This document shows, piece by piece, positions 1-64,000 of a DNA stretch of 64,000 nt. The stretch spans positions 10,811 through 74,810 of the forward strand of contig JAZDLX010000184.1 of assembly GCA_043801585.1 (NCBI GenBank), written 5' to 3'. The position numbers and the translations under genes were made by a program. The notes under the pieces were generated by a model. That model worked only from the letters and a program-made list of their open reading frames with translations. It did no database searches and was not told the DNA's origin. How positions within the stretch are numbered: the stretch's first letter is position 1; the number at the start of each line of letters is the position of its first letter. The DNA is from a bacterium (GTDB lineage Bacteria > Electryoneota > Electryoneia > Electryoneales > Electryoneaceae).

Positions 1-1340
1 AAGTCATAGGAATTTATGATGGTTTCAAATGGCTCATGCAGGGTGACATTGATCACATCAAAGAGTTGACAATCGATCGAGTCAGCCGAATCCACTTTCG
101 CGGCGGCAGTTATATCGGTGTCTCGAGATCCAATCCTACCAAGGATCCCCGGGATCTCGAGAACACAGTCACCAGTCTGCTGCGCCTGAATATCGACAAG
201 TTGATTACCATCGGCGGCGACGATACCGCCTATTCCGCAATGAAGCTTGAGAAGATAGCGGACGGACGTATTCGCGTCGTTCACGTCCCCAAGACCATCG
301 ACAATGACCTGGATCTGCCCCACGGAATCTGCACGTTCGGATTCCAGACAGCTCGGCACCTCGGTGTCGATATTGTAAAAAACCTGATGGTGGACGCCAA
401 TACAACCAGCCGCTGGTTTTTCGTGATCACAATGGGCAGAAAAGCCGGACACCTTGCCCTGGGTATCGGCAAAGCCGCCGGAGCGACTCTCACTCTGATC
501 CCCGAGGAATTCCACGACAAGAACAAGCTGACGATGAAGAAGCTGACGGATATCCTGGTCGGCGCCATCCTGAAACGCCTCTCCTACGGTCGGAGCGACG
601 GTGTCGCTGTGTTGGCCGAAGGTCTCGTCGAGCACCTCTCCCCCGCAGATCTGAAAGCATTAGTGAACGTCGAACGGGATGCTCATGACAACATTCGAAT
701 TGCGGAAATCAGCTTCGGGGAAATCCTCAAGAGTGCGGTGCAGCACAGGTTGGCGGAATTTGGAATCAAGACCACGATTATTGCAAAGAACATCGGTTAT
801 GAACTTCGTTGCGCGGACCCGATCCCGTTCGACATGGAGTACACACGGGACCTCGGATTTGCTGCGGCTCAATTCCTGATGGAGGGTGGCAACGGCGCGA
901 TGGTTTCGATTCAGGACGGCCGTTTCGTCCCGATGTATTTCCATGATATTGTCGATCAGAAAACGGGACGCACCCGCATCCGCATGGTGGACCCGAAATC
1001 GGAATCCTACCTGATCGGCCGCCGCTACATGATCCGATTGAATCAGGAAGATTTTGAGGATCCGCATGAACTCGCCAAGTACGCGGCAACCTCCCATGTC
1101 TCACCGGAAGAGTTCCGCAAGCAGTTCTACTACCTGATCGCCGAAGACAGCAAATTCATCCGTACCACAATCAGCGGATGGGCGAAACGAGGATTGCACG
1201 GGAAAAACCACAAGGAAGAATCAACCGCAGCAGCAGGCTCAGCCCGTCCCGGAACGAGAACGTCCGGGAAAAAAGCATCTCCGGCGATAAAGAAGTCAAA
1301 AAACGCAGCAGGTGGCAGTAAAAGAGAGGGTCAGCATTAG
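1..1340 (+). CDS. pfp: Pyrophosphate-dependent 6-phosphofructokinase, 5' end cut by the window edge
   Basis: The frame is open from nt 3 (VIGIYDGFKWL precedes the listed Met at 36). PFK motifs are GGDDTAYSA, PKTIDNDL and MGRKAGHLAL. The Asp in GGDD and the Lys in PKTIDND are the residues that distinguish PPi- from ATP-dependent PFKs. The C-terminal ~55 aa form a Lys/Ala/Gly/Ser-rich basic tail. Confidence 0.85.
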   Translation, partial: VIGIYDGFKWLMQGDIDHIKELTIDRVSRIHFRGGSYIGVSRSNPTKDPRDLENTVTSLLRLNIDKLITIGGDDTAYSAMKLEKIADGRIRVVHVPKTIDNDLDLPHGICTFGFQTARHLGVDIVKNLMVDANTTSRWFFVITMGRKAGHLALGIGKAAGATLTLIPEEFHDKNKLTMKKLTDILVGAILKRLSYGRSDGVAVLAEGLVEHLSPADLKALVNVERDAHDNIRIAEISFGEILKSAVQHRLAEFGIKTTIIAKNIGYELRCADPIPFDMEYTRDLGFAAAQFLMEGGNGAMVSIQDGRFVPMYFHDIVDQKTGRTRIRMVDPKSESYLIGRRYMIRLNQEDFEDPHELAKYAATSHVSPEEFRKQFYYLIAEDSKFIRTTISGWAKRGLHGKNHKEESTAAAGSARPGTRTSGKKASPAIKKSKNAAGGSKREGQH

Positions 1341-1359
1341 AAACAGGGGGTCATCCTGA

Positions 1360-1390
1360 ATGCCGAAGGGTCGGCATGAAGGTTTTCTGA
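1360..1390 (+). terminator. Weak terminator-like hairpin after pfp
   Basis: ATGCCGA-AGGG-TCGGCAT forms a 7-bp stem (1360-1377) followed by GAAGGTTTTCT, 20 nt after the pfp stop. Confidence 0.35.
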
Positions 1391-1415
1391 GTTCAGTTTA
1401 AACTCTGTAAACTCT

Positions 1416-1466
1416 GGGACAGTATGCTCACCTTGCCGTAAATCGGCAATGTGAGCATACTGTCCC
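1416..1466. repeat. 51-nt nested perfect inverted repeat between convergent pfp and cheR
   Basis: GGGACAGTATGCTCAC (1416-1431) is the exact reverse complement of GTGAGCATACTGTCCC (1451-1466). The spacer itself contains TTGCCG (1433-1438) and CGGCAA (1444-1449). There is no U-tract on either side. Confidence 0.6.
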
Positions 1467-1545
1467 TCGACTCTCACAAGCCTTTTTCACAATCCGCCAT
1501 AAAGCCAGAATGTCACCTTGTTCCAGTCCTCATTCACCTGCGCTG

Positions 1546-2388
1546 TCAGAACTTCAACACGTTGTACGTGCAGGTTTTGTACTCTTTGATCTCATAGAAC
1601 TGAGAATATCCGCGGAGGGATTCTGTGGAACCGAGCAGCAGGAAGCCATCCGTTTTCAGAATCCTGGCGGTTTTCTCGAACAGTCCTACCTTGAATTCAT
1701 CGCGGAAATAGATGGCAACGTTTCGCATCATCACCAGGTCAAAGGGACCGCCGATGCCGTAGAAGGAATCCTGCAGATTGAATTTTCGGAAGGAGACGAA
1801 CGCCTTGATCTCGTTTGAAATCTCCCACATCCGGCCATGCACCAAGAAATGCTTCAATTGAAGATCATGGGGCAATCCGCGACCCACGGAAAACACGTCG
1901 TACGTGCCCGAAATCGCCTGAAACAGCACAGCCTGCGAAATATCCGTACCGAGAACGTGGAACTGATCCGGATTGATCCTGATGCCGTTTTGTGCGGCCG
2001 CTTCCAGCACCAGAATCACAAAGCCGTAGGCTTCCTGACCGGTGGACGAAGCAGCACTCCAGACTCGCACACGCTCCCCACCCCGGATTTTATCGAGCAG
2101 GGAGGGCACGACAATCTCGTCAAGGAATCTCCAGGCGGATTCATCCCGGAACCAGAAGGTCTCGTGGGTGGTCATCGCGTCGATGATGCGATCGCGCAGC
2201 TGCACGTTTCGGGATTTCGTAGCGTCGCTGTGCAGCTCGCTGAACGAGGAGTATCCATATTCGACGACAAGGTGGGACAACCGAGATTCGAGCAGGTATT
2301 CCTTTCCTCTGTCCAGGCGGATGCCACACTCACGCTCGATATATTCGCGCAAGCGTGCCGATTCCTGTTCTGTGATCGGTGCGATCAT
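1546..2388 (-). CDS. cheR: Chemotaxis protein methyltransferase CheR
   Basis: 280 aa. It has the N-terminal CheR helical domain (ARLREYIERECGIRLDRGKEYLLESRL) and a SAM-methyltransferase core (VRVWSAASSTGQEAYG, DLVMMRNVAIYF). A 4-nt overlap links it to the upstream cheB. Confidence 0.9.
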   Translation of the reverse strand: MIAPITEQESARLREYIERECGIRLDRGKEYLLESRLSHLVVEYGYSSFSELHSDATKSRNVQLRDRIIDAMTTHETFWFRDESAWRFLDEIVVPSLLDKIRGGERVRVWSAASSTGQEAYGFVILVLEAAAQNGIRINPDQFHVLGTDISQAVLFQAISGTYDVFSVGRGLPHDLQLKHFLVHGRMWEISNEIKAFVSFRKFNLQDSFYGIGGPFDLVMMRNVAIYFRDEFKVGLFEKTARILKTDGFLLLGSTESLRGYSQFYEIKEYKTCTYNVLKF

Positions 2389-3479
2389 GCGCGTCCAGCT
2401 TTTACAATGCTCACAATCCTGGAAGCGATGTCATTGAGCGGCAACACCTCATCCGCCTGGCCGGCCTTAACCAGCGATCCGGGCATGCCCCATACCACGC
2501 TGCTCTCATTGTCCTGTGCAATTGCATACGCCCCGGCCGAACGCAACGCACGCACCCCGGCCGTTCCATCCGATCCCATCCCTGTCAAAATCACCGCAAG
2601 CACCTTGCCTCCGTACACCTTCGCGATGGATTCAAAAAGTCTGTCGACAGCCGGTTTGCAGTTATTGACAGGGGAAGAATCTTCCAGCACCAGGCGCGTG
2701 TTCGCCGGAGTGCCACGCACGATCATGTGAAATCCGCCGGGGGCGATGTAGACATTTCCCGGTGATACGATCTCGTTAGCACGACCCTCTCGCACGCGGA
2801 GCGATGAAATCTGATCGAGTTGAGTTGCCAGGGTAGCGGTGAACAGCGGCGGCATGTGCTGGACAAGAAAGATCGGTACGCCGAAATCGCTTCGCAGCCG
2901 GGGAATGATCTGCCTCAGCGCCACCGGACCACCCGTGGATACTCCGATGGCCACCGCTTCGATGGCGACGGGAGGGGCGATTTCCCGTTTGAGCGGCGGG
3001 GCTGTTTCAAGGACCGTGGACGGCTCCCTGTCCGTCATCTTGGAGGAAACCGTGCGGATCGCACCTTTTTTTCGGTTTCGCACGACGTCGAGCAGCGGAT
3101 AGAGCATTTCACTTAATTGTTTGAAGCTTTCGTCGGAAGTAAAGGCTGTGGGCTTGAGAACGAAATCCAGCGCGCCGCGCTGCAACGCCTTGATTGTCAA
3201 TTGAGCGTGATTTTCGTTGACACCGCTGACCATGATGACTTCACCCGGGAGCCGGTCCTCCCGAAGCCGTCGAAGTACCTCCAACCCGTCAATTCCCGGC
3301 ATCATCAAGTCAAGCAGAATCACATCCGGACGTTTTTCGCGTACAGCATCGAGAGCCTGGGTGCCGTCGATGATCAGTCCGACAACCTTCCCCTGAGGGT
3401 ACTGCTCCACCACCCTCTTCAGGATCATCCGATAGGTTGCGGAATCGTCTACGATCAGGATATTCAGCGTCTCGCTCAC
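2385..3479 (-). CDS. cheB: Protein-glutamate methylesterase / response regulator CheB
   Basis: 364 aa. It has an N-terminal receiver domain (ILIVDDSATYR ... DVILLDLMMPGIDG) and a C-terminal methylesterase domain (AIGVSTGGPVAL, LTGMGSDG, VVWGMP). Confidence 0.92.
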   Translation of the reverse strand: MSETLNILIVDDSATYRMILKRVVEQYPQGKVVGLIIDGTQALDAVREKRPDVILLDLMMPGIDGLEVLRRLREDRLPGEVIMVSGVNENHAQLTIKALQRGALDFVLKPTAFTSDESFKQLSEMLYPLLDVVRNRKKGAIRTVSSKMTDREPSTVLETAPPLKREIAPPVAIEAVAIGVSTGGPVALRQIIPRLRSDFGVPIFLVQHMPPLFTATLATQLDQISSLRVREGRANEIVSPGNVYIAPGGFHMIVRGTPANTRLVLEDSSPVNNCKPAVDRLFESIAKVYGGKVLAVILTGMGSDGTAGVRALRSAGAYAIAQDNESSVVWGMPGSLVKAGQADEVLPLNDIASRIVSIVKAGRA

Positions 3480-3610
3480 AAACCTTCCCCAGGCAACTGG
3501 TTCCTGTTGACGTTCATCCGAGATGTCGCCGTCTCATCGTCTTATTTCGCCGATCCATTCGGTAAAGCGACTGTTGAATTGCGTCAGGATTCGCATCGTG
3601 ATCCGATCTT

Positions 3611-4183
3611 TTACACTGCATCAGCAGGATGATCATTGACGGATTGTTTTGGATCCCGGAAGCCATCACGGCAGCGGTTCAGTACCCGTGTGACGTTCAG
3701 CAGAAGGATCAACTCATTGTTGTTTTTAATAACACCGTTGAGCATCATTTTCTTCTTTTCATCCAGATTCGAGGGCACGGGGCGTATGGCCTGACTGTCG
3801 ATAACGATGGTCTCCTCGATACGGTCGATGAACAAACCGACGGTATCCTCGTTTTCGTACCCCAGTTCCATGACAACCTCGTCGCCACCCCTGATGCTGA
3901 GAAGCTCGCTCGTCGTCTTCAGGAACAGCAGCTTGGGATTTACCGCTGGTTCCTCTTTCTGCCCGAGGACGACGTTCATATCGATCACTGTGACAATCTT
4001 GCCACGGAGGTTGACCATGCCCATGAAAATGCCATGCGCTCCGGGAACCTCGGTGATGCCCAGCATATTATGGATTTCCTTGACGAGTTCGATCTGCACA
4101 CCGAGCAGCGAGGAACCGACCCGAAAGGTGACCATGTGCAAAGTGCCGCTGTCATCCAGGTTTTTTGTCTCGTCCACGGTCAT
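3611..4183 (-). CDS. cheW: Chemotaxis coupling protein CheW
   Basis: 190 aa, single CheW domain (FRVGSSLLGVQIELVKEI ... GMVNLRGKIVTVIDMNVVLG ... GLFIDRIEETIVI). It starts 12 nt downstream of the cheA stop. Confidence 0.9.
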   Translation of the reverse strand: MTVDETKNLDDSGTLHMVTFRVGSSLLGVQIELVKEIHNMLGITEVPGAHGIFMGMVNLRGKIVTVIDMNVVLGQKEEPAVNPKLLFLKTTSELLSIRGGDEVVMELGYENEDTVGLFIDRIEETIVIDSQAIRPVPSNLDEKKKMMLNGVIKNNNELILLLNVTRVLNRCRDGFRDPKQSVNDHPADAV

Positions 4184-4195
4184 GTCTCCTGTCCG

Positions 4196-7100
4196 CTACT
4201 CTTTCGCATTGCCGACGTCCACACCGAGCAACTCCCACACCTTGGCAACCAACCGCTCCTTGTCAAGTTTCTCCTCCCAGTTATCAAAACCCGCTTCTTT
4301 TCCCTGCTGGCGGGACGTTTCATCATCGAGTGCAGTCACGGCGATCACCGGCAAACTGGCGAGATTCGATTTCTTGCGGATCTCACGCATCACCTCAAAA
4401 CCGCTCATTCCGGGCATGATAATATCCAGCACTACCGCATCGAAGGATTCCCTGTCCAGCATCTCAAGCGCCTCAGCCCCGTTCTCCGCCAGTTTGACGC
4501 GGAATCCGGCAGATTCCAGGTACTTCTTCTCCATCATGCGGAAGAAGGGGGTGTCATCGACGATAAGCACCCGGGGGGCTTTTGCCGTTTTTGGGCGAGT
4601 CGTCTTTCCGCCGAATTTCCTGAATTGAGTTTCCTCGGGAAAAACCATGTCGAAGATTTCATACATGTTCGGCATCAGCGTGATTTTCTCCTCGAGGATG
4701 CTGCTTCCAAAAAGACCGGGCGCCACGATCGATTCAGTGTCCAGCTCGATCGTGGACTCGATGGTATCGATGATGTTTCGAAAGACGATCCCCACCGGAT
4801 GTTTGTAGGTTTTCGGAACAAGCACTCCGAAATCTCCGTCGAGTGGATTTTTCGGACGCGCAATCGGAAGCATGTCATGCAGCATGATCAGGCGTAACTT
4901 TTCGCCCCGATACTGGTAATAGAGATTGTCATTGATCCACTCAATATCGTTTTTCCGGATTCGCTCGATGCGACTGATCAGTTGCAGCGGGATGGCAAAG
5001 CGCTCATCGGTTCCGTTGTCGAAAAGAAGCATTGAAACGGTTTCCTGGAGCTTTTCGATCTCTTTTTCCGCTGTCCGTTCCGCCTCCGCCGTGGCATCCT
5101 CGAACTCCCGGACACCCACGGCACCCGCCATCCCAGCCGGATCGAGAATCAACGCGACGGAACCATCCCCGAGAACAGTTGCTCCGCTATAAAAACGCAT
5201 CTTCTGAAAAAAGGAGGGAAGCGGTTTGACCACAATCTCATCCACGGCTTCAACCGTGCTGACCTGCATCGCAAACAGGGAAGCGCCAAAGCGCACGATG
5301 ACAAATTGCACCGTCCCCTTCTGCATCCGAACAACCGACGCTGTTTCTCCTGCATCCTGCTTTTCCGTGGAGCCCTTTTCGTCCGATGATGCGTGCGGGT
5401 TGCCGTTTTCGAGGTGAAGCAGATTCACCAACTTGAGGACAGGCAGGAGTTGATCGCGAAGCCGGAGTACTTCGACCCCCTGCACGGTGTTCACCTTGTT
5501 CTTCAAATCCTCGACACGAACACGCACCAGCTCATCGATGTTAATTTCCGGGATGATGAATTTCCGCCCGTTCACCTGGAAAACGAGACCCTTGACGATC
5601 GCGAGAGTCAACGGCAGGATCAGCCCGATACGGGTCCCTTTCCCCACCTTGGATTCGATATCGACACTGCCACTAAGCGATTCGATGTTCTTCAGCACAA
5701 CGTCCATGCCAACACCGCGGCCCGAGAGGTTGGAAACCTGTTCGACCGTGGAAAAACCGGGCATGAAGATGATCCGCAATTTCTCCCGTTCGCTCATGGA
5801 CTCCAGGGCTTCCTTCGAGATCTGCCCATTCTCCAACGCCTTCGCTGCGATTTTCGCGGGGTTTATCCCGTTTCCGTCGTCGATGATGTCGATATGAACC
5901 TGGCCGCCTTCCTGGTAGGCTTCGAAGCGTATGTTGCCTTGTGCTGATTTTCCGGATTTCTGCCGTTGCTCAGGGGTTTCGATGCCATGGTCGACAGCGT
6001 TGCGAACAAGGTGGGTCATTGGATCGACGAGCAGTTCAATGATCGTCTTGTCCACTTCAACGTTCTCGCCTTTCGTCTCCAGCACGATCTGCTTGCCTGT
6101 CTTCTTCGACAGGTCACGGACGGTTCGAGGGAACTTGCTGAACAGAACGCTCAATGGCTGCATTCGCAGAGTCATGATCTTTTCCTGGATTTCCGTCGTC
6201 ACCCAGGAGACGTTCTGCATTGAGAACTGCAATGCCTGTGACCCGGCGTCGGATATCCGGATCACCTCGCCGAGCTGATTACGGGCGAGGACAAGCTCCC
6301 CGGCGAGATCCATCAGGTCGTTAAGCAGATTCACTGAAACGCGGAGCTTTTCGTTCGTCGTTTTCCGTTTCCGCAAATCCGCGAGTACACGCGACTCCGC
6401 TGGCGTCGCACTTTTCTCGGAAGACTCCGCACTCCTGCCAGGCTCGCCGGCCGCTTCTACTCCCTTCGGCACAACATCTCCGGCTTCGGGCACATCCTCG
6501 GCTTCCTCCGCACTCAAGGCTGCCTCGGTATCATCCATGGATTTCTGTGGAGCGGGGGTTGGCACGGTGGTCACGGTGTCGCTCTTCATCGATTCCAGCG
6601 TTTCAAACGTTACCTGCTCAAACGCATCCCCGGAAACCTGGAGACCGCCTGCGATCAGGTCCGGGTCGAGGACGGTCGAATAATACATGTGCAGCGGTTT
6701 CCTGGCATCAACAGCTGCAGCAAGATCGATTGGATTGCCCTCAAGATCTGTGGAGGAGACAACTTTCCCCAGCCGTTCGATTTCACCCACCCAGACGGAA
6801 CCACTCGAAGGCCATTCGTTTTTCAAGGCGACATGATAAACGTATCGCCCCGATTCGATGAGATCGGCAAGCTGTTGCTTTGATACGCCTCTTCCGGTCG
6901 ACTCCATCGGGCTGGTCTGCCGGGTGGATTCTGTTTCGGGCGTCTTTTTCGGTTCGGCTTTATCCGCCTGGGATTTTGCTTCCGGAGATTTATCTTTCGA
7001 GGTGCTGGAGGCTGTCCCTGCACTGACTTCCCGTTGATGGATCACCCGTTGCACCACGTCCTCGATGTCTTTCTTGTCACTGGCGGAAAGGTCCGAGAAA

Positions 7101-7405
7101 AGATCCTTGACGATATCAAAGCCATCAAAGAGCAGATCTATCAACTCCTGGGTGACGACAATTTTTCTGTCCCTGAGAAGCGAGAGGAGCGATTCCATCT
7201 CGTGGCTAAGATGACCGATATTCTCCAAACCAAAGAAACCGGCGCCGCCCTTGATGCTGTGAATCGCGCGAAAGATCCGGTTGATGATCTCGGGATCGGT
7301 GTCATCGCCGTTCTTTTCCAGCTCAAGCAGATCCGGTTCGATGATTGACAGGTTTTCCCTGGATTCGTCGAGGAACCCGGCCAGCAGTTCGGGATCATCA
7401 AACAT
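4196..7405 (-). CDS. cheA: Chemotaxis histidine kinase CheA fused to a CheV-like (CheW + receiver) C-terminal module
   Basis: 1069 aa. Domains read from the translation: HPt (FRAIHSIKGGAGFFG); a ~200-aa Ser/Glu/Ala/Lys-rich linker; kinase boxes (NAVDHGIE, DDGNGI, GRGVGMDVV, GKGT); P5/CheW-like domain; a second CheW-like domain (approx 4650-5044); and a receiver domain (RVLIVDD ... DAVVLDIIMPGMSG ... K; approx 4199-4573). The SD GAGGTGG lies upstream of the ATG. Confidence 0.92.
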   Translation of the reverse strand: MFDDPELLAGFLDESRENLSIIEPDLLELEKNGDDTDPEIINRIFRAIHSIKGGAGFFGLENIGHLSHEMESLLSLLRDRKIVVTQELIDLLFDGFDIVKDLFSDLSASDKKDIEDVVQRVIHQREVSAGTASSTSKDKSPEAKSQADKAEPKKTPETESTRQTSPMESTGRGVSKQQLADLIESGRYVYHVALKNEWPSSGSVWVGEIERLGKVVSSTDLEGNPIDLAAAVDARKPLHMYYSTVLDPDLIAGGLQVSGDAFEQVTFETLESMKSDTVTTVPTPAPQKSMDDTEAALSAEEAEDVPEAGDVVPKGVEAAGEPGRSAESSEKSATPAESRVLADLRKRKTTNEKLRVSVNLLNDLMDLAGELVLARNQLGEVIRISDAGSQALQFSMQNVSWVTTEIQEKIMTLRMQPLSVLFSKFPRTVRDLSKKTGKQIVLETKGENVEVDKTIIELLVDPMTHLVRNAVDHGIETPEQRQKSGKSAQGNIRFEAYQEGGQVHIDIIDDGNGINPAKIAAKALENGQISKEALESMSEREKLRIIFMPGFSTVEQVSNLSGRGVGMDVVLKNIESLSGSVDIESKVGKGTRIGLILPLTLAIVKGLVFQVNGRKFIIPEINIDELVRVRVEDLKNKVNTVQGVEVLRLRDQLLPVLKLVNLLHLENGNPHASSDEKGSTEKQDAGETASVVRMQKGTVQFVIVRFGASLFAMQVSTVEAVDEIVVKPLPSFFQKMRFYSGATVLGDGSVALILDPAGMAGAVGVREFEDATAEAERTAEKEIEKLQETVSMLLFDNGTDERFAIPLQLISRIERIRKNDIEWINDNLYYQYRGEKLRLIMLHDMLPIARPKNPLDGDFGVLVPKTYKHPVGIVFRNIIDTIESTIELDTESIVAPGLFGSSILEEKITLMPNMYEIFDMVFPEETQFRKFGGKTTRPKTAKAPRVLIVDDTPFFRMMEKKYLESAGFRVKLAENGAEALEMLDRESFDAVVLDIIMPGMSGFEVMREIRKKSNLASLPVIAVTALDDETSRQQGKEAGFDNWEEKLDKERLVAKVWELLGVDVGNAKE

Positions 7406-8206
7406 CGGTCCACCTCATTGCGATCTCGATCGTACAAAGCTGCGTCAACAGCAGAATATTTCCGACCTCTCGGTGAAAGAGGCCACCCTGATGAACTGTG
7501 GCAAAGGCGTCTTCTCAGCAACAGACAGCCATTCGCTGCATGTCGTCAAAATGTAACGAAGATGCTCAACGTCAAATCCCAAATACTTAAACTTGCTCTA
7601 CACAGGCTTTCTTCCAAAGTCCATCAGGTGCTCCGCCGGGATAAAGTCCGGAAACAATGTCCCGTTCAGTTGCACAATAGGCTCAGTCAGAACCGTGACC
7701 ACAGGATGTAGACGACAGAAGGTGCAAAATTCTGATGCACTATCGACCCACGCCCTACCCCGTCCTCCGATGTTTTTTTAAGCCGGGTCGCCACCGGATG
7801 AAAAGCGAAATCATCATACTCCGCTGGAAGCCACTACTATAACGGTATATGCGGGAATGGTAATGGGTTTGAAGACTTGCTCTTTCTGGACATCACTCCG
7901 AGAGCGAGTTTGACAAGCCTTCCGGCCAAACTTGACAGGTTCCCACCCCTCCCTATAGCTTTCGGGACCAAGAGGGATGCCTATCCCCCGAAAGTCCTGT
8001 TTATTTATTGAAATACCAAAAATCCTGCACCCTGCAGCCGTCCAGTACAAGGGGTGATTGACGAGCGTATACTTTCCGCCTGCTAGGAGGGTTCCCTTGT
8101 TGAGAGGCCGAATACTTGATCCGTCGACACCTAGTTAGGACATCCTAATGCTGCTCTGCTGCCGTGTGTCCGGTACCGATGTTCCATGAAAGAGGGAGGG
8201 AAGACG

Positions 8207-9925
8207 ATGAACCGTGCCCTGGGCAAATCCCGGGTCAGATGGTCAAGGATACTGCCGCTTCTGTTAGCAGGAATGTTCCTTGCATCCGGGGTACAGGCAA
8301 AACCAAAGATGGTTTCCGGGAAGAAAGCGAAGTGGGTGGATCAACCGGAAATCATCGTCGGCGAGTCAAAGGTCGACAGAGAGGATCAGGCCCTCTCAAC
8401 CGCTAAGGCGGATGCGCTGATTCAGGCATTGGAACTGCTGGGGACACATAAAAACCTCACTGTTTTCCGTGAATACTACATCGCCAAGTTCACCGGCGCC
8501 GAAGCGGAAGCCGTTCTGGGTGATGTTGCCAGAGAGTACCTGGATCTCGTGGAAGCGAACCACACCCTGGCCTACACAGAAGTGCAGGGATGGAAAGACG
8601 GCAAGCAATCCTGGTTTGTCGGCCTCGCGGGTTACACCATCGCGGATTCAAGCCAAGCCTGGCAGAAAGCCTTTGCCGAGAAGTATCTGGCGGAAGGCCA
8701 GAAGGTAGCTGAGGCGGCAAAGAATGCAACCGCTGGCGGCGATTACTACGGTGGTCTTGCCAAGAGCGCCGAGGCGTTCATGATCTATGACGGTCTGCTC
8801 GGAGCCTTCGGCGAAGCGCACCCGGAATTCCCTCAGATCACCGATCTGCAGATGGACGCCGAGATGGAGCTTGGGATGAAACTCGACAAGCTCTCGGTCT
8901 GGCCTGTGGCGAAACGCAAGTATCTCTCGCAGGAAGACCTGCCGAAGATGCTGAACATTTCCGTCAGCTACTCCACACCGGAAGGTGCGGTCCAACTCGC
9001 CGGTGTTCCCTTCAACTGGAAGGCTGCGGATGGATTGACCGTTGCCGTGTCGGGCACTGAGCTGGTCAGCGGTGACGACGGAAAGGCGACCCTCACCCTG
9101 CAGAAGATGGAGGTCTCCGGGCCGGCTGGCATTGATATCGCACCCGTGCTCCCCCATCTGACGAGTGCTTTCATGAAATCTTTGCCATCCGCCAAGTTCG
9201 AGTTTATCGACAAGGCGAGCGGCAAGACCTTCAACGTGGATTCCGCGCCAATGGCTCTTATCGATGCGGACTCGGTCCTGCTAGGCGCGTCAAGCGATGA
9301 CCCGTTGAAACAGGATGACGAGGTTCCCGCCGTCGAAGTAAAAGTGACTCCGTTCTACATGGATGTCCACGAAGTGACCAACGCACAATACAAGGCATTC
9401 CTTGACGCTACTGGCTACAAGGGCGAATCGAGATTCAGCGATATTGGCGAGTTGAACGCCGATGATCACCCTGTCGTCGGAGTCACATTGCGCGATGCCT
9501 ACGCCTACGCTATGTGGGCGGGAAAACGTCTCCCCAGCGAAGCTGAGTGGGAGCTGGCCGCCAGCGGTCCGGAAGGTTTAGTATATCCCTGGGGAAATGG
9601 TTTTGATCCTTCCAAATGCGCAAACCAGGCAAACAGCACGACTCCGATGGCTCCGGGCACCTTCCCGGGTGACAGTCCTTATGGAATCAAGGATCTGGCT
9701 GGGAATGTCTGGGAGTGGACCGCGGATGGATACGATTGGGAAATGCTGAAGAAGCAGAGTGCCGGGATGATGTACATGTCCCCGGAGGCGAAGGACCTGC
9801 GCAGCATTCGTGGCGGCAGCTACAAGAGTGGTCCTGCCGATCTGCGTACCAGCAACAGGCTTGGGATGAACCCGGCCGCACGCACGGATGACATCGGTTT
9901 CCGCTGCGTGCGTGACGCAAACTGA
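8207..9925 (+). CDS. Secreted protein with a C-terminal formylglycine-generating-enzyme (FGE/SUMF1)-type domain
   Basis: Signal peptide (ILPLLLAGMFLASGVQA). The C-terminal ~195 aa carry VTNAQYKAFLDATGY, HPVVGVTLRDAYAYAMWAGKRLPSEAEWE, GNVWEWTAD, RGGSY and GFRCVRD. I did not recognise the N-terminal ~350 aa. I prefer the ATG at 8207 (SD GGGAGGG at 8194-8200) over the ORF-track ATG at 8186. Confidence 0.75.
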   Translation: MNRALGKSRVRWSRILPLLLAGMFLASGVQAKPKMVSGKKAKWVDQPEIIVGESKVDREDQALSTAKADALIQALELLGTHKNLTVFREYYIAKFTGAEAEAVLGDVAREYLDLVEANHTLAYTEVQGWKDGKQSWFVGLAGYTIADSSQAWQKAFAEKYLAEGQKVAEAAKNATAGGDYYGGLAKSAEAFMIYDGLLGAFGEAHPEFPQITDLQMDAEMELGMKLDKLSVWPVAKRKYLSQEDLPKMLNISVSYSTPEGAVQLAGVPFNWKAADGLTVAVSGTELVSGDDGKATLTLQKMEVSGPAGIDIAPVLPHLTSAFMKSLPSAKFEFIDKASGKTFNVDSAPMALIDADSVLLGASSDDPLKQDDEVPAVEVKVTPFYMDVHEVTNAQYKAFLDATGYKGESRFSDIGELNADDHPVVGVTLRDAYAYAMWAGKRLPSEAEWELAASGPEGLVYPWGNGFDPSKCANQANSTTPMAPGTFPGDSPYGIKDLAGNVWEWTADGYDWEMLKKQSAGMMYMSPEAKDLRSIRGGSYKSGPADLRTSNRLGMNPAARTDDIGFRCVRDAN

Positions 9926-9946
9926 CGAACCCCCACGGGAGGAAAT

Positions 9947-11266
9947 ATGGTAATTCGGATGTTACGAAAAACAAAGTCGTCATCGTGGGTTTCGCTGCTG
10001 CTGGCGGCCGGAATGCTGCTGGTATTCACTTCCTGCAGCAACGAACTCGGAAAAGGCAAGAAAGCCTACAATAAGCGCAACTACGATGAAGCGATCGCCC
10101 ACTTCAATCAGGCTGGTGGCGAGGAGGGCAAGGCATGGGCTCAGTCGGCGGATTTCGCGAAACAGATAGAGAGCGAATTGATGGCGGGAGTCCAGGCGAA
10201 ACGTACCGGCAACCTGGATGAAGCCGTCAACCATTTCCAGAAAGCCGTCGAGCTGGAAGGAAAGATTCCCCACCTCTCCAAATACCTGAAGACGAGGATG
10301 GGCGGTATCAAAATTGAGCTGACCCAGACGGTCGTCGAACAGCTCCGCAAGGCGAAGCAGGAGAAACGGTACGAAACCATACTCAAGATGAAGCCTCATG
10401 TTGGCGACTACATCACCGAGGGAGATCGATACTTCCAGGAGGTGCAGGACATCATCACCTTCGCCGAGGGCGAGATTCGCGTGATGAAAAAGGAAGAGGC
10501 GAAGGGTGACAAGCTCCTTGAGAGTGGTGACGAAAAAGGCGCCATCGAAGCCTGGCGGATGGCGATGAAGCACGCCAGCGTGGAGCATGGCAAACGCATC
10601 AGCCAGAAGTTGTACGACCTCCAGAACAAGGTTGAGGGAGGCATCCGGGGCGAGTTCGATTCCGCTATCGACAGCAGCCGCACCGCGCTGGAATCAGGCA
10701 AGTACAATCAGGCGCTGGAATCGGCGAACGCCGCCATCGAGGTGACCCAGAGGAACCCGGACATCACACTCGACGCAGGACTCGCCTACCGTTACAAGCG
10801 TCTTGCGGAAGAGAACCTCCGTGAACAGGAACTCGCTGCAGCAAAGGCACAGGCGGAGGCCGATCGCAAGAAGGCGATCGAAGAGTACATCAGGATTCAC
10901 GGCCAGCCGATGACACCCACAGTGATCGACTACAGCAAGGATAACAAGATCACCGCCAAGGGCAAAGGCAGAATCAAGAAGAACGAGCGCGGACGCTGGT
11001 ACGCCACCGCCCTGATCGATGAGGGCGCTTACCGCAAACTGTACGTCCGTGTTCCTGAAGGGTACGAGGCGATTGTCACTCGCAGTCCTGATAAGCAGGA
11101 GAAAGCGAATGATGTCGTCACCAAGACATTCATCGATCAAGGCTACATCTATTTCATAGCCGAAAACTTTACCGGCGGCCGTTTCTACATCGTCGTAACC
11201 AACCCTGAAGGCAAGAAGGGCGATTACGAGGTGGATGCCACGCTGTACCACGAACTCGACAAGTAA
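9947..11266 (+). CDS. Hypothetical lipoprotein with a helical-repeat (TPR-like) N-terminal half and a beta-rich C-terminal domain
   Basis: Lipobox LLVFTS-C-SNE. The sequence is Lys/Glu/Ala-rich and helical for ~300 aa, then a ~120-aa Tyr/Val/Thr-rich domain. The SD GGGAGGA is present and the gene starts 21 nt after the preceding gene. No catalytic motif was recognised. Confidence 0.6.
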   Translation: MVIRMLRKTKSSSWVSLLLAAGMLLVFTSCSNELGKGKKAYNKRNYDEAIAHFNQAGGEEGKAWAQSADFAKQIESELMAGVQAKRTGNLDEAVNHFQKAVELEGKIPHLSKYLKTRMGGIKIELTQTVVEQLRKAKQEKRYETILKMKPHVGDYITEGDRYFQEVQDIITFAEGEIRVMKKEEAKGDKLLESGDEKGAIEAWRMAMKHASVEHGKRISQKLYDLQNKVEGGIRGEFDSAIDSSRTALESGKYNQALESANAAIEVTQRNPDITLDAGLAYRYKRLAEENLREQELAAAKAQAEADRKKAIEEYIRIHGQPMTPTVIDYSKDNKITAKGKGRIKKNERGRWYATALIDEGAYRKLYVRVPEGYEAIVTRSPDKQEKANDVVTKTFIDQGYIYFIAENFTGGRFYIVVTNPEGKKGDYEVDATLYHELDK

Positions 11267-11330
11267 TGCGATTCGCGCCCGGGGTGGTTCCCCCACCCCG
11301 GGGCGCTGAACGAACCATGAGGATAAGCAG

Positions 11331-12896
11331 ATGAACAAGTTGATACAGCGCCGCCGCGCAACCGTCGCTCTCGCGATGACGCTCGTCGTGGCAACCCTGC
11401 TCGCTGCCGGCTGCGGGTTGCTGGGCGGGCGGAAACACGAGGTGATCGTCGCCTCGCCCAACCTGCCTGACAACCTTGTCCCGATTCTGCATCAGAACGA
11501 TGAAGCCAAGATGCTCTCCGACCTGCTCTACAACAGTCTCGCCGGATTCACGGGACGCCGGCAAAGCGAGATTGCACTGGAACTCGCGGATGCCATCGAA
11601 CAGAATCTGGAGAAAAAGGACAGCTACAAGATCCGTTTGAAAAAGGATGTCGCCTGGCACGATGGGCGGCCTTTTGACGGCCTTGACGTCCTTTACACCT
11701 GGGCCGCGATACAGAACCCAGCCAACGATTCACCCCTTCGCGGACGGTTGGGCGACATCATTACCGAACTGGATACCGTGGGAGACGTTTACACGTTGCA
11801 CTGCGCCTTCCGGGTAGCGGTCGCCCCGGATGACGCACTGTGGCTGCTCTCTTTTAAAATCCTCCCGCACATGATAAACGGTGCGGAGATGCCGACGAAC
11901 CTGGTGGAAACGGATGAAGGCCGTGCCTTCGGATCGAATCCGGTTGGAACGGGATCTTTCCGCTTTGTCCAGCGGACGTCCAACGAACTTGAGATTTCAA
12001 GCATCAATCCGGACCAGGCGATTCAGAAGGTGCTGTTCCGCCTCCAGCGTGATCCGAACCTGCGGACGCTGAACCTGATCAAGAACCGTGTGGACGTCAT
12101 CTTCAACGTCGATCCGGAAACTTACGAGCAGCTTGACAAGAAGGGACTTCCGCACAGCACCTATGCACCGAAAGCGTTCTATGCCCTGGCGTTGAACTGT
12201 TCCCGCGGCTTCACCGCCAACGAAACTTTCCGTGCGGCCCTTGCGACGGGCGTCAATCAGGTCGCTATTGCAGCAGAACTCTTCGGTGAGGACGGCAAGG
12301 ATTTCTCGATGCTGAACGCCTTTCCCGCGAACGACAATCCGCTTTACAAACGTCTCCCGCCGACCCAGGCCTTTGACGCCGAAAAGGCAAAGACTCTGGT
12401 CATCAAGAGCGGCTACAACGGTGAAGAGCTTGAGTTGATGGTCAACGAAGGCATGGGCAGTGTCGGACGTGTGACGGGACAGCGTCTCGTCGATCAGTTG
12501 AAGGAAATCGGCGTCAACGCGAAGCTTTCGGTGATCGGAACAGCCTTCCAGGCCAAACTGGTCGAAGGCCGTTACGATATGGCGCTGGTGCTCGAAGATG
12601 GTTTCGGCAGGAAATACGACCACTACGCTCTGTACTACAGCCGAGGAAGCCGCAACATCAGCCGTATCCGAAACGTTCAGTTGGATGACGTTGCCGAAAA
12701 GTGGAACAACAGCATCGTGATGGATATCAAGTTCCCGCTCACTCAGGAACTGAACACGATCCTCGGAAGACTCAACCCGTACGCTTACCTCTTCAGCTCT
12801 CCTCAGCGCGTTTATTACAGTAAAAAGCTGAGGAATGTGACGATTATTGACGAGGATGCGTTGATCAAGACACTCCCTCTGTGGAACAAGGGTTGA
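11331..12896 (+). CDS. ABC transporter substrate-binding protein, peptide/nickel (family 5, DppA/OppA-like)
   Basis: 521 aa. It has a signal/lipobox (LLAAG-C-G) and the family-5-type motif VAWHDGRPFDGLDVLYTW. It is followed by two Dpp-type permeases and the ATPase. Confidence 0.8.
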   Translation: MNKLIQRRRATVALAMTLVVATLLAAGCGLLGGRKHEVIVASPNLPDNLVPILHQNDEAKMLSDLLYNSLAGFTGRRQSEIALELADAIEQNLEKKDSYKIRLKKDVAWHDGRPFDGLDVLYTWAAIQNPANDSPLRGRLGDIITELDTVGDVYTLHCAFRVAVAPDDALWLLSFKILPHMINGAEMPTNLVETDEGRAFGSNPVGTGSFRFVQRTSNELEISSINPDQAIQKVLFRLQRDPNLRTLNLIKNRVDVIFNVDPETYEQLDKKGLPHSTYAPKAFYALALNCSRGFTANETFRAALATGVNQVAIAAELFGEDGKDFSMLNAFPANDNPLYKRLPPTQAFDAEKAKTLVIKSGYNGEELELMVNEGMGSVGRVTGQRLVDQLKEIGVNAKLSVIGTAFQAKLVEGRYDMALVLEDGFGRKYDHYALYYSRGSRNISRIRNVQLDDVAEKWNNSIVMDIKFPLTQELNTILGRLNPYAYLFSSPQRVYYSKKLRNVTIIDEDALIKTLPLWNKG

Positions 12897-13005
12897 GCTG
12901 AAGAATGTTGGTTAAACTGCAGGAATGATCCTTGTCAGGGGGAGGGCGAAGCAGCGCTCTCCCCCTTCTCCATACGCGGAGGGTTGCGTGCAAAAAAAAC
13001 GGATC

Positions 13006-13935
13006 ATGACGCTGCTGATGCTGGTGGGGAAGGCGTTACTGAAGACGGTATTCCTTGTCCTTCTTTCGACCTGGTTGACCGCTCTCGTCCTCGGGATTCT
13101 CCCTCAGCGTGAACGCAGCATGGACGTGCAACAGCAGGGACAAACGGTTGAGCAACGCTCGCAGACCGTGATGGACCGTTACGGCGATTGGCTTGTCGGG
13201 TTGCTGCACTTCGATCTGGGACATTCCGAGCACTATTTCGGCGACAAGGTGAGCAAATACGTTTTCAGCAATCTCCTGCTCACATTCTCACTCAGCCTTT
13301 TCAGTGTCATCATCAGCGCGGCGTTCGGAGTGCTGCTTGGGGTACACAGTGCCATTCGAAGTTCCTGGCGGATCCAGCCGCCGCCTGACGCGAAGCGGGA
13401 AGCCGGCTTCAACCTTTTCCGCTACACCCTGTATGTGATTAACGCCGTGCCGACCTACATCCTCGGCATCATGCTGCTGCTCATTGCGACGACCGCACCG
13501 ATGGGATTGCTGGTGATGATCAGCATGGTTCTCGGCAGCGGGATCATGATGGATTTTGCACAGATGTCCGCAAGGCTGATGGAAGAGGAGTTTCAGGAGC
13601 CCTACGTCCTGAACGCTCTCGGGCTCGGAATGAAGGCCGGAGGTGCACTGCCAAGACCGGGAACGGTAAGCTGGCACGCGTTCCGTGCCGCATCCGCGAG
13701 CCTGCTTCCGTTGATCGGCTCCAAGGTTCCCTTCATCATGGGCAACGTTCTCGTGATCGAAATGGTGTTCGAACTTCCGGGGCTTTCGGAACCGTTGCTC
13801 GGTGGATTGATCAACCAGGATCTGCCGCTGGTGCTCTCCGTGTTGCTGCTTGCGGTGCTGGTTGTGCAGGTGATCGCGGCGTTGACGGAGGTACTGGACT
13901 TTGTCATCAACCCAGGCAAACAATTCCTGATCTGA
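13006..13935 (+). CDS. ABC transporter permease (DppB/OppB-like)
   Basis: Multi-pass hydrophobic protein with the cytoplasmic-loop motif EEFQEPYVLNALGLGMK. I chose the start at ATG 13006 (MTLLMLVGKAL...); the 27 upstream codons of the ORF are non-hydrophobic and unlikely to be coding. Confidence 0.8.
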   Translation: MTLLMLVGKALLKTVFLVLLSTWLTALVLGILPQRERSMDVQQQGQTVEQRSQTVMDRYGDWLVGLLHFDLGHSEHYFGDKVSKYVFSNLLLTFSLSLFSVIISAAFGVLLGVHSAIRSSWRIQPPPDAKREAGFNLFRYTLYVINAVPTYILGIMLLLIATTAPMGLLVMISMVLGSGIMMDFAQMSARLMEEEFQEPYVLNALGLGMKAGGALPRPGTVSWHAFRAASASLLPLIGSKVPFIMGNVLVIEMVFELPGLSEPLLGGLINQDLPLVLSVLLLAVLVVQVIAALTEVLDFVINPGKQFLI

Positions 13936-13954
13936 CCTTACGGGGGAACCTATA

Positions 13955-14902
13955 GTGCTTGAAAGCTATCTCCTATCGGCCTTGAGCGCACTCGCTGTTC
14001 TGGTTCTGCTCGTCTGGCAAGTTCGTCGGCGGAACAACAGGAGCGCTATCGTGGGCCTGATCCTGCTACTGCCATTGTTGCTCAGTCCGACGATCACACT
14101 GATCGCCGGGAGCAGTCTGCAGAACGGGATCACGGAATATCGTTTCGAACGGTTCAGCCCACCCTCCGAACACGGAGCGCTGGGCACCGATGCAAGGGGG
14201 CGTGACGTCCTTCAGTCCGCCCTGGTTGGAAGTGCGAACACCTGGGCTGTGACCGCGGCCGCCCTGGTCGTCTCGGTAATCCTGGGGCTGACGTTCGGTT
14301 TGCTCGCCGCCTCCCAGCGTCACTTTGTCAGTTGGCTGGCGGGTGTGGTGATGCAGTTTTTTGAGGTCTTCCCCTTTGTCTTTTTCCTCGCGATCACACT
14401 TGCAGCGTATCGTCAGTACGGATACATCACGGATATCAAACAGAGCGCCGGATCGGCGGCTCTGTTTATCGGCTTGATGATGGGGTTGATTTCAATGCCC
14501 TATCTCGGACGGGTGGTCGAGCGTCTCGCACGGCAGGAGATGCGAAATCCCTACATCCAGACACTGCACAGCGCGGGCGTTCCCTCCTGGAAAATCCTTT
14601 GGCGGAACATCCTATTTCACAATATTTTGCCGAGCATTCTGCTTCAGATTTCACTCCTTGTGGGGGTGATCATCCTGATGAGCAGTGCGATTGATTATAT
14701 CCTCGAAATCGGCTTCGGCGATTATGGACAAACGGGCATCCTGAGCCTTGGCAAGCTGCTCGCTCATGGGCGACAGTCTGTTGTCTTTGGCGAAGGACTC
14801 TGGGCGGTGCTGACACCCGCTGTCGGCATTCTGATCAGCGTGCTGGGGAGCAGTCTTCTTGTCGAAGGGCTCACCCGGCGTCGTGTCACGGTCAAGCAGT
14901 AG
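13955..14902 (+). CDS. ABC transporter permease (DppC/OppC-like)
   Basis: GTG start preceded by GGGGGA. Multi-pass membrane protein with the loop motif NPYIQTLHSAGVPSWKILWRNILFHNILPSIL. Confidence 0.8.
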   Translation: MLESYLLSALSALAVLVLLVWQVRRRNNRSAIVGLILLLPLLLSPTITLIAGSSLQNGITEYRFERFSPPSEHGALGTDARGRDVLQSALVGSANTWAVTAAALVVSVILGLTFGLLAASQRHFVSWLAGVVMQFFEVFPFVFFLAITLAAYRQYGYITDIKQSAGSAALFIGLMMGLISMPYLGRVVERLARQEMRNPYIQTLHSAGVPSWKILWRNILFHNILPSILLQISLLVGVIILMSSAIDYILEIGFGDYGQTGILSLGKLLAHGRQSVVFGEGLWAVLTPAVGILISVLGSSLLVEGLTRRRVTVKQ

Positions 14903-14911
14903 GAGGCGGCG

Positions 14912-16585
14912 ATGACGAATGATGGCAGAGAAACCATCCAGGTGCACATCGACCGCTGCCGCGTGAGAAGATCCAAACACGTGGTGCTGCGTGACGTGCA
15001 CTTCGATTTTATTGAAGGCGACCGGTTGACCGTTCTCGGCGCCTCCGGTGCCGGAAAATCCACCCTGATGAACGCGATTCTCGGTTACCTCGATCCGTTC
15101 ACCTGGGAGATCGATGGCGAAGTTCTTTGGGGCGGCGTCGACCTGCTCAAGCTGAATCCCGTCGAGTGGGAGGAATTCCGCGGGCGGGAGTTCCGGGTTC
15201 TTTTCCAGGAACCGGCACGCATGGTCCACCCCATGTTCAAGGTGGACAGGCAAATTCTGGACGCGTACCGGATGGTCATGCCGAATATCACCGAGGAGGA
15301 GCTGGAACGCCGCATCGGCGAAATTCGCCGAGACCTGCGGATCAGCCGGACGGACGAGACGATGGGATCGTTCCCTTCCGAGGTTTCCGGTGGGCAGCTC
15401 CAGCGCATTGCCCTGGCGATCAGCCTGGGACCACCTGCTCGTTTCTATTTCGCGGATGAACCGGCGAACGCCCTCGACGCCGAAATCACCTGGGAGCTGA
15501 TCAAGGTTCTCCGGACAAAGCTGGACGGCGGCGACCTGAAAGCGCTCTGGTTGATCACCCACGACATCAACGTGTCGATCAGCGCTGGATGCACCAAGGT
15601 GCTTTTCCTTGACGATACCTTCACCGGCCATACGATGCCGATGAAACAGTTTATGGAAGATCCGGGATTCGATTACGGCCGGGACTGGTTGAACACCCAG
15701 ATGCGCATCTACGAGTCCTATCGCAGCCAGGAGCTCTCGACGGAGGTGGACCTGGAGGATGCATCGACCCTGATGATGGTCAAGGATTTCTCCTACCGGT
15801 ATCCAATCAAAGGCATCATCTACCGCAAAGGGAAACCGGTGATTTCGGATGTCTCTTTCGCTTTGAAACGGGGAGAATTCGTCGGACTCGCCGGTAACAG
15901 CGGTGCGGGGAAAACAACGATTGGCAGATGCCTGGGGCACATCCAGCACGATTTCGATGGGGAAATCATCTACGACACCGCAACCGTCAGCCGCGGCAAA
16001 CATGTCCCCACCAGCGTCCAGTACATGATGCAGGATGCTGCCCGCAGCTTCGACCCGAACCAGAAAATCTGGGAGAACCTGCGGCAATGCGCGGACGGAC
16101 GCCGTCTTGACTGGAACCTCGTGGAAAAAGAGGTGCGGATGATGATGGAGCGTCTCGGCCTCTCCGATGAGCTTCTCCACCGTTTTCCCCATGAACTCTC
16201 CGGTGGCCAGCGCCAACGGGTGGCGTTCATTCGATCGATCATGGGTCCCACGGAACTTTTTATCGCCGACGAACCGTTTGTCAATCTGGACCCGATTATT
16301 CAGCTCGAGATGTCAAAACTCCTGCGCGACAAACGCCAGGGAGAAAAACCGATGTCCGGGGTCCTCGTCAGTCATAACTTCGGTCTGCTGGCCCCACTCT
16401 GTGACAGGATCGTCGTCTTATCCGGCGGAAGACAGATTGAATCCGCTGAAACGAAAGAACTTATCTCTGCTCCACAGCAGGATGAAACGAAACGGCTGAT
16501 CCGGGCGGCGATCAAACTTGGACAAATCGCCCTCGAAGAGGACGCTGAAGCCCGTTTCCACGGATTCGAGGACTCTCAAGCGTAA
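14912..16585 (+). CDS. ABC transporter ATP-binding protein with two fused ATPase cassettes (DppD-DppF-like)
   Basis: There are two Walker A motifs (GASGAGKST, GNSGAGKTT), two signature motifs (LSGGQLQR, LSGGQRQR) and two Walker B motifs (FYFADEP, LFIADEP). The SD is AGGAGG. Confidence 0.9.
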   Translation: MTNDGRETIQVHIDRCRVRRSKHVVLRDVHFDFIEGDRLTVLGASGAGKSTLMNAILGYLDPFTWEIDGEVLWGGVDLLKLNPVEWEEFRGREFRVLFQEPARMVHPMFKVDRQILDAYRMVMPNITEEELERRIGEIRRDLRISRTDETMGSFPSEVSGGQLQRIALAISLGPPARFYFADEPANALDAEITWELIKVLRTKLDGGDLKALWLITHDINVSISAGCTKVLFLDDTFTGHTMPMKQFMEDPGFDYGRDWLNTQMRIYESYRSQELSTEVDLEDASTLMMVKDFSYRYPIKGIIYRKGKPVISDVSFALKRGEFVGLAGNSGAGKTTIGRCLGHIQHDFDGEIIYDTATVSRGKHVPTSVQYMMQDAARSFDPNQKIWENLRQCADGRRLDWNLVEKEVRMMMERLGLSDELLHRFPHELSGGQRQRVAFIRSIMGPTELFIADEPFVNLDPIIQLEMSKLLRDKRQGEKPMSGVLVSHNFGLLAPLCDRIVVLSGGRQIESAETKELISAPQQDETKRLIRAAIKLGQIALEEDAEARFHGFEDSQA

Positions 16586-16618
16586 GGAAAACCACAATAG
16601 ACCGAGACTAACACAAAC

Positions 16619-16692
16619 GCGAGCGGTGATCCGTTCCCTTCTTTTTTGTATGTTAAAAACCATGTCAGTTCTCTGACATTTCTTCCTTTTCC
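16619..16692 (+). terminator. Two tandem terminator-like hairpins after the ABC operon
   Basis: The first is GAGCGG-TGAT-CCGTTC (16621-16636) followed by CCTTCTTTTTT. The second is ATGTCAG-TTCT-CTGACAT (16662-16679) followed by TTCTTCCTTTTCC. Confidence 0.45.
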
Positions 16693-16751
16693 GCTTTCGA
16701 GGCTGACGAAGTATTTTTATTCTCTGCGTTCAGCAGCACGAGGGCGCACCG

Positions 16752-17030
16752 ATGACACAGGAAAACGAGTTTGTAACTCTCCTTCTTGGATTTGGGACGC
16801 TCATTTTTATCTTCGCCTTTCTGCCACGTCTCAAAATTCCTGCGAGGTCTGGTTGGCTTTTTCTTGCCCTTGCCGGCCAGAGCATTGCCTGGATTTTCAC
16901 GGTTCTCGAATTCTGGTTTTACCCGTATGTTTTCAATGTAATAGAACACATGGGTTATTCGATCTGCTCCATTTCCCTGTTGATCTGGGTACTGCCCTTC
17001 GCACGACCGACGAAGGAGCAGCATCAATGA
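16752..17030 (+). CDS. Small integral membrane protein (3 predicted TM helices), translationally coupled to the downstream kinase
   Basis: 92 aa and strongly hydrophobic (FVTLLLGFGTLIFIFAF, WLFLALAGQSIAWIFTVL, YSICSISLLIWVLPF). Its TGA overlaps the kinase ATG (ATGA at 17027-17030). It is in a different frame from the long ORF 16646..19231. Confidence 0.5.
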   Translation: MTQENEFVTLLLGFGTLIFIFAFLPRLKIPARSGWLFLALAGQSIAWIFTVLEFWFYPYVFNVIEHMGYSICSISLLIWVLPFARPTKEQHQ

Positions 17031-19231
17031 ACCCGACCCTCCTTTTCGATGGCATTTCGCTTATTGCCTCGCTTGCGCTGACCGCAGCAGTAGTCGCAAG
17101 CTGGCGACGATTTTACATTCCCACGGAGACGAAAATCCTGGTCTCCCTGATGCTGTTGACGGTGATCTTCAGAAGTATTTCCAACGTTCTCGAATGGAGT
17201 GGAATTTCCACCGCTCTCGATATCTACGAAGATTACACCGAGCTTCTGCTTCCGCTGATCTGGATTTTCTTGCTGATCAGCCTGATGCACAACGAATCCA
17301 AGAAGCGACTGGAACTCAGCGAGGAGCGGTATCGGACAGTCACGTCCATGACCAATGACTTCGTGTATTCGATCGCCATCCATGAAGACGGCACGATTGG
17401 CGAACTTTGGATTGGCGGGGCTTTTGAGCAGATCACCGGCTACAAGATCGAGGCGATAAACATCGAAACGAGCTGGAACCAACTTGTACACCCGGAAGAC
17501 AAGGCTAACGCTCATGAATCTCTGATCGATGCCCTTGCAAATCGAAAGAGTTCGTGCGATTACAGGATCATCAGGAACGATGGTAAAACGATCTGGGTTC
17601 ATGATTCACGATTTCCGGTGGTCGATCCGGTAACGAAACAGGTCGTACGCATCTACGGGACCGTTCGTGATGCAACGGATCTCTTTTTAAGCTCCCAGGC
17701 GTTGAATGAAATCGAGAATCGTCTCAATCGAGCGCAAGCTGTCGCGCATGTCGGGAATTGGGAAATCGACCTGGCGACGAACGCCATGAAAGCCTCCGAG
17801 GAATCCTACCGGCTTTATGGATTTAAACATTTTGAGCCTGAGATGCCGCTGAAGAAGGTTCAATCGTCAGTGATGCCGGAAGATCGGCCACGCATGGATG
17901 CAGCCTTACGCGATCTCCTGCTGGGGAAAGCCGAATACAATGTTCGATTTCGCATCCGCCGTGCCAACGACGGTGCGATCCGCCACATTCAATCTCAGGC
18001 GGATATTGAACGTGATGCTTTAGGCAACCCGAAACGGGTTATCGGTACAATCCAGGATGTTACCGAACTGGTCAGCCTCGAGGAACAGTACTACCAGGCA
18101 CAGAAAATGGAGGCGATTGGTCAATTCGCGGGAGGAGTGGCACACGATATCAACAACCTGATCACGACGATCATCGGACATACGGAACTCATCCATCTTC
18201 AGCTCGAAAAGGGCAGTCACGAAAAAGCGAAGAAAAACCTCGATGAAATCCTGAAGGCCTCCGAACGTGCCGCAACCCTGAATAGACGGCTGCTCACCTT
18301 CAGCAGAAAACACGATGTGGAACTGCGGGTGGTCAGCATCAATTCCGTCATTGGCAACCTCGAAAATCTGTTGCGGCGGATCATCGGAGAAGAAATCGCC
18401 CTGAATGTCGAGTATTCCGATGACAATCCCTGTACCCGGGCGGATGTGTCCTACCTCGAACAAATCGTCATGAACGTGATTGTCAACGCTCGGGATGCAA
18501 TGCCAAACGGCGGCCTTCTCAATATTCGCACTCGGACCAGGATTGTTAAAAATGAAATGGCTGTTGGAACTCCCGAACCCTTCAGCGGAAAGTACGCCGT
18601 CATCACCATTGAGGACAGCGGCACGGGGATGACGCATGAGCAGATGAAACACATCTTTGAACCGTTCTTCACGACCAAGGAAGCGGGCATAGGCACCGGA
18701 TTGGGCCTGTCGACGGTTTCCGGTTTGGTCAAGCAACTTGATGGGCATGTCCAGGTCGAGAGCACTTCGGGAAAGGGGACCACATTCCACATCTGCCTGC
18801 CCAGTGTAAATCCGACTGAATTGAAAATGGAATCGATTAAAACGACTCCTTTGGCGTCACACGGCAACGAAGTCATCCTGTTCGTGGAAGATGATGACGC
18901 AGTGAGAAAACTCGCCACGAGTATTCTCCGCACGCACGGCTATCATGTCTACGATGCGGCTCATGCCCATGAGGCGATCGAAATCGCGGGGACGCTGAAA
19001 GAAAAACCGGATCTTATCATCACGGATGTTGTAATGCCTGACATCCGGGGTCCCGAAATGATCCTTGAACTGCGCAAGATCTGGCCAATGGTCAAAGCGC
19101 TCTATATCTCAGGGTATGAAGCGCGTTCGAACAACTTGATACCGGACGATGCGCCGTTCCTGCGGAAACCCTTCACTGTGCATTCATTGACTGCAGCGGT
19201 TCGTGAGATTCTGGACGGCACCCCTCTTTAA
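17027..19231 (+). CDS. Hybrid sensor histidine kinase (3 TM, two PAS domains, HisKA, HATPase, receiver)
   Basis: Motifs read from the translation: H-box HDINNLITTIIGHTEL; ATPase boxes NVIVNARDAMP, DSGTGM, GTGLGLS; and a C-terminal receiver (VILFVEDDDAV ... DLIITDVVMPDIRG ... YISGY). I chose the start at 17027 (MNPTLLFDG...); the upstream 127 codons of the ORF are Arg/Cys/Ser-rich and overlap the small membrane ORF in another frame. Confidence 0.88.
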   Translation: MNPTLLFDGISLIASLALTAAVVASWRRFYIPTETKILVSLMLLTVIFRSISNVLEWSGISTALDIYEDYTELLLPLIWIFLLISLMHNESKKRLELSEERYRTVTSMTNDFVYSIAIHEDGTIGELWIGGAFEQITGYKIEAINIETSWNQLVHPEDKANAHESLIDALANRKSSCDYRIIRNDGKTIWVHDSRFPVVDPVTKQVVRIYGTVRDATDLFLSSQALNEIENRLNRAQAVAHVGNWEIDLATNAMKASEESYRLYGFKHFEPEMPLKKVQSSVMPEDRPRMDAALRDLLLGKAEYNVRFRIRRANDGAIRHIQSQADIERDALGNPKRVIGTIQDVTELVSLEEQYYQAQKMEAIGQFAGGVAHDINNLITTIIGHTELIHLQLEKGSHEKAKKNLDEILKASERAATLNRRLLTFSRKHDVELRVVSINSVIGNLENLLRRIIGEEIALNVEYSDDNPCTRADVSYLEQIVMNVIVNARDAMPNGGLLNIRTRTRIVKNEMAVGTPEPFSGKYAVITIEDSGTGMTHEQMKHIFEPFFTTKEAGIGTGLGLSTVSGLVKQLDGHVQVESTSGKGTTFHICLPSVNPTELKMESIKTTPLASHGNEVILFVEDDDAVRKLATSILRTHGYHVYDAAHAHEAIEIAGTLKEKPDLIITDVVMPDIRGPEMILELRKIWPMVKALYISGYEARSNNLIPDDAPFLRKPFTVHSLTAAVREILDGTPL

Positions 19232-19251
19232 GTTTCACGGCAATCCTGACA

Positions 19252-20112
19252 TCAGGGAAACAGAACGACTCCCACCCGGAGCGCACGAGTATCCCGATTG
19301 TAAAGCCTGATGCTTTCTCCCCGTCCTGTGAAGTACTGCAGCATCAATGTGGGCATCCAGGCGAGACGGCTGTCGAGGAGCACGGGGTGTGCAAAGATAT
19401 CCAACTGGAACCTTTTCAGGATTCTTCCGGAAACGCCCCAATTGGTTTCCGCGTGAACGCCGAGCACACGCATTCCATCCGGATACCGTTGAAGCAGCGG
19501 TTGCCAGTTCACCGCTACGTCACCCCACCCCAGGTGATCCTCGATATCAGGATTGTCCATATCGTTGAACGGTACCCAGACACTCAAACGCATCAGCAGG
19601 GGATGGTTGGTCAGATCTCCGAATTCAATTCGCAGGATTGCACGGTTCCACGTCCTGCTCGCCTCTCCCCCCAATCCATTTGATTGATGGGTATACGATA
19701 TTCGTACCGATGGTTTCGACCATGACCACGCATTCCCGAGTTTCGCGTAACCGTTGTCCCAATAGACAAACACTTCCGGCGTGTACGTGTTTTCCAACGC
19801 CGGGGAGTTCTTGGTGTAGGGATCCCAGAAGGACGATTGGGTGAAGGACGCGTATATGCCGTCCGCATTTTTCCCAAACGGGATCACCTGCGCCTGCAGG
19901 ACAAATCGGAATTTCATCTGGTTGTGCGAATCGGTGAAAAGGTCGTTGGTCTTTCCGTTTTTCTCGGAACCGAATCCAGCGAGGAACCAACTGGGATCCG
20001 CCAGACCAAACCTTCGTGGGGCATCCGCATGTTGCTCCACCTGCGCATCTGCGGAAACATCGCAAAGGAGGGCAAGCAGGCCGGCGACGAACATTGACAG
20101 TGCACGATTCAT
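19252..20112 (-). CDS. pldA: Outer-membrane phospholipase A (OMPLA)
   Basis: It carries the catalytic H-x-S-N-G motif (ISYTHQSNGLGG) and the downstream SRTWNR Asn motif. The signal peptide is MNRALSMFVAGLLALLCDVSADA. I prefer the second Met (20112); the ORF-track start is 20127. Confidence 0.8.
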   Translation of the reverse strand: MNRALSMFVAGLLALLCDVSADAQVEQHADAPRRFGLADPSWFLAGFGSEKNGKTNDLFTDSHNQMKFRFVLQAQVIPFGKNADGIYASFTQSSFWDPYTKNSPALENTYTPEVFVYWDNGYAKLGNAWSWSKPSVRISYTHQSNGLGGEASRTWNRAILRIEFGDLTNHPLLMRLSVWVPFNDMDNPDIEDHLGWGDVAVNWQPLLQRYPDGMRVLGVHAETNWGVSGRILKRFQLDIFAHPVLLDSRLAWMPTLMLQYFTGRGESIRLYNRDTRALRVGVVLFP

Positions 20113-20120
20113 CCAGCGAA

Positions 20121-20158
20121 AATACAAAAAAGAGGGACAACGTTGCTGACGTTGTCCC
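20121..20158 (-). terminator. Intrinsic terminator of ileS
   Basis: On the minus strand, GGGACAACGT-CAGCA-ACGTTGTCCC is a 10-bp perfect stem (20134-20158) followed by CTCTTTTTTGTATT, 20 nt after the ileS stop. Confidence 0.7.
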
Positions 20159-20178
20159 CTATCGCGAACCTCTTCGGG

Positions 20179-23100
20179 CTATACCTTTTTCACTTGAAGT
20201 GTTGCTTCCGCCGCGCCTACCCGGGTCGTTTCCGACCCCTGCGCGCCTTTCAGCTTCTCGTTGATCTTCATCTTAACGGACAGAGTCTCATCACGGACCG
20301 TACCATTATGTTCATCGAGTGCCTTCAGAAGATCCGCGGCATCTGTCATCACCGCGAGCTCGATCCTGTCCTCCACATCGAAACCGGTGTCTTTTCGCAG
20401 CACCTGAACCTTGCGGATCAGGTCACGCACGAGACCCTCACGCAGCAATTCATCGCTGAGGCGTATGTCAAGGGCAACCACGATCGGCTGGTTCTCCACT
20501 TCACCGGCAACGATGGTATCCCGGGGATGGGAGACGAATTTGAACAGTTCCGCGGGAACCGGAATGTCCACGCCTGAAAGCTTCAGTTCACCGCTCTTAC
20601 GGACCGTTTCAACATACTGCTGCATGGTTTCCGCATCTGCCTTGTCGAGAGCCGCCTTGACCCTGGGCGCATCCCCCCGAAGCACCTTGCCGGCAGACAC
20701 AAGATCCAACATCAGCGCCTCTTCATCCAGCGCGTTTCGATGGTCGGCGAACTCGATGGTTTTGACGTTCAATTCATCGGCGATGGTCGCCACATCCTGT
20801 TTGATTATTTCCTGGAGATCCGATTCGCAGACGACATACAGCGTCTGCAGCGGCTGGCGGACCTTCAGCTGAGCCTGGTTGCGGAGGTTCAAGGCGGCGC
20901 GGATCACAGCACGATTCGTGAAAATTTCACCGAGCAGTTCGTCATCCACGCGGCTCTCGTCGGCAACGGGCCAATCGGCGAGATGAACGGATTCCACGGC
21001 GGATTTATCGAAGGGACGCACCGCCTCCTGCCAGATGTGCTCCGTGAGGAAGGGAATGATCGGCGCCATCACGCGCAGGATGGTCCTGATCGCCAAAGAA
21101 AGCACGACATACGCCGTGCGTTTGGAGTCACCGTCGGACTCTTTCCAAAATCGGCGGCGGTTGACACGAACATAAAAATTCGAGAGTTCATCGACGAACG
21201 TTTCAAATTCCCGGACGACGACCGTTGTGTTGTAGTCGTCATAGGCTGCCGTGCAACGGTCGAGGAATGCCTCTGTTCGCGCCAATGCCCAGCGGTCGCT
21301 GCGGGTCAACGCCTCTTCCACGATGGTTGTGCCGGTCAGATCGAGCTTGTCAAGCTGGGCATAGGTGTTGAAGAAAACGAAGATGTTCCAGAACCCAAGC
21401 AGTTTCCGGTGAACCTCCCAACCGAGATTGAAGCCGAAGCGGACATTCTGAACTGGATTCGCGGCACAGAAAAGGTAGCGCATGGCATCCGCGCCGATCT
21501 TGTCCGCAGCTTCGTCAAACTGGATCATGTAGCCGGTTTTACTGAACCGTCCGCCCTCTTCCGAGACGACGGATTCGTGGGCAAGAACCCGCTGATAGGG
21601 CGACCGGCCCGAGATCGTGACCCCCATGAAGAGCATCGAGTAGAACCACAGGCGCACCTGCTCGCGCATTTCACAGATCCACTCGGCGGGGTACCATTTC
21701 TTCTCCCACTCCTCCCGGTCACGGAAATACCCGCGAGTCGTGTAAGGAACGATCCCTGCATCGAGCCAGACATCCCCCACCTCCGGAATACGTGTCACAC
21801 CCTCCGCGTGGCAATGGGGGCAGGTGATCGTGATCGAATCGATCCATGGGCGATGCAATTCCGGGAGGTTGTCGACGGCGGGACCACCCAATTCCCTGAG
21901 ATGGTCTCGGCTTCCGACGACAGTCACCTCACCGCATTCGTGGCAAACGTAGAAGGGAAGCGGCATTCCATAAAACCGTTTCCGGCTGATGTTCCAATCA
22001 CCCATGTTCTGCAGCCAATCCTGCATCAGCAGACCTGCATGCGCCGGTCGCCAGTCAACCTCCGCTGCAGCTTTCAGCAGTTGCGGCTTCAACTCATCGG
22101 TGCGGATGAACCAGGCATTGACCAGCTTGAACATGATCGGTGTCTTGCAGCGCCAGCAAACCGGGTAACTGTGGGTGTAATCGTGGTCGTAAAACAGCTT
22201 TCCAAGTTTCCTGATCTCCGCGATCACATCGTCGGCGACCTGGGAAGCATCGCGCCCCTCGAGCCACCCATACCCGTTGACATACACTCCTGCTTCATCA
22301 ATCGGCTCGAGGCTGGGCAACCCCAACGAGTTGCCGAGTTCAAAGTCTTCCGCGCCGCAACCCGGTGCAATGTGAACGACCCCCGTTCCCTCCTCGGCAT
22401 CCACCTCATCCCAGGAGACGATCTTATGTGCACCCATCGCTGCCTGCGCCGGGAGATCGGGGAACACCGTCTCGTAATGAAGCCCGAACAGTTCTTCGCC
22501 TTTGAAAACGCGTAACACCTTGAACTTCACATGGTCAATCGCCTTCAGCGCGTCTTTACCGATGATGAGTGTCCCCTCCTGCCCTGCAACGGAGATTTCG
22601 GCGTATTCGATTGCAGGATTGATCGCGAGCGCAACGTTGGCGGCGAGTGTCCACGGTGTGGTCGTCCAAACGAGAACACGTTGTCCCGGCCTCTCTACGA
22701 TGGGCAGAGCGACGATCAACGAACGGTGTGTCATCTCACGGTGCGAACCGCTCATCTCATGTTCGGAAAGGGATGTGCCGCAGCGGGTGCACCATGACAT
22801 GGCGCGCTTGTCAGTGTAGATCCAGCCTTTGTCGTGGAGCGTTCTCAGGAAATGCCAGATACCCTGGATGTTCTCATCGGTATGAGTGTAGTAGCTGTTC
22901 GGCCAGTCCATCCACTGTCCCAATCGGATCGACTGCTCTGTCTGTTTAGTGGAATAATTCTTGACTCGGGCCTTGCAGGCGTTGACGAATTTCTCAATGC
23001 CGAATTTCTCGATCTCGGATTTGTCCTTGAAGCCGATTTCCTTCTCGACCTCGACCTCGACCCAGAGACCCTGGCTGTCGAATCCGTTCTGCCAATGGGT

Positions 23101-23385
23101 ATCATATCCTCGGAGGGTTTTGTACCTGACGAAAACATCTTTCAGAGTGCGTCCCCACGCATGATGCACTCCCATGGGATTGTTGGCGGTAATCGGTCCG
23201 TCAAGAAAACGGAACGTGGGTCCTCCCGCCAACTTCTCACGGAGCTTGTCGAAACAGTTGTGTTCTTTCCAGAACGCCAGCACATCATGCTCGATCTGGA
23301 TGAAATTCACACCGCTGCTTCCCTCGTCATGCGCTTTGTCATTGCCTCCGTTGACGCTACTCATCTTTCTCGCCTCGTGCTGCAT
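20179..23385 (-). CDS. ileS: Isoleucyl-tRNA synthetase (long, type-2-like form)
   Basis: 1068 aa. It has a HIGH-region variant (PITANNPMGVHHAWGRT), a KMSKS-region variant (GRFSKTG), CP1 editing-domain-sized insert, and Cys clusters (CWRCKTP, CHECG, CPHCH). The true start may be the Met at 23364. Confidence 0.95.
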   Translation of the reverse strand: MQHEARKMSSVNGGNDKAHDEGSSGVNFIQIEHDVLAFWKEHNCFDKLREKLAGGPTFRFLDGPITANNPMGVHHAWGRTLKDVFVRYKTLRGYDTHWQNGFDSQGLWVEVEVEKEIGFKDKSEIEKFGIEKFVNACKARVKNYSTKQTEQSIRLGQWMDWPNSYYTHTDENIQGIWHFLRTLHDKGWIYTDKRAMSWCTRCGTSLSEHEMSGSHREMTHRSLIVALPIVERPGQRVLVWTTTPWTLAANVALAINPAIEYAEISVAGQEGTLIIGKDALKAIDHVKFKVLRVFKGEELFGLHYETVFPDLPAQAAMGAHKIVSWDEVDAEEGTGVVHIAPGCGAEDFELGNSLGLPSLEPIDEAGVYVNGYGWLEGRDASQVADDVIAEIRKLGKLFYDHDYTHSYPVCWRCKTPIMFKLVNAWFIRTDELKPQLLKAAAEVDWRPAHAGLLMQDWLQNMGDWNISRKRFYGMPLPFYVCHECGEVTVVGSRDHLRELGGPAVDNLPELHRPWIDSITITCPHCHAEGVTRIPEVGDVWLDAGIVPYTTRGYFRDREEWEKKWYPAEWICEMREQVRLWFYSMLFMGVTISGRSPYQRVLAHESVVSEEGGRFSKTGYMIQFDEAADKIGADAMRYLFCAANPVQNVRFGFNLGWEVHRKLLGFWNIFVFFNTYAQLDKLDLTGTTIVEEALTRSDRWALARTEAFLDRCTAAYDDYNTTVVVREFETFVDELSNFYVRVNRRRFWKESDGDSKRTAYVVLSLAIRTILRVMAPIIPFLTEHIWQEAVRPFDKSAVESVHLADWPVADESRVDDELLGEIFTNRAVIRAALNLRNQAQLKVRQPLQTLYVVCESDLQEIIKQDVATIADELNVKTIEFADHRNALDEEALMLDLVSAGKVLRGDAPRVKAALDKADAETMQQYVETVRKSGELKLSGVDIPVPAELFKFVSHPRDTIVAGEVENQPIVVALDIRLSDELLREGLVRDLIRKVQVLRKDTGFDVEDRIELAVMTDAADLLKALDEHNGTVRDETLSVKMKINEKLKGAQGSETTRVGAAEATLQVKKV

Positions 23386-23654
23386 CGTAGTGTGTTGATC
23401 CGCCGTCTACATCCCAGGATAGGGATGTATGAAACCACTGTCTCCATTCGTTCACCAGAATCACCTCAGGAACGAGATACGGCTTCGAGCAGGTCAATAT
23501 AGGAAACACGGCGCCCGAACGCAGATACCGGAAGATGCTGTCCGAGACGGCTCGAGAATGGTTGATGAAACATTTTTTACCGGTCAACGCCTTCGGCTGG
23601 GAGACTGTGGAGACACACCCGGGAGTACGTCTTAATCGTTTCGGGTTTCTCCAC

Positions 23655-23683
23655 TTGATCCTTCGTCCGAAACCCTCTATGTT
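23655..23683 (+). promoter_or_regulatory. Candidate sigma70-type promoter for the aromatic leader transcript
   Basis: TTGATC (23655-23660), a 17-nt spacer, then TATGTT (23678-23683). This would place the transcription start at about 23690-23692, i.e. at the leader ATG. It is only a pattern match. Confidence 0.3.
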
Positions 23684-23691
23684 GGTTTGTC

Positions 23692-23829
23692 ATGATGGAT
23701 CGATTGCACAAGACGAGCGCACAGCAGGGTTGGTGGCGCAGCGAAAGCACTGCTTGGTGGTGGTATTACGCCAGGCCGGTGGGCGCCTCCGTCCGCTCGT
23801 TCGCATCCGTCTTCAGGACTCCCCTATAG
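23692..23829 (+). CDS. Candidate regulatory leader peptide (45 codons) rich in Trp/Tyr/Phe
   Basis: ATG 23692 to TAG 23827-23829 reads MMDRLHKTSAQQGWWRSESTAWWWYYARPVGASVRSFASVFRTPL. It has five Trp codons (23731-23736 and 23755-23763), two Tyr (23764-23769) and two Phe. It lies between a promoter-like element and a strong terminator, directly upstream of the aro-trp operon. No SD is visible. The ORF is below the 60-aa cut-off of the ORF track. Confidence 0.55.
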   Translation: MMDRLHKTSAQQGWWRSESTAWWWYYARPVGASVRSFASVFRTPL

Positions 23830-23853
23830 CGTTACGGATCAACGGCGAAGACA

Positions 23854-23889
23854 ACGCCCACCGGAATTTCCGGTGGGCGTTTTTTTATT
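23854..23889 (+). terminator. Intrinsic terminator (attenuator) 40 nt upstream of the DAHP synthase start
   Basis: CGCCCACCGG (23855-23864) pairs with CCGGTGGGCG (23870-23879) around the AATTT loop region, then TTTTTTTATT follows. The 3'-arm 10-mer recurs exactly at 23776-23785 inside the leader ORF, giving a potential antiterminator. Confidence 0.8.
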
Positions 23890-23929
23890 GCCCGCCGGCA
23901 CGTGAAACACGGCAGAAAGGAGCAGCGAG

Positions 23930-24961
23930 GTGATCATCGTTTTGAAGCCGGGCACGGACAAGAAGATCATCCAGGAGATACTGGATCATATCGCCGAAAC
24001 AGGCTTGAAGCCCCTGTACATGCCGGGGGAAGAGCGGGTTGTTCTCGGTGCGATCGGGGACGAACGGATTCTGGGCAAACTTCACCTTGAAAACCATCCC
24101 AGTGTCGAAGAGGTGAAGCCTGTCCTCGCTCCCTACAAGATGGTCAGCCGGGAGATCCATCCGGACGACACGGTGGTGTCCATCGGCGGGGTTCCTGTCG
24201 GAAATGGATTTTTCACGGTCATCGCCGGTCCCTGCGCCGTGGAAAGTCTCGATCAGATGCGGGAAACCGGACATGCCGTGGTGGCGGCGGGAGCCTCAGC
24301 CCTGCGCGGTGGGGCGTTCAAGCCCCGCACCAGCCCCTACTCCTTTCAGGGTCTGGGAGTGGAGGGCCTCGAGATTCTGTCTCAGGTGTCGCGGGAGTTG
24401 GGCGTTCCGACCGTTACCGAAGTTGTCGAGGTCGGGGACATCGAGGCCGTGGAACAACATTCCGACGCCTTTCAGGTCGGCGCACGCAACATGCAGAATT
24501 TCCGGCTCCTGATGGAACTGGGACAGTGCCGCAAGCCGGTTCTGCTGAAGCGAGGAATGGCGGCCACCATCGAGGACCTTCTGATGGCCGCCGAATACAT
24601 CCTCTCGCAGGGAAACTCAAACGTCATCCTCTGCGAACGCGGCATCCGAACCTTCGAAACCGCCACTCGCAACACTCTCGATCTGAACGCCGTTCCCTTT
24701 ATCAAGCAACGCAGCCACCTGCCGGTTCTCGTCGATCCCTCTCACGGCACAGGATTGCGTGAACTTGTGGCACCAATGTCTCTCGCGGCGGCGGCGGCCG
24801 GAGCGGATGGCCTGTTGATCGAGGTGCACAGGAATCCCGCACAAGCTCTTTCGGATGGACGGCAATCCCTCTTCCCCGATCAGTTTGCAGATCTCATGGA
24901 CAGGCTTCGTCCGTTGGTTTCTGCGCTTGGACGAAAACTGAACACAACGGTGGCGGCATGA
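23930..24961 (+). CDS. aroF: 3-deoxy-D-arabino-heptulosonate-7-phosphate (DAHP) synthase, class I-beta, with an N-terminal regulatory (ferredoxin/ACT-like) extension
   Basis: GTG start with the SD AAAGGAG. The motif is [16 protein letters not shown]. The ~80-aa N-terminal extension ([28 protein letters not shown]...) resembles that of Thermotoga-type DAHP synthases. Confidence 0.88.
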
Positions 24962-26514
24962 ACAGCGACTATCCAAAACGTTCCGTGGCTGCCGGCACCA
25001 TCCACCGCGAAGTGGACCCATTTGCCCTCTACCGCCATTTGACTGGGGGAGCACCGGACACCGCCCTGCTCGAATCCCGCGATGGGAACGGTAAGAACAA
25101 CACACAAAGCCTGCTTCTGGTACGTTCCGCCCTTCGCATCGAGGGTTACGGACGTCGGGTCAAGGTCACCCCTCTCACTGATGCCGGACGTTCGGTCCTC
25201 GAATCGCAACATGACCGATTGGTAAAAGTGGGAACAGCCAACTCTGAAGGAGACAGCCTTGTCATCGAGTTTCCACCCCTCGATGGGAATGCCAGCGAGG
25301 AGGAGCGGCTTTTGGCTAACGGTCCGCTGGATATCCTGCGGACATTCGCTTTCGGCTGGAATGGACAGGAGAAAACACCGATTCTGTTGACGGGGATGCT
25401 CGGGTATGATTTTCTGGAAACCTTTGAGAAACTCCCGCCTCCGAAGCGAGATGGCCTGAACACTCCGGACCTTCTCTTCGAACTTCCCGAAGTGCTCGTC
25501 CGCGTCGACCATCTCCACCGCGAAGTCCAGGTCCAGGTGCATTCCTACGGCAACCGAAAGCCCGATGATAAAGCGCTCGCTGAGGTCGTGAATGCCGTAC
25601 AGGCCTTCCCCGAAATGGACACAGCCTCCGTTTTCACCCAAGTTCCCGAAAAAATGCCGTCCGGCTTCCACGTGGATCTCGACGATTCAGCTTACCGCGC
25701 CATTGTCGAGTTGATGAAGCGCCACATTGTCGCCGGGGATGTCTTCCAGATTGTCCCGTCCCGCACCTTCAGCCTGCCCTGCAGGGACGCAATGCAAGCA
25801 TACCATGCATTGCGGGATTTGAATCCAAGCCCTTACCTGTTCTATCTCGCAGACAGGGATTTTACACTCTTTGGATCTTCGCCGGAGACCTGCGTTCGCG
25901 TGGCTGGCAATCCGCGAAAAGTCACCCTCTTCCCCATCGCCGGAACACGTCCACGTGGCAGAAACGGGGACGGCAGCCTCGATGTTGACCTCGACAACCG
26001 GCTTGAAGCAGAGCTGAAACTGCACGGGAAAGAGCTGGCTGAGCACATGATGCTCGTGGACCTGGCGCGCAACGATGTCGCCCGCATCAGCAATCCCGGG
26101 ACACGGCGGGTTTCCCGCCTGCTCGAAATCGAACGGTACAGCCATGTAATGCATCTCGTCAGCCGGGTTGAGGGAACCTTGCGCGACGGGTACGACGCTC
26201 TGCACGCCTACCTCGCAACCATGACGATGGGAACACTCACAGGAGCTCCGAAAGTCGAAGCCGCCCGTTTGCTGCGAAAACACGAAGCGGATCGACGCGG
26301 ACCCTATGGAGGCGCCGTGGGCTACCTGACGTCTGAAGGGATTCTCGACACCGCTATCGTGATCCGCTCAGCCGTCGTCCTCAGTGGGATCGCTCATGTC
26401 CGCGCGGGAGCCGGAATCGTGTTCGATTCTCAGCCGCAGGCGGAAGCGGATGAAACCCGCAGCAAGGCGAATGCGGTTCTTCAGGCGATAGCACTTTCGG
26501 AAGGAGGCCGGTGA
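24958..26514 (+). CDS. trpE: Anthranilate synthase component I
   Basis: 518 aa. Motifs are LFGSSPE and GTLTGAPKVEA, with a chorismate-binding C-terminal domain. ATGA overlap with aroF. Confidence 0.93.
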   Translation: MNSDYPKRSVAAGTIHREVDPFALYRHLTGGAPDTALLESRDGNGKNNTQSLLLVRSALRIEGYGRRVKVTPLTDAGRSVLESQHDRLVKVGTANSEGDSLVIEFPPLDGNASEEERLLANGPLDILRTFAFGWNGQEKTPILLTGMLGYDFLETFEKLPPPKRDGLNTPDLLFELPEVLVRVDHLHREVQVQVHSYGNRKPDDKALAEVVNAVQAFPEMDTASVFTQVPEKMPSGFHVDLDDSAYRAIVELMKRHIVAGDVFQIVPSRTFSLPCRDAMQAYHALRDLNPSPYLFYLADRDFTLFGSSPETCVRVAGNPRKVTLFPIAGTRPRGRNGDGSLDVDLDNRLEAELKLHGKELAEHMMLVDLARNDVARISNPGTRRVSRLLEIERYSHVMHLVSRVEGTLRDGYDALHAYLATMTMGTLTGAPKVEAARLLRKHEADRRGPYGGAVGYLTSEGILDTAIVIRSAVVLSGIAHVRAGAGIVFDSQPQAEADETRSKANAVLQAIALSEGGR

Positions 26515-27128
26515 TGAACGGCAGGTTGAACGTTTTCTTCCTCGACAATGTGGACTCCTTCGTTTTCAACCTCGTTGATGAATTCTCCCGGCGGAGGTGC
26601 AATGTCCAAATCTGGAGAAACACGATCTCCGTTGAACGGGCACTCGGCCTCCTCGCCACAATGCCGGAGCCGAAACTGCTGGTGATCAGCCCGGGGCCCG
26701 GATCGCCGGGAGAGGCGGGATGCAGTGTTGAATTGATCCGTCGCCTGCCGGTGGAGATCCCGATGCTGGGTGTCTGCCTCGGTCACCAGGCACTGATCGA
26801 AGCCTATGGCGGGATCGTAGGTCCCGCGGGTGAGATCGTTCACGGAAAATCATCCCTCCTCACCCACGACGGCACCGGCCTGTTCGAGAACATTCCCAGC
26901 CCGATGATGATCGGACGCTACCATTCTCTTTCGGCACTGAAGATGCCGGCATCGCTGCGAGTAATCGCTTCCCTGGGCGGCATCGTGATGGCTGTCGAGC
27001 ACGAATCACGACCCCTCTGGGGAGTGCAGTTCCATCCGGAATCCATTCTCACCCCGCACGGAGGACGACTTCTCGAAAACGTCTTGAGAAGAGTCGTTAC
27101 CCCCGTCAAGGAGGTACAGCATGCATGA
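26511..27128 (+). CDS. trpG: Anthranilate synthase component II (glutamine amidotransferase)
   Basis: 205 aa. It has the GATase-1 triad context (MLGVCLGHQAL, FHPES). 4-nt overlap with trpE. Confidence 0.92.
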   Translation: MMNGRLNVFFLDNVDSFVFNLVDEFSRRRCNVQIWRNTISVERALGLLATMPEPKLLVISPGPGSPGEAGCSVELIRRLPVEIPMLGVCLGHQALIEAYGGIVGPAGEIVHGKSSLLTHDGTGLFENIPSPMMIGRYHSLSALKMPASLRVIASLGGIVMAVEHESRPLWGVQFHPESILTPHGGRLLENVLRRVVTPVKEVQHA

Positions 27129-28131
27129 CTACCTCGACAGAGTAGCGAACCGTCAGGCGTTGAACGGTTCTGAAATGGAAGAGATTTTCAGCGCCATGGT
27201 CGCGGGCGAACTGGAACCGGTTTACATCGCTGCTCTGCTGGTTGGCCTGCGAACGAAGGGCGAAACCCCCGAAGAAATCGCCGGAGCGGCAAAAGCCCTG
27301 CGCGACCACGCTCTTCCCTTTCCCGCACCATCCGGAACCTTTGTGGATGTTTGTGGAACTGGCGGTGATTCCTCGGGCACGATCAACATTTCCACCGCCG
27401 CTGCCGTGGTGCTGGCGGAAATGGGAATTCCTGTTGCCAAACATGGCAATCGTTCCGTTTCGTCAAAATGCGGGTCCGCGGATCTTCTCGAAGCATTTGG
27501 CGTAAAGTTGGACCCCGAACCTGCAATAGCGCGGAAATGTCTTGATGAGGTGGGGATTTGCTTCCTCTTTGCGCCGCAGTATCACAGTGGCCTGCGTCAC
27601 GCCATGCCGATCCGCAAGGCGCTGAGAATGAGGACCATTTTCAACATCCTCGGCCCCCTTGCGAATCCGGCACAGCCGCCAGTGCAGTTAATGGGAGTCT
27701 ACGATGCAGCATTGGTTGTTCCCATTGCCAAAACGTTGAGTCATCTCGGCGCTCAAAAATCTCTCGTTGTCCACGGCGATGGACTCGACGAAATCAGCGT
27801 CTCTGCCCCGACGACAGCGGCGATGTCGACGAATGGGACCGTCGAAACACTCGAAATCATCCCGGAGGAAACGGGACTTAAACGGTATCCACAAGAAGCG
27901 TTGGCAGGTGGAGACGCAGCGGAAAACCGGAAGTTGATCGAAGCGCTTTTATCCGGAAAGGGATCTCCCGCCCATGAGGCAGCGGTGGCTATCAACGCCG
28001 GGGCCGCAGCCTGGGTCGCCGGAACTGCATCATCTCTTCGGGATGGCACTCAGTCAGCCCTCGAAACCATCCGTTCAGGCAAATGCATCGAACGGGTAAA
28101 CCAATGGGCGGAGATCTCACATGGTTCTTGA
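27121..28131 (+). CDS. trpD: Anthranilate phosphoribosyltransferase
   Basis: Motifs are VDVCGTGGDSSGTINIST and KHGNRSVSSKCGSADLLE. 8-nt overlap with trpG. Confidence 0.93.
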   Translation: MHDYLDRVANRQALNGSEMEEIFSAMVAGELEPVYIAALLVGLRTKGETPEEIAGAAKALRDHALPFPAPSGTFVDVCGTGGDSSGTINISTAAAVVLAEMGIPVAKHGNRSVSSKCGSADLLEAFGVKLDPEPAIARKCLDEVGICFLFAPQYHSGLRHAMPIRKALRMRTIFNILGPLANPAQPPVQLMGVYDAALVVPIAKTLSHLGAQKSLVVHGDGLDEISVSAPTTAAMSTNGTVETLEIIPEETGLKRYPQEALAGGDAAENRKLIEALLSGKGSPAHEAAVAINAGAAAWVAGTASSLRDGTQSALETIRSGKCIERVNQWAEISHGS

Positions 28132-29506
28132 CAGAATCATCGAACACAAGCGCCAGGAGGTCGATGACCAGCAGCGGAACCTGCCACTCGAGCAGTTTCT
28201 GGACCGGATCGATCCCAGCAATCGTTCCTTTCTCAAGGCGATCACCCGCGAACACACGGGCTTCATTCTCGAGGTAAAAAAGGCGTCGCCGTCACAAGGA
28301 TTGATCCGGGAGGATTTTGACCCACTCCTGATCGCGGAAGCGTACGCGCCGTTTGCGGATGCGATCAGTGTCCTGACAGACCGGAAATTCTTTCAGGGCA
28401 GCTTCCAGACGCTCGAAATCATACGCGGCGTAGCGCCTCAACCCGTGCTCTGCAAAGACTTCATCCTTGAGCCCTACCAGGTGTACAAGGCGCGGCTGCA
28501 TGGCGCCGACGCCGTTCTGCTGATGCTTTCGGTGCTTGACGATAATGAGTATTTGGCGTGCAACTCGGCCGTCGAGGAATTGCAGATGAGTGCGCTCGTC
28601 GAGGTGCACACACCGCAGGAGCTGGAGCGGGCAAGGAAACTCGGCGCGAAAATCATCGGGATCAACAATCGAAACCTGAAGACACTCGAGGTTGACCTTG
28701 ACACGACACTCCATCTCGCTCCGGAGGCAAAAACCTTTGCGGATGCCGTTGTCTGTGAATCGGGCATTCATTCGCATGATGACGTGCTCCGACTACGGGA
28801 TTGCGTGGACGCCTTTCTGGTCGGGACGAGCCTGATGGCGCGGCCGGATCTCGGGTTCGCTGTCCGGGAAATCATCTTTGGCCCAACGAAAGTGTGTGGA
28901 TTGACACGCGTGGAAGACGTCCGCGCGGCCCAGGCAGCGGGAGCCGTGTACGGCGGCATGATTTTTGCCGAAAATTCTCCGCGTCGAATAACATCGGAAC
29001 TCGCAATAGAACTGAACCGGGGGGCACCCCTGCGGTGGGTGGGAGTATTCGTGAATTCACCGGTGGAAACGGTGGCCGATCACGCTCACAGGCTGAACCT
29101 CACCGCAGTCCAGCTCAACGGAGATGAAAACGGGGAGTACATCCACACGCTTCGTCCCCTGCTGCCCGGAAGCTGCGAGATCTGGAAAGCGCACCCTATT
29201 GCGGACAGGATACCGACGCTGAAAATGGACGGTGTCGACCGGCACTTGCTCGATGCCTTCGACCCGGTCATGCGTGGCGGCACAGGAAAGACGTTCAATT
29301 GGACATTATTGAACGGCACGGACCGCAACAAGATCATTCTCTCGGGTGGTTTGAATCCGACCAACGCCGCTCAGGCGGATCGCGTTGGCGCTGCCATTCT
29401 TGATGTCAATTCCGGAGTCGAACAGGCGCCGGGCCGAAAAGATCCCAGGAAGCTGACAGAGTTTTTCAGAGAACTTCGGGGAGTGCGCACAGGGGGAGAA
29501 CGATGA
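28121..29506 (+). CDS. trpC: Bifunctional indole-3-glycerol-phosphate synthase / phosphoribosylanthranilate isomerase (TrpC-TrpF fusion)
   Basis: The N-terminal half is IGPS ([21 protein letters not shown]). The C-terminal half is PRAI ([11 protein letters not shown] ... GGTGKTFNW). Confidence 0.9.
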
Positions 29507-30693
29507 GACAGAATGGACGATTCGGCAAGTGGGGCGGTTGTTTCGTGCCCGAGATCCTGCTCCCTGCGCTCGAACAACTCGAAGCCGCGTGGCTGGATTT
29601 TCGCGAGAACGACAGCTTCCGCAAAGAACTCGACACCCTGCTGCGCGATTATGCCGGGCGGCCGACACCCCTTTACTGTTGCCGGAATCTCGCGGCGGAC
29701 ACACCCGCGCAAATCTGGCTGAAACGAGAAGACCTTCTCCACGGCGGGGCACACAAGACCAACCAGGTGCTGGGGCAGGCTTTGCTCGCACGCCACCTGG
29801 GAAAGACCCGGTTGATTGCGGAGACGGGTGCAGGACAGCACGGCGTCGCCACTGCGTTTGTCGGCGCTCTGTTTGGTTTCGAGACGGTGATCTACATGGG
29901 GGCGAAGGATGTCGAGCGCCAGCGGCAAAACGTTTTTCGCATGGAGCTGATGGGCGCTGCTGTGATCCCGGTGACCAAGGGATCGGCCACGTTAAAAGAC
30001 GCGATCAATGACGCGATGCGTGACTGGACAGCGAGCTATGAGACAACCCACTACATGCTCGGGACGGTTGCAGGCCCGCACCCCTTCCCCAGTATGGTAC
30101 GTGATTTTCAGAGCGTCATCGGAAACGAAGCCCGCAACCAGATACTAAGCAAAACAGGACGCCTTCCCGATGAAGTGATCGCCTGCGTGGGTGGCGGATC
30201 CAATGCCATCGGCATCTTTCACGCCTTCCTTGACGACCGGGATGTAACTCTCGTCGGAGTGGAACCGGCAGGACGCGGACTCGCAACGGGGCAGCATGGA
30301 GCATCTCTCGAACTTGGAACGCCCGGTGTACTTCACGGTTCGTTTACCCACCTGCTGCAGAACGGCGATGGTCAGGTTGAGGAATCCTACTCCATCTCAG
30401 CGGGATTGGACTATCCCGGAGTGGGACCTGAACACGTCCACCTGCGGGAAACAGGCCGAGCCACCTATACATCGGCGACAGACGAAGAGGCTCTGAATGC
30501 GTTCGAGGCTCTCGCACGCCACGAGGGCATCCTCCCCGCGCTTGAGTCCGCCCACGCCGTTGCCTACGCATTGAAGCGGGCGCGAGAAACAAGGGAAGAA
30601 TCCATTCTGCTCGTCAATCTCTCCGGGCGCGGCGACAAGGATCTCGAAACCGTTCGCAAGGCGCTTTCAACTGAGACGATGGAGGTGGCGTGA
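29503..30693 (+). CDS. trpB: Tryptophan synthase beta chain
   Basis: Motifs are [11 protein letters not shown] (PLP lysine), GAGQHG and [12 protein letters not shown] overlap with trpC. Confidence 0.95.
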
Positions 30694-31511
30694 GCGCACG
30701 CTATGAAAAGATGTTCCGTCGCCTTGGCGATCTGGGAGAGATCGCATTTGTCCCGTTCACGGTGCTCGGCGACCCGAACCCGGAAGCGAGCCTTGAGGCC
30801 ATCCGGGCGATGATTTCGGGGGGGGCCGATGCGCTCGAACTTGGCATTCCCTTTTCCGATCCGGTGGCGGACGGCCCGACGATTCAGGCGGCAGACATTC
30901 GGGCTCTCTCCTCGGGGTCGACCGTTCATTCAGCATGGAATCTGATTTCGAGGATACGAACCGAGAATCCCGATCTGCCCATCGGTCTGCTCCTTTACGC
31001 CAATCTCGTCGTGCACGGCGGACTGGAAGCCTTCTACCACAACGCCTTGAAAGCAGGTGTGGACTCGGTGCTCGTCGCCGATTTACCCACTCTTGAAGCG
31101 ATCCCATTCTGCACGGCTGCGCGGCGTGCGAGTATTGATCCCGTTCTGATCGCTCCACCAAACGCAGATGTTCAGCGGCTCGAAATCATTTCCCGAGAGG
31201 GCCGTGGGTACACCTACGTGATCACTCGGCGGGGAGTCACTGGAGCCGACGAACAGGTTCACCTGGACCACACCGCACTGCTCGATACGCTGCAAAGGTT
31301 TCAGGCGCCTCCCCCACTTTTCGGCTTCGGCATCTCGAAACCCGAACATGTGCTCGCAGCGAAATATGCCGGCGCCGCCGGTGTGATCAGCGGTTCGGCT
31401 GTCGTCTCCCGTATCGAAAGAAATCTTGGGGACATCGATTCCATGGTGAAGGACATCCATGATTTCGTCGTGGAGATGAAGGCGGCGACTCGCAACGGAG
31501 GCCGGTCATGA
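30690..31511 (+). CDS. trpA: Tryptophan synthase alpha chain
   Basis: Motifs are [18 protein letters not shown] and GFGISKPEH. 4-nt overlaps on both sides. Confidence 0.93.
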
Positions 31512-32602
31512 TTCTCAGCCATTTGACATTTATCCGAGAGTCCAGCAGCCGCATTCTTCTCGAATCCGGAGCGAGGAGCCACCTGAGCAACTTCGTCGAT
31601 CTCGATTTTGTGACGAGCGCCACCCTGATCGCTGATACGAACGTTTACTCGTTCCACGGCTCCGAAGTCCGTGATTCGCTCGAACACCTTTTCGGATCGG
31701 TTACCGTGATCACAGTCCCTCCCGGCGAAGGCAGCAAGACCCGGGACACCGTGGCCAAAATTCAGGATCGACTGAGCGAAGAGAAGGTTGACCGCCGAGG
31801 TCTCGTCGTCGGGTTGGGCGGAGGTGTGACGCTCGATATTGCCGGGTATGTCGCAGCGACCTATCTGCGAGGCATTCCCTGGATTGCGATGCCGACCTCT
31901 CTGCTCGCCCAGGTGGACGCGGGAATCGGTGGCAAGACCGGTGTCAATACGAGCAAAGGAAAGAATCTCGCTGGCGCGTTTCATCCACCTTTGCAGGTCA
32001 TCATCGACCCTGAGGTCCTGAATACTCTCCCCTTGATTGAATGGAGAAATGGACTCGTGGAAGCGGTCAAACATGCCTGGATTGCCGATGCAGATCTGTT
32101 CTCACTGTTCGAGAACACTGCTTCATCCCTGAAGAGCGGCCCGGACTCACATCTTCATGACTGGCTAAATGCAGCGATCCAAGTAAAAATATCTGTTGTT
32201 GCTGAGGATCCTTTTGAACTGGGAAAGCGCTCGATCCTTAACGCCGGGCATACAGTCGGTCACGCCATCGAGGCGGCGACCGATCATGCGATCAGGCATG
32301 GATTCGCCGTTGCGAGAGGTCTTGTTGTCGAATCGAGAGCGGCTGGCGAAAGAACCGGATTGCCTGTGGATCACATCCGGAGACTCGAACATCTGCTGGA
32401 AGAGCTGGAGGTGCTGCCGCCTACAAACGGCATCGATTTCGACTCTCTCCTCCCCTTCCTGCTTCGTGACAAAAAGAATCAGCGGGATCATGTTCGCATC
32501 TCCCTGCCGGCGAGCCTCGGCCGTTCCTCTGCGATTGATGGTTCGTGGACGATTGACGTGCAACCGGACGCGTTGCGCCACGCCTGGGAGAGTTTCCAAT
32601 GA
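31508..32602 (+). CDS. aroB: 3-dehydroquinate synthase
   Basis: Motifs are GLGGGVTLDIAGYVAATYLRGIPWIAMPTSLLAQVDAGIGGKTGVN and GHTVGHAIE. Confidence 0.9.
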   Translation: MILSHLTFIRESSSRILLESGARSHLSNFVDLDFVTSATLIADTNVYSFHGSEVRDSLEHLFGSVTVITVPPGEGSKTRDTVAKIQDRLSEEKVDRRGLVVGLGGGVTLDIAGYVAATYLRGIPWIAMPTSLLAQVDAGIGGKTGVNTSKGKNLAGAFHPPLQVIIDPEVLNTLPLIEWRNGLVEAVKHAWIADADLFSLFENTASSLKSGPDSHLHDWLNAAIQVKISVVAEDPFELGKRSILNAGHTVGHAIEAATDHAIRHGFAVARGLVVESRAAGERTGLPVDHIRRLEHLLEELEVLPPTNGIDFDSLLPFLLRDKKNQRDHVRISLPASLGRSSAIDGSWTIDVQPDALRHAWESFQ

Positions 32603-34035
32603 TCTGTGTGACAGGTCTTGAACGGACGATAGCGGAACTGGCCCGCCGACTCGAACAGTATTCCGGGCAGTTGCAGGAAGTGCGGCTGGACGCGCTCGAC
32701 CGGATCGAAGAAGATATCTACCACCTGCTGAAACTTCACGATCCGTTGATCGTCACCTGCCGCGGGACAGCCGAGGGAGGACTGTTCACGGGAACGCCCG
32801 GAGAGCAATCGGAGATCCTGCATCGTCTGCTCATCTCCAACCCAGCCTATGTCGACCTCGAGACGAGCATCCCGTTAAACATCCGCAGGACACTTGAACA
32901 TGCCGGGCAGAACTCTCGAATCATCACGTCGCATCATCAGTTCAAAACCTCCTTGACGATTCGAAACGATCTCCTGAAGCTCTCCGATGAACCGGGCGAT
33001 CTGTTGAAATATGCAGTTCAGGTCGGCGACGCGGCGGAATTGCTTCCGCTCCTTGAGACGCAGATTCCGGATCACCGCCCCTTCCTGCGCATCGGGATGG
33101 GCGATGCGGGAATGATCACGCGCGGACTCTTTTCCTCGTTCGGATCGCCATGGACGTACGTCACCGCGGATTCCTCCACTTCATCTGCACCGGGTCAGTT
33201 GACCGTCGAACAGGCAAAGCGGTGGCGGATCGACTCCCTTTCCCACCCTGCACCATACGGGTTGATTGGAGGACCACAGGTCATCCACTCGCCGGGAATG
33301 GACGTCTACAACCAGTTGTTTGCAGGTTACGGTGTGGATGCCCTGTATCTGCCCATTATTACCGCTCGCCTCGGGGATACCCTTCCTTTGCTGAAGGCGC
33401 TCGATTTCGCGGGACTCAGCGTCACCATGCCCGCGAAGATCGCCGCTTTGGAACTCTGCGACGAACGATCCGAGGAAGCGGTTGCTGCTGGTGCGGTGAA
33501 CACTATCCTCTTTAATCACAAACAGTTCATCGGCGACAACACGGATGTTACGGCCTTGCGCGAACTGCTTCGTGACGAGACAGGAAAGGTCCTTATCCTC
33601 GGTGCGGGCGGTGTGGCGCGAGCCGCCCTTGCGGCTGTGGGACAACGGGGAATTGTGACCGCCCGTGACCCGGAACGCGCAACAGCCGTCGCCGGTATGT
33701 TTGGCGCTGCGACTCTGGAGTGGGAGCACCGCGATCGATGCGGCGCGAGAACAATTGTCAACGCCACTCCCCTCGGCATGGACGGCATCTCCAGCCCCCT
33801 TCCCGCGGAGACTCCACTTGCGGACAAACGGATCATCGACGTTGTGATGAAACGGGACGGCACACCGTTGACGCGCCGTGCAAAGGAGGCCGGAGCAAAA
33901 GTCGTGGACGGTTTCGAGATCTGGGTGCGACAGGGTGCTGCACAGATGAGCAGATTCCTCGACCGCAAGGTCACCGCAGGAGAGTTGCGAACGCTCCTCG
34001 ACGAGCTTCACGCTGGAGCATTCAATGGACCTTAG
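32599..34035 (+). CDS. Bifunctional type I 3-dehydroquinate dehydratase / shikimate 5-dehydrogenase (AroD-AroE fusion)
   Basis: The N-terminal ~215 aa are AroD-like (EVRLDAL ... SHHQF ... LLKYAV, the Schiff-base Lys context). The C-terminal ~260 aa are AroE-like (YGLIGGPQVIHSPGMDVYN, GLSVTMPAK, ILGAGGVARA). Confidence 0.85.
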   Translation: MICVTGLERTIAELARRLEQYSGQLQEVRLDALDRIEEDIYHLLKLHDPLIVTCRGTAEGGLFTGTPGEQSEILHRLLISNPAYVDLETSIPLNIRRTLEHAGQNSRIITSHHQFKTSLTIRNDLLKLSDEPGDLLKYAVQVGDAAELLPLLETQIPDHRPFLRIGMGDAGMITRGLFSSFGSPWTYVTADSSTSSAPGQLTVEQAKRWRIDSLSHPAPYGLIGGPQVIHSPGMDVYNQLFAGYGVDALYLPIITARLGDTLPLLKALDFAGLSVTMPAKIAALELCDERSEEAVAAGAVNTILFNHKQFIGDNTDVTALRELLRDETGKVLILGAGGVARAALAAVGQRGIVTARDPERATAVAGMFGAATLEWEHRDRCGARTIVNATPLGMDGISSPLPAETPLADKRIIDVVMKRDGTPLTRRAKEAGAKVVDGFEIWVRQGAAQMSRFLDRKVTAGELRTLLDELHAGAFNGP

Positions 34036-35218
34036 GCTGTCGATCTCCGCCCCCGCCTCGAAGAGTGCGACCCAGCGGGCTCTGTTCCTGTCGACGCTCG
34101 CGTCAGGAACGAGTACGCTTCACGGACCGCTCGACTGCGAAGACAGCCGGGCTCTCGCAGATGCTTTACGCGGTTTGGGTGTGAAGATCGATCAGCAATC
34201 GGACCGGTGGATCGTATCTGGAGACACTCTGCAAGCGGCTTCGGCGACCCTGTACTGCTCAAACGCGGGAACCTGCATCCGTTTTCTGGCGGCGGCGTCT
34301 CTGCTGTTGCCATCATCGGTGACACTGGACGCCGGAGAGCAGTTGCGGAAACGGCCGTTGCAAGACATTGCGGATGCTCTCAGACGTGCAGGAATGCACG
34401 TTGAATTCACGGATCGTGAAGGGTTTGCTCCGCTTACGATCACTCCTGGAGATTCCATCCGTAACGAGATCGAGCTGGATGCCAGCCGCACCAGCCAGTT
34501 CCTTTCGGGCCTGTTGATGGTTGCGCCTCGCTTGGGCGGTATAAGTATCCGCACCGGAAAACATCTGGTCTCGCGTCCCTATGTGGATCTGACGCTCGCC
34601 CTGATGTCGGCGTTCGGAGGACCTCCTGTCCGTGAACATGAAAACGTTTTTTTCGTACCGGCGGGAGCCTACCAGGCGTGCGACATGACCATCGAGGGCG
34701 ACTGGTCCGCCGCCGCGATGATCCTGACAGCGGGCTGGATTTCCGGTCTGAAAATAGACATCCCCAATCTGAATTCTGAAAGTGTCCAGGGCGACCGGGC
34801 GATCGTTCTGTTTCTGGAAGAACTGGGGAGGCCCCGCCATCACCGTTTCGACCTGGCGATATGCCCTGATCTGATCACTCCGCTCGCAGTGGCCTGCGCA
34901 TTTGCGGAGCATCCCAGTGAGATTCGGAACGTTGCACATGCCCGGATCAAGGAAAGTGACCGGATTGCCGCCACGGTCCAAATGCTGAACGCTGTTGGCG
35001 TCGCGGCCGAACAACTTGCAGATGGATTGCTCATCACGCCGGGAGGTGCTTTTCACCCGGCAACCGTCGAGGATCATGGCGATCATCGCGTCGCCATGGC
35101 GGCGGGGGTGATTTCTTTACGCATCCCCGGAGTGAAACCGACAACCCCGGAATGCGTAAAAAAATCCTACCCGAATTTCTGGAATGTCATGGAGGAACTG
35201 CGATGTTCCTTACGCTGA
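34025..35218 (+). CDS. aroA: 3-phosphoshikimate 1-carboxyvinyltransferase (EPSP synthase), short form
   Basis: Motifs are SKSATQRALFLSTLA, RIKESDRIAA and DHRVAMAA. At 397 aa it is somewhat shorter than typical AroA. Confidence 0.88.
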   Translation: MDLRLSISAPASKSATQRALFLSTLASGTSTLHGPLDCEDSRALADALRGLGVKIDQQSDRWIVSGDTLQAASATLYCSNAGTCIRFLAAASLLLPSSVTLDAGEQLRKRPLQDIADALRRAGMHVEFTDREGFAPLTITPGDSIRNEIELDASRTSQFLSGLLMVAPRLGGISIRTGKHLVSRPYVDLTLALMSAFGGPPVREHENVFFVPAGAYQACDMTIEGDWSAAAMILTAGWISGLKIDIPNLNSESVQGDRAIVLFLEELGRPRHHRFDLAICPDLITPLAVACAFAEHPSEIRNVAHARIKESDRIAATVQMLNAVGVAAEQLADGLLITPGGAFHPATVEDHGDHRVAMAAGVISLRIPGVKPTTPECVKKSYPNFWNVMEELRCSLR

Positions 35219-35724
35219 TCGGTCCCCGTGGCGCAGGGAAAACAACTCTCGGCCGTAAGCTCGCCGACCGAGTCGGAGTGAGCTTCACTGATCTCGACAC
35301 TGTGATCGAGTGGAAAGAGGGGCGTTCCGTGCCGGACATCTTTGCACACGGTGGCGAGGCTGAATTTCGAATCCTGGAACGGGAAGCATTCGAAGAAATG
35401 CACTGCCGCGATGCAACGATTCTGGCGACAGGTGGTGGAGTCATTTTTCATCCGGAGACTCAGATTGAATTGGGAATCACGGGGAAAACGATTCTCCTGC
35501 TCGCCGACCCGATAGTTCTTGCGGAGCGGATACGGGGTTCTGAACGTCCCAGCCTCACGGGTCTGGACGCGGCGAGTGAGATTGGACAGGTTCTCGCCGA
35601 GCGCCGTGAGATCTACGAAAAGTGCGCGGCGCGTACGATTGACACAACAATCCTTTCGATTGAAGAGGCGGTCGATGTCCTCGAACACATTTGGAAATCT
35701 CTTTCGGGCGACCAGTTTCGGTGA
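35203..35724 (+). CDS. aroK: Shikimate kinase
   Basis: Walker A LIGPRGAGKTTLG. ATG 35203 is preceded by GGAGGA, and the gene overlaps the aroA end by 16 nt. The ORF-track start at 35152 lies inside aroA and is unlikely. Confidence 0.88.
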   Translation: MFLTLIGPRGAGKTTLGRKLADRVGVSFTDLDTVIEWKEGRSVPDIFAHGGEAEFRILEREAFEEMHCRDATILATGGGVIFHPETQIELGITGKTILLLADPIVLAERIRGSERPSLTGLDAASEIGQVLAERREIYEKCAARTIDTTILSIEEAVDVLEHIWKSLSGDQFR

Positions 35725-36760
35725 GTCCCATGGTGCAGGCATTGGCGTCGTCATCGATGGCGTGCCACCGCGCCTGCGTCTCGACCTGGAGGCCATCCAA
35801 CTCCAGCTCGACCGACGCCGTCCCGGCCAGAGCAGAGTAACAACATCGCGATCCGAATCGGACCGTGTTGAGGTTCTCTCCGGACTCCATGAGGGGGTTA
35901 CCACCGGTGCGCCTCTAACCCTGTTCGTTCGGAACAGCAACACCCGGCCGGAAGACTACGAAAATCTTCGCAACACCTTCCGCCCCGGGCATGCGGATTT
36001 CACCTGGTACAAGAAATACGGAGTCCGTGATTATCTCGGAGGCGGACGCTCCTCCGGACGCGAGACCATCGCCCGGGTGGCGGCGGGCGCGGTGGCGAGG
36101 CAGATCCTCGCGGTTCATGGAATTTCCGTTCTCGGATACGTCGTTTCGGTGGGAGACGTCGAAGTTGAATCGTTTGACCCTGCTATCATCGAATCGAATC
36201 CTGTGCGCTGCGCGGACCCTGACGCCGCCGCCCGGATGGAAGCCCTGATTCTTCGCGTGAAGGAAGATGGCGACTCGGTTGGTGGAATCGTCGAGGTCCG
36301 CTGCCAGGGGGTACCTGCCGGACTCGGCGATCCGGTGTTCGACAAACTGGATGCCCTGATTGCCCGGGCAATTCTTTCCATCGGTGCGACGAAAGGGATC
36401 GAATTTGGATTGGGGTTTGCAATGGCTCGAATGCGCGGCAGCCAGGCTCACGATCCGATCCGTCCAGATGGAGTCGATGGCGACCGGGCGGGAGGCATTC
36501 TCGGCGGTGTCTCAAACGGAGGCGATATCGTTTTCCGTGTTGCAGTGAAACCACCTGCGTCAATTGAACTCGAACAGGATACCGTCACCCTCGACAATCA
36601 ACCCCACCGCATCGCCGTACAGGGGCGTCATGACCCTTGCATCGCACCGAGATTGGTTCCTGTTGCCGAGGCGATGACGGCGCTCGTGCTTGTCGATGTA
36701 TTGATGAGACAGACGGCACTTCGAGGAGTACTGCCGGAAGATGGTGATAACGATGCTTGA
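35675..36760 (+). CDS. aroC: Chorismate synthase
   Basis: MSSNTFGNLFRATSFGESHGAGIGVVIDG at the chosen start (ATG 35675, SD GAAGAGG). A further motif is GGRSSGRET. The upstream part of the ORF overlaps aroK. Confidence 0.92.
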   Translation: MSSNTFGNLFRATSFGESHGAGIGVVIDGVPPRLRLDLEAIQLQLDRRRPGQSRVTTSRSESDRVEVLSGLHEGVTTGAPLTLFVRNSNTRPEDYENLRNTFRPGHADFTWYKKYGVRDYLGGGRSSGRETIARVAAGAVARQILAVHGISVLGYVVSVGDVEVESFDPAIIESNPVRCADPDAAARMEALILRVKEDGDSVGGIVEVRCQGVPAGLGDPVFDKLDALIARAILSIGATKGIEFGLGFAMARMRGSQAHDPIRPDGVDGDRAGGILGGVSNGGDIVFRVAVKPPASIELEQDTVTLDNQPHRIAVQGRHDPCIAPRLVPVAEAMTALVLVDVLMRQTALRGVLPEDGDNDA

Positions 36761-37805
36761 TGAACTACGCAACCAGATACGTGAAGTAGACGCCTCGATA
36801 GCGGAACTGATCGCCAGGCGCCTCGATCTTGCACGCCGTATCGGCGAAGAAAAGGTGAAGCTCGGTCTGCCTGTACGGGATTTCGCAACCGAAAAACGTG
36901 TACTCGAAACGATGGACCGGCACGCCGAAAGACTTGGGATCGACCGTGAAATCCTCGAGGGAGTTGTCTTGCAACTGATTCGGGGATCGGTTCAACTGCA
37001 GAGCCGCAACCGGGTTCCGCTTCACTCGCGTGGCAACCTTCGTGCGGCTGTCATCGGTGGTGATGGCCACATGGGAAAATGGTTCGAGGGATTTCTCTCG
37101 TCGCGCGGTTATGACGTGATCATTATCGAAAAGGACGATGATCTCCGACTGTCGCTTGAGTCCGATCTGATCGTCGTTTCTGTGCCCCTTGACAGGACGG
37201 GGGAAGTCCTCAGGCGGATCGCCGGCGAAAATCCGCGTGGCATTATCATTGAAGTCGCCAGTCTGAAATCCGATTTCGTGGATCAAATCCCCGAGTGGAT
37301 CGAGAGCGGGATGCGTATCGCATGCATCCATCCCATGTTCGGTGCGGAGGCCGATCTGCTGGCGGGTCAGAACCTGATCGTCTGCGAATCGGGATGCAAA
37401 GAGGCGGAGGATGCTGCCGCGGATCTTTTCTCGGATTCGGCGGTCCATGTTGTCCGTATCCCGCTCGCGGATCATGATCGCATCATGGCCTGGGTACTCA
37501 ACCTCCCCCACCTGCTGAATCTGCTGGCGGCCGATCTTCTTTCAGCATCGACTGAAGATCATGAACGGCTGCGTGAATTCGGTGGAACAACATTCAACCG
37601 TCAGCACGCTGTGACAAGTGAGGTGGTCTCGGAGAATCCCGATCTCTACTATCACATCCAGCACATTAACCGTCATCGCGGTGAATTTTTTAACCATTTC
37701 CGCGAGAGTCTTCAGCGTATCATTGGGGTTATCGAACGAAATGACAGGGAAGCGTTTGTGAAACAGATGAACGGATGGAGCCGCTGGTTTCGAGGGGAAC
37801 GATGA
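36741..37805 (+). CDS. tyrA: Bifunctional chorismate mutase (AroQ type) / prephenate dehydrogenase (T-protein-like)
   Basis: The N-terminal ~85 aa form a CM_2 helix bundle (ELRNQIREVDASIAELIARRLDLARRIGEEK). They are followed by an NAD-binding domain (AAVIGGDGHMGKWF) and a prephenate dehydrogenase core (IHPMFG). An alternative start is at 36753. Confidence 0.85.
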   Translation: MVITMLDELRNQIREVDASIAELIARRLDLARRIGEEKVKLGLPVRDFATEKRVLETMDRHAERLGIDREILEGVVLQLIRGSVQLQSRNRVPLHSRGNLRAAVIGGDGHMGKWFEGFLSSRGYDVIIIEKDDDLRLSLESDLIVVSVPLDRTGEVLRRIAGENPRGIIIEVASLKSDFVDQIPEWIESGMRIACIHPMFGAEADLLAGQNLIVCESGCKEAEDAAADLFSDSAVHVVRIPLADHDRIMAWVLNLPHLLNLLAADLLSASTEDHERLREFGGTTFNRQHAVTSEVVSENPDLYYHIQHINRHRGEFFNHFRESLQRIIGVIERNDREAFVKQMNGWSRWFRGER

Positions 37806-38800
37806 ACCGAATTGAAGGATTCGGCCTGGCGCCCACTACCGCCGCGTTTGTCGCATCCTACGATCAAAATCGCGGGTGGAATCAGGGGAAATGGATGGAG
37901 CCCGGCGAGCAACTCAAGATTCCTTTGCAAGCCTCGGTTCTGTCCTATGGTCTATCGGTCTTCGAAGGGTTGAAGGCATACAGGACTGTAAAGGACACCA
38001 TCCTCCTCTTCCGGGTTCGCGATCATGCAGAACGGTTCCAACGGTCCGCCAAGGCGGTCGGTTTGCCGACTTTTCCCGTTGAGAAATTCGTTCAGACATG
38101 CCGCGACACTGCTTTGCGCAACGCCGCGCATCTGCCACCGGTGGGCAAGGGGTCCTTGTATCTGCGTCCCGTGTTATTTGCGAACGAGGCGCGACTGGGC
38201 ATGGGTCTTCCCGCGACAGCTCGCTTTGTTCTCTTCGCGAGTCCGGTGTCGGAATACTTTCAGGGTTCCGAACAGGGTGTCAGCCTGTTGCTGCTCGACC
38301 GTTCCCGTGTCCCGGCTGGTGGCATCGGCTATGCCAAGTGTTCCGGGAATTACGCAGGGACGCTTTTGACAAGGGTTCAGGCGATGCATGACGGTTATGA
38401 TGACGTGCTCTACTGCGATGCCCGGAATCCCGGTACCGTTGCCGAGCTGACCGGGGCGAACATTTTCGCCCGAATCGATGAAACGCTGGTGGTGACTCCA
38501 CCAGCGTCCGACCAGATTCTTGCGGGCATTACCCGCGATTCGGTCATTCACCTGATGCGGGACCAGGGAGTGAACGTCGAGGAGCGCCCTCTGACCATAA
38601 CCGAACTTACCGCGGCACAGGAATCGTTTTGCACGGGGACCGCATGGGGTGTTGTCGGAGTCAGAGAGTTGCGCCACGGCTCATCATCCATTCGCTTTCC
38701 CACAATGCAACTTTCCCATCAACTGGTGAAAAAACTGCAAGCCGTCCAAACAGGTGAACGTGCCGATCCATTTGACTGTGAGTTGATTCCGTTTGAGTGA
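37802..38800 (+). CDS. ilvE: Class IV (fold type IV) aminotransferase, branched-chain-aminotransferase-like
   Basis: Motifs are FEGLKAYR, LFRVRDHAERF, LYLRPV, KCSGNYA, ELTGANIF, ILAGITRD and FCTGTA. ATGA overlap with the tyrA stop (37802-37805). Confidence 0.8.
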   Translation: MNRIEGFGLAPTTAAFVASYDQNRGWNQGKWMEPGEQLKIPLQASVLSYGLSVFEGLKAYRTVKDTILLFRVRDHAERFQRSAKAVGLPTFPVEKFVQTCRDTALRNAAHLPPVGKGSLYLRPVLFANEARLGMGLPATARFVLFASPVSEYFQGSEQGVSLLLLDRSRVPAGGIGYAKCSGNYAGTLLTRVQAMHDGYDDVLYCDARNPGTVAELTGANIFARIDETLVVTPPASDQILAGITRDSVIHLMRDQGVNVEERPLTITELTAAQESFCTGTAWGVVGVRELRHGSSSIRFPTMQLSHQLVKKLQAVQTGERADPFDCELIPFE

Positions 38801-38813
38801 TCCACCATGTAAA

Positions 38814-38838
38814 ACGCCGCACCTCGCAGGTACGGCGT
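38814..38838. terminator. Bidirectional terminator-like hairpin between convergent operons
   Basis: ACGCCGCACCT-CGC-AGGTACGGCGT (one mismatch) is flanked by AAAA on the left (a U-run for the minus-strand transcript) and CGCTTCCATTCTGTTC on the right. Confidence 0.5.
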
Positions 38839-38867
38839 CGCTTCCATTCTGTTCAGGGATTCGGTCG

Positions 38868-40478
38868 TTACTGTTCCGTTGGCAAGTAAGTATTTGCATC
38901 CGTTCGGATATAGCGGAGCAACCGATTGTTCTCCGTGTCGGAAATGTAGACAACACCCTCCGAGGTGGCGACTCCCGTAGGTCCACTGAGGATCGGCCAC
39001 AGGACTTTCACCGTGGAATCTGCCGCCACTGAAAGGTCGAACATCGTGTCTTGCTGGGCGATATAGGTTTGCAAAACGGGGGGATTCAGCAGATCCGAGT
39101 ACGCAAGATCGAGAGATTGCAGGACGCTGGCGAAGGATTGTGCGGAATCCAGCAAAACCGTAGTAGTCCTTGCGGAAAGAAATCCCACGAGGTCCGGGTT
39201 CAAAACAGCGTCCAACTCGTCTCCCCGTTGCGCCAGGTAATCATCCAGTAACTCGCCGGCATTCAGGTCGATAAATTCCGGTTCGGCGGCAACCTCACGA
39301 AATTTGAAACCATTCGGAAAGAACGCCGTCACCCGATTCTGTCTTTGATCCGCAACGTAGATCAATCCAAGACCACGGGCATCCCGTTCGCCCACGGCAA
39401 CCGACATCGGTCTGCTGAAATAATTCAGTTTCAGCAGTTGCGGTTCACCCTCTTCCGTGACCGAAATATCAAAATACCAGTTCGATCCCGTTCCCGTGAC
39501 TTTCTGAACTTTGAAGTTGCCTGCTGACTGCGCGAAGAAAATCGAAGTCGAACTTCCACCACCCTGTGTGACGAGACTGGTCGGAGAGTTTGCCGATCCC
39601 CGCCCCTGTCCAGCACCCACAGCAACAGCATGGTGATTACCAAGATATGTATAGAAGACTACTCCGTTATCGAGAACAAGCAAACGCTTGGGCAGCACCG
39701 ATATTTCAACGATACGATCGTCCTGTTCATCGGTGAAGTAGATCATATGCGAATTGGCGCCCCCTGCGGCGACATCAGTAAGTTTCGGTTTTGCTGCCGT
39801 TCCGATTGCGTAGGAATGATCTACATAGAAGAGATAAGGATTCGTTACAGATGCCAGTGAATCCGGGTCGGTCGTGGAAGTGTAATCGGCGACCACATAA
39901 TTCTGGGCATCGAACATACCAAGCTGCTGATAGAGAGGCGTTGAATTGTCAAGGACTACAGTATCCTCGGTTGCTGGGTTCACAAAGGTGACCGTCTGAA
40001 TCAACGCCTGAATACCTGTCTGGGCGGCATACTGGTTCCAGCAATAGATTTTGTCGGTCCCATTCACCATGAAGAGGTTCAGCTTGGTATCCTGACCAAT
40101 TCCCCTCGGAGCATTCGACGTATCCGTCACCGAAGTGAACAGATTATCCCTGACTGTGGATCCAGTGGTTGTCAATTGAACCACGTGACCATTGGTGTTT
40201 CCGTCCACCTCGGTAAAATCCACTACATACATAAAACCATCTGGGCCGATTAAAAGATCGGCTGGATTTGTCCATGTGTAGCCGTGGGCTGCATCCCAAT
40301 CGGGAGAAAGACGAACGAAACTCGTATCGTTTGCACCGAAGTCCTCAACCTTGTTTTCGATCGCGGTCGGCAACGCGGGGTGATCTCCGCATCCCGTCAT
40401 CATCAGTCCGGTCATCAGCAGAACCGCCAGGCTGATCATCGATGCGTTGGCAAATCGTATGGTATAATGCCGCATCAT
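38868..40478 (-). CDS. Hypothetical lipoprotein, beta-propeller / NHL-repeat-like
   Basis: Lipobox LMMTG-C-GDH. It has recurrent propeller-like strands (GFMYVVDF, LIYVADQRQNRV, GVVYISDTENNRLLRY). It is the last gene of the TonB-receptor operon, with a 14-nt gap to the upstream gene. Confidence 0.55.
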   Translation of the reverse strand: MMRHYTIRFANASMISLAVLLMTGLMMTGCGDHPALPTAIENKVEDFGANDTSFVRLSPDWDAAHGYTWTNPADLLIGPDGFMYVVDFTEVDGNTNGHVVQLTTTGSTVRDNLFTSVTDTSNAPRGIGQDTKLNLFMVNGTDKIYCWNQYAAQTGIQALIQTVTFVNPATEDTVVLDNSTPLYQQLGMFDAQNYVVADYTSTTDPDSLASVTNPYLFYVDHSYAIGTAAKPKLTDVAAGGANSHMIYFTDEQDDRIVEISVLPKRLLVLDNGVVFYTYLGNHHAVAVGAGQGRGSANSPTSLVTQGGGSSTSIFFAQSAGNFKVQKVTGTGSNWYFDISVTEEGEPQLLKLNYFSRPMSVAVGERDARGLGLIYVADQRQNRVTAFFPNGFKFREVAAEPEFIDLNAGELLDDYLAQRGDELDAVLNPDLVGFLSARTTTVLLDSAQSFASVLQSLDLAYSDLLNPPVLQTYIAQQDTMFDLSVAADSTVKVLWPILSGPTGVATSEGVVYISDTENNRLLRYIRTDANTYLPTEQ

Positions 40479-40492
40479 TGGCTCGGTCGTCC

Positions 40493-41620
40493 TTAGAAGG
40501 AAAATTCCAGGCTCAAACGTGTCACCTGATCCAACAATCCGAATTCCGTATAACTGACGTCCACACTCATCGCCTTTGTACTGAAAGGCAGTCGTAAACC
40601 TGCGCCGACCGTCCAGGGATCCTCATCCGTATTCGCCTTGAGACCGCCGCGAATGTAGAATTGCCCGGCGAATGAATACTCCGCGCCAGTGACAAAGTTC
40701 TCCGAATTGTCTACAGGATGGTTCAACTGGAAGGAAGCAAGCAATCTGTGGGGACCGCTGGCAAACAACGTCATCGCGGCACCCACGCGAAATTCGGTTG
40801 GAGGACTGAATTCCGTGAAACCCGTCTCAACAATGTCACCGTTGGGGTCTGGCGCAAGGAAACTCCCCTTCGGACTGGCATTGGGACCAAAGTGCATCAA
40901 CGCCACACCGATTCGCAGATCGCGGTAGCCTGTCCAGTAATAGGTGCCGATATCGAACATCACGTTGTCCATCTGGGTATCGGCAAGGGTCTCACGAACA
41001 CCCTTGAGCGTGATCCCCCACGAGAAGTTCTGGGTCATTTCCCAGGCGAACGTTGCGCCGATCTGCACGTCGCCGTAACTGTAATACTCGCCTGTGCCAT
41101 CCGGGTGGTATTCCGTGGTGATTTCCTGGTCCGGTGCCTGCAAGCTGATGGCGGACACACCGATCGCACCAATGCTGATCGGCATCACCGCGCTGACGGC
41201 GCTGTAGCTAAGGTCACCAATCCATTTGAAACTGACCAATCCCACGCTGTAACGTCCGCCGGAAAGCCTGTTGATTCCCGTTCTCGGTCCCTTGACCCCC
41301 TCGGCAGGACGCTGGGGATCCACGGTGTAAGCGCCGTTCCAGCGGTTGTAAATCTGCGCGATCCCCCCCGGATTCCAGAAGGAAGCAAATGCATCGTTGG
41401 CAATCGCTACATAGGCACCGCCGAGTCCTTCGGCACGGGAACCAACCGGAATCTTGAGGAAAGTCATCGCCGAAGTGCCGACACGCTGATCACCGAAGTT
41501 CGGGAAAAGACTCTGAGCCTGGGCGGACGGTAGCGCCATCACAAGAACCAACAGGGCAACAATACCTGCCAGTATTTTGATGTTCGCAGTCATTGCGTTT
41601 TTCACGTTTCTGCGTCCCAT
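40493..41620 (-). CDS. PorV/PorQ-family-like outer-membrane beta-barrel
   Basis: Signal peptide (ILAGIVALLVLVMALPSAQA). The N-terminal motif is GSRAEGLGGAYVAIANDAFASFWNPGGIAQI. The sequence has an alternating beta-strand character and a C-terminal ...SLEFSF. I chose the start at 41620 (SD GGTGAGG), 2 nt after the receptor stop; an alternative start is 41593. Confidence 0.55.
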   Translation of the reverse strand: MGRRNVKNAMTANIKILAGIVALLVLVMALPSAQAQSLFPNFGDQRVGTSAMTFLKIPVGSRAEGLGGAYVAIANDAFASFWNPGGIAQIYNRWNGAYTVDPQRPAEGVKGPRTGINRLSGGRYSVGLVSFKWIGDLSYSAVSAVMPISIGAIGVSAISLQAPDQEITTEYHPDGTGEYYSYGDVQIGATFAWEMTQNFSWGITLKGVRETLADTQMDNVMFDIGTYYWTGYRDLRIGVALMHFGPNASPKGSFLAPDPNGDIVETGFTEFSPPTEFRVGAAMTLFASGPHRLLASFQLNHPVDNSENFVTGAEYSFAGQFYIRGGLKANTDEDPWTVGAGLRLPFSTKAMSVDVSYTEFGLLDQVTRLSLEFSF

Positions 41621-41622
41621 GC

Positions 41623-44385
41623 TCAGAACCTCACCGAAGTGCCGAAAAATACCTGTCGAGGTGCTTTGTACCGGCCGGGATCGACGAGAATGAAGCCCTG
41701 CGCGTTTTCCCATGACACCGGTGCCGGATCACCTCTCTCATAGGGATGACCGGTAAGTGCATTGATCTGGTTCGGCACTTTGAAATCAAATGCGTTCAAC
41801 GCCTCAATGAAGAACCGCACACTGGTCCTTTGGGCAAGAGGTATCTCTTTGTACAGCTTGATATCCACGGTATTCCACCACGGCGCCAGCTCGCTGTACC
41901 GCTCACCCGATTCCTGATAGTCCTGGCCTTCGTTGGTGAGTACGATCGGGGTATAACGTTTGCCTGTCGAAAGATCCCACCGCACGCTGCCACCCCAGTT
42001 CGTCGGCCAATTAATGCCGAACCAGTGTGGAGGGCTGTTTGGAGGAACCCTCAACCAGACCGTCAGGCCAAGCCGGATGGGGGTATCCCAGGCGAGGTAT
42101 TCCTCACCCAGTGTCTTCTCCTGGATGTGGGTATCCGCAGCAGCCTGAATCGCCGCCGCAGCGCTTGAGCTCTTCCCCGTCGCTATCTGGTACGCGAAGT
42201 CCACATTCCCCGACCAGTAGGTTCCCTGCCGCGCCCGGAAACGCATCTCCAGGCCGCGTACACGCGCATAGTCCTGGTTGAAATATTGATAGTACGAGAT
42301 GTTGCCGAGACGCGGGTTCGAGCTTGTCACCTGGAACGAAGTGGCGTAATCGTAAAGGTCCTTGTAAAACGCGGAGATCTCGAGCACCTGGTTGCCCGTG
42401 AACCGGTGCTTGATACCCATCTCGTAGGACACGGTTGTCTGGGGATTCAGGTTCGGATTTCCGAAAAGCTGATAGGTGCTCGGGCTGTAGGATCTCAGCT
42501 TGCTGAAGACGTATGCGTACTTGGGCCGCTGGCTGAAATGCCCGTAGTTGAAAAAGAGCACATCCGAATCCGTCACCGGGTGGCTGACGCCGAGGCGGGG
42601 GCTCAAGTGGGATTTGATGCGACGACCAAGAATCTCGCTCGTCTCATCCATGTAAAGCTGACGCGCCGCATCGGTCAGAGTGATCACATTCGGATCGGCG
42701 ATCGCGTCCTCCACGTACTTCCCCGGATTCCACCAATCGAAGCGGAGGCCGACGTTCGCGATCATCCCCTTGAACTCAATCTTGTCCTGGGCGTAGAACG
42801 TGCCCGCTTCCGACATCGCGGAATACATATCATAATCACCGCCGAGGTCGGTGGATGCAACCCATGGATCATGGACTGTCAAGGATTGCAGTTTTGTCTG
42901 TTCGTACTCGATACCGATCTTCACCAGATTCCGGCTGTTCGCCTGACTGGTGAGTTTCCACTTCAACTGAAAGGTGTCGTTGTAGTGATCGTGGTAGGTA
43001 TCACCGTTTCCGACATCCCACAGGCCGTCACCCGTTTTTGTGAGGATTTCGCCCAGATTGCCGACATCGTAGAAAACCGGAAGGTTGTCAACCGGCTGGG
43101 TGTAATCGGTGTAATACTTCCCCAGCGGCGCACTTGTCACTCTGTTGTAGAAATTGCCCAGGGTCAATTCATAAAAGGTCTTTCTCGACAGAGTATGGGT
43201 GATGTTCAAACCGTGCTGAATGCCTTCACGCGAGATTGTATTGTACTGGGAGAGAATATCCATGTACTCCAGCGGGAAATATTTTTTATCCTCCACCACC
43301 GCGTCGAAGTATCCCTGATTGATCTGAAGACTCCTGCCGAAGTTATATGAAATTTTGAACGTAGGAATTGGTTTGTAGGTGTACTTCGCCATGATTGAAT
43401 AATTGTTTTCTTCGCGAAGTGCAAAGGGATCCCATTGGTTTCGTATCGGAACGAGTTCGCCTGAAGCATTCGGGAGATAAGTGTCCGAGACATACCCGTA
43501 TCCATTCAAGAAAATCGAAGACTTACCGGGTACGTCCAGCCCGATCGATTTCAGAGCACCGCTGGTGATCGGGTCGGGACCGCCAAGCGAAAATTCGACA
43601 TTGTTCGTATTCTGGTGCCGGGAGGGCCAACCAGAGAAATTGTCGGTTTTCGTCTGAAAACTCCCTTCCCACTCGTCGCCGCCTTCCTTGGTCTCCACGT
43701 TGACGAGGCCCGACATCGCCTGGCCGTATTCCGCGTTGAAACCGCCCGTGATCACTTCGATTTCCTTGACGGCTTCCGCGGAGATGTAAACGCCCAACCC
43801 CTGTCCGCTGATGGGATCCTTAACAGACAAGTTGTCGATGATGTACATGTTTTCGTCGGCCCGGCCTCCGCGAATGTGTACATCGCTGTTGTCCTTGACC
43901 ACTCCCACCTGCTGGCCGATGACGTCGTTCAGCCCTTCGACGACGAGTTCGTTGATCTCCTTGCTGTTTATCGTGCGCGAGGTGGCTGTCTGATCCACAT
44001 CGAGCAAAGGTCGTTCGCCGATTATGACAATCTCCTGACCCAGCGAGAGCACGGTGGGCTCGAGGGCGATGTCCACGGTCAGGATTTCATCACCCTCGAT
44101 CCGCAGATCGGTGTTAAGGTACAATTTATACCCGATGGAACTGGCCTGAAGATCGTAGCTTCCCGGGTTGACAGCCATGATGACATAGTTGCCGTCAAGG
44201 TCCGTTGAAGCGCCCTTGTAGGTGCCCTTCAGAATGATGTTCACGCCAACCAGCGGTTCGCCTGTCTGGGCGTTGGTTATCGAGCCCATGATTCGGCCGG
44301 CGAAAGCTGGGATCGCCGCAACCATCAATATGGAAGCCAACAGCAGAACAATTGCGGCGCGTGCAGTCACAATTCTCCTATTCAT
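41623..44385 (-). CDS. TonB-dependent outer-membrane receptor with an N-terminal carboxypeptidase-regulatory-like domain
   Basis: 920 aa. After the signal peptide comes GRIMGSITNAQTGEPLVGVNIILKGT...DLDGNYVI (a CarboxypepD_reg-like domain). Plug motifs follow (IRGGRADENMYIIDNLSVKDP, ITGGFNAEYGQAMSG), then a long beta-barrel ending ...GTSVRF. Confidence 0.85.
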   Translation of the reverse strand: MNRRIVTARAAIVLLLASILMVAAIPAFAGRIMGSITNAQTGEPLVGVNIILKGTYKGASTDLDGNYVIMAVNPGSYDLQASSIGYKLYLNTDLRIEGDEILTVDIALEPTVLSLGQEIVIIGERPLLDVDQTATSRTINSKEINELVVEGLNDVIGQQVGVVKDNSDVHIRGGRADENMYIIDNLSVKDPISGQGLGVYISAEAVKEIEVITGGFNAEYGQAMSGLVNVETKEGGDEWEGSFQTKTDNFSGWPSRHQNTNNVEFSLGGPDPITSGALKSIGLDVPGKSSIFLNGYGYVSDTYLPNASGELVPIRNQWDPFALREENNYSIMAKYTYKPIPTFKISYNFGRSLQINQGYFDAVVEDKKYFPLEYMDILSQYNTISREGIQHGLNITHTLSRKTFYELTLGNFYNRVTSAPLGKYYTDYTQPVDNLPVFYDVGNLGEILTKTGDGLWDVGNGDTYHDHYNDTFQLKWKLTSQANSRNLVKIGIEYEQTKLQSLTVHDPWVASTDLGGDYDMYSAMSEAGTFYAQDKIEFKGMIANVGLRFDWWNPGKYVEDAIADPNVITLTDAARQLYMDETSEILGRRIKSHLSPRLGVSHPVTDSDVLFFNYGHFSQRPKYAYVFSKLRSYSPSTYQLFGNPNLNPQTTVSYEMGIKHRFTGNQVLEISAFYKDLYDYATSFQVTSSNPRLGNISYYQYFNQDYARVRGLEMRFRARQGTYWSGNVDFAYQIATGKSSSAAAAIQAAADTHIQEKTLGEEYLAWDTPIRLGLTVWLRVPPNSPPHWFGINWPTNWGGSVRWDLSTGKRYTPIVLTNEGQDYQESGERYSELAPWWNTVDIKLYKEIPLAQRTSVRFFIEALNAFDFKVPNQINALTGHPYERGDPAPVSWENAQGFILVDPGRYKAPRQVFFGTSVRF

Positions 44386-45895
44386 CGAACACCACCTGGA
44401 TGAATCTGCCTACAATCGCGGGGTCTTTGATCGTCTCCAAAGGTACCGTTAACAGCGTGTACGATTTGTCAACCCTGCGAACGCAGACAATCGGTGTCCC
44501 GCTGTACTGCGGAGGACTTTTCACGCTGGGATCAAGGCGGTAGAGAATTTCGATCCCGGGTTTTTCAGCGAGGCCAATCCAGACGCGACTTACCAATTCG
44601 TCCAGCATCATCGTCGGCAGCCCGGTTCCTTCTTCAGGCACAAAGTACACGGTGTCCGCTGCTGATGTGTAGACACGGGGCCGACTCAAATCATAGTTGA
44701 TTGCGTACGTGCTGTCCGACAAATCGAGAACCATCCCGGTGTCCACGGTCATCGTCGTTAAAAGCATTCGGTTGCCGGGGGTATTGATAAACCCGTACAT
44801 GGAGTTGAAAGCCTGCCGCAGCAGAGGTGTGCCATAGAAGGAATACCAGAGTACCCGCTTGAATTTGAGCAGCGTTTCCGAAATATCGACGGCGACATAG
44901 GGCAATTCAGTGCCCAGTTCCCAGGTGCTGTACACATCGCCTTCCTCGCCACCGTACAGGGAATCGAAAATGGCGCGGTAGAAATCCAGATGCACGTTCC
45001 CTTCATCGAGATAGTAGTCGTCCACAATCAGATAATCGCCTGCCGGTTGTTTCACCACCCACTTCAACGGATCGCTGGCAACATGAGAATCCGGGAAATG
45101 AATCGTCGGAGACTGGAATCCGGCAAGGTCTTCCACTTTCAGCCAGAAGTTGTGTTCTCCCGTTTCAAGATCACGAAGTGTTACGGTATTGTAGATCGCG
45201 TCCATCTCCTGCCAGGCGGTATCGCCCGGAAGCGGATCGAGGGCATAGTAAACTTTTTCAATGGTCTGGTAGCCATCGGGGTCCGTAGCATCCCAGGCAA
45301 ACGACCGAACATTGAAGGTTTTGTAAGTCTTGCCAGCATAGGATACCGGATTCGACGCAAGACGGAACGACACGTCCGGCCGGCTGTTGAAGACAGGAAA
45401 GGTGATCGTCGCAGGATCCGGATCGATCGCGCCTTCGTTGTCAACCGCCAGGACCTGGAATGTGAATTCCGCGGTCGGGGTGCGAATCGGGAGAGTGAAC
45501 TCCTTTTGCTCAAGCGTTGTCGAATTCCAGGTGGAATCGTTCACCTGCTGCCAAGAGTCGTCATACCATTGAGTGTCGACGACGATCCCGAGAGTATCAG
45601 TGACAAGCAATCCCCAGCGATACTCGTAGCTGACGATCCATCCATCAGAATCTTCAGCCCACCAATGCATCACCTTGTTACTTGAACTTGCAACCGGTAA
45701 TACTCCCGGATCCGGTACAATCGACAAGTAGGTCTGCGGAGGACGATTATCCGAGCTTCCCAGTACATTCCCGGTCCGTCCATCCGCCCCAACCGGGTCG
45801 AGATTCTGACAGCCGAGCTGAACCAGCGCAATCAATGCCAAGGTCAGCACCGCTGCTAAAACCACCAAACCCGTCTTGCGTGCACTCATCTCCAA
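44378..45895 (-). CDS. Hypothetical lipoprotein (beta-rich, unknown function)
   Basis: Lipobox LVQLG-C-QNL. It has two D-x-D-G-containing Ig-like segments (EDSDGWIVSYEYRW, DATDPDGYQTIEKVYY). It overlaps the receptor start by 8 nt. No catalytic motif was recognised. Confidence 0.55.
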   Translation of the reverse strand: MEMSARKTGLVVLAAVLTLALIALVQLGCQNLDPVGADGRTGNVLGSSDNRPPQTYLSIVPDPGVLPVASSSNKVMHWWAEDSDGWIVSYEYRWGLLVTDTLGIVVDTQWYDDSWQQVNDSTWNSTTLEQKEFTLPIRTPTAEFTFQVLAVDNEGAIDPDPATITFPVFNSRPDVSFRLASNPVSYAGKTYKTFNVRSFAWDATDPDGYQTIEKVYYALDPLPGDTAWQEMDAIYNTVTLRDLETGEHNFWLKVEDLAGFQSPTIHFPDSHVASDPLKWVVKQPAGDYLIVDDYYLDEGNVHLDFYRAIFDSLYGGEEGDVYSTWELGTELPYVAVDISETLLKFKRVLWYSFYGTPLLRQAFNSMYGFINTPGNRMLLTTMTVDTGMVLDLSDSTYAINYDLSRPRVYTSAADTVYFVPEEGTGLPTMMLDELVSRVWIGLAEKPGIEILYRLDPSVKSPPQYSGTPIVCVRRVDKSYTLLTVPLETIKDPAIVGRFIQVVFDE

Positions 45896-45933
45896 CAGTC
45901 CTCCGAACCGGACAGAACGACTTTCCGATCTTC

Positions 45934-45983
45934 AAAAGAATCCCCTCCCCACGCATCAATCGTGATGTTGATGCGTGGGGAGG
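45934..45983 (-). terminator. Terminator-like 16-bp perfect hairpin after the 968-aa gene
   Basis: CCTCCCCACGCATCAA (45944-45959) is the exact reverse complement of TTGATGCGTGGGGAGG (45968-45983). On the minus strand the stem is followed by GGATTCTTTTGAAG. Confidence 0.6.
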
Positions 45984-46014
45984 TTGAGAATCGAATCAAT
46001 GTCAGATGCTTCTG

Positions 46015-48921
46015 TTACTTGATCAGAACCATCTTCTGCATCTTGTGGAAATCAGCCGCATCGAAGCGCAGGAAGTAAACGCCCGAAGCCACCGGCATAT
46101 TCGAATCGTTCACACCGTGCCACATCACCGTATGCTGTCCAGCGACCATCGGCTGATCAATCAGCGTCCGGACCTTCTGGCCCAGCATGTTGTAAACAAT
46201 CACCTTGACAGCAGCATTCTTGGGAAGCTGGAAGGCGACCGTGGTGGATGGGTTGAACGGGTTCGGATAGACGGGATACAGCGCGAAGACCTTCGGCAGA
46301 CCGGCCTCTGCGACAGATGCTTGCGGTCCCAGGAGGCTCTCCACATCGTACCAGAGACGTGGCTCGAGCTTCCAGGTGCCATAGCTGTACAACCAGATGC
46401 CCTGGATCCACGCCGGGCTGGTGTTCGATGTACCACCCGCGAGACCGCTGAACCAGGCCTTGATCGTCGAATTGTTGGCGGCATAGTTGATCATGTCATC
46501 ATCGACAAGGAACCGGTTGCCGCCGGCATCCTCAAAGGTCCAGTCGTACGAGTTCTTCTGCACGAAGGTCGGGTTCAGGATCTTCACAGCCTGGCTCTCA
46601 TAGGGCTCAGGTGTGCCGGTCAGATCCGTAACGGAAACTTCGTGGAAGGTCAATGCATTGCCGGAGCTGTTGACTGTGAAGTTCGTGCCAACGCTCTTCA
46701 GACGGGTGTTGTTGACGAACTTGCTGCCACCCGTGATTTCGTTGACGACACCGGTGACGGTAATCGCATCACCCGCTTCAACGGCACTTCCAACAGCCAT
46801 GTCAGTGCTGTTGATGTGGACCAGAATTGAGTTCCATGAAGGATCCGTACCTGCTTGGAGATAGTACGCGCAACCTTCCGTATAGCCGTACTGGAAAGCA
46901 ATGTCATTGCTGTCGATAACGACACCCGTTACGGTGACGCTGTAACCTTCGTAACGGCTGCTTCCGCCGGCATACGGTGTCCACTGAAGCTGTGCAATCG
47001 TCAACGGGCTGGCTGACACGTGATACCCGTTGAGGAACTTGCTGGTGTCACTCGGCTCAAGGGTTGTAACGACCGATAGGTCTTCAAAGGTGTTGAATGC
47101 CTCTGAGAAGTACCAGACATCGGCACCCTCGGACTGCGCCGGGATTATGGCCACGAAGGAGTCGCCTTCAACGTTGGTCATCTTGACGCCTGTAAAGTCG
47201 CCGGTTTCACCGACACGGTACCAGACGAACGCGCTGTCAACCTGCACATCGTCAATGATGTTGTACGCGATACCAACCGCATCCGAAGGAGTCGGAGCAG
47301 CGATGTTGCGGCCACCACTGACGAAGAGCGGCGGAGCCTCGCCGAGAACGATGTCGATCAATGGAAACTTGGGAGCAACCTTGTAGGTCCAGTGCGATCC
47401 ATCGACATCACCAAGAGAACCGAAGTGATCATAGACCCAGCCGACGACACTGTCGATGATGGTGTTTACTGGCGGTTGACCAAAGGTATCCCAGTTTGAC
47501 GCTTCCGGTGAACCGGTAAAGTCGGAGTCGTCGTCGATACCGAATCCGGGTGTGGCGTCCGGAGTAGGATCATCCACAACGAATTTCATGTTGTCGAGAC
47601 CCGGGGTATTGTTCACAACCTGGACACCCTTCAGGTAGACAAACGCCGTGCCCCACTTCTCGATTTTACGGCCGTCACGGACATCGGCAACAGTCACCTG
47701 AACTGGTGCGGGGAGCGGGTGATCGAACGTTGGGACTTCGATCGGCTCCGTGATGAACAGCTCGGTCATGTTGCCTTCACCGGTGATGTACTCGGAGATG
47801 TACCCGGTGACAATCACCTCATCGCCATCAAAGAGATACGGAAATGCCGTGGAGTCAGGATCATAGGAGAGCACCGAACTCCAGGGCTGCTCGACGGGAT
47901 CGGTATCGAGAGCATATACCGCATCGGACATGATGAACTTCACGCCAGCACCGGCGTAGTTGAGGCCTGTGGAACTGGTCACAACACCACGCACGGTGAC
48001 TGTATCCTGTCTGCCGGTAACTGTTCCATCAAAGAATGCGTAACGTGCGTTCGATGAGTAGGACTGATCCAGCATGTAGGTGTTGCCGCTTCCATCCGTC
48101 TGGATCTTCATGTCGTACGGACGGACCTGCTGGAACCACGAGAACTGGGTATACCAGCCGTTGTCAGGATCTACGGCAACCTTCAGGTCATGGCTGATTT
48201 CGGGAAGGATGTGGTACCCGTAAGAGACGTTGACAACACCGCGAACGTAATCGAAGGGCTGGTCCAGCAATCGCTTGTGGAAATAGCCGTACGTGGTGTT
48301 TTGCGGGTTGTCAATCAGCACAGTGCTGTCGCCGTCAGTGACAGACCATTCACCGTATCCGGCATCAGCATTGTCACATACCACATCATTCACTTGGACC
48401 AGGACACCTTCCCACTGCTCAGCGCCTGTACGGTTGTAAAACGGGGTCAGGTCCGCTGCAGGAACAACCGTGTAAGCGCACGCAGCAGGCAGATCAGTCC
48501 AGTCCACAACGTCCGAGAGAACAGTGACATCCGTTGCGGGTGTCATCGGCGAAATTTCAGTGATGTAGTTGCCGTTCGTGTCACTGCCGGATTTGTACTC
48601 CGTCACCTTGCCTCGAACACTGACCTTCGTGCCGAAAGCAAAATCAAAACCCGCAGCGCTTTTGTAGATGTAGACGCCATGCCAGGCGCCTGCGGAGTCT
48701 GCCATCCAGAAACCGCGTCCATCGGGATTCATGGAGAGTGGTTCAAACGTAACCCAACCCTCTACAGTTACGGTGTCGCCCATCAGGGTACTTCGATCTT
48801 CAGTCACTGGGTCGGCAACGAACTGTACCGTTTTGATGGGTGTAATACCCGGCCATTCCGTAGCGTACGTCGCGGAAACAGCCAACAGCATCACAACCAT
48901 CAGAATGATAACTTTACGCAT
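46015..48921 (-). CDS. Very large secreted protein with three tandem OB-like double-barrel modules, an Ig-like insert and a T9SS C-terminal sorting domain
   Basis: Signal peptide MRKVIILMVVMLLAVSATYA. The motif G-x-x-V-T-V-x-G-x-V recurs (GDTVTVEGWV, GTKVSVRGKV, DTVTVRGVV, GDEVIVTGYI, YSVTVTGVV, GDAITVTGVV). The C-terminus reads VYPNPFNPSTTVAFQLP...VIVYNMLGQKV...GVYFLRF...MVLIK. Confidence 0.75.
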   Translation of the reverse strand: MRKVIILMVVMLLAVSATYATEWPGITPIKTVQFVADPVTEDRSTLMGDTVTVEGWVTFEPLSMNPDGRGFWMADSAGAWHGVYIYKSAAGFDFAFGTKVSVRGKVTEYKSGSDTNGNYITEISPMTPATDVTVLSDVVDWTDLPAACAYTVVPAADLTPFYNRTGAEQWEGVLVQVNDVVCDNADAGYGEWSVTDGDSTVLIDNPQNTTYGYFHKRLLDQPFDYVRGVVNVSYGYHILPEISHDLKVAVDPDNGWYTQFSWFQQVRPYDMKIQTDGSGNTYMLDQSYSSNARYAFFDGTVTGRQDTVTVRGVVTSSTGLNYAGAGVKFIMSDAVYALDTDPVEQPWSSVLSYDPDSTAFPYLFDGDEVIVTGYISEYITGEGNMTELFITEPIEVPTFDHPLPAPVQVTVADVRDGRKIEKWGTAFVYLKGVQVVNNTPGLDNMKFVVDDPTPDATPGFGIDDDSDFTGSPEASNWDTFGQPPVNTIIDSVVGWVYDHFGSLGDVDGSHWTYKVAPKFPLIDIVLGEAPPLFVSGGRNIAAPTPSDAVGIAYNIIDDVQVDSAFVWYRVGETGDFTGVKMTNVEGDSFVAIIPAQSEGADVWYFSEAFNTFEDLSVVTTLEPSDTSKFLNGYHVSASPLTIAQLQWTPYAGGSSRYEGYSVTVTGVVIDSNDIAFQYGYTEGCAYYLQAGTDPSWNSILVHINSTDMAVGSAVEAGDAITVTGVVNEITGGSKFVNNTRLKSVGTNFTVNSSGNALTFHEVSVTDLTGTPEPYESQAVKILNPTFVQKNSYDWTFEDAGGNRFLVDDDMINYAANNSTIKAWFSGLAGGTSNTSPAWIQGIWLYSYGTWKLEPRLWYDVESLLGPQASVAEAGLPKVFALYPVYPNPFNPSTTVAFQLPKNAAVKVIVYNMLGQKVRTLIDQPMVAGQHTVMWHGVNDSNMPVASGVYFLRFDAADFHKMQKMVLIK

Positions 48922-48999
48922 GTTTCTTTATACCTCCCTGTTGGTGAGGATTGTATCTCTCACTTGTCCGTTACACCTGTCCCGGTTGCACCGGGCTCT

Positions 49000-51483
49000 T
49001 TATTTGATCACCAGAAAACGTCCCATCTTCTTGTCTCCGGAATCGGTGTCCTTGACGACGTAGATGTAGAGTCCCGTTGCGATTTCCTGTCCTTTCTCCG
49101 TCAGCAGATCCCAGGCGTGTTCACCACCGGCGAATGCGCTTCTTTCACCGGTGGAAGACGATCCTCCGATTCGCGCGACATCCTGAGCGCTATAGGTGGC
49201 GGCATCATGTTCGAACCGGTCGATTCGTTCGCCGGCGGTATTGAAGATAGTCACCTCGCAATGCTGGGGGAGATAACGGAACCAGATCAACCGCTCATCC
49301 TGATTCAAACCGTCCCATGCAGCGCGTCCCCGATATGGATTCGGGTACACGCTGATACGTTGATCGTTGCTGGCGACCGGCCGTGTGCCGGGATAGGCGA
49401 ATGTACGGTTTGCGGTTCTATTGGACTCAAGACTCTGCAGGTTGTTCGCCGGGTCGCCCCGGTCATATGCCGTCACCGAGTAATAGAGCTCACGCGGCCA
49501 GCCGTTTTTGACGCCGTAATTGACCCATCGGTAGGTCGGTTCAAATCCAAACTGTGATTGAATTGCGCTTCTAATCGAATCCTCCTGTTCAACCGTCAAC
49601 TCCCCGCTGGCGACGAGGGAGTCGAGATGGATGGAGGCCATACCGAGGTCATACCCAACGTGGGTGTTGTCATCATCCGTGGGATCGACGTCATAATTGA
49701 CATCCCAATCCGCCAGCAGGGTCCACTCGCCGGTTACACCTTCACTGGTGGTCTTCGGAGAGGAATATACCCGATAGCCTTCAAAGTCGATCTTGTTGCT
49801 GATCGGATCGACGGCAAATTCCGGAGCATTGTTCCAGTAGAGTGTTACCTGACGGTCCGCGGGCACGATGGCGAGTGATGGAGCAGGAGGTGCACCTGGC
49901 AAAATGTAGCGGGTAATTTTTCCATCACCGTCTTTGTCCTCACCCGGATCCAGGATGCCGTTCCCGTTGCGATCTTCGCCATCATAGGCGATCTGTGCCC
50001 ATTCCGCGTTCAGATACAGGTTACTCCGGCGTTCCGCATTGTCATCACCCGTTCCGTTCCAGAGTCCTGCTACAATCGCATAAGCCACCTTGTACCGTTC
50101 GCCGGGAGCAAGGTTAGGCATCGGACCGGTGGAGAGGAAAAGCATCCATGACTGTTGATAATCGCTTGTCGTCGGAAGACGGTTGCCGTCGAGACCGACG
50201 CGCATCACGTTATAGCGATCTTCCTCGGTCTGAGGCATTCCATATTCATCAGGGAATCGCGACCCACCCCACGTCCACTGGTGAAAATAGGCATTCCAAG
50301 TATTCGGTAGAGCTGCAGCATTGACCGGTTCAGCGCCCAATACCTTCACCCCGAGATAACTCTGAGCCCACCCGGCATCCCCGTCAAAATCGAACTGCAT
50401 CGCCAGACGCTTTGAATTGCTGTAAGCGTTCATGTTGTCATACCAGTTCCAACGCCCACCGGGACCACCCTGACTGCTGTAATAATTCGTGTAATTCATA
50501 TTACCAACGGAACCATCCACCCAGACGCCGAAATAGGGATCGGTGATTGCTTTCCCCGTCCAGATCGTGTCGCCATCGGCAAATTCCCGGACAACTCCTG
50601 CGCCATAATTCACTGTCTCGCCGCCAGCTCCCGCGATCCTCATGCCCGTGGGAATGTTCGTCACCGTGTAGTTGAGGATCGTAAAGGCATCCGCGAACGG
50701 ATCGTTCCAGGAGTAGGCTTCGAGATAGACGTGGATACCGAGAGGTTGATGGTACTTGACTGCAACACCAGTCCCCGGAACAATGAGATTGGTGTCGGTA
50801 AAAGCGGTGATCAGGTCCTGGTGACTGACGGCGTTGGGATCGTAAACGGTGGCGTAGGCGGCGTAGGGGTTTGAGGGTGAGGCATCGACGATGGAGCTTC
50901 GGGTGACGACGGAATCCCAAGAGGTCGTTCCAAAGTCCCACTCCCCGTTGACCAACGGGGCGTCGATCGCACCACCAAACGTGATGTACGGGTCTATTGG
51001 ATCGTCTGCGTGCGTCAGGTCAAACCTGCGGTCGATTTCTGCCAGATGCCGGAAAACAGGTGTATCCCTGATCGTCCGTTGTGCCGAGGAGGTGAACTCC
51101 CACCCACCTTCATCGGGCGCAAACACACCATCGTAAACAGCAGTGGTAACGTGTACTTGTCCATCCTTGACACCACCGATCCAGATGCCAGCATAACTGA
51201 AATGTTCGATCTGTTCTTTCGCGATTGTCGTGCGGATTTTGTACATGCAGGAGGGTTGGTCGGGGGTGTTGAATCCCTGGCCAAGAACACCAAAGTTTGT
51301 GATCGTCAAGCCGATGTTTCCGACGCTGGTATTATGCCAGTAATCATCACTGGCCGTCTTCCGTAACGCTTTCCCCTGATCAGCGGCGATGGTCACATTC
51401 GCTGCCAGAATCAGCCCAGCGCCAAAAAACGCCAGTGCAGTACGAACTGGGCTACGAAAGCGATGGATAGGTAAGTGTCTCAC
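49000..51483 (-). CDS. Large secreted protein of unknown function with a Ca-binding-like D-x-D loop, an FN3-like domain and a T9SS C-terminal sorting domain
   Basis: GTG start and signal peptide (ALAFFGAGLILAANVTIAA). Recognisable elements are DGEDRNGNGILDPGEDKDGDGKI (approx 49915-49983), QVTLYWNN...FEGYRVY (FN3-like), and the C-terminal SVYPNPYRG...VTIFNTAGERI...GLYIYVV...GRFLVIK. Confidence 0.7.
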   Translation of the reverse strand: MRHLPIHRFRSPVRTALAFFGAGLILAANVTIAADQGKALRKTASDDYWHNTSVGNIGLTITNFGVLGQGFNTPDQPSCMYKIRTTIAKEQIEHFSYAGIWIGGVKDGQVHVTTAVYDGVFAPDEGGWEFTSSAQRTIRDTPVFRHLAEIDRRFDLTHADDPIDPYITFGGAIDAPLVNGEWDFGTTSWDSVVTRSSIVDASPSNPYAAYATVYDPNAVSHQDLITAFTDTNLIVPGTGVAVKYHQPLGIHVYLEAYSWNDPFADAFTILNYTVTNIPTGMRIAGAGGETVNYGAGVVREFADGDTIWTGKAITDPYFGVWVDGSVGNMNYTNYYSSQGGPGGRWNWYDNMNAYSNSKRLAMQFDFDGDAGWAQSYLGVKVLGAEPVNAAALPNTWNAYFHQWTWGGSRFPDEYGMPQTEEDRYNVMRVGLDGNRLPTTSDYQQSWMLFLSTGPMPNLAPGERYKVAYAIVAGLWNGTGDDNAERRSNLYLNAEWAQIAYDGEDRNGNGILDPGEDKDGDGKITRYILPGAPPAPSLAIVPADRQVTLYWNNAPEFAVDPISNKIDFEGYRVYSSPKTTSEGVTGEWTLLADWDVNYDVDPTDDDNTHVGYDLGMASIHLDSLVASGELTVEQEDSIRSAIQSQFGFEPTYRWVNYGVKNGWPRELYYSVTAYDRGDPANNLQSLESNRTANRTFAYPGTRPVASNDQRISVYPNPYRGRAAWDGLNQDERLIWFRYLPQHCEVTIFNTAGERIDRFEHDAATYSAQDVARIGGSSSTGERSAFAGGEHAWDLLTEKGQEIATGLYIYVVKDTDSGDKKMGRFLVIK

Positions 51484-51819
51484 GGTCGTAGCAGGTCCTC
51501 ACGTTGCTTCCTGAACGGATGCCAATGATTCGACCAGATCGACTTCAGGAGTACAAACCCCTCTGCAGCCGACCTTGCGTCAAGCTGCCGAACTCTCGTT
51601 AAGCTCTCATGAGGAAAAGGTTTAGGTCTCCCGAGAAGCTAACGAATCTTCGGAACCGTGGGAACTGGATCATGTTCCACATTTCACGGCTTCGGAGAAG
51701 ATAGGGGCCTTAATCAGACAGCTCCAAGGTCGAGGAGAGTCGTTTTTTAAGGTAGGTATTCCAAACCCTAAGCCCCTGTCTCTGAGAGATTTGGCCCCAT
51801 TTTTAATAACATCACAAGG

Positions 51820-53127
51820 TTATCGAATCAATGTCACACGTCGAAGATCCACACTCCCGCCGCTGACAGTTCTCAACAGATAGACACCGCTGGAAAGTTT
51901 GTCCGCCGGGAGGGTCAAATGATGAGCTCCGGCGGTGAGATACCCCGCCTGCATCTCCCAGACCTGACGTCCGAGGAGATTGTACAGCGCAAGATGGACC
52001 TGGCCGGATTGCCTCAGGTTCAGACTCACACTGGCTGTGCTGTTGAAGGGATTCGGATAGACTGAAACGATCATGAAATGTGAAGGGAGGTTCTGCACGT
52101 AATCGTCCCGCACACCTGAGATCCCATCCACCGCAATGTCCATGACGACCGGGAGGTGATCCGAGGCATAATAGAGGGCGTCAGCCACTTCTCGGCGAAC
52201 TGCAAGGTTTTCCGGATAGTTGATATTTAAGTTAAAGTGCTGCCCATCATTACCGAAAGCGTGGTAGCTTTCCGGCAAGTAATCAAGGCCGGTGCTGTCG
52301 AAGAATTCCGGTGACGCGAGGATGAAGTCGAAACGGTCGTCAAGGCCCCCTGTCGCACCTTCATCATAGAGACCTGTTGAAGAGGTGCGTGTGCTTTGGG
52401 TATGAACATCCGCAAACGCACTGTTGTTGGTCCACGATCCCACCCGATTGATAGGATCTCGGAAAAGATCGGTTGACGTTGCGGCTTGCCAGGCTGTCCC
52501 GCTTGCACGATAGAGATTAAAGTCGCCACAGAAAATTAGATTGCTCCCCACCAGAGATTTGTTGTTGATCTGTGTGATCATTGCGTTGATCTGCTGCGTC
52601 CTCGTCGACTCATCTGCACTATTATTACTTGCTTTCAGGTGCGTGATGAACACGTACATCGTATCAAACAAGTCGTCGTGCTGGAAATTCACCTGAAATT
52701 GTACGATATCGCGAATCGGTGCGGTGATCAGGTAGATCGGCCCCAGGGAAATCCCGCGATCCGTACGATAGTAAAGCTGAACATCATAGGAGGATGTCGG
52801 TGACAGGAGTGACTTTGCCCACTTGCCGGGGGCGATAACGTCGAGGACGTTGCTAAGGAACCGAGTTGATCCCGTACCACTCCAAACTTCTTCCACAGAA
52901 ATGATGTCTGGATCAATCGTGGAGATGACCGTCCGATAATAGGGCTCACGTTCATCCTCGTGATGATCGGCAACGCCGTCATAAGTGTAGTTCAAGATGT
53001 TCCACGCCATAAAGCGGAGCGTTTCCGTCTGTGCCTGAACAGAGTGGATAAAGGTGAGGGAAACCAGCGTGATCAGCAAGCCGCCTGAGATCCAACTCTT
53101 CAGAAACCGTTTCGTTGCACCGTGCAT
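51820..53127 (-). CDS. Secreted endonuclease/exonuclease/phosphatase (EEP)-family hydrolase with a T9SS C-terminal sorting domain
   Basis: EEP motifs appear in order: RFMAWNILNY, DIISVEEV, FITHLKA, FCGDFN, SDHLPVVMDI. The C-terminus reads VYPNPFNSTASVSLNL...LALYNLLGRQV...GVYLLRT...VTLIR. I chose the start at Met 53127 (MHGATKRFLKSWISGGLLITLVSLTFIHSVQA). Confidence 0.8.
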   Translation of the reverse strand: MHGATKRFLKSWISGGLLITLVSLTFIHSVQAQTETLRFMAWNILNYTYDGVADHHEDEREPYYRTVISTIDPDIISVEEVWSGTGSTRFLSNVLDVIAPGKWAKSLLSPTSSYDVQLYYRTDRGISLGPIYLITAPIRDIVQFQVNFQHDDLFDTMYVFITHLKASNNSADESTRTQQINAMITQINNKSLVGSNLIFCGDFNLYRASGTAWQAATSTDLFRDPINRVGSWTNNSAFADVHTQSTRTSSTGLYDEGATGGLDDRFDFILASPEFFDSTGLDYLPESYHAFGNDGQHFNLNINYPENLAVRREVADALYYASDHLPVVMDIAVDGISGVRDDYVQNLPSHFMIVSVYPNPFNSTASVSLNLRQSGQVHLALYNLLGRQVWEMQAGYLTAGAHHLTLPADKLSSGVYLLRTVSGGSVDLRRVTLIR

Positions 53128-53311
53128 GGTACGTTCTCCCAAGGCTCTTTCGTACGCACTTCAGTATGGCAAAGATCATGCAGCATGATACGGAGCACAC
53201 CCATCAATGCTGCCTTGCCAGACGTCGATGGGGAGTCACCAGTAGTAGTCACAATCTACCAGTGTTGACGAGTCGTCATCGAATCGTCCAGCAATCGGTG
53301 CCCCTGAACGA

Positions 53312-53343
53312 TAAAAAAAAACCGCAACCGATCTGGTTGCGGT
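53312..53343 (-). terminator. Intrinsic terminator of the cold-shock gene
   Basis: On the minus strand, ACCGCAACC-AGATC-GGTTGCGGT is followed by T9 (the plus-strand A-run at 53313-53321), 24 nt after the csp stop. Confidence 0.8.
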
Positions 53344-53366
53344 CATGTCGTCAGGACGAAGCTATG

Positions 53367-53570
53367 CTACTTGCCTATCCGCTTGACATTCGTAGCGGCC
53401 GGGCCTTTCTGCCCCTGCTCCAGGTCGAATTCTACTTCCTCTCCTTCGGCGAGCGTCTTGAAACCGTCTCCCTGAATCGAGCTGAAGTGAACGAATACAT
53501 CACGACCGTCTTCCGCTTCAATAAAACCGAATCCCTTGGACTCGTTGAACCACTTAACTTTACCCTGCAT
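53367..53570 (-). CDS. csp: Cold-shock protein (CspA family)
   Basis: [32 protein letters not shown] carries the RNP1 motif (KGFGFI) and the RNP2 motif (VFVHF). It is 67 aa from Met 53570. Confidence 0.93.
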
Positions 53571-54037
53571 GCTTTTCTCAACTTCCTGCAATAATTTGTA
53601 CCTCCGACAACTGCTGCCGGAGACTATCGGGGCTTAACTTAACGGATTTTCAAGCGGATACCAACTGAAATCTCGAAAACACCTCAATGCCTCCGAGGTC
53701 TCTCATTTCTTCGAGACAGAGTGTCCAGCAGAATCGGATGCTTTCAGCTCAAGTCCTTCCTTTCCGTGTCAAATCAATAATAATCAAGTTATTGAAAGAA
53801 ATACTCCCCGTTCGAGCCGTTCCAGCCGGCAGTCGCGCACCATCCACTCCCCTCGCCCCGGCACCTGTTCCGGAAAGATGGCAGGTATCCCTTCGTACAC
53901 CGGAACAGTCGATGTTCTCAGCGCCGGCAGGTGCGTCGAGACCTTCGCCAAACAGCTCGATCCGCTCTCCGCGAAACAGGACGTCCGCCTGGCAAACTGC
54001 GCCGGGGCTGACAACCCTGCCTCCTCGAAGCAGCAGA

Positions 54038-55096
54038 TCACTCACCACCCTCCCCGTTGAACGTCAGGGACGCCGCGGAACGGCGATGTGTTCGGAGGTG
54101 GTGGATGATTTCAGAGATGATGCTTATCGCGATTTCGGGGACAGTTTCCGCCTTGAGGTCGAGACCGACAGGAACATGGATGCGATCGAGCGTCTGCTTC
54201 GGATTTCCCTCTTTCTCCAGCGTTTTTGCGATGAGGCTCCATTTGCGCCGACTGCTCATCAACCCGAGGTAGGAAATCTCCTGCTCCAACAGCCAACGAA
54301 GCATCTGGAGATCATGCTGATGTCCGCGCGTGGCGATGACGACGTAATCGTCCGGGGCGATCTTCGCCCGGGAGGCGAGATGATCGTAGGAACCGCAGTC
54401 GATACGCACGGCGTGCGGGAAGCGTTCGGCGTTCGCAAGGTCCGGACGGTCGTCATAAATGCAAACGTCCAGCTCGATGAAATGTGCCACCTCAGCGAGT
54501 GCCTGACCGACGTGACCCGCACCAAGAATATGCAGCCGTGGAGTGGGTTTCAGATATTCAATGAGAAATGACGTAGCTTCTTCTTCAGCGGCGACACTGC
54601 GCTGCTCGTTCTTTGCCCTTTCGATCAACTTCTTCACTTTTTCGGGTAGTTCCGGGGCAGGGTCCCTGCCGTGCAGCACGGTCCGTTCGATGGAAACCGG
54701 ATCTCCCTGAATGATGGTCAGCACCGTGACCGTTTCCGACTTGTCAAACGCCTCGGAGAGTGATTTCCAGCAGGCAAGCACTTCACGGGTAACAGGTTCA
54801 ATCAGCATGCGTGTCCAGCCACCGCAGATTCCCGCCTCGCCCTCAACATCGTTCGAGCTCATGTCGAAATCCGCCAACACCGGCCGCCCGTGATCCAGAA
54901 CTTCAAGAGCCCGTTGAATCACCAGGTTTTCCATCGATCCGCCGCCAACGGTTCCGAACGTACGGCCGCCATCAAGCACGAGCATCGATGGGTAGTCCTT
55001 GCGTGGAACAGACCCTTTCCAGGCCACCTGCGAACAGAGCACTGCCGGGGTGGCTTCGTCCCACGAAATCAGTTTGTTCAAAAGATGCTTATCCAT
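54038..55096 (-). CDS. xdhC: XdhC/CoxI-family molybdenum-hydroxylase maturation factor
   Basis: It has an N-terminal XdhC_CoxI-like region (GTVGGGSMENLVIQRALEVL) and a Rossmann-like C-domain (LHILGAGHVGQALAEVAHFIELDVCIYDDRPD ... VVIATRGHQHD ... YLGLMSSRRK ... PVGLDLKAETVPEIAISIISEI). Confidence 0.8.
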   Translation of the reverse strand: MDKHLLNKLISWDEATPAVLCSQVAWKGSVPRKDYPSMLVLDGGRTFGTVGGGSMENLVIQRALEVLDHGRPVLADFDMSSNDVEGEAGICGGWTRMLIEPVTREVLACWKSLSEAFDKSETVTVLTIIQGDPVSIERTVLHGRDPAPELPEKVKKLIERAKNEQRSVAAEEEATSFLIEYLKPTPRLHILGAGHVGQALAEVAHFIELDVCIYDDRPDLANAERFPHAVRIDCGSYDHLASRAKIAPDDYVVIATRGHQHDLQMLRWLLEQEISYLGLMSSRRKWSLIAKTLEKEGNPKQTLDRIHVPVGLDLKAETVPEIAISIISEIIHHLRTHRRSAASLTFNGEGGE

Positions 55097-55907
55097 GTCG
55101 TGCTCTGTGAATCATCATCGCCTCAAGCACGGCTCGTCCCACCGAGCGAGCCTTGTCGGAGATGGATGTGAAATCGACACTCGCTCCACGCGGATCGACG
55201 TCGGCGATTTTGGTTTTCGCCGGGATAAACACACGGGGCGAGATCAGGCCACGGACCATGCCGCGCAACGGAGCGGTGATGTCCTGCTCCTCAACCCGAC
55301 CCAGCAGTTGCCCCTCTTCTACAAGGTCGCCGAATTTCACTGACCACACTACCTTGCCCTGCACAGGAGAATAGACCACCCGACGGGCCGTTTCGCCTCC
55401 GATATTTCCCGGAACACCCGTATCCGCGCTCGCCGATCCTTCCCAGATGATCCTGCCGAGATTGTGGCCGCGCATGGTCTCGATCACACAATCACAACTC
55501 GTGCCCGCGGCAAAGCCGGGGCCGACTCCGACTGTGAAAGGCGCAAGGGATCGCAGCTCGGAATCGTCACGTTTGCGCATCCGGGCATCCACAACGGCAT
55601 TCGGTTGCAACTCGCGGATTCGGGTTGGATCATCCAGCACAAGCGGCATTTCGCCGGAACCCAGGAGTTCTTCCACGGCTTCCGGTTCGCAGAAGACAGC
55701 CCGGACATCTTCGACCTCCGCCTCCCCCTCGAAAACGGCGTCACTGAACGTGACCGTTCGACGGATCGCCAGGGGTTCGGGCAATTCGCTGAGCCAGACG
55801 TGAAAGCCGGAGCGGTGAAGGCTCACCCCGACAGCGCTGGCAAGTTCGCCCGCACCGCGCACCCAGACACGAAAAGGCCTACCCACGTTGCCGTTCCAGG
55901 AATTCAT
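55089..55907 (-). CDS. yqeB: YqeB-family (C-terminal-half type) selenium-dependent molybdenum hydroxylase system protein
   Basis: The motifs VWVRGAGELASAVGVSLHRSGFHV, PLAIRRTVTFSDAVFEGE, GVGPGFAAGTSCDCVIETMRGHNLG, NTGVPGNIGGETARRV, APLRGMVRGL, DVDPRG and FTSISDKARSVGRAVLEAMM align, as far as I recall it, with the C-terminal half of E. coli YqeB. An HMM check is needed. Confidence 0.65.
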   Translation of the reverse strand: MNSWNGNVGRPFRVWVRGAGELASAVGVSLHRSGFHVWLSELPEPLAIRRTVTFSDAVFEGEAEVEDVRAVFCEPEAVEELLGSGEMPLVLDDPTRIRELQPNAVVDARMRKRDDSELRSLAPFTVGVGPGFAAGTSCDCVIETMRGHNLGRIIWEGSASADTGVPGNIGGETARRVVYSPVQGKVVWSVKFGDLVEEGQLLGRVEEQDITAPLRGMVRGLISPRVFIPAKTKIADVDPRGASVDFTSISDKARSVGRAVLEAMMIHRARHG

Positions 55908-56463
55908 CCATATCGAGCACGACCCCCTCGTCCTTTACCGGCATCAACACTGTTTCAGAGCGGTGTTTTTCACGCACCTCACGGCCTCCCGTTTCCCCCT
56001 GTGCACTCATCAGTTCGTCAAGAAGCGATATGTGAAAGAAGATAGGATGTCCTGCTTGATCGTTATGCGACGGCGCCAGAATCAGGGGAGTCTTCTTTTC
56101 GAGAACGGAGAGGAGTGTAGTGAGGGTCTCCCGGCGGATGAACGGTTTGTCGGCAAGACTGATGCCGCAATAATCGTAACTGCCGCCCACTGCGTTCAAT
56201 CCCGCCTTCATCGATGAAGCCATCCCGGAGGAATAATCGGGATTGTGAACATAGCGTACTTCCTTGATCTCCGCCCCTTCGACGACGTTGCGAACCTCAT
56301 CTTCCTGATGACCAAGGACGACGAACAGATCGATTCCCATTCCCTGAAAAACGGAGAGGGCTCTCACGATCACCGGGACACCATCGAGATCGAGCAGCAG
56401 CTTGTTCGGAGGATGGCGCAGGGAGAGGCCGGCGGCGGGTACGATCATCGCAACTCGGATCAT
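55879..56463 (-). CDS. mocA: MobA/MocA-like molybdenum cofactor nucleotidyltransferase
   Basis: MIVPAAGLSLRHPPNKLLLDLDGVPVI is the NTP-transferase N-terminal motif, in a ~195-aa protein. I chose the start at the ATGA overlap with the yqeC stop (56460-56463); the ORF-track start is 56481. Confidence 0.72.
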   Translation of the reverse strand: MIRVAMIVPAAGLSLRHPPNKLLLDLDGVPVIVRALSVFQGMGIDLFVVLGHQEDEVRNVVEGAEIKEVRYVHNPDYSSGMASSMKAGLNAVGGSYDYCGISLADKPFIRRETLTTLLSVLEKKTPLILAPSHNDQAGHPIFFHISLLDELMSAQGETGGREVREKHRSETVLMPVKDEGVVLDMDEFLERQRG

Positions 56464-57203
56464 CGACTCACCCTCCGGCAAACGCCTTTCACCACGCTTC
56501 CCATGAAAACGGGACCGATTCCACGGCGCACGATGGCATCCGCAAGCCGCTGCGCCTGCTCCGGGTAGTCGTCCGCCTTGTTAACGAAATAGACTGGCTG
56601 CATTCGTTCGGGGACCTTCGAAAGGTAGCCTTTGCGGGTGGTGACGACTTGCGCAATGAATGCGGCGTCGAGGGGAGTTTCGGGATCAACTCCCCACCAC
56701 TCCGCAAACCTTTCCGGCCTGTGGATGCGCCCCCCTGAAAGGGATTGATCCACCGCATCGGCACCAACCAGAATAATCACATGGGTTGCAAAATCGGGAA
56801 CGACCGGGTCACGGTCATTGTGCACCTTGAGCGGCAGGTTCCGCGCCCCATCGCATTCGAAAACGCACAGATCAGCTTGATCGGCGAGCTGTGCAACGAC
56901 TGCTTCCGGCACACCCTCCAGCTTGTGCTCGTTGATCGCCCGGTTCATCACGCAGACTGGGTTGTGTTCCACAAAATGAGGAGCTAATCCAGCATCGCCG
57001 AGATCAGAAAGAAAAAGTACCCTCGATCCATGATCGCGTGCGGACAGGGTGAGCGAAGTCAGCAGTACTCGGGGAAAGACCTCGGAGTATTCCTGCCCCA
57101 ACCTGCGCAGCATGCTCGTTTTTCCTCCGCCTCCCAGCAAAGCAATGCAAGCCCCTCGTGCTTCAAGGGGCTGGGCGCTGATCATCTCGGTGAAACATGC
57201 CAT
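56460..57203 (-). CDS. yqeC: YqeC-family putative selenium-dependent hydroxylase accessory protein
   Basis: It has the P-loop-like CIALLGGGGKTSML near the N-terminus, is ~247 aa, and sits between the Mo subunit and mocA. I chose the start at Met 57203 to avoid a 73-nt overlap with the upstream gene. Confidence 0.6.
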   Translation of the reverse strand: MACFTEMISAQPLEARGACIALLGGGGKTSMLRRLGQEYSEVFPRVLLTSLTLSARDHGSRVLFLSDLGDAGLAPHFVEHNPVCVMNRAINEHKLEGVPEAVVAQLADQADLCVFECDGARNLPLKVHNDRDPVVPDFATHVIILVGADAVDQSLSGGRIHRPERFAEWWGVDPETPLDAAFIAQVVTTRKGYLSKVPERMQPVYFVNKADDYPEQAQRLADAIVRRGIGPVFMGSVVKGVCRRVSR

Positions 57204-57208
57204 GAATA

Positions 57209-59557
57209 TCACTTCCGGCCGGAGAGCTGCCGCAGAATCTCCTCGGGGGAGACGGGTGAGTGATGCAGGCGGACTCCGCAAGCGTTGTAGATCGCGTTGA
57301 TAACAGCCGGTGCGGGAGCGTTGATCGGAATCTCTCCGACCGCCTTTGCACCGAACGGTCCGGAGGGTTCGTTTGAATCGATGAACTTTGCAACGATCTC
57401 GGGCATGTCCGGTGCGGCATAGATGTGGTACTGGTTGAAATCAAGGTTGACCGGGGCGCCGTTCTCGTCGAAGGCCATGTGTTCGGTCAGAGCCATTCCC
57501 AGCGACTGGGGAACCGCCCCCTCAGCCTGGCCTTCCGCCATCGGAGGGTTGACCACCTGCCCCGCTTCGGTGACGGAAACAATTTTGTTCACTCGAACGA
57601 GCCCGGTCTCGGTGTCCACCGAAACGTCCGCAAAGGTGGCGTTGAAGGGAACCGGAGAATCGTAGCTCATGTGCGAGGCACTGCCCATGATCTGGATCTG
57701 ATTGTCCGTGTACATGGACTTCGTGCAGATTTCCTCGAAGGTGACGCTGCTGCCGTCCTTCGCGACAACCTTGCCATCGCTAACTTCCGCATCCTCAACG
57801 CCGAGCAAACGTTTCCCCTGCTCGAGGATCTGACGCTTCACCTCCTCGGCGGCTTTCTTGACCGCTCCCCCCGAGATGTACGTGGTGCTCGAAGCGTAGG
57901 CCCCGGTGTCAAAAGGCGTGATATCCGTGTCCGAGCTGTAGACGATGAATTTTTCCACGGGGACTTCCAGCACCTCCGCGGCAATCTGGGCCAGTGCGGT
58001 GTCCGATCCGGTGCCGAGATCCGTGGCGCCCGCGTGCAGATTGAAGCTGCCATCCTCATTCATCTTGATGAACACCGCCCCCATGTCCACACCCGCGATG
58101 CCGGAGCCCTGGGCTGTCGCCGCGACACCGACTCCGCGTTTGACCACACCCTCTTTCTCTTCGACACGGAGACGGTCCCAGTCGATTTCACGTCTGCCGA
58201 TCTCGAGACATTCATCCAAACCCTCGGAGGCGAGCACCACCGGGAATCCCTCTCGCCCTTCGCCGAGGACTTTGGCGATAGGCACTTCGTCCCCGATATG
58301 CCGATGGTTCCTTCGCCGCAGCTCGATGGGATCGATGCCAAGTTTATCGGCGATCTCGTCAACGAGAATTTCCAGCCCGAAAAAACCCTGGGGCGAACCG
58401 TACCCGCGATAGGCCCCGGCGACGAAAAGATTCGTGTAAACGGCGTCGCCCACAACGCGCACGTTCGGGCTGCGGTAAAGTGTCAATGATTTCTGAGCTG
58501 TCACGGACATCACGGTCAGCGCGTGCGCTCCATAGGCGCCGGTGTTCTCGAGGATGTTCATGTCGATGGCGTTGAAGGTGGCATCCTCGTTCACACCGAT
58601 CCGGAAATGGACGATCTGCGGGTGGCGGCTGCGCGCGGCGTACAGTTCCTCCGCCCTTGTCATCTGGAGGCGGGCAGGACGTCCCGTTTTCAACGTCACC
58701 GCCGCGCAGAGTTCCTCCCCGAGGATCTCCTGTTTCGCACCAAACCCTCCACCGATCCGGGGCTTGATCACACGAATCCTGCCCACCGGAAGACCCAGAA
58801 CTTCCGCAACGATCCGGCGCACATGGAAAGGCACCTGGGTAGCTGTACGGATGACGATTCGGTCCCTTTCATCCAGCCAACTCAGGGTGATATGCGGTTC
58901 AATGTGGGCCTGTTGCACATAGGGCGTAGAATAGGTTCCCTCGAAAATCTGTGCGCTTTCCTTCAACCCCTTCTCAACATCGCCCACCGATGCGTCAATG
59001 TGCGCGGCGATGTTCCGCTTGGGATCGTGAATGCCCACTGTTTCCTCTTCCGGATGCAGCGGGAGCTCGAATTCCATCGCTTTTTGCGGATCGAAATTCG
59101 CTGGCAGGATTTCGTACTCCACAACGATGAGCTCGAGCGCCTCCTCCGCGATCTCCACCGTTTCCGCGGCGACGAGAGCCACCCGGTCCCCAACATGACG
59201 CAGGTGTTGTTCAAGAATACGGACATCGCGAGGAGATGGTTCCGGAAACCCCTGTCCGGCGGTAGTGTAGAAATGAGGCGCAAAATCCTCGTGGGTGTAC
59301 ACGGCGACGACGCCTGGCAACGCTTTTGCACGCGAGGTGTCGATCTTCTTAACCAAAGCGTGAGCGTGCGGGCTGCGGAGCACCTTCAGGTGCAGCATAT
59401 CCGGCAACGTCATATCGTCCGTGAACACGGCACGACCTTTCACCAGTTCACGACCATCCAGCCGGACTGTCGGTTTTCCCACGTATTTCACGTTGCACTC
59501 TCCATCCGTACAGCACGAAAAGCTGCGTTTCGACGCGCATTCCAAAACTGACATCAA
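57209..59557 (-). CDS. Xanthine-dehydrogenase-family molybdopterin-binding (large) subunit
   Basis: 782 aa. Motifs are YVGKPTVRLDGRELVKGRAVFTDD and RIGGGFGAKQE, followed by the long aldehyde-oxidase/xanthine-dehydrogenase a/b-hammerhead and Mo-binding regions. Confidence 0.9.
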   Translation of the reverse strand: MMSVLECASKRSFSCCTDGECNVKYVGKPTVRLDGRELVKGRAVFTDDMTLPDMLHLKVLRSPHAHALVKKIDTSRAKALPGVVAVYTHEDFAPHFYTTAGQGFPEPSPRDVRILEQHLRHVGDRVALVAAETVEIAEEALELIVVEYEILPANFDPQKAMEFELPLHPEEETVGIHDPKRNIAAHIDASVGDVEKGLKESAQIFEGTYSTPYVQQAHIEPHITLSWLDERDRIVIRTATQVPFHVRRIVAEVLGLPVGRIRVIKPRIGGGFGAKQEILGEELCAAVTLKTGRPARLQMTRAEELYAARSRHPQIVHFRIGVNEDATFNAIDMNILENTGAYGAHALTVMSVTAQKSLTLYRSPNVRVVGDAVYTNLFVAGAYRGYGSPQGFFGLEILVDEIADKLGIDPIELRRRNHRHIGDEVPIAKVLGEGREGFPVVLASEGLDECLEIGRREIDWDRLRVEEKEGVVKRGVGVAATAQGSGIAGVDMGAVFIKMNEDGSFNLHAGATDLGTGSDTALAQIAAEVLEVPVEKFIVYSSDTDITPFDTGAYASSTTYISGGAVKKAAEEVKRQILEQGKRLLGVEDAEVSDGKVVAKDGSSVTFEEICTKSMYTDNQIQIMGSASHMSYDSPVPFNATFADVSVDTETGLVRVNKIVSVTEAGQVVNPPMAEGQAEGAVPQSLGMALTEHMAFDENGAPVNLDFNQYHIYAAPDMPEIVAKFIDSNEPSGPFGAKAVGEIPINAPAPAVINAIYNACGVRLHHSPVSPEEILRQLSGRK

Positions 59558-59562
59558 GACCG

Positions 59563-60015
59563 CTATTTCTTGAACACCACCCTCGCCGCCTCAACAGGTT
59601 TCACATACCCGGTGCATCTGCACAGGTTGCCCGAAAGGGCATCCCGAATTTGCGTTTCATCGGGTTTCGGAGTGCGGCGTGAAAGTGCTTCCAGCGAAAC
59701 GATCATCCCCGGTGTACAGTAACCGCACTGCACAGCGCCCACTTCCAGAAACGCATCCTGCAATGCAGGCACTTTCCCCTTTTCTTCGAGTCCCTCAAGC
59801 GTCTCAATCCTGCACCCCCCAAGGACTCCTACGAGCAGCAGACAGGAATTCATTGCCAGGTCATCGACGAGGACGGTGCAGGAGCCGCATTCACCATGGT
59901 CGCATCCGCGCTTGACGCTGTACAGGCCCCTTACACGGAGGAATTCCAGCAGTGTCGTACCCGGATCCACATCCGCAGTGACAAGCCTGCCATTGAGTTC
60001 GAACGAAACCTTCAC
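59563..60015 (-). CDS. [2Fe-2S]-binding small subunit of the molybdenum hydroxylase
   Basis: 150 aa. It has two cluster motifs: CDHGECGSCTV (plant-type) and CGYCTPG ... NLCRCTGY. Confidence 0.93.
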   Translation of the reverse strand: MKVSFELNGRLVTADVDPGTTLLEFLRVRGLYSVKRGCDHGECGSCTVLVDDLAMNSCLLLVGVLGGCRIETLEGLEEKGKVPALQDAFLEVGAVQCGYCTPGMIVSLEALSRRTPKPDETQIRDALSGNLCRCTGYVKPVEAARVVFKK

Positions 60016-60758
60016 AACCGTTCCCCCATGCGTTTCAACATCACGCCAAGCACCTGCTGTTTGTACTCCCGGGATCCGTAATGATCCGAGATCAACCGGT
60101 CGCTCGCCTCAGCAACAGCCTTTTCGATCTCATCGGCGTGCATGGCGTGAGGAAGGACCATCGATGTCACGCCGTTGATCCGTCCGCCGATGGATACGCA
60201 CATCCACCGTTTTTCCCGCACTCCGGCAGCGATCAGGAATGCCGGAGCGGAATCGAGCAGCGCCAACCGCTCAAGGACTAGGGGTATTCTCGGAACGATG
60301 ACCGTGCAGATGATTCCATCACCCTCCCACGTCCGCAATGGCACCGTCTCAATTTTTCCCCGGACAATTTCCAGTTGGGCATCGAGGGCGTACAACGCAA
60401 CGTAGAGCTCGGAATTGGTCCGCTGCTGCCCGATTTCACCGCCAAGCGTCCGCTGGTTCCGGATCTGTTTCGATGAGCACGAACGCAATACCGCGAGCGG
60501 CCAGTCTCCGCACGGCCCCTCGCTCTGGTCGATCAGCATTTGCAGCGTCAACCCGGCTCCAAGATGAACCTGCTTGCCGTCATCCATGACACTCTGGGGA
60601 AGCAGGTGCCGGATCGGAATCAGCGTTCGCACTTCACGCGGTTGAAGTGACGTCAGATAGCTTCCTCCGCCGAGTAGTGCGTGCCCCTCCTTCCGAGAAT
60701 GCTTGTACGCCTCTTCGAGGGTATCCGGTTTGACGATCTCTTCAATCGACGACCACAC
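60012..60758 (-). CDS. ygfM: FAD-binding subunit of the molybdenum hydroxylase (short, YgfM-like)
   Basis: 248 aa. It has FAD_binding_5-type motifs (ALLGGGSYL, IRNQRTLGGEIG) and lacks the C-terminal CO-dehydrogenase flavoprotein domain, like E. coli YgfM. 4-nt overlap with the Fe-S subunit. Confidence 0.78.
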   Translation of the reverse strand: MWSSIEEIVKPDTLEEAYKHSRKEGHALLGGGSYLTSLQPREVRTLIPIRHLLPQSVMDDGKQVHLGAGLTLQMLIDQSEGPCGDWPLAVLRSCSSKQIRNQRTLGGEIGQQRTNSELYVALYALDAQLEIVRGKIETVPLRTWEGDGIICTVIVPRIPLVLERLALLDSAPAFLIAAGVREKRWMCVSIGGRINGVTSMVLPHAMHADEIEKAVAEASDRLISDHYGSREYKQQVLGVMLKRMGERL

Positions 60759-60811
60759 GGCTTGCCATCTCCTTTCACATCACGACTCGATCAAATCCTT
60801 TGGACGATCCT

Positions 60812-62212
60812 TCAGTCCTGAACACGCGCGAGAAAATCAATGCCGCTGTTTTTCCCCGCATGGCGAAGCATCTCATCGGCAATCTGGTTATGACGCTGCA
60901 CGAGGGCGCGCTCGTCAACATCACTCCTGCCCCGGCGTATCCGAATTTCCCCCTCGACGATCAACCAGTCAACCGGGGACATTCTCACTGAGAAGACCAG
61001 CGCGGCCAGCGGATCGGACATCCCTCCGGCGTACTCGATACCCTGCACGTTGAACAAAGCCAGATCCGCACGTTTGCCGGCCACGAGCTGACCAATATCA
61101 CTTCGTCCCAACGCCTCCGCTCCACCGCGCGTGGCAATGCGCAATACGTCACGGGCGGTCAGCCAATAGTCACGTTCGCGCAGGCGTGAGATCATCATTG
61201 CGTTGCGAGCGCCGGTCAACAGGTTGCTGGAGTCATTGGACGCCGATCCATCCACCCCGAGTCCCACAGCGACTCCCGCATCGAGCATTTCCCGCACCCG
61301 TGCGATGCCCGACCCGAGACGCATGTTGGAATCCGGACAATGCGCCACACCCGCGTGCACCTCTCCCATCCGTAGAATTTCGTCATCGTTAAGATGAACT
61401 GCGTGAGCGTGCCAGGTGTTGCTGTCGATCCACCCCAGCGAATCAAGGTACTCCACCGGCCGTTTCCCATAGGTCTTGAGGCAGAATGTTTCCTCGTCGA
61501 GAGTCTCGGCCGTATGGGTATGAACCCGCAGGCCGTTTGCCCTGGCGAAATCGGCCGTGTTTTTCAGCTGCTGCGACGTCACCGAAAACGGAGAACAGGG
61601 CGCCAGGGAGATGCGAACCATCGACCCCTCGGATTCGTCATGGTACTGCTTCAGCAGCCGCTCCGTATCCAGAAGAATTTCCTCTTCGGACTGGACAACA
61701 TCATCGGGCGGGAGTCCGCCCTGCGATTTCCCCAGGGTCATCGACCCGCGTGTCGGCTGAAAGCGCAGGCCAAGCAAGTGAGCGGAGGCTATTTCCGCGT
61801 CGATCAGGGTCTTCTCGGCACGGTGAGGAAATAGGTAGAGATGATCGGAGCTGGTGGTTACCCCAGACTTCATCATCTCGAGCAGCGCGGTTGTCGCGCT
61901 GACCCGGACCGCTTCACCGGTAAGCTCCCGCCACACCTCGTAATGGTTCACCAGCCAGTCGAAGAGGGACGCATCCTGCATCCGGGGAATGTTGCGGGTC
62001 AGGGATTGATAGAGATGATGATGGGTGTTCACCAGGCCGGGAATCACCACCATTCCGTCGGCAGCGATGATTTCATCGGCAGCGACATCCAGAGGGTTCG
62101 CACCGATGGAGGAAATGACCCCGTTCTCGACCAGGATATGCCCGCCGGAAAATTCCGTACCGGCGTCGTCCATCGTGGCGACGTGGAGAGGATTTTGAAT
62201 CAGGATACTCAT
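60812..62212 (-). CDS. Metal-dependent amidohydrolase, purine/pterin deaminase-like (8-oxoguanine deaminase / SsnA-related)
   Basis: 466 aa. Motifs are PGLVNTHHHLYQS (the HxH metal site), HTHTAET, HAVHL and GLGVDGSASND. It occupies the position that ssnA holds in the E. coli ygfK-ssnA-ygfM-xdhD cluster. Confidence 0.82.
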   Translation of the reverse strand: MSILIQNPLHVATMDDAGTEFSGGHILVENGVISSIGANPLDVAADEIIAADGMVVIPGLVNTHHHLYQSLTRNIPRMQDASLFDWLVNHYEVWRELTGEAVRVSATTALLEMMKSGVTTSSDHLYLFPHRAEKTLIDAEIASAHLLGLRFQPTRGSMTLGKSQGGLPPDDVVQSEEEILLDTERLLKQYHDESEGSMVRISLAPCSPFSVTSQQLKNTADFARANGLRVHTHTAETLDEETFCLKTYGKRPVEYLDSLGWIDSNTWHAHAVHLNDDEILRMGEVHAGVAHCPDSNMRLGSGIARVREMLDAGVAVGLGVDGSASNDSSNLLTGARNAMMISRLRERDYWLTARDVLRIATRGGAEALGRSDIGQLVAGKRADLALFNVQGIEYAGGMSDPLAALVFSVRMSPVDWLIVEGEIRIRRGRSDVDERALVQRHNQIADEMLRHAGKNSGIDFLARVQD

Positions 62213-64000
62213 TGGCGCACCCTCTCGTCGCGGGGCTCACCGAAAAGGTAATGATCCACCAGCGCCCGGTAAAGCACCAACATCTCCGCAGCATGTTGAA
62301 ATTCCGCTCGCTGGACATCGTCACGGTGGAACTGTATTTCTTTGACGAACCCTTCCCTGGGGTCGATCAAGGCTCTTACTGCACTCGTTTCGTATACATA
62401 GCCACCCGATTCCGAAGGATACAAGGTCTCCCGTTCGCCAGCGACCCGGGCGTGAAGAACACCCTCCGAAAAATGGTATCCTGTGGCCGCACTTTCAAAT
62501 TCCGCCTCGTCGAGGTAGAAGCGCGGCTTGTCCGACCAGGGAGCGCCAGAGGTCGGGCAGAAGGTGACACAGTCCCCGCACTCGTTGCAGAAATCCGCGA
62601 CGTTCAGCGTCTGGTGAGTTTGTCCGACACGGAACGTCGAGCCTCCCTCGAGCGCAACGCCGCCGTTCACTCGAACAGCGACCGGCAGCTTGTATTCCAC
62701 CGGTTCCACTTCGTAGGTGAAATTCGCCCGGTTGGGACAGACGGCAACGCAGATGCTGCAATAGTCCGTGCAGTAGAGGCAGCGATCCGCCTCCTCACGC
62801 GCCTGCTGCTCGGTGAGCGTTCCGGTGACAAGTGAGAAATCCGTGGGGATGGTATCGCCACGAGAGTGTTCGATCTGTGTTGTAATCCGGCGAGCCTGCT
62901 TGACCTGGAACTGGGTGTCGCTCATCAGCTTGTCAACGACGAGGGCATCCAGACCGAGTTCCGCATGGGCTCTGCGCTGAATCTCCTCGGCGATCCGGCG
63001 GCCGTCTCCGATCGCCTTGATCAGCGTCGCCGCACCTCGCACCGCATCCCCACCCGCGTATACACCGTCATGCTGGGTCTCGCCGGTCAGCGGATCGACC
63101 TTCAGTTTTTCGTCCGGGAGGAAATCGATCACAACATCCTGGCCCACCGCGGAAATCACAGAGTCCGTCTCAAGCACAAATTGCTTGCCCTCGATGGGTA
63201 TCGGCCGGGGACGACCGCTTGAGTCCGGTTCGCCGAGGGTCATTTTCTGCAGTCGAATGTTCAACGCATTCCCATCACCTTCTACAATTTCGAGGGGCGC
63301 GACGAGTTCCATCAATGTGGCGCCCTCTTCGAGCAATTCGCGGATTTCATCACGGTCGGCGGGCATTTCGCTGCGGGTGCGGCGGTAGGCGACGGTCACC
63401 TCGCCTTTCGTTCCGACGAGACGGCGGGCTGTTCGTGCGGCGTCCATCGCCGAATTTCCCCCGCCGATGATGACCACCCGCTGACCCAGTTCCACCTTGA
63501 GACCGCGGCGTACGCTGGTCAGGAATGTGATCTGGTCCCAGACGCGGTCAAGACCTTCGCCGGGGATGTTCAGCTTCTTGCTCGCCTGAGCGCCTACCCC
63601 GATGAAGATGTAATCGAACTCGTCCCTGAGGCGGTCAAAGAGGGTACGGTCCACCTTCACTCCGGTGTGGACCTTGTGCACCAGTTGTTCGACGCCGGCA
63701 ATGTCCTCGCTGACGGCTTCGCCGGTAAGACGGAATGCGGGAATCGCCCCGGAAACCATCCCCCCCGCCTCTTTTTCGCCTTCGTACAATTCAACCGTAA
63801 ACCCTGCCAAAGCAAGAAAATAGGCACAGGAAAGCCCGCTCGGGCCGGCACCGATCACGGCAACGTTTACACCATTCGCAGGGGCCGGTTTCGGAAGCAC
63901 ACCGTGATGCCCTTCCGCGATGAACCGCTTGATGTCGCGGATGCGCAAGGGGTCATCCATCTGCGACCGCGTGCATTTGAGCTGACAGAGGTGGTCACAG
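62209..64000 (-). CDS. ygfK: YgfK-like NAD(P)H-dependent Fe-S flavoprotein (glutamate-synthase small-subunit-like core plus C-terminal 2x[4Fe-4S]); N-terminus lies beyond the window
   Basis: The frame stays open to nt 64000 (CDHLCQLKCTRSQ precedes the listed Met). It has a dinucleotide-binding motif (VAVIGAGPSGLSCAYFLA) and a second Rossmann motif (VVIIGGGNSAMDAAR). The C-terminal Cys motifs are CLYCTDYCSICVAVCPN and CNECGDCVTFCP. Confidence 0.8.
   Translation of the reverse strand, partial: CDHLCQLKCTRSQMDDPLRIRDIKRFIAEGHHGVLPKPAPANGVNVAVIGAGPSGLSCAYFLALAGFTVELYEGEKEAGGMVSGAIPAFRLTGEAVSEDIAGVEQLVHKVHTGVKVDRTLFDRLRDEFDYIFIGVGAQASKKLNIPGEGLDRVWDQITFLTSVRRGLKVELGQRVVIIGGGNSAMDAARTARRLVGTKGEVTVAYRRTRSEMPADRDEIRELLEEGATLMELVAPLEIVEGDGNALNIRLQKMTLGEPDSSGRPRPIPIEGKQFVLETDSVISAVGQDVVIDFLPDEKLKVDPLTGETQHDGVYAGGDAVRGAATLIKAIGDGRRIAEEIQRRAHAELGLDALVVDKLMSDTQFQVKQARRITTQIEHSRGDTIPTDFSLVTGTLTEQQAREEADRCLYCTDYCSICVAVCPNRANFTYEVEPVEYKLPVAVRVNGGVALEGGSTFRVGQTHQTLNVADFCNECGDCVTFCPTSGAPWSDKPRFYLDEAEFESAATGYHFSEGVLHARVAGERETLYPSESGGYVYETSAVRALIDPREGFVKEIQFHRDDVQRAEFQHAAEMLVLYRALVDHYLFGEPRDERVRQ

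Follow-up and report, generated by a model that had tools for sequence, protein, structure and literature searches.

Leader region and aromatic operon

Pfam and NCBIfam scans of the window, i.e. the whole 64-kb stretch of DNA that was analysed, revealed a fourteen-gene operon on the plus strand (Table 1). It starts with the genes for DAHP synthase, trpE, trpG, trpD, trpCF, trpB and trpA (genes 1-7), continues with aroB, aroDE, aroA, aroK and aroC (genes 8-12), and ends with genes for a chorismate mutase-prephenate dehydrogenase and a BCAT-like class IV aminotransferase (genes 13 and 14). These are essentially all the genes of shikimate, tryptophan and tyrosine biosynthesis. Each ORF overlaps or directly adjoins the next, and scans for plus-strand promoter-like sites and strong internal terminators detected none inside the operon. 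Upstream, the ileS gene lies on the opposite strand and is followed by a terminator of its own (20159-20133). The closest named homolog of the DAHP synthase is found in a Candidatus Eisenbacteria MAG (80% identity). IleS has only three close homologues, the next matches being Clostridia-type IleS2 proteins of at most 56% identity.

Table 1. Features of the leader region and the downstream operon, in window coordinates
Feature	Position	Strand	Basis or remark
-35 hexamer TTGATC	23655..23660	+	Sequence; TTGAC(C/A) in 10 of 11 relatives
-10 hexamer TATGTT, 8 nt 5' of leader ATG	23678..23683	+	Sequence; spacing conserved
Leader ORF, 45 codons plus stop, without SD	23692..23829	+	ORF list and translation
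Segment 1, 5' arm of the long anti-antiterminator hairpin	23714..23759	+	Minimum-free-energy fold, RNAalifold consensus
Segment 1 parts: outer, lower and upper stem	23714-19, 23731-39, 23748-59	+	Folding
First regulatory cluster, Trp codons 14-15	23731..23736	+	In 5' arm, anti-antiterminator lower stem
Main regulatory cluster, Trp codons 22-24, then Tyr codons 25-26	23755..23769	+	Conserved in close relatives
Segment 2, 3' arm of the anti-antiterminator; core (23776-85) is the antiterminator strand	23769..23803	+	Sequence, folding
Central hairpin, stacks on helix 2:3 and holds the leader stop codon (23827-29)	23794..23847	+	Folding
Segment 3, terminator 5' arm, alternative partner of segment 2	23853..23865	+	Terminator scan, alignment
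Segment 4, terminator 3' arm plus T7 tract	23869..23886	+	Terminator scan, folding
SD AAGGAG (23917-22) and GTG start (23930) of DAHP synthase, aroG-type, FXD domain	23917..23932	+
Fourteen-gene aromatic operon	23930..38800	+	Pfam and NCBIfam scans

The short ORF between ileS and aroG begins with ATG at 23692, ends with TAG at 23827-29 and encodes the peptide MMDRLHKTSAQQGWWRSESTAWWWYYARPVGASVRSFASVFRTPL, whose 45 codons include 5 for Trp and 2 for Tyr. Its two groups of Trp codons, the second followed directly by the two Tyr codons, are present as an earlier sequence-only reading of this DNA had described them. That reading had also listed two Phe codons, which are located 3' of segment 2 and show no conservation. 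In the six-frame translation of the window WWW occurs once (0.5 expected anywhere), and five Trp within 11 codons are unique to the leader ORF. A search with the leader-peptide alignment against a 5.8-billion protein cluster database gave no matches; the ORF is therefore unannotated everywhere. A 132-aa ORF in another frame (23535-23933) was rejected as a gene: it has no Pfam match and stop codons interrupt it in all relatives.

A promoter of the composition TTGATC, 17-nt spacer, TATGTT was proposed in the same reading and is indeed found at 23655-23683, ending 8 nt before the leader ATG. A generic promoter scan did not call it, since 8 of 12 positions matched against a threshold of 9, and the same scan did call the orthologous TTGACC-17-TATGTT in the related locus L015.

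The ORF is followed, 25 nt past its stop codon, by the intrinsic terminator AACGCCCACCGG-AATTT-CCGGTGGGCGTT (23853-23881, then T7). Where the first reading had paired 23855-64 with 23870-79, the terminator scan gives a stem of 13 pairs, 9 of them G-C, extending with the T7 tract over 23853-23886, and the hairpin has a free energy of -24.8 kcal/mol. The window has only two other perfect-stem terminators, both weaker and of the ordinary gene-end kind, and the present one lies in a 5' UTR. Only 30 nt separate it from the aroG SD; this gap has no space for a separate promoter and contains no promoter-like site. The 10-mer CCGGTGGGCG occurs both at 23776-85 and at 23870-79, so the recurrence noticed earlier is exact: the core of segment 2 is a copy of the terminator 3' arm. 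Pairing of 23776-85 with 23855-64 gives an antiterminator of 10 bp which is mutually exclusive with the terminator and which, as the extended structure 23776-23864, has a predicted energy of -40.0 kcal/mol. The competing helix proposed between GGTGGCGC (23732-39) and GCGCCTCC (23783-90) also holds; it has one T.T mismatch and is part of the minimum-free-energy fold. In hairpin 1:2 of this fold the Trp codons of the main cluster lie in the 5' arm and its Tyr codons form the loop.

Conservation among related loci

Because the leader ORF is never called, relatives had to be found through DAHP synthase. Scans of genome and metagenome contigs with a single protein indicated a close relative only in L001, L009 and L010, and most loci were obtained through exact-protein look-ups. 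The comparison set comprises 11 further distinct metagenome upstream regions (L001, L015, L025, L018, L023, L024, L010, L022, L027, L029 and L033) with DAHP synthases of 73-92% identity, which gives 12 sequences including the window. The leader sequence of L009 is identical to that of L001.

All 11 relatives have a promoter followed by a short ORF, the distance from the -10 hexamer to the start codon being 7-10 nt and the start codon ATG in 12 of the 12 distinct sequences. The -35/-10 spacers measure 17-18 nt among the relatives and are unrelated to one another in sequence. The conserved -10-to-ATG spacing points to a 5' UTR of 0-3 nt, and the ORF is apparently translated from a leaderless mRNA; leaderless translation, which the sequence-only reading had suggested from the missing SD and a predicted transcription start at about the ATG, is probable. 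Of the 11 relatives, 10 also repeat the terminator 3' arm in a GGTGGG-type copy, after which comes a terminator with U-tract. The exception is the very GC-rich L022, which has the ORF and its W codons and lacks the U-tract terminator. The unit always stands immediately 5' of aroG-trpE-trpG.

The leader ORFs of the family have 39-45 codons, and across the 7 close sequences the leader frame alone is uninterrupted. Alignment of these close relatives showed that Trp codons 15, 22 and 24 are invariant. The first cluster appears as GWW, SW or WGWW and the main cluster as WWWYY in six of the seven, with WYWY in L018. Among all relatives the regulatory codons vary further (WW...WWWYY, WYWY, RWRWW, RRWW and the mixed aromatic run FVFYTFAYW of L027), and L010 has only one Trp together with three Tyr. 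Judged from the sequences, this variation fits sensing of aromatic aminoacyl-tRNAs. The peptides share HKT, GWWRS and P(V/M)GA as conserved motifs, and their two ends vary freely.

The helices are conserved as well. Pairing is retained in 96-99% of the cells for helix 3:4, 91-99% for 2:3 and 86% for 1:2, with one mismatch each in 2:3 and 3:4 of L010. One position of segment 3 (C/U) varies compatibly with both partners, a 3:4 pair has changed to A-U in L001 and a 2:3 pair to A-U in L023 and L024, and L027 carries an inverted outer pair throughout the three segments (C/G/C in place of G/C/G). In an alignment of 9 sequences, anchored by hand on the complementary cores and therefore biased towards pairing, covariation was 0.278 for helix 3:4 (0.155 shuffled, reached by none of 500 shuffles) and 0.142 for helix 2:3 (0.094 shuffled, reached by 8 of 500). 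With the alignment restricted to the 7 close relatives, the helices show no more covariation than shuffles do. Both the long anti-antiterminator hairpin and the terminator were obtained independently with RNAalifold, and the outer stem of the former contains 3 compensatory pairs. A central hairpin comparable to that of the window is predicted in each relative, its sequence being poorly conserved. The alignment of relatives, which had been proposed as a check of the first reading, shows that the reading frame, its Trp codons, the distance from promoter to ATG and the three helices are conserved, the helices with a few compensatory changes.

Attenuation model and alternatives

The element is very likely a ribosome-mediated (leader-peptide) transcription attenuator of the aroG-trpEGDCFBA-aroB-DE-A-K-C-tyrA-aminotransferase operon, which would respond to the availability of charged tRNA-Trp and, probably to some extent, of charged tRNA-Tyr. 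This was the central proposal of the sequence-only reading, and it is supported by the conservation in relatives and by the finding that no rival RNA family matches. From the observed anatomy of the sequence we infer the steps that follow. Transcription would start at the leader AUG or no more than about 3 nt from it, so that the ORF would be translated as a leaderless or near-leaderless mRNA. The emerging segment 1 with its Trp codons would pair with segment 2 to a long hairpin. When no ribosome stalls, this hairpin would persist, or would re-form behind a ribosome that has advanced to the stop codon, which is located within the central hairpin some 25 nt 5' of segment 3; pairing of segment 3 with segment 4 would follow, and RNA polymerase would terminate at the T7 tract. 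A ribosome waiting at W22-W24, or at W14-15 by opening the base of the hairpin, would cover segment 1. With segment 4 not yet made, the freed CCGGTGGGCG core of segment 2 could then pair with CGCCCACCGG in segment 3, aided by the pre-formed central hairpin, and with the terminator blocked the operon would be transcribed. Sensing of Tyr is plausible and would be weaker, because a ribosome waiting at Y26 already overlaps part of the antiterminator strand.

Folding supports parts of this scheme. In simulated transcription hairpin 1:2 is the minimum-free-energy structure once segment 2 has emerged. Equilibrium folding of the full-length leader with ribosome masks always favours the terminator in the clade of the window, so the switch was not reproduced, and with the RNA truncated at segment 3 helix 2:3 is favoured even without a ribosome. 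Full-length equilibrium folding cannot show the switch, and truncated transcripts and barrier estimates were used instead. In truncated transcripts, masking of segment 1 by a ribosome at any Trp codon gives a probability of helix 2:3 of at least 0.9, which drops to 0 with the ribosomal A site at codons 27-36. Barriers estimated by a heuristic path search are about 12 kcal/mol for the transition from 1:2 to 2:3 and about 9 kcal/mol for that from 2:3 to 3:4. The attenuator model accordingly rests on kinetic trapping, which is estimated heuristically. The stop codon lies 42 nt past segment 2 (about 40 nt in the first reading), unlike in E. coli trpL, and how a ribosome that does not stall would prevent 2:3 pairing is therefore something we infer.

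Promoter, ORF and strong terminator also make up a complete small transcription unit, and one may ask whether the locus is an independent small gene or sRNA gene, with a transcript of about 195 nt that has its own terminator and acts as an sRNA or through a functional, Trp-rich peptide of 45 aa. Constitutive expression of the operon would then come from a second promoter or from leaky read-through, and its regulation would not involve the Trp codons other than incidentally. Trans-acting attenuator RNAs and peptides are known (rnTrpL and peTrpL in Sinorhizobium; PMC6614838, PMC7298713), and a functional peptide would agree with the conserved peptide motifs. These motifs, however, overlap the RNA helices and the peptide termini vary, whereas the copy of the terminator arm in the ORF, conserved and co-varying with segment 3, would be purposeless in a plain small gene. 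The invariable position of the unit directly before aroG-trpE and the short gap to the aroG SD, devoid of a promoter-like site, argue in the same direction, and a function in trans would supplement attenuation, not replace it. We consider a plain small gene improbable. Control by a trans-acting factor, such as a TRAP-like or another RNA-binding protein, uncharged tRNA in a T-box-like manner or a small ligand, with a fortuitous ORF, would be compatible with the alternative helices 2:3 and 3:4, which are common to all attenuation mechanisms, and with the failure of equilibrium folding alone to yield a ribosome-dependent switch. An Rfam scan of the region with E-values up to 10 gave only sub-threshold, terminator-driven matches (RcsR1, ylbH and Trp_leader) and none to T-box or riboswitch models, so there is no confident match to a different known RNA element, a point on which the first reading had sought a check. 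The leader contains one GAG and one TAG as compared to the 9-11 repeats needed by TRAP, and a trans-acting factor does not predict the conserved frame, the fixed -10-to-ATG distance and the aromatic codons in segment 1 amid divergence. Such control is very improbable.

Chance, finally, would make of the element a GC-rich intergenic region in which an ORF with TGG repeats happens to lie beside an ordinary terminator. GC-rich DNA yields long spurious ORFs, the 132-aa ORF mentioned above being an example, and about half a WWW run is expected somewhere in 64 kb. Yet the 11 other distinct sequences keep the architecture at DAHP synthase identities as low as 73%, and stop codons break the overlapping 132-aa ORF in relatives but never the leader frame. 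Since ileS is read in the opposite direction and ends with a separate terminator, the plus-strand terminator terminates nothing but the leader, which also speaks against chance. This explanation is extremely improbable and is effectively refuted by the comparative data.

Relation to known leader-peptide attenuators

Similar to E. coli trpL, the leader-peptide attenuator proposed here has tandem Trp codons of a short ORF in segment 1, mutually exclusive helices 1:2, 2:3 and 3:4, and an intrinsic terminator with U-tract just 5' of the first biosynthetic gene. Between its last Trp codon and segment 2 there are 15 nt, a spacing similar to that in E. coli. The two have no detectable homology. The ORF has 39-45 codons as compared to 14, possesses two Trp clusters as well as Tyr codons and lacks an SD, and it crosses segment 2 to end inside the central hairpin. 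Moreover, 14 genes would be controlled, including the common shikimate pathway and tyrA. With Rfam family RF00513 (Trp_leader) the region scores 17.5 bits (E = 1.1) against a gathering threshold of 41 bits, and the element is therefore not a member of that family.

Leaderless leader-peptide attenuators are known from Deinococcus deserti (14 cases including trpEGD; PMC4007540) from Sinorhizobium meliloti (trpL; PMC6614838) and from mycobacteria (poly-Cys sORFs; bioRxiv 10.1101/834739). As in the window, an SD is absent and the ORFs were missed by gene callers; their start codon is at the transcript 5' end or at most 1 nt from it, as is predicted for the leader ORF described here. Their transcription start sites were mapped experimentally, whereas here the start is deduced from the conserved 7-10 nt between -10 hexamer and ATG, and the lineage and sequence family are different. 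A leader-peptide attenuator before a DAHP synthase gene has been described in Corynebacterium glutamicum, where aroR precedes aroF (Neshat et al. 2014, as presented in PMC11802643). It shares with the leaders discussed here the aromatic codons (Phe-Tyr-Phe, to which FVFYTFAYW of L027 is comparable) and an operon led by DAHP synthase. In the account given there, aroR responds to Phe and does not gate trp genes, whereas the leader of the window is dominated by Trp and its aroG is joined with trp and aro genes in one operon. Attenuators have also been predicted for aromatic supraoperons, for example aroA'-aroB'-pheA-aroF-tyrA-[trp operon] of Desulfovibrio vulgaris (Table 7, PMC1173090), in which one predicted attenuator likewise precedes a large cluster of common-pathway genes, tyrA and trp genes. 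Gene order and enzymes are different, the sequence is unrelated, and those attenuators come from an automated database without leader-peptide analysis. Rodionov 2004 (PMC545781) contains nothing on trp attenuation.

With leaderless leader peptides, the aroR attenuator and attenuated aromatic supraoperons all on record (PMC4007540, PMC6614838, PMC11802643, PMC1173090), the novelty claimed in the sequence-only reading was overstated. The FCB-like lineage that it named found no confirmation, IleS being uninformative on this point. The mechanism is textbook and the element reveals no new regulatory principle; what is new is this version of it, which has been kept across an uncultured bacterial lineage and is unusual in that the ORF extends across the antiterminator strand. 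A more far-reaching view, which we regard as rather unlikely, is that the leaders represent a distinct attenuator architecture, widespread in the uncultured lineage, that combines three traits. The leaderless ORF may integrate Trp, through two hierarchically placed clusters, with Tyr, and in relatives also with Phe. A ribosome that does not stall may enforce termination in that it translates across the antiterminator strand and melts the central hairpin, which would otherwise nucleate the antiterminator; in the classic attenuator, by contrast, the ribosome parks on segment 2. By analogy to Sinorhizobium rnTrpL and peTrpL, the abundant attenuated RNA of about 195 nt or the 45-aa peptide might additionally act in trans.

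The model provides a testable regulatory annotation for a 14-gene operon of a lineage known only from metagenomes, and it extends the apparent translation of leader peptides from leaderless mRNAs to a further phylogenetic group. The 12 distinct examples define an unannotated attenuator family that has no Rfam model and could become a covariance model for annotation. Leaders with Trp only, with Trp and Tyr, and with Phe, Tyr and Trp before the same aroG-trpE arrangement form a natural series on the evolution of attenuator specificity.

The leader and the operon behind it

Re-reading of the sequence confirmed all elements of the proposed attenuator that had been described ahead of aroG (DAHP synthase), i.e. 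the ORF, the terminator, the 10-mer copy, the promoter and the SD/GTG (see the table). When the 64-kb window is translated in all six frames, WWW appears a single time, in the leader ORF, and five Trp within 11 codons are likewise unique. According to a terminator scan the hairpin has 13 pairs, 9 of them G-C. The window has only three perfect-stem terminators, of which this hairpin is the strongest. The remaining two lie at ordinary 3' ends, after ileS and after a small cold-shock-domain gene, which shows that canonical hairpin plus U-tract terminators are used at the gene ends of this organism. A 132-aa ORF overlapping the whole leader in another frame is spurious, with stops in all relatives and no Pfam match; a gene caller might annotate it in place of the real leader.

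Downstream, 14 consecutive plus-strand genes overlap or abut (Pfam, NCBIfam). The first encodes a Bacillus-type DAHP synthase with an N-terminal ferredoxin-like domain and is followed by trpE, trpG, trpD, trpC-F, trpB and trpA, by aroB, aroD-E, aroA, aroK and aroC, by a chorismate mutase-prephenate dehydrogenase gene, and finally by a class IV aminotransferase gene. The top NCBIfam matches of the aminotransferase are branched-chain aminotransferase models, all under cut-off; the place of its gene, behind tyrA, suggests that it serves as aromatic or prephenate aminotransferase. Since no plus-strand promoter-like site and no strong terminator were found in 23930-38800, and the aroG SD lies only 30 nt past the T-tract, transcription of the operon must pass the leader terminator.

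Features of the window and leaders of related metagenome loci
Feature	Position	Strand	Remark
IleS	20179-23385	-	long type-2 form, C-terminal DUF5915 domain
Conserved block	23470-23510		CGGCTTCGAGCA[G/C]GTCAATATAGGAAACAC; L001 3545-3585
Spurious 132-aa ORF	23535-23933	+	
Promoter	23655-83	+	TTGATC-17-TATGTT; 3' end 8 nt ahead of leader ATG
Leader ORF	ATG 23692 to TAG 23827-29	+	45 codons, MMDRLHKTSAQQGWWRSESTAWWWYYARPVGASVRSFASVFRTPL
Long hairpin, outer stem	23714-19 with 23798-803		
Long hairpin, lower stem	23731-39 with 23783-91		
Long hairpin, upper stem	23748-59 with 23769-81		
10-mer of terminator 3' arm	exact second copy 23776-85	+	CCGGTGGGCG
Intrinsic terminator	23853-23881	+	AACGCCCACCGG-AATTT-CCGGTGGGCGTT then T7; 25 nt past leader stop
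DAHP synthase gene start	AAGGAG 23917-22, GTG 23930	+	
BCAT-like class IV aminotransferase	37775-38800	+	last operon gene
Cold-shock-domain gene	53320-53590	-	then strong intrinsic terminator
L025 leader peptide			close; MMERLHKTSALQGWWRSDSTAWWWYYAKPVGASLRSFESTCRNPL
L025 palindrome	L025:71-99 (promoter spacer)		CCGGTAATTACCGG
L015 leader peptide			close; MMDQLHKTSALQGWWRSDSTGWWWYYAKPVGASLRSFESTCRIPL
L001 leader peptide			close; MIDRVHRTNAQFGSWRSDNSAWWWYYIRPVGASLRSFDALHEDPV
L018 leader peptide			close; MSISLHKTDAYQGWWRSMDAAWYWYTEPVGAPLRISEPV
L023 leader peptide			close; MIADMHKTQRSWGWWLSSDAGWWWYYAKPMGAPLRMSSAMDHV
L024 leader peptide			close; MMTDRSKTQNSWGWWLSSDAGWWWYYAKPMGTSLRISASRGTV
L029 leader peptide			distant; MLSTQQINSRRWWRCGHIRGGPLVMH
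L033 leader peptide			distant; MIGKNKINRWRWWRNVELSGGPPFRD
L027 leader peptide	L027:1455-1594		distant; MGRFVFYTFAYWCRSTGCGGPPRCSL; aroG at 1610
L010 leader peptide			distant; MHARCAIRLGVDKYPYSCAYRRWRDVMPVSAPLLCVSFESPNDS
L022 leader peptide	L022:2785-3003 (promoter and ORF)		distant; MTGDLHQPCVRLGCWRHGSTSWCWRSGPEGAPLHRPRRA; very GC-rich

Upstream regions of relatives

The leader peptide has no match in the protein database, and relatives were therefore reached through DAHP synthase (77-92% identical in close, 73-80% in distant relatives), which gave 11 further distinct upstream sequences. The closest named DAHP synthase comes from a Candidatus Eisenbacteria MAG (80% identity, L010); the clade of the window is sparsely sampled. 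In 11/11 relatives trpE directly follows the DAHP synthase gene, and a promoter with an ATG-initiated ORF is kept. An AT-rich locus with a stand-alone DAHP synthase (L026, 74% identical) has no leader.

Among the relatives both promoter hexamers are conserved, the -35 as TTGAC-type and the -10 as TAnGTT/TAGCTT, with spacers of 17-18 nt that are unrelated between sequences; the L015 promoter was called by a promoter scan. The distance from -10 to ATG is 7-10 nt in 12/12 sequences, and the start codon is ATG in all of these, whereas GTG is frequent as the start of the neighbouring aroG. The leader ORF lacks an SD in all 12 sequences, unlike aroG with its AAGGAG. This is most simply read as a 5' UTR of 0-3 nt with leaderless-type initiation. 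In L025 the spacer holds a perfect palindrome between -35 and -10, absent from the other relatives, which could be a repressor operator or chance.

In the seven closest sequences the leader frame is the only one open from ATG to a pre-terminator stop. The L027 leader has no Trp run; a stretch of nine codons contains three Phe, two Tyr and one Trp. Its layout, with promoter, ATG, GGTGGGCC-copy and terminator, is unchanged, and tyrA is a separate gene upstream of it. To judge from this leader, the specificity of the attenuator family seems to shift among aromatic amino acids. L022 keeps the promoter and the ORF (CW...WCW); no terminator with a U-tract is visible there, and a hairpin CCACCGG/CCGGCGG sits inside the ORF without a U-tract. 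This attenuator may be degenerate, or may use another mechanism that involves, for example, Rho or translation.

Alternative helices and the order of folding

Unconstrained folding gave the terminator and one long hairpin, in which the two halves of the ORF pair with each other. RNAalifold on the seven close sequences returned the same structures, with three compensatory pairs in the outer stem. Among these sequences 98.8% of cells are paired in the terminator (segments 3:4), 98.6% in the antiterminator (2:3, 23776-85 with 23855-64) and 86% in the anti-antiterminator (1:2), counts that do not rise above shuffles. One segment-3 position (C or U) is compatible with both partners throughout, its pair becoming U-A in 3:4 of L001 and A-U in 2:3 of L023 and L024. 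In a nine-row alignment including distant relatives, anchored by hand with anchors picked by complementarity, the antiterminator is 91% paired (covariation 0.142 vs 0.094; score reached by 8/500 shuffles) and the terminator 96% (0.278 vs 0.155; 0/500), where kinship alone can exceed shuffles without structure. L027 has the outermost core pair inverted in each of the three strands (G/C/G to C/G/C).

In the clade of the window, equilibrium folding of the complete leader comes out in favour of the terminator in every case and cannot show the switch, so that the order of events matters, as it likewise does in E. coli. In a transcript ending at segment 3, pairing 2:3 prevails (P about 0.9), except with the ribosomal A site at codons 27-36, covering segment 2. 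In step-wise folding, hairpin 1:2 is the minimum-free-energy structure from the emergence of segment 2 (23780-92) until segment 3 is complete. The barrier for refolding of 1:2 into 2:3 was estimated at about 12 kcal/mol, and in the model this refolding is slow relative to the ~17 nt of transcription needed for segment 4. A ribosome held up at codons W22-24 would mask about 23740-75 and remove segment 1, upon which the core of segment 2 would be free to zip with segment 3 and to stack on the central hairpin (23794-23847), which would already have formed. For this extended antiterminator a folding energy of -40.0 kcal/mol was computed; its barrier towards the terminator is about 9 kcal/mol. A ribosome at W14-15 would open the long hairpin at its base only.

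The sequence-only reading had proposed control by both Trp and Tyr. Trp sensing is supported. Segment 2 starts to be masked once the ribosome stands at Y25 or Y26 (P(2:3) 0.8, then 0.5), which leaves Tyr sensing as a weaker possibility. All seven close relatives retain two Tyr codons, even as WYWY in L018, despite the position of these codons in the hairpin loop, a retention that would fit coding constraint. An unusual trait is that the ORF runs through segment 2 and stops 42 nt beyond it; in all relatives the stop lies 24-38 nt ahead of segment 3. An unstalled ribosome would presumably melt the central hairpin and sit between segments 2 and 3, with 1:2 re-forming behind it, and both would lead to termination; of the steps in the model this one is the least secure. 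With the ORF frame, the promoter-ATG spacing and the helices conserved in relatives, the proposed attenuator gains support, and a ribosome-mediated, Trp-responsive transcription attenuator most likely gates the operon.

Precedents and flanking sequence

The mechanism would be classic leader-peptide attenuation, as in the E. coli trp operon. An Rfam scan pointed to no other RNA element: Trp_leader scores 17.5 bits against a cut-off of 41, so that the leader is not a member, and no other family matches. The special status claimed for the leader traits did not survive comparison with the literature, since each has precedent. Leaderless leader peptides with mapped transcription start sites are reported in Deinococcus deserti (14 cases including trpEGD; PMC4007540), for trpL of Sinorhizobium meliloti (PMC6614838) and in mycobacteria (bioRxiv 10.1101/834739). 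According to passages of PMC11802643 citing Neshat 2014, the Phe-Tyr-Phe leader aroR of C. glutamicum attenuates a DAHP synthase operon. Large aromatic supraoperons with predicted attenuators have been tabulated, among them a Desulfovibrio vulgaris cluster of aro, tyrA and trp genes behind a predicted attenuator (PMC1173090). The leader is a new, unannotated, lineage-specific control element of a well-known type and brings no new principle; its interest lies in its geometry and in a useful natural series of leader-codon variants.

The divergent minus-strand ileS has its own terminator. IleS has just three close homologues among 5.8 billion protein clusters, with identities of 84, 82 and 74%. 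Below these come Clostridia-type enzymes at ≤56%; this reflects either a very sparsely sampled lineage or horizontal acquisition. The window and L001 share a conserved block with diverging flanks in the half of the intergenic region next to ileS; this block may be the ileS promoter or an element of the minus-strand 5' UTR.

Follow-up and report, generated by a model that had tools for sequence, protein, structure and literature searches.

Do the seven consecutive minus-strand genes at 38868-53142 of a 64,000-nt window, the whole stretch of bacterial DNA analysed here, form one outer-membrane system, and if so, what would that system capture? The first-pass annotation of this window read all seven as genes for exported proteins and sketched a candidate capture-and-import system. 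We confirmed all seven ORFs, with a signal peptide or lipobox read by eye at each of the N-termini. The features of the locus are as follows.

51820-53142, minus strand: EEP440, secreted EEP-superfamily phosphoesterase, probable nuclease, with a T9SS type A CTD; lineage-variable accessory
51484-51819, minus strand: gap of 336 nt 5' of the U827 gene, from ORF coordinates; may contain the core-cassette promoter
49000-51483, minus strand: U827 (827 aa), family without a Pfam or NCBIfam model, with a PorZ/PorU-like C-terminal domain
49003-49359, minus strand: U-type CTD of U827, with its own HMM; escapes type A and type B CTD models
46015-48921, minus strand: OB968 (968 aa), T9SS type A cargo with repeated DUF5689-like OB modules; predicted nucleic-acid-binding surface protein
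45944-45983, minus strand: 16-bp hairpin, GC-rich, with a T-rich tail, directly 3' of the OB968 stop codon
44378-45895, minus strand: LP505 (505 aa), lipoprotein; family without a Pfam model
41623-44385, minus strand: TBDR920 (920 aa), TonB-dependent outer-membrane transporter with an N-terminal carboxypeptidase-regulatory-like domain
40493-41713, minus strand: PorV406, PorV/PorQ-family 14-strand-type barrel; likely true start 41593
38868-40478, minus strand: NHL536 (536 aa), lipoprotein, six-bladed NHL beta-propeller; closes the core

A cassette with conserved gene order

The locus is one copy of a real, conserved outer-membrane cassette of the FCB superphylum, the order of which is kept across several Bacteroidota-related phyla. 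We found no publication describing this cassette. Its six-gene core (U827, OB968, LP505, TBDR920, PorV406 and NHL536) has identical order and orientation in 10 of 10 loci of relatives and the same order in 49 of 80 loci from other lineages, the remaining loci being interrupted by contig ends; a deviating order was seen in none of the loci compared. The 80 loci span at least five lineage labels (Marinimicrobia/Neomarinimicrobiota, KSB1, Calditrichaeota, Fidelibacterota and LCP-89). Unbiased ORF clustering recovered exactly the six core families as recurrent, in 50-73 loci, followed by the EEP family in 28. The idea of a system, for which synteny in related genomes had been named as the refutation test, thus emerged much strengthened. 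In the source organism's own family, 13 of 15 genomes encode LP505, as do 101 of 151 SAR406-phylum genomes; the cassette occurs in about two thirds of the sampled SAR406 genomes, where it is near-core and single copy.

The median gaps across loci are −4 nt from LP505 to TBDR, −1 nt from TBDR to PorV and −1 nt from PorV to NHL, and at this locus the LP505 gene overlaps the TBDR920 gene by 8 nt. The LP505, TBDR920, PorV406 and NHL536 genes are predicted to be translationally coupled. The borders of the cluster had been drawn correctly, the flanking genes being unrelated operons. That the seven genes are mere envelope-gene neighbours with no joint function is hardly credible: although a terminator-like hairpin and the 336-nt gap split the block, synteny already contradicts this reading, given that the order persists across phyla down to 25-40% protein identity, that four of the genes overlap and that two families, LP505 and NHL536, are single copy in the source genome and occur nowhere else in it.

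The 16-bp hairpin and the gaps of 78 and 336 nt noted earlier are all exact; the hairpin has an 8-nt loop and a z of −3.9. A new observation is that most loci have a strong hairpin just past the OB gene. At this junction, 44 of 53 loci show an uninterrupted stem of 9 bp or more, compared with 1/22, 1/21, 2/26 and 4/25 at other cassette junctions, and the stems have no common sequence across loci. The hairpin may serve inside the cassette as a terminator, an attenuator or an mRNA stabiliser. A sigma-70 scan yielded 12 sites versus 10.5 in shuffles and hence no promoter evidence for the 336-nt gap.

The receptor, the lipoproteins and a barrel-linked C-terminal domain

The assignment of TBDR920 as a TonB-dependent receptor is borne out by barrel (PF00593, 90 bits), Plug (PF07715, 33 bits) and CarboxypepD_reg (PF13715, 58 bits) domains, all above cut-off; its identity is 61-90% within the family and 39-52% across phyla. 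Against SusC/RagA it scored 51 against 368, and it was also under the cut-off for all siderophore and haem subfamilies. As had been claimed, the locus has no SusD homologue, and PF07980 is absent from the whole 92%-complete source genome. The propeller lipoprotein was likewise correctly recognised: the NHL repeat is present in 40 of 40 members of the NHL536 family, the family profile matches the six-bladed Pizza, TRIM71, Brat and PknD NHL propellers (E 1e-36 to 1e-17), and the Cys is nearly invariant. In LP505, the lipobox Cys is invariant among 9 close relatives. In the AF2 model of this protein (pLDDT 90), a pair of FN3-like domains precedes an alpha/beta domain at the C-terminus; Foldseek retrieves tandem FN3 pairs, and among 68 family members no Pfam family was found beyond weak Y_Y_Y/fn3 matches.

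U827 is the best-conserved cassette protein after the receptor (mean column identity of 48% over 50 sequences), and no Pfam family was found in 50 members. A large beta-sandwich makes up its N-domain and a PorZ/PorU-like fold its C-terminal domain, along with an acidic Ca-loop segment and an FN3-like domain (AF2 model, pLDDT 77); Foldseek matches include PorZ (5m11; 22% identity over 157 columns) and PorU (6za2). The presence of this C-terminal domain, overlooked by the type A and type B models, is a new finding. The first-pass description of U827 as a T9SS cargo stands in modified form: U827 is not a standard type A cargo, but its domain is PorZ/PorU-like and we retain T9SS export in our proposal. 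The further claim that the T9SS CTDs imply covalent surface attachment was too strong, as a type A CTD shows T9SS export alone. Both SprA and PorU of the T9SS are encoded in the source genome.

The domain follows the pattern VYPNPY...W...F..LP..C.I.I...H...WDL...GLYIY...G.FLVIK. Seven copies in the source genome score 130-164 bits against the HMM built from them, compared with at most 31 bits for ordinary CTDs; the HMM matches 1,073 representative clusters at E <= 0.001, at the extreme C-terminus in full-length sequences. Genes with the U-type CTD immediately precede PorV-family genes in the source genome. Of 23 cases that could be assessed in another five genomes, 21 either immediately precede a PorV-family gene or are within ~4 kb of one, and 22 have a TBDR Plug at most 9 kb upstream. 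The layout in these six genomes, TonB receptor, U-type CTD gene and then PorV-like barrel gene, repeats 4-6 times per genome with differing middle proteins. Canonical porU is itself directly upstream of a porV-like gene on C68 of the source genome, away from the cassette. In the cassette, unlike the paralogous modules, the U827 and PorV406 genes are non-adjacent.

The proposed PorV-like barrel was confirmed by NF033709 (PorV/PorQ family; 163 bits, cut-off 90), with a weak PDB match to PorV (6h3i). PorV406 falls far under the cut-offs of the PorV and PorQ equivalog models, and it is a paralogue of canonical PorV and PorQ. Because its orthologues are only 332-377 aa long, PorV406 likely starts at ATG 41593, the 5' end of the ORF being probably over-extended. 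PorV406 is a predicted anchor or collector of U827, which is most likely held by the barrel.

Oar of Myxococcus is a TonB-dependent barrel that acts outward, and it offers a precedent for a cassette that, instead of importing, would serve the construction or upkeep of the cell surface as a platform for export or anchoring. This explanation also accords with a receptor that fits no substrate-specific TBDT subfamily, with the tie between the transporter, a PorV/PorQ paralogue and T9SS cargo, and with the near-core, single-copy status of the cassette. We nevertheless consider it very unlikely, given that repeated receptor modules with varied middle proteins are the pattern of nutrient-specific uptake, and that the nuclease and phosphatase accessories have no obvious export role.

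OB modules, phosphoesterases and the substrate

In OB968, an SPI signal is followed by three DUF5689-like OB double modules, and the protein ends with a T9SS type A CTD (TIGR04183, 37.7 bits). The earlier suggestion that it is built from OB-like modules of the extracellular-nuclease type holds: residues 54-179 form an ExeM/NucH-like N-terminal module, the OB968 profile matches the N-terminus of the solved EEP nuclease 9sf8 (E 1e-5), and among 39 orthologues 20 match DUF5689 and 30 the tRNA_anti-codon OB-fold. The DUF5689 matches extend over the entire model and reach 31 bits at best (cut-off 28.6), such that the link rests on orthologues scoring near the gathering threshold; the source organism's own OB968 does not reach E 0.001. 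DUF5689 is the domain of DdbD, which is predicted to bind DNA as the partner of the transporter DdbC. Both are encoded in the Bacteroides ddbABCDEF locus, which is experimentally required for DNA depletion; DNA binding by DdbD is itself a structural prediction (bioRxiv 10.1101/2025.03.18.642099; PMC12478041). Because the OB968 orthologues match this domain, extracellular nucleic-acid capture and import is the best reading of the cassette.

EEP440 is, as first described, an EEP-family protein with a T9SS sorting domain (TIGR04183, 37.1 bits; cut-off 23). Its own Exo_endo_phos score of 20.6 bits is under the 24.5 cut-off, and the profile of 22 orthologues matches the EEP enzyme structures of Nocturnin/CCR4 (E 8.8e-9), with catalytic N48, E85, H168, D207, N209, D268/D272, D328 and H329 invariant among orthologues; judging from these sequences, it is a probable nuclease. 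Its membership in the cassette holds here but not generally, the gene being a variable accessory outside the invariant core (28 of 80 loci). The accessory slot is occupied by an EEP nuclease at this locus and in SAR406, by an alkaline phosphatase without a CTD in the source organism's own family, and by an MBL-fold gene, the product of which has a CTD, in LCP-89. SAR406 EEP orthologues carry an extra lamin-tail domain (LTD), as do ExeM/NucH nucleases. Of the 51 loci in which the U827 gene is complete, 35 have one of these accessory phosphoesterases; within the fetched flanks, none was found in about a third of complete loci, notably those of the KSB1 type. With OB968 orthologues in DdbD's family and swappable accessories that are all phosphoesterases, the original idea of a nucleic-acid or organophosphate substrate gained support.

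Import of another polymer or organophosphate (phosphorylated glycan, teichoic-acid-like material, phospholipid head groups or phytate), in which the OB and sandwich domains would bind carbohydrates or anions, appears unlikely. It could draw on weak CBM56 matches in 15 of 39 OB968 orthologues, on the weak Foldseek resemblance (TM about 0.2) of the U827 N-domain to the N-terminal sandwiches of GH94/GH65/GH15 enzymes, including glycan phosphorylases, on the use of non-nucleic phosphoesters by EEP, alkaline phosphatase and MBL enzymes, and on the KSB1-type loci with no visible nuclease. However, neither of the assignments named beforehand as adverse to the substrate idea, glycoside hydrolase or protease, turned up; no glycoside hydrolase, lyase or peptidase family occurs in the seven proteins or the scanned recurrent neighbour families, and the domain links with the best support point to nucleic-acid binders and to LTD-bearing nucleases of the ExeM/NucH type.

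Points against the nucleic-acid reading are the KSB1-type loci without a phosphoesterase, the glycan-phosphorylase likeness of the U827 sandwich, the CBM56 matches, the sub-threshold DUF5689 score of OB968 itself, the predicted nature of DdbD binding, and the separation of the U827 and barrel genes.

Comparison with known systems and a model

The ddbABCDEF locus of Bacteroides thetaiotaomicron (Sharan et al., bioRxiv 10.1101/2025.03.18.642099; PMC12478041) resembles the cassette at the level of locus content: both combine a TonB-dependent transporter, a DUF5689-type OB protein and secreted nucleases, in a common PUL-like logic of surface binding, surface cutting, import and periplasmic processing. 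DdbD, however, is a single-module SPII lipoprotein adjoining the transporter, and the ddb nucleases are lipoproteins, whereas the DUF5689-like protein here carries three modules behind an SPI signal and ends in a T9SS type A CTD. Four further components of the cassette, the PorV/PorQ-like barrel, U827, LP505 and the NHL lipoprotein, are absent from ddb. SusC/SusD PULs similarly encode a transporter with surface binders and degradative enzymes, and SusC has the same N-terminal CarboxypepD_reg domain, but the cassette has T9SS-delivered partners, neither SusD nor CAZymes, and a transporter far below the SusC/RagA cut-off. The predicted seating of a T9SS-exported protein, its CTD uncleaved, on a PorV/PorQ-family barrel recalls the PorQ-PorZ and PorV-PorU pairs of the Porphyromonas T9SS attachment complex (PMC10947112), and porU-porV on C68 is an adjacent gene pair of this kind; here, by contrast, barrel and CTD protein are paralogues inside transporter loci, several per genome, outside the secretion machine. 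ExeM/NucH endonucleases (NF033681) share the N-terminal OB module of OB968 and, in the SAR406 EEP orthologues, the combination of EEP and lamin-tail domains, although neither protein attains the family cut-off (36.6 against 300 bits) and the OB modules and EEP domain are on separate proteins here.

The Riemerella anatipestifer pair RA0C_RS04915/RA0C_RS04920 also unites a CarboxypepD_reg transporter with a DUF5689 surface protein (RA0C_RS04920), but it serves transformation, and no PorV-like barrel or T9SS-delivered partners are described (PMC8459023). That this pair is essential for transformation suggests an alternative under which the cassette would take up DNA across the outer membrane for natural transformation and not for feeding. 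ComEC is encoded in the source genome, and the single-copy, near-core occurrence of the cassette in SAR406 fits as well. We hold this alternative to be improbable: the recurrent accessories (nucleases, alkaline phosphatase and MBL-fold hydrolase) would destroy incoming DNA, and ComEC, found in 10 of 14 control genomes, is non-discriminating. DNA feeding and transformation need not exclude each other, the ddb paper deriving one from the other (bioRxiv 10.1101/2025.03.18.642099; PMC12478041).

Taken as a whole, the observed gene content, synteny, domain families, adjacency rule and hairpin lead us to a model in which we infer the substrate, all protein contacts and the direction of transport. 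We consider it moderately probable that the cassette binds, cuts and imports extracellular DNA or RNA through T9SS-delivered surface proteins instead of a SusD-type lipoprotein. Under this model, the T9SS would export OB968, the EEP nuclease and U827; OB968 would hold DNA or RNA at the cell surface, and the EEP enzyme, or another phosphoesterase in that role in other lineages, would cleave the bound polymer. The fragments would then cross via TBDR920, acting with LP505, NHL536 and a dedicated PorV/PorQ-like barrel. The hairpin after the OB gene may give the secreted pair (U827 and OB968) and the four membrane components differing expression levels. U827 would retain its PorZ/PorU-like CTD and be held at the transporter by the barrel, as PorZ is by PorQ, and might thereby fill the position that SusD or DdbD lipoproteins occupy in Bacteroidota.

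Gene order and architecture of the locus

All seven minus-strand open reading frames of the first-pass annotation were found at the positions that it had assigned to them, and the 16-bp hairpin (45983-45944) and the gaps of 78 nt and 336 nt that it had described were each confirmed exactly. The genes are named here by size or domain.

Genes of the locus
51820-53142, minus: EEP440, T9SS type A C-terminal domain (CTD; TIGR04183, 37.1 bits), sub-threshold Exo_endo_phos match
49000-51483, minus: U827, 827 aa, without any family in Pfam and NCBIfam
46015-48921, minus: OB968, type A CTD (37.7 bits) and ExeM/NucH-like N-terminal module
44378-45895, minus: LP505, 505-aa lipoprotein, without a family in Pfam and NCBIfam
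41623-44385, minus: TBDR920, CarboxypepD_reg, Plug and barrel domains
40493-41713, minus: PorV406, PorV/PorQ-family member (NF033709, 163 bits)
38868-40478, minus: NHL536, NHL repeat

An aromatic amino-acid operon on the opposite strand lies to the left and a molybdenum-hydroxylase operon to the right, so that the cluster borders originally drawn are correct. The latter operon ends with an XdhC-like gene (54038-55096), and between this end and the EEP gene the minus strand has a 10-bp GC hairpin with a T8 tail (53320-53344), the probable terminator of that operon and right-hand limit of the cluster. Two plus-strand reading frames in the same area are probably not genes: one of 159 aa (53115-53594) and one of 294 aa (53687-54571), which overlaps the XdhC-like gene on the opposite strand and for which a Pfam scan returned no family. 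The PorV406 frame shares 91 nt with the receptor gene, and most orthologues (332-377 aa) have nothing that corresponds to its first 40 residues; its true start is probably the ATG at 41593 (MTANIK...). For LP505, the ATG at 45889 is a more probable start than the TTG at 45895. A sigma-70 promoter scan yielded 12 sites compared to 10.5 in shuffled sequences, no better than chance.

The organism belongs to an uncultured FCB lineage, in the same GTDB phylum as a metagenome-assembled genome (MAG) deposited as 'candidate division LCP-89 bacterium B3_LCP'. Within the window's family, 13 of the 15 genomes have LP505, a single-copy gene, as do four of six from one other family of the phylum. In all ten 20-kb regions around LP505 compared by tblastn, the order U827-OB968-LP505-TBDR-PorV-NHL is unchanged, with identity down to 28-52%. 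A wider survey, in which one genome per species was scanned, yielded 80 loci labelled Marinimicrobia/Neomarinimicrobiota, KSB1, Calditrichaeota, Fidelibacterota, LCP-89 and others. All six genes occur in identical order and orientation in 49 of these; a single full-length locus (L047) is without a U827 match, the others break off within the cassette, and a different gene order is found in none. The proposal that these genes form one system thus withstood examination by synteny, and it is exceedingly improbable that the seven genes are unrelated neighbours. Label-free clustering of the 796 reading frames from the loci recovered the six core families in 50-73 loci, followed by the EEP family in 28. 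Within the phylum of a Neomarinimicrobiota MAG, LP505 (E <= 1e-30) was detected in 101 of 151 sampled genomes, almost always in one copy.

The cassette consists of two blocks, a secreted pair (U827 and OB968) and four coupled membrane genes. The median gaps LP505-TBDR, TBDR-PorV and PorV-NHL are -4, -1 and -1 nt, which indicates translational coupling of these four genes. Directly 3' of the stop codon of the OB gene, a strong hairpin is present in 16 of the 18 loci folded, with unrelated stem sequences; an uninterrupted stem of 9 bp or more follows this gene in 44 of 53 loci (median 12 bp), compared to 1/22, 1/21, 2/26 and 4/25 at the other junctions. This conserved element between the blocks is a candidate terminator, attenuator or stabiliser.

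In SAR406 loci (L037-L098; e.g. L045:16372-18134), two more conserved genes, of ~321 and ~256 aa, follow NHL with overlapping junctions in 26-27 loci. Pfam recognised no family in either except for a weak YjbH match, and they may be lineage-specific additional members of the cassette.

The transporter and the case for nucleic acid

TBDR920 is a TonB-dependent receptor, exceeding the cut-offs for both the Plug (PF07715, 33.4 bits, cut-off 23.9) and the barrel (PF00593, 90.3 bits, cut-off 27). Against the SusC/RagA model TIGR04056 it scores 51.2 bits, far under the cut-off of 368, and the N-terminal 205 residues alone match; phmmer against the PDB returned nothing at E <= 0.001. Neither Pfam nor NCBIfam matched SusD in any of the seven proteins, and PF07980 is absent from the 92%-complete genome, under conditions in which the B. 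thetaiotaomicron control was detected. On these grounds we reject a SusCD polysaccharide-locus reading, in agreement with the earlier statement that the locus is not a canonical SusC/SusD PUL.

The clue to the substrate comes from OB968. Among its orthologues, 30 of 39 match an OB-fold nucleic-acid-binding domain and 20 of 39 match DUF5689 (PF18942); the DUF5689 matches span the full model, the position of the matching module differs between proteins, and three of ten inspected orthologues exceed the 28.6-bit cut-off. The window's own OB968 does not match DUF5689 at E 0.01, nor does anything in its genome, and the link therefore holds by family and not from the OB968 sequence alone. A further match of the family profile is to the N-terminus of the solved EEP nuclease 9sf8. 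Against the full-length ExeM/NucH model NF033681, OB968 scores 36.6 bits (cut-off 300), covering model positions 2-110 only. The OB-like modules akin to those of extracellular nucleases that had been read into the 968-aa protein gain support from its N-terminus, the orthologue matches and the 9sf8 match.

In Bacteroides thetaiotaomicron, DdbD is the DUF5689 protein, predicted to bind DNA in partnership with the transporter DdbC; both are encoded in ddbABCDEF, a locus required for DNA depletion by this bacterium (bioRxiv 10.1101/2025.03.18.642099, PMC12478041). The Ddb partner is an SPII lipoprotein adjoining the transporter, whereas OB968 combines an SPI-type N-terminus with a T9SS type A CTD, and LP505 stands between it and the transporter. 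We favour, with moderate confidence, a cassette that binds extracellular nucleic acid at the cell surface, cuts it and takes it up by a TonB-driven route, and in which U827 would be held at the transporter by a dedicated PorV/PorQ paralogue.

DUF5689 is also carried by the Riemerella transformation protein RA0C_RS04920, whose partner transporter (RA0C_RS04915) shares with TBDR920 a CarboxypepD_reg domain (PMC8459023). Outer-membrane DNA uptake for transformation is thus an alternative with a precedent, but we consider it unlikely; ComEC is encoded in the genome, which is uninformative as to such a role.

Some SAR406 loci (e.g. L039:5790-9824) encode an OB protein of 1345-1465 aa with an extra lamin-tail domain, the N-terminus of which has weak similarity to cytochrome c (PF13442, E 4.5e-4). 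MAGs deposited as 'uncultured Cytophagia bacterium' (L048, L052, L054, L059, L068) also have the cassette, in a KSB1-like form. In the phylum of one of these MAGs (G045), DUF5689 matches are few, all within large reading frames, and because of this scarcity the deposit label looks doubtful.

The accessory enzymes are more variable than the core. EEP440 had been described as an EEP hydrolase with a T9SS sorting domain. Alone it scores 20.6 bits against Pfam Exo_endo_phos (cut-off 24.5); a profile of 22 orthologues matches Nocturnin/CCR4 (E 8.8e-9) and shows an invariant catalytic Asn/Glu/His/Asp-Asn/Asp/Asp-His set, so that by sequence criteria its membership in the EEP superfamily is secure. 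Both this assignment and the CTD stand. The gene is an accessory outside the invariant core, found in 28 of 80 loci; only the window's genus and many SAR406 loci have it upstream of U827, and the SAR406 orthologues have an added lamin-tail domain. Most of the window's own family has instead a PhoA-type alkaline phosphatase between U827 and OB968 (E 2e-95; signal peptide, no CTD), and LCP-89-type loci have an MBL-fold protein with a CTD after NHL; of the 51 loci in which U827 is complete, 35 encode one of the three enzymes. Where the Ddb locus has nucleases, the window has EEP440, a putative nuclease that retains its catalytic residues and ends in a T9SS CTD, and other phosphoesterases replace it elsewhere. 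That the cassette handles another phosphorylated polymer would accommodate this assortment of enzymes, and we hold it to be about as unlikely as transformation; the OB-fold and DUF5689 matches of the OB968 family point to nucleic acid. The window's genome encodes a homologue (50% identity) of the sister genera's in-cassette phosphatase on another contig (C28:18247-19557), adjoining a 1094-aa reading frame.

The high-confidence LP505 model (pLDDT 90) has two FN3-like domains and a C-terminal alpha/beta domain. In the Foldseek search proposed earlier the FN3 pair dominated the matches, and no assignment emerged for the alpha/beta domain; the family profile found nothing at E <= 1 among PDB sequences, and a Pfam scan of 68 members identified no real family. 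The NHL536 family is, by profile, a six-bladed NHL propeller with TRIM71 and Brat among its nearest solved relatives. The NHL domains of these two proteins bind RNA, which for NHL536 is an analogy only.

The U827 C-terminal domain and its PorV-family neighbours

A T9SS sorting domain had been attributed to three proteins; it is present above cut-off in EEP440 and OB968, and U827 matches no type A/B CTD model. These models miss the U827 CTD in 47 of 50 orthologues. In the U827 model (pLDDT 77), a large beta-sandwich is followed by an acidic loop segment, an FN3-like domain and, at the C-terminus, a second sandwich, to which PorZ (22% identity over 157 columns) and PorU come closest among solved structures. 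For the N-terminal domain, the Foldseek search of U827, likewise proposed earlier, gave low-TM sandwich matches only; the family profile found nothing at E <= 1 among PDB sequences, and a Pfam scan of 50 members detected no real family. U827 lacks the catalytic (alpha/alpha)6 domain of glycoside phosphorylases, and an assignment to these enzymes was rejected for this reason.

PorV406 is a member of the PorV/PorQ family (NF033709, 163.3 bits, cut-off 90), which substantiates the description of a PorV-like barrel, and falls far under the cut-offs of the equivalogs NF033710 (49.4 vs 250) and NF033711 (39.7 vs 220). SprA and PorU are encoded in the genome. The canonical sortase gene porU (538 bits; C68:6-2447), the N-terminal part of which seems to lie on C14:8-916, is directly upstream of a PorV-like gene (C68:2676-3230) cut by the contig end, an arrangement that itself follows the U-type/PorV layout. 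Given this separate pair and the missed equivalog cut-offs, PorV406 was rejected as the cell's own PorV. A role in surface assembly or export, to which kinship with secretion components might point, seems distinctly improbable for this cassette.

In the window's genome, the PorZ/PorU-like domain of U827 (hereafter, U-type CTD) occurs in seven proteins, clearly apart from ~40 ordinary CTD proteins. Four of the seven genes have a PorV-family gene immediately downstream, and three of the four also encode a U827-like FN3 region; two others adjoin a receptor gene, and a weaker tblastn match on contig C74 lies beside a receptor gene at the contig end. Paralogous modules with the order TBDR, U-type CTD protein, PorV-like barrel (C72:2498-16752, followed by more large type A CTD proteins, and C181:15883-23763) are probably uptake loci for other substrates.

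We then counted non-cassette U-type genes in five further genomes, two from the window's family, two from the SAR406 phylum and one labelled KSB1. Among 23 assessable genes, 21 have a PorV-family gene directly downstream or no further than ~4 kb away, and 22 have a same-strand receptor Plug at most 9 kb upstream. The five genomes have 16-30 PorV-family matches each; for the two from the SAR406 phylum, 12 of ~14 and 12 of 13 were found 5-10 kb downstream of a Plug, corresponding to about half of the transporters there. Worldwide, 1,073 representative clusters match the U-type CTD, which in full-length matches occupies the extreme C-terminal position.

A proposed partnering scheme for TonB-dependent transporters

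These observations can be cast as a general scheme, to which we give somewhat less credence than to nucleic-acid import itself. The cassette may be the DNA-specific, near-core member of a mode of transporter partnering in non-Bacteroidota FCB phyla, in which the place of the SusD-type lipoprotein is taken by a T9SS-exported protein with an uncleaved U-type CTD, for which a PorV/PorQ paralogue of its own would serve as collector and as anchor at the transporter. In the inspected SAR406 genomes, roughly every second transporter appears to be built on this scheme. In the full-text literature, we found the Ddb and Riemerella systems and no account of the cassette or of modules of receptors and PorV paralogues; we place the locus among transporter-centred polymer-utilisation loci.

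SAR406/Marinisomatota rank with the most abundant dark-ocean bacteria, and we know of no cultured model for them; in that habitat much phosphorus and nitrogen is present as dissolved DNA. A single-copy cassette found in two thirds of the sampled SAR406 genomes, and also in KSB1, Calditrichota, Fidelibacterota and LCP-89, provides a testable candidate for nucleic-acid harvesting, four of whose six core proteins receive 'hypothetical' or generic names only in current annotation pipelines. If the proposed scheme is true, PorV/PorQ paralogues and a CTD missed by the usual models would be parts of nutrient-transporter assembly, beyond the secretion machine, and this class would underlie much of the polymer uptake in SAR406, KSB1, Calditrichota and their relatives.
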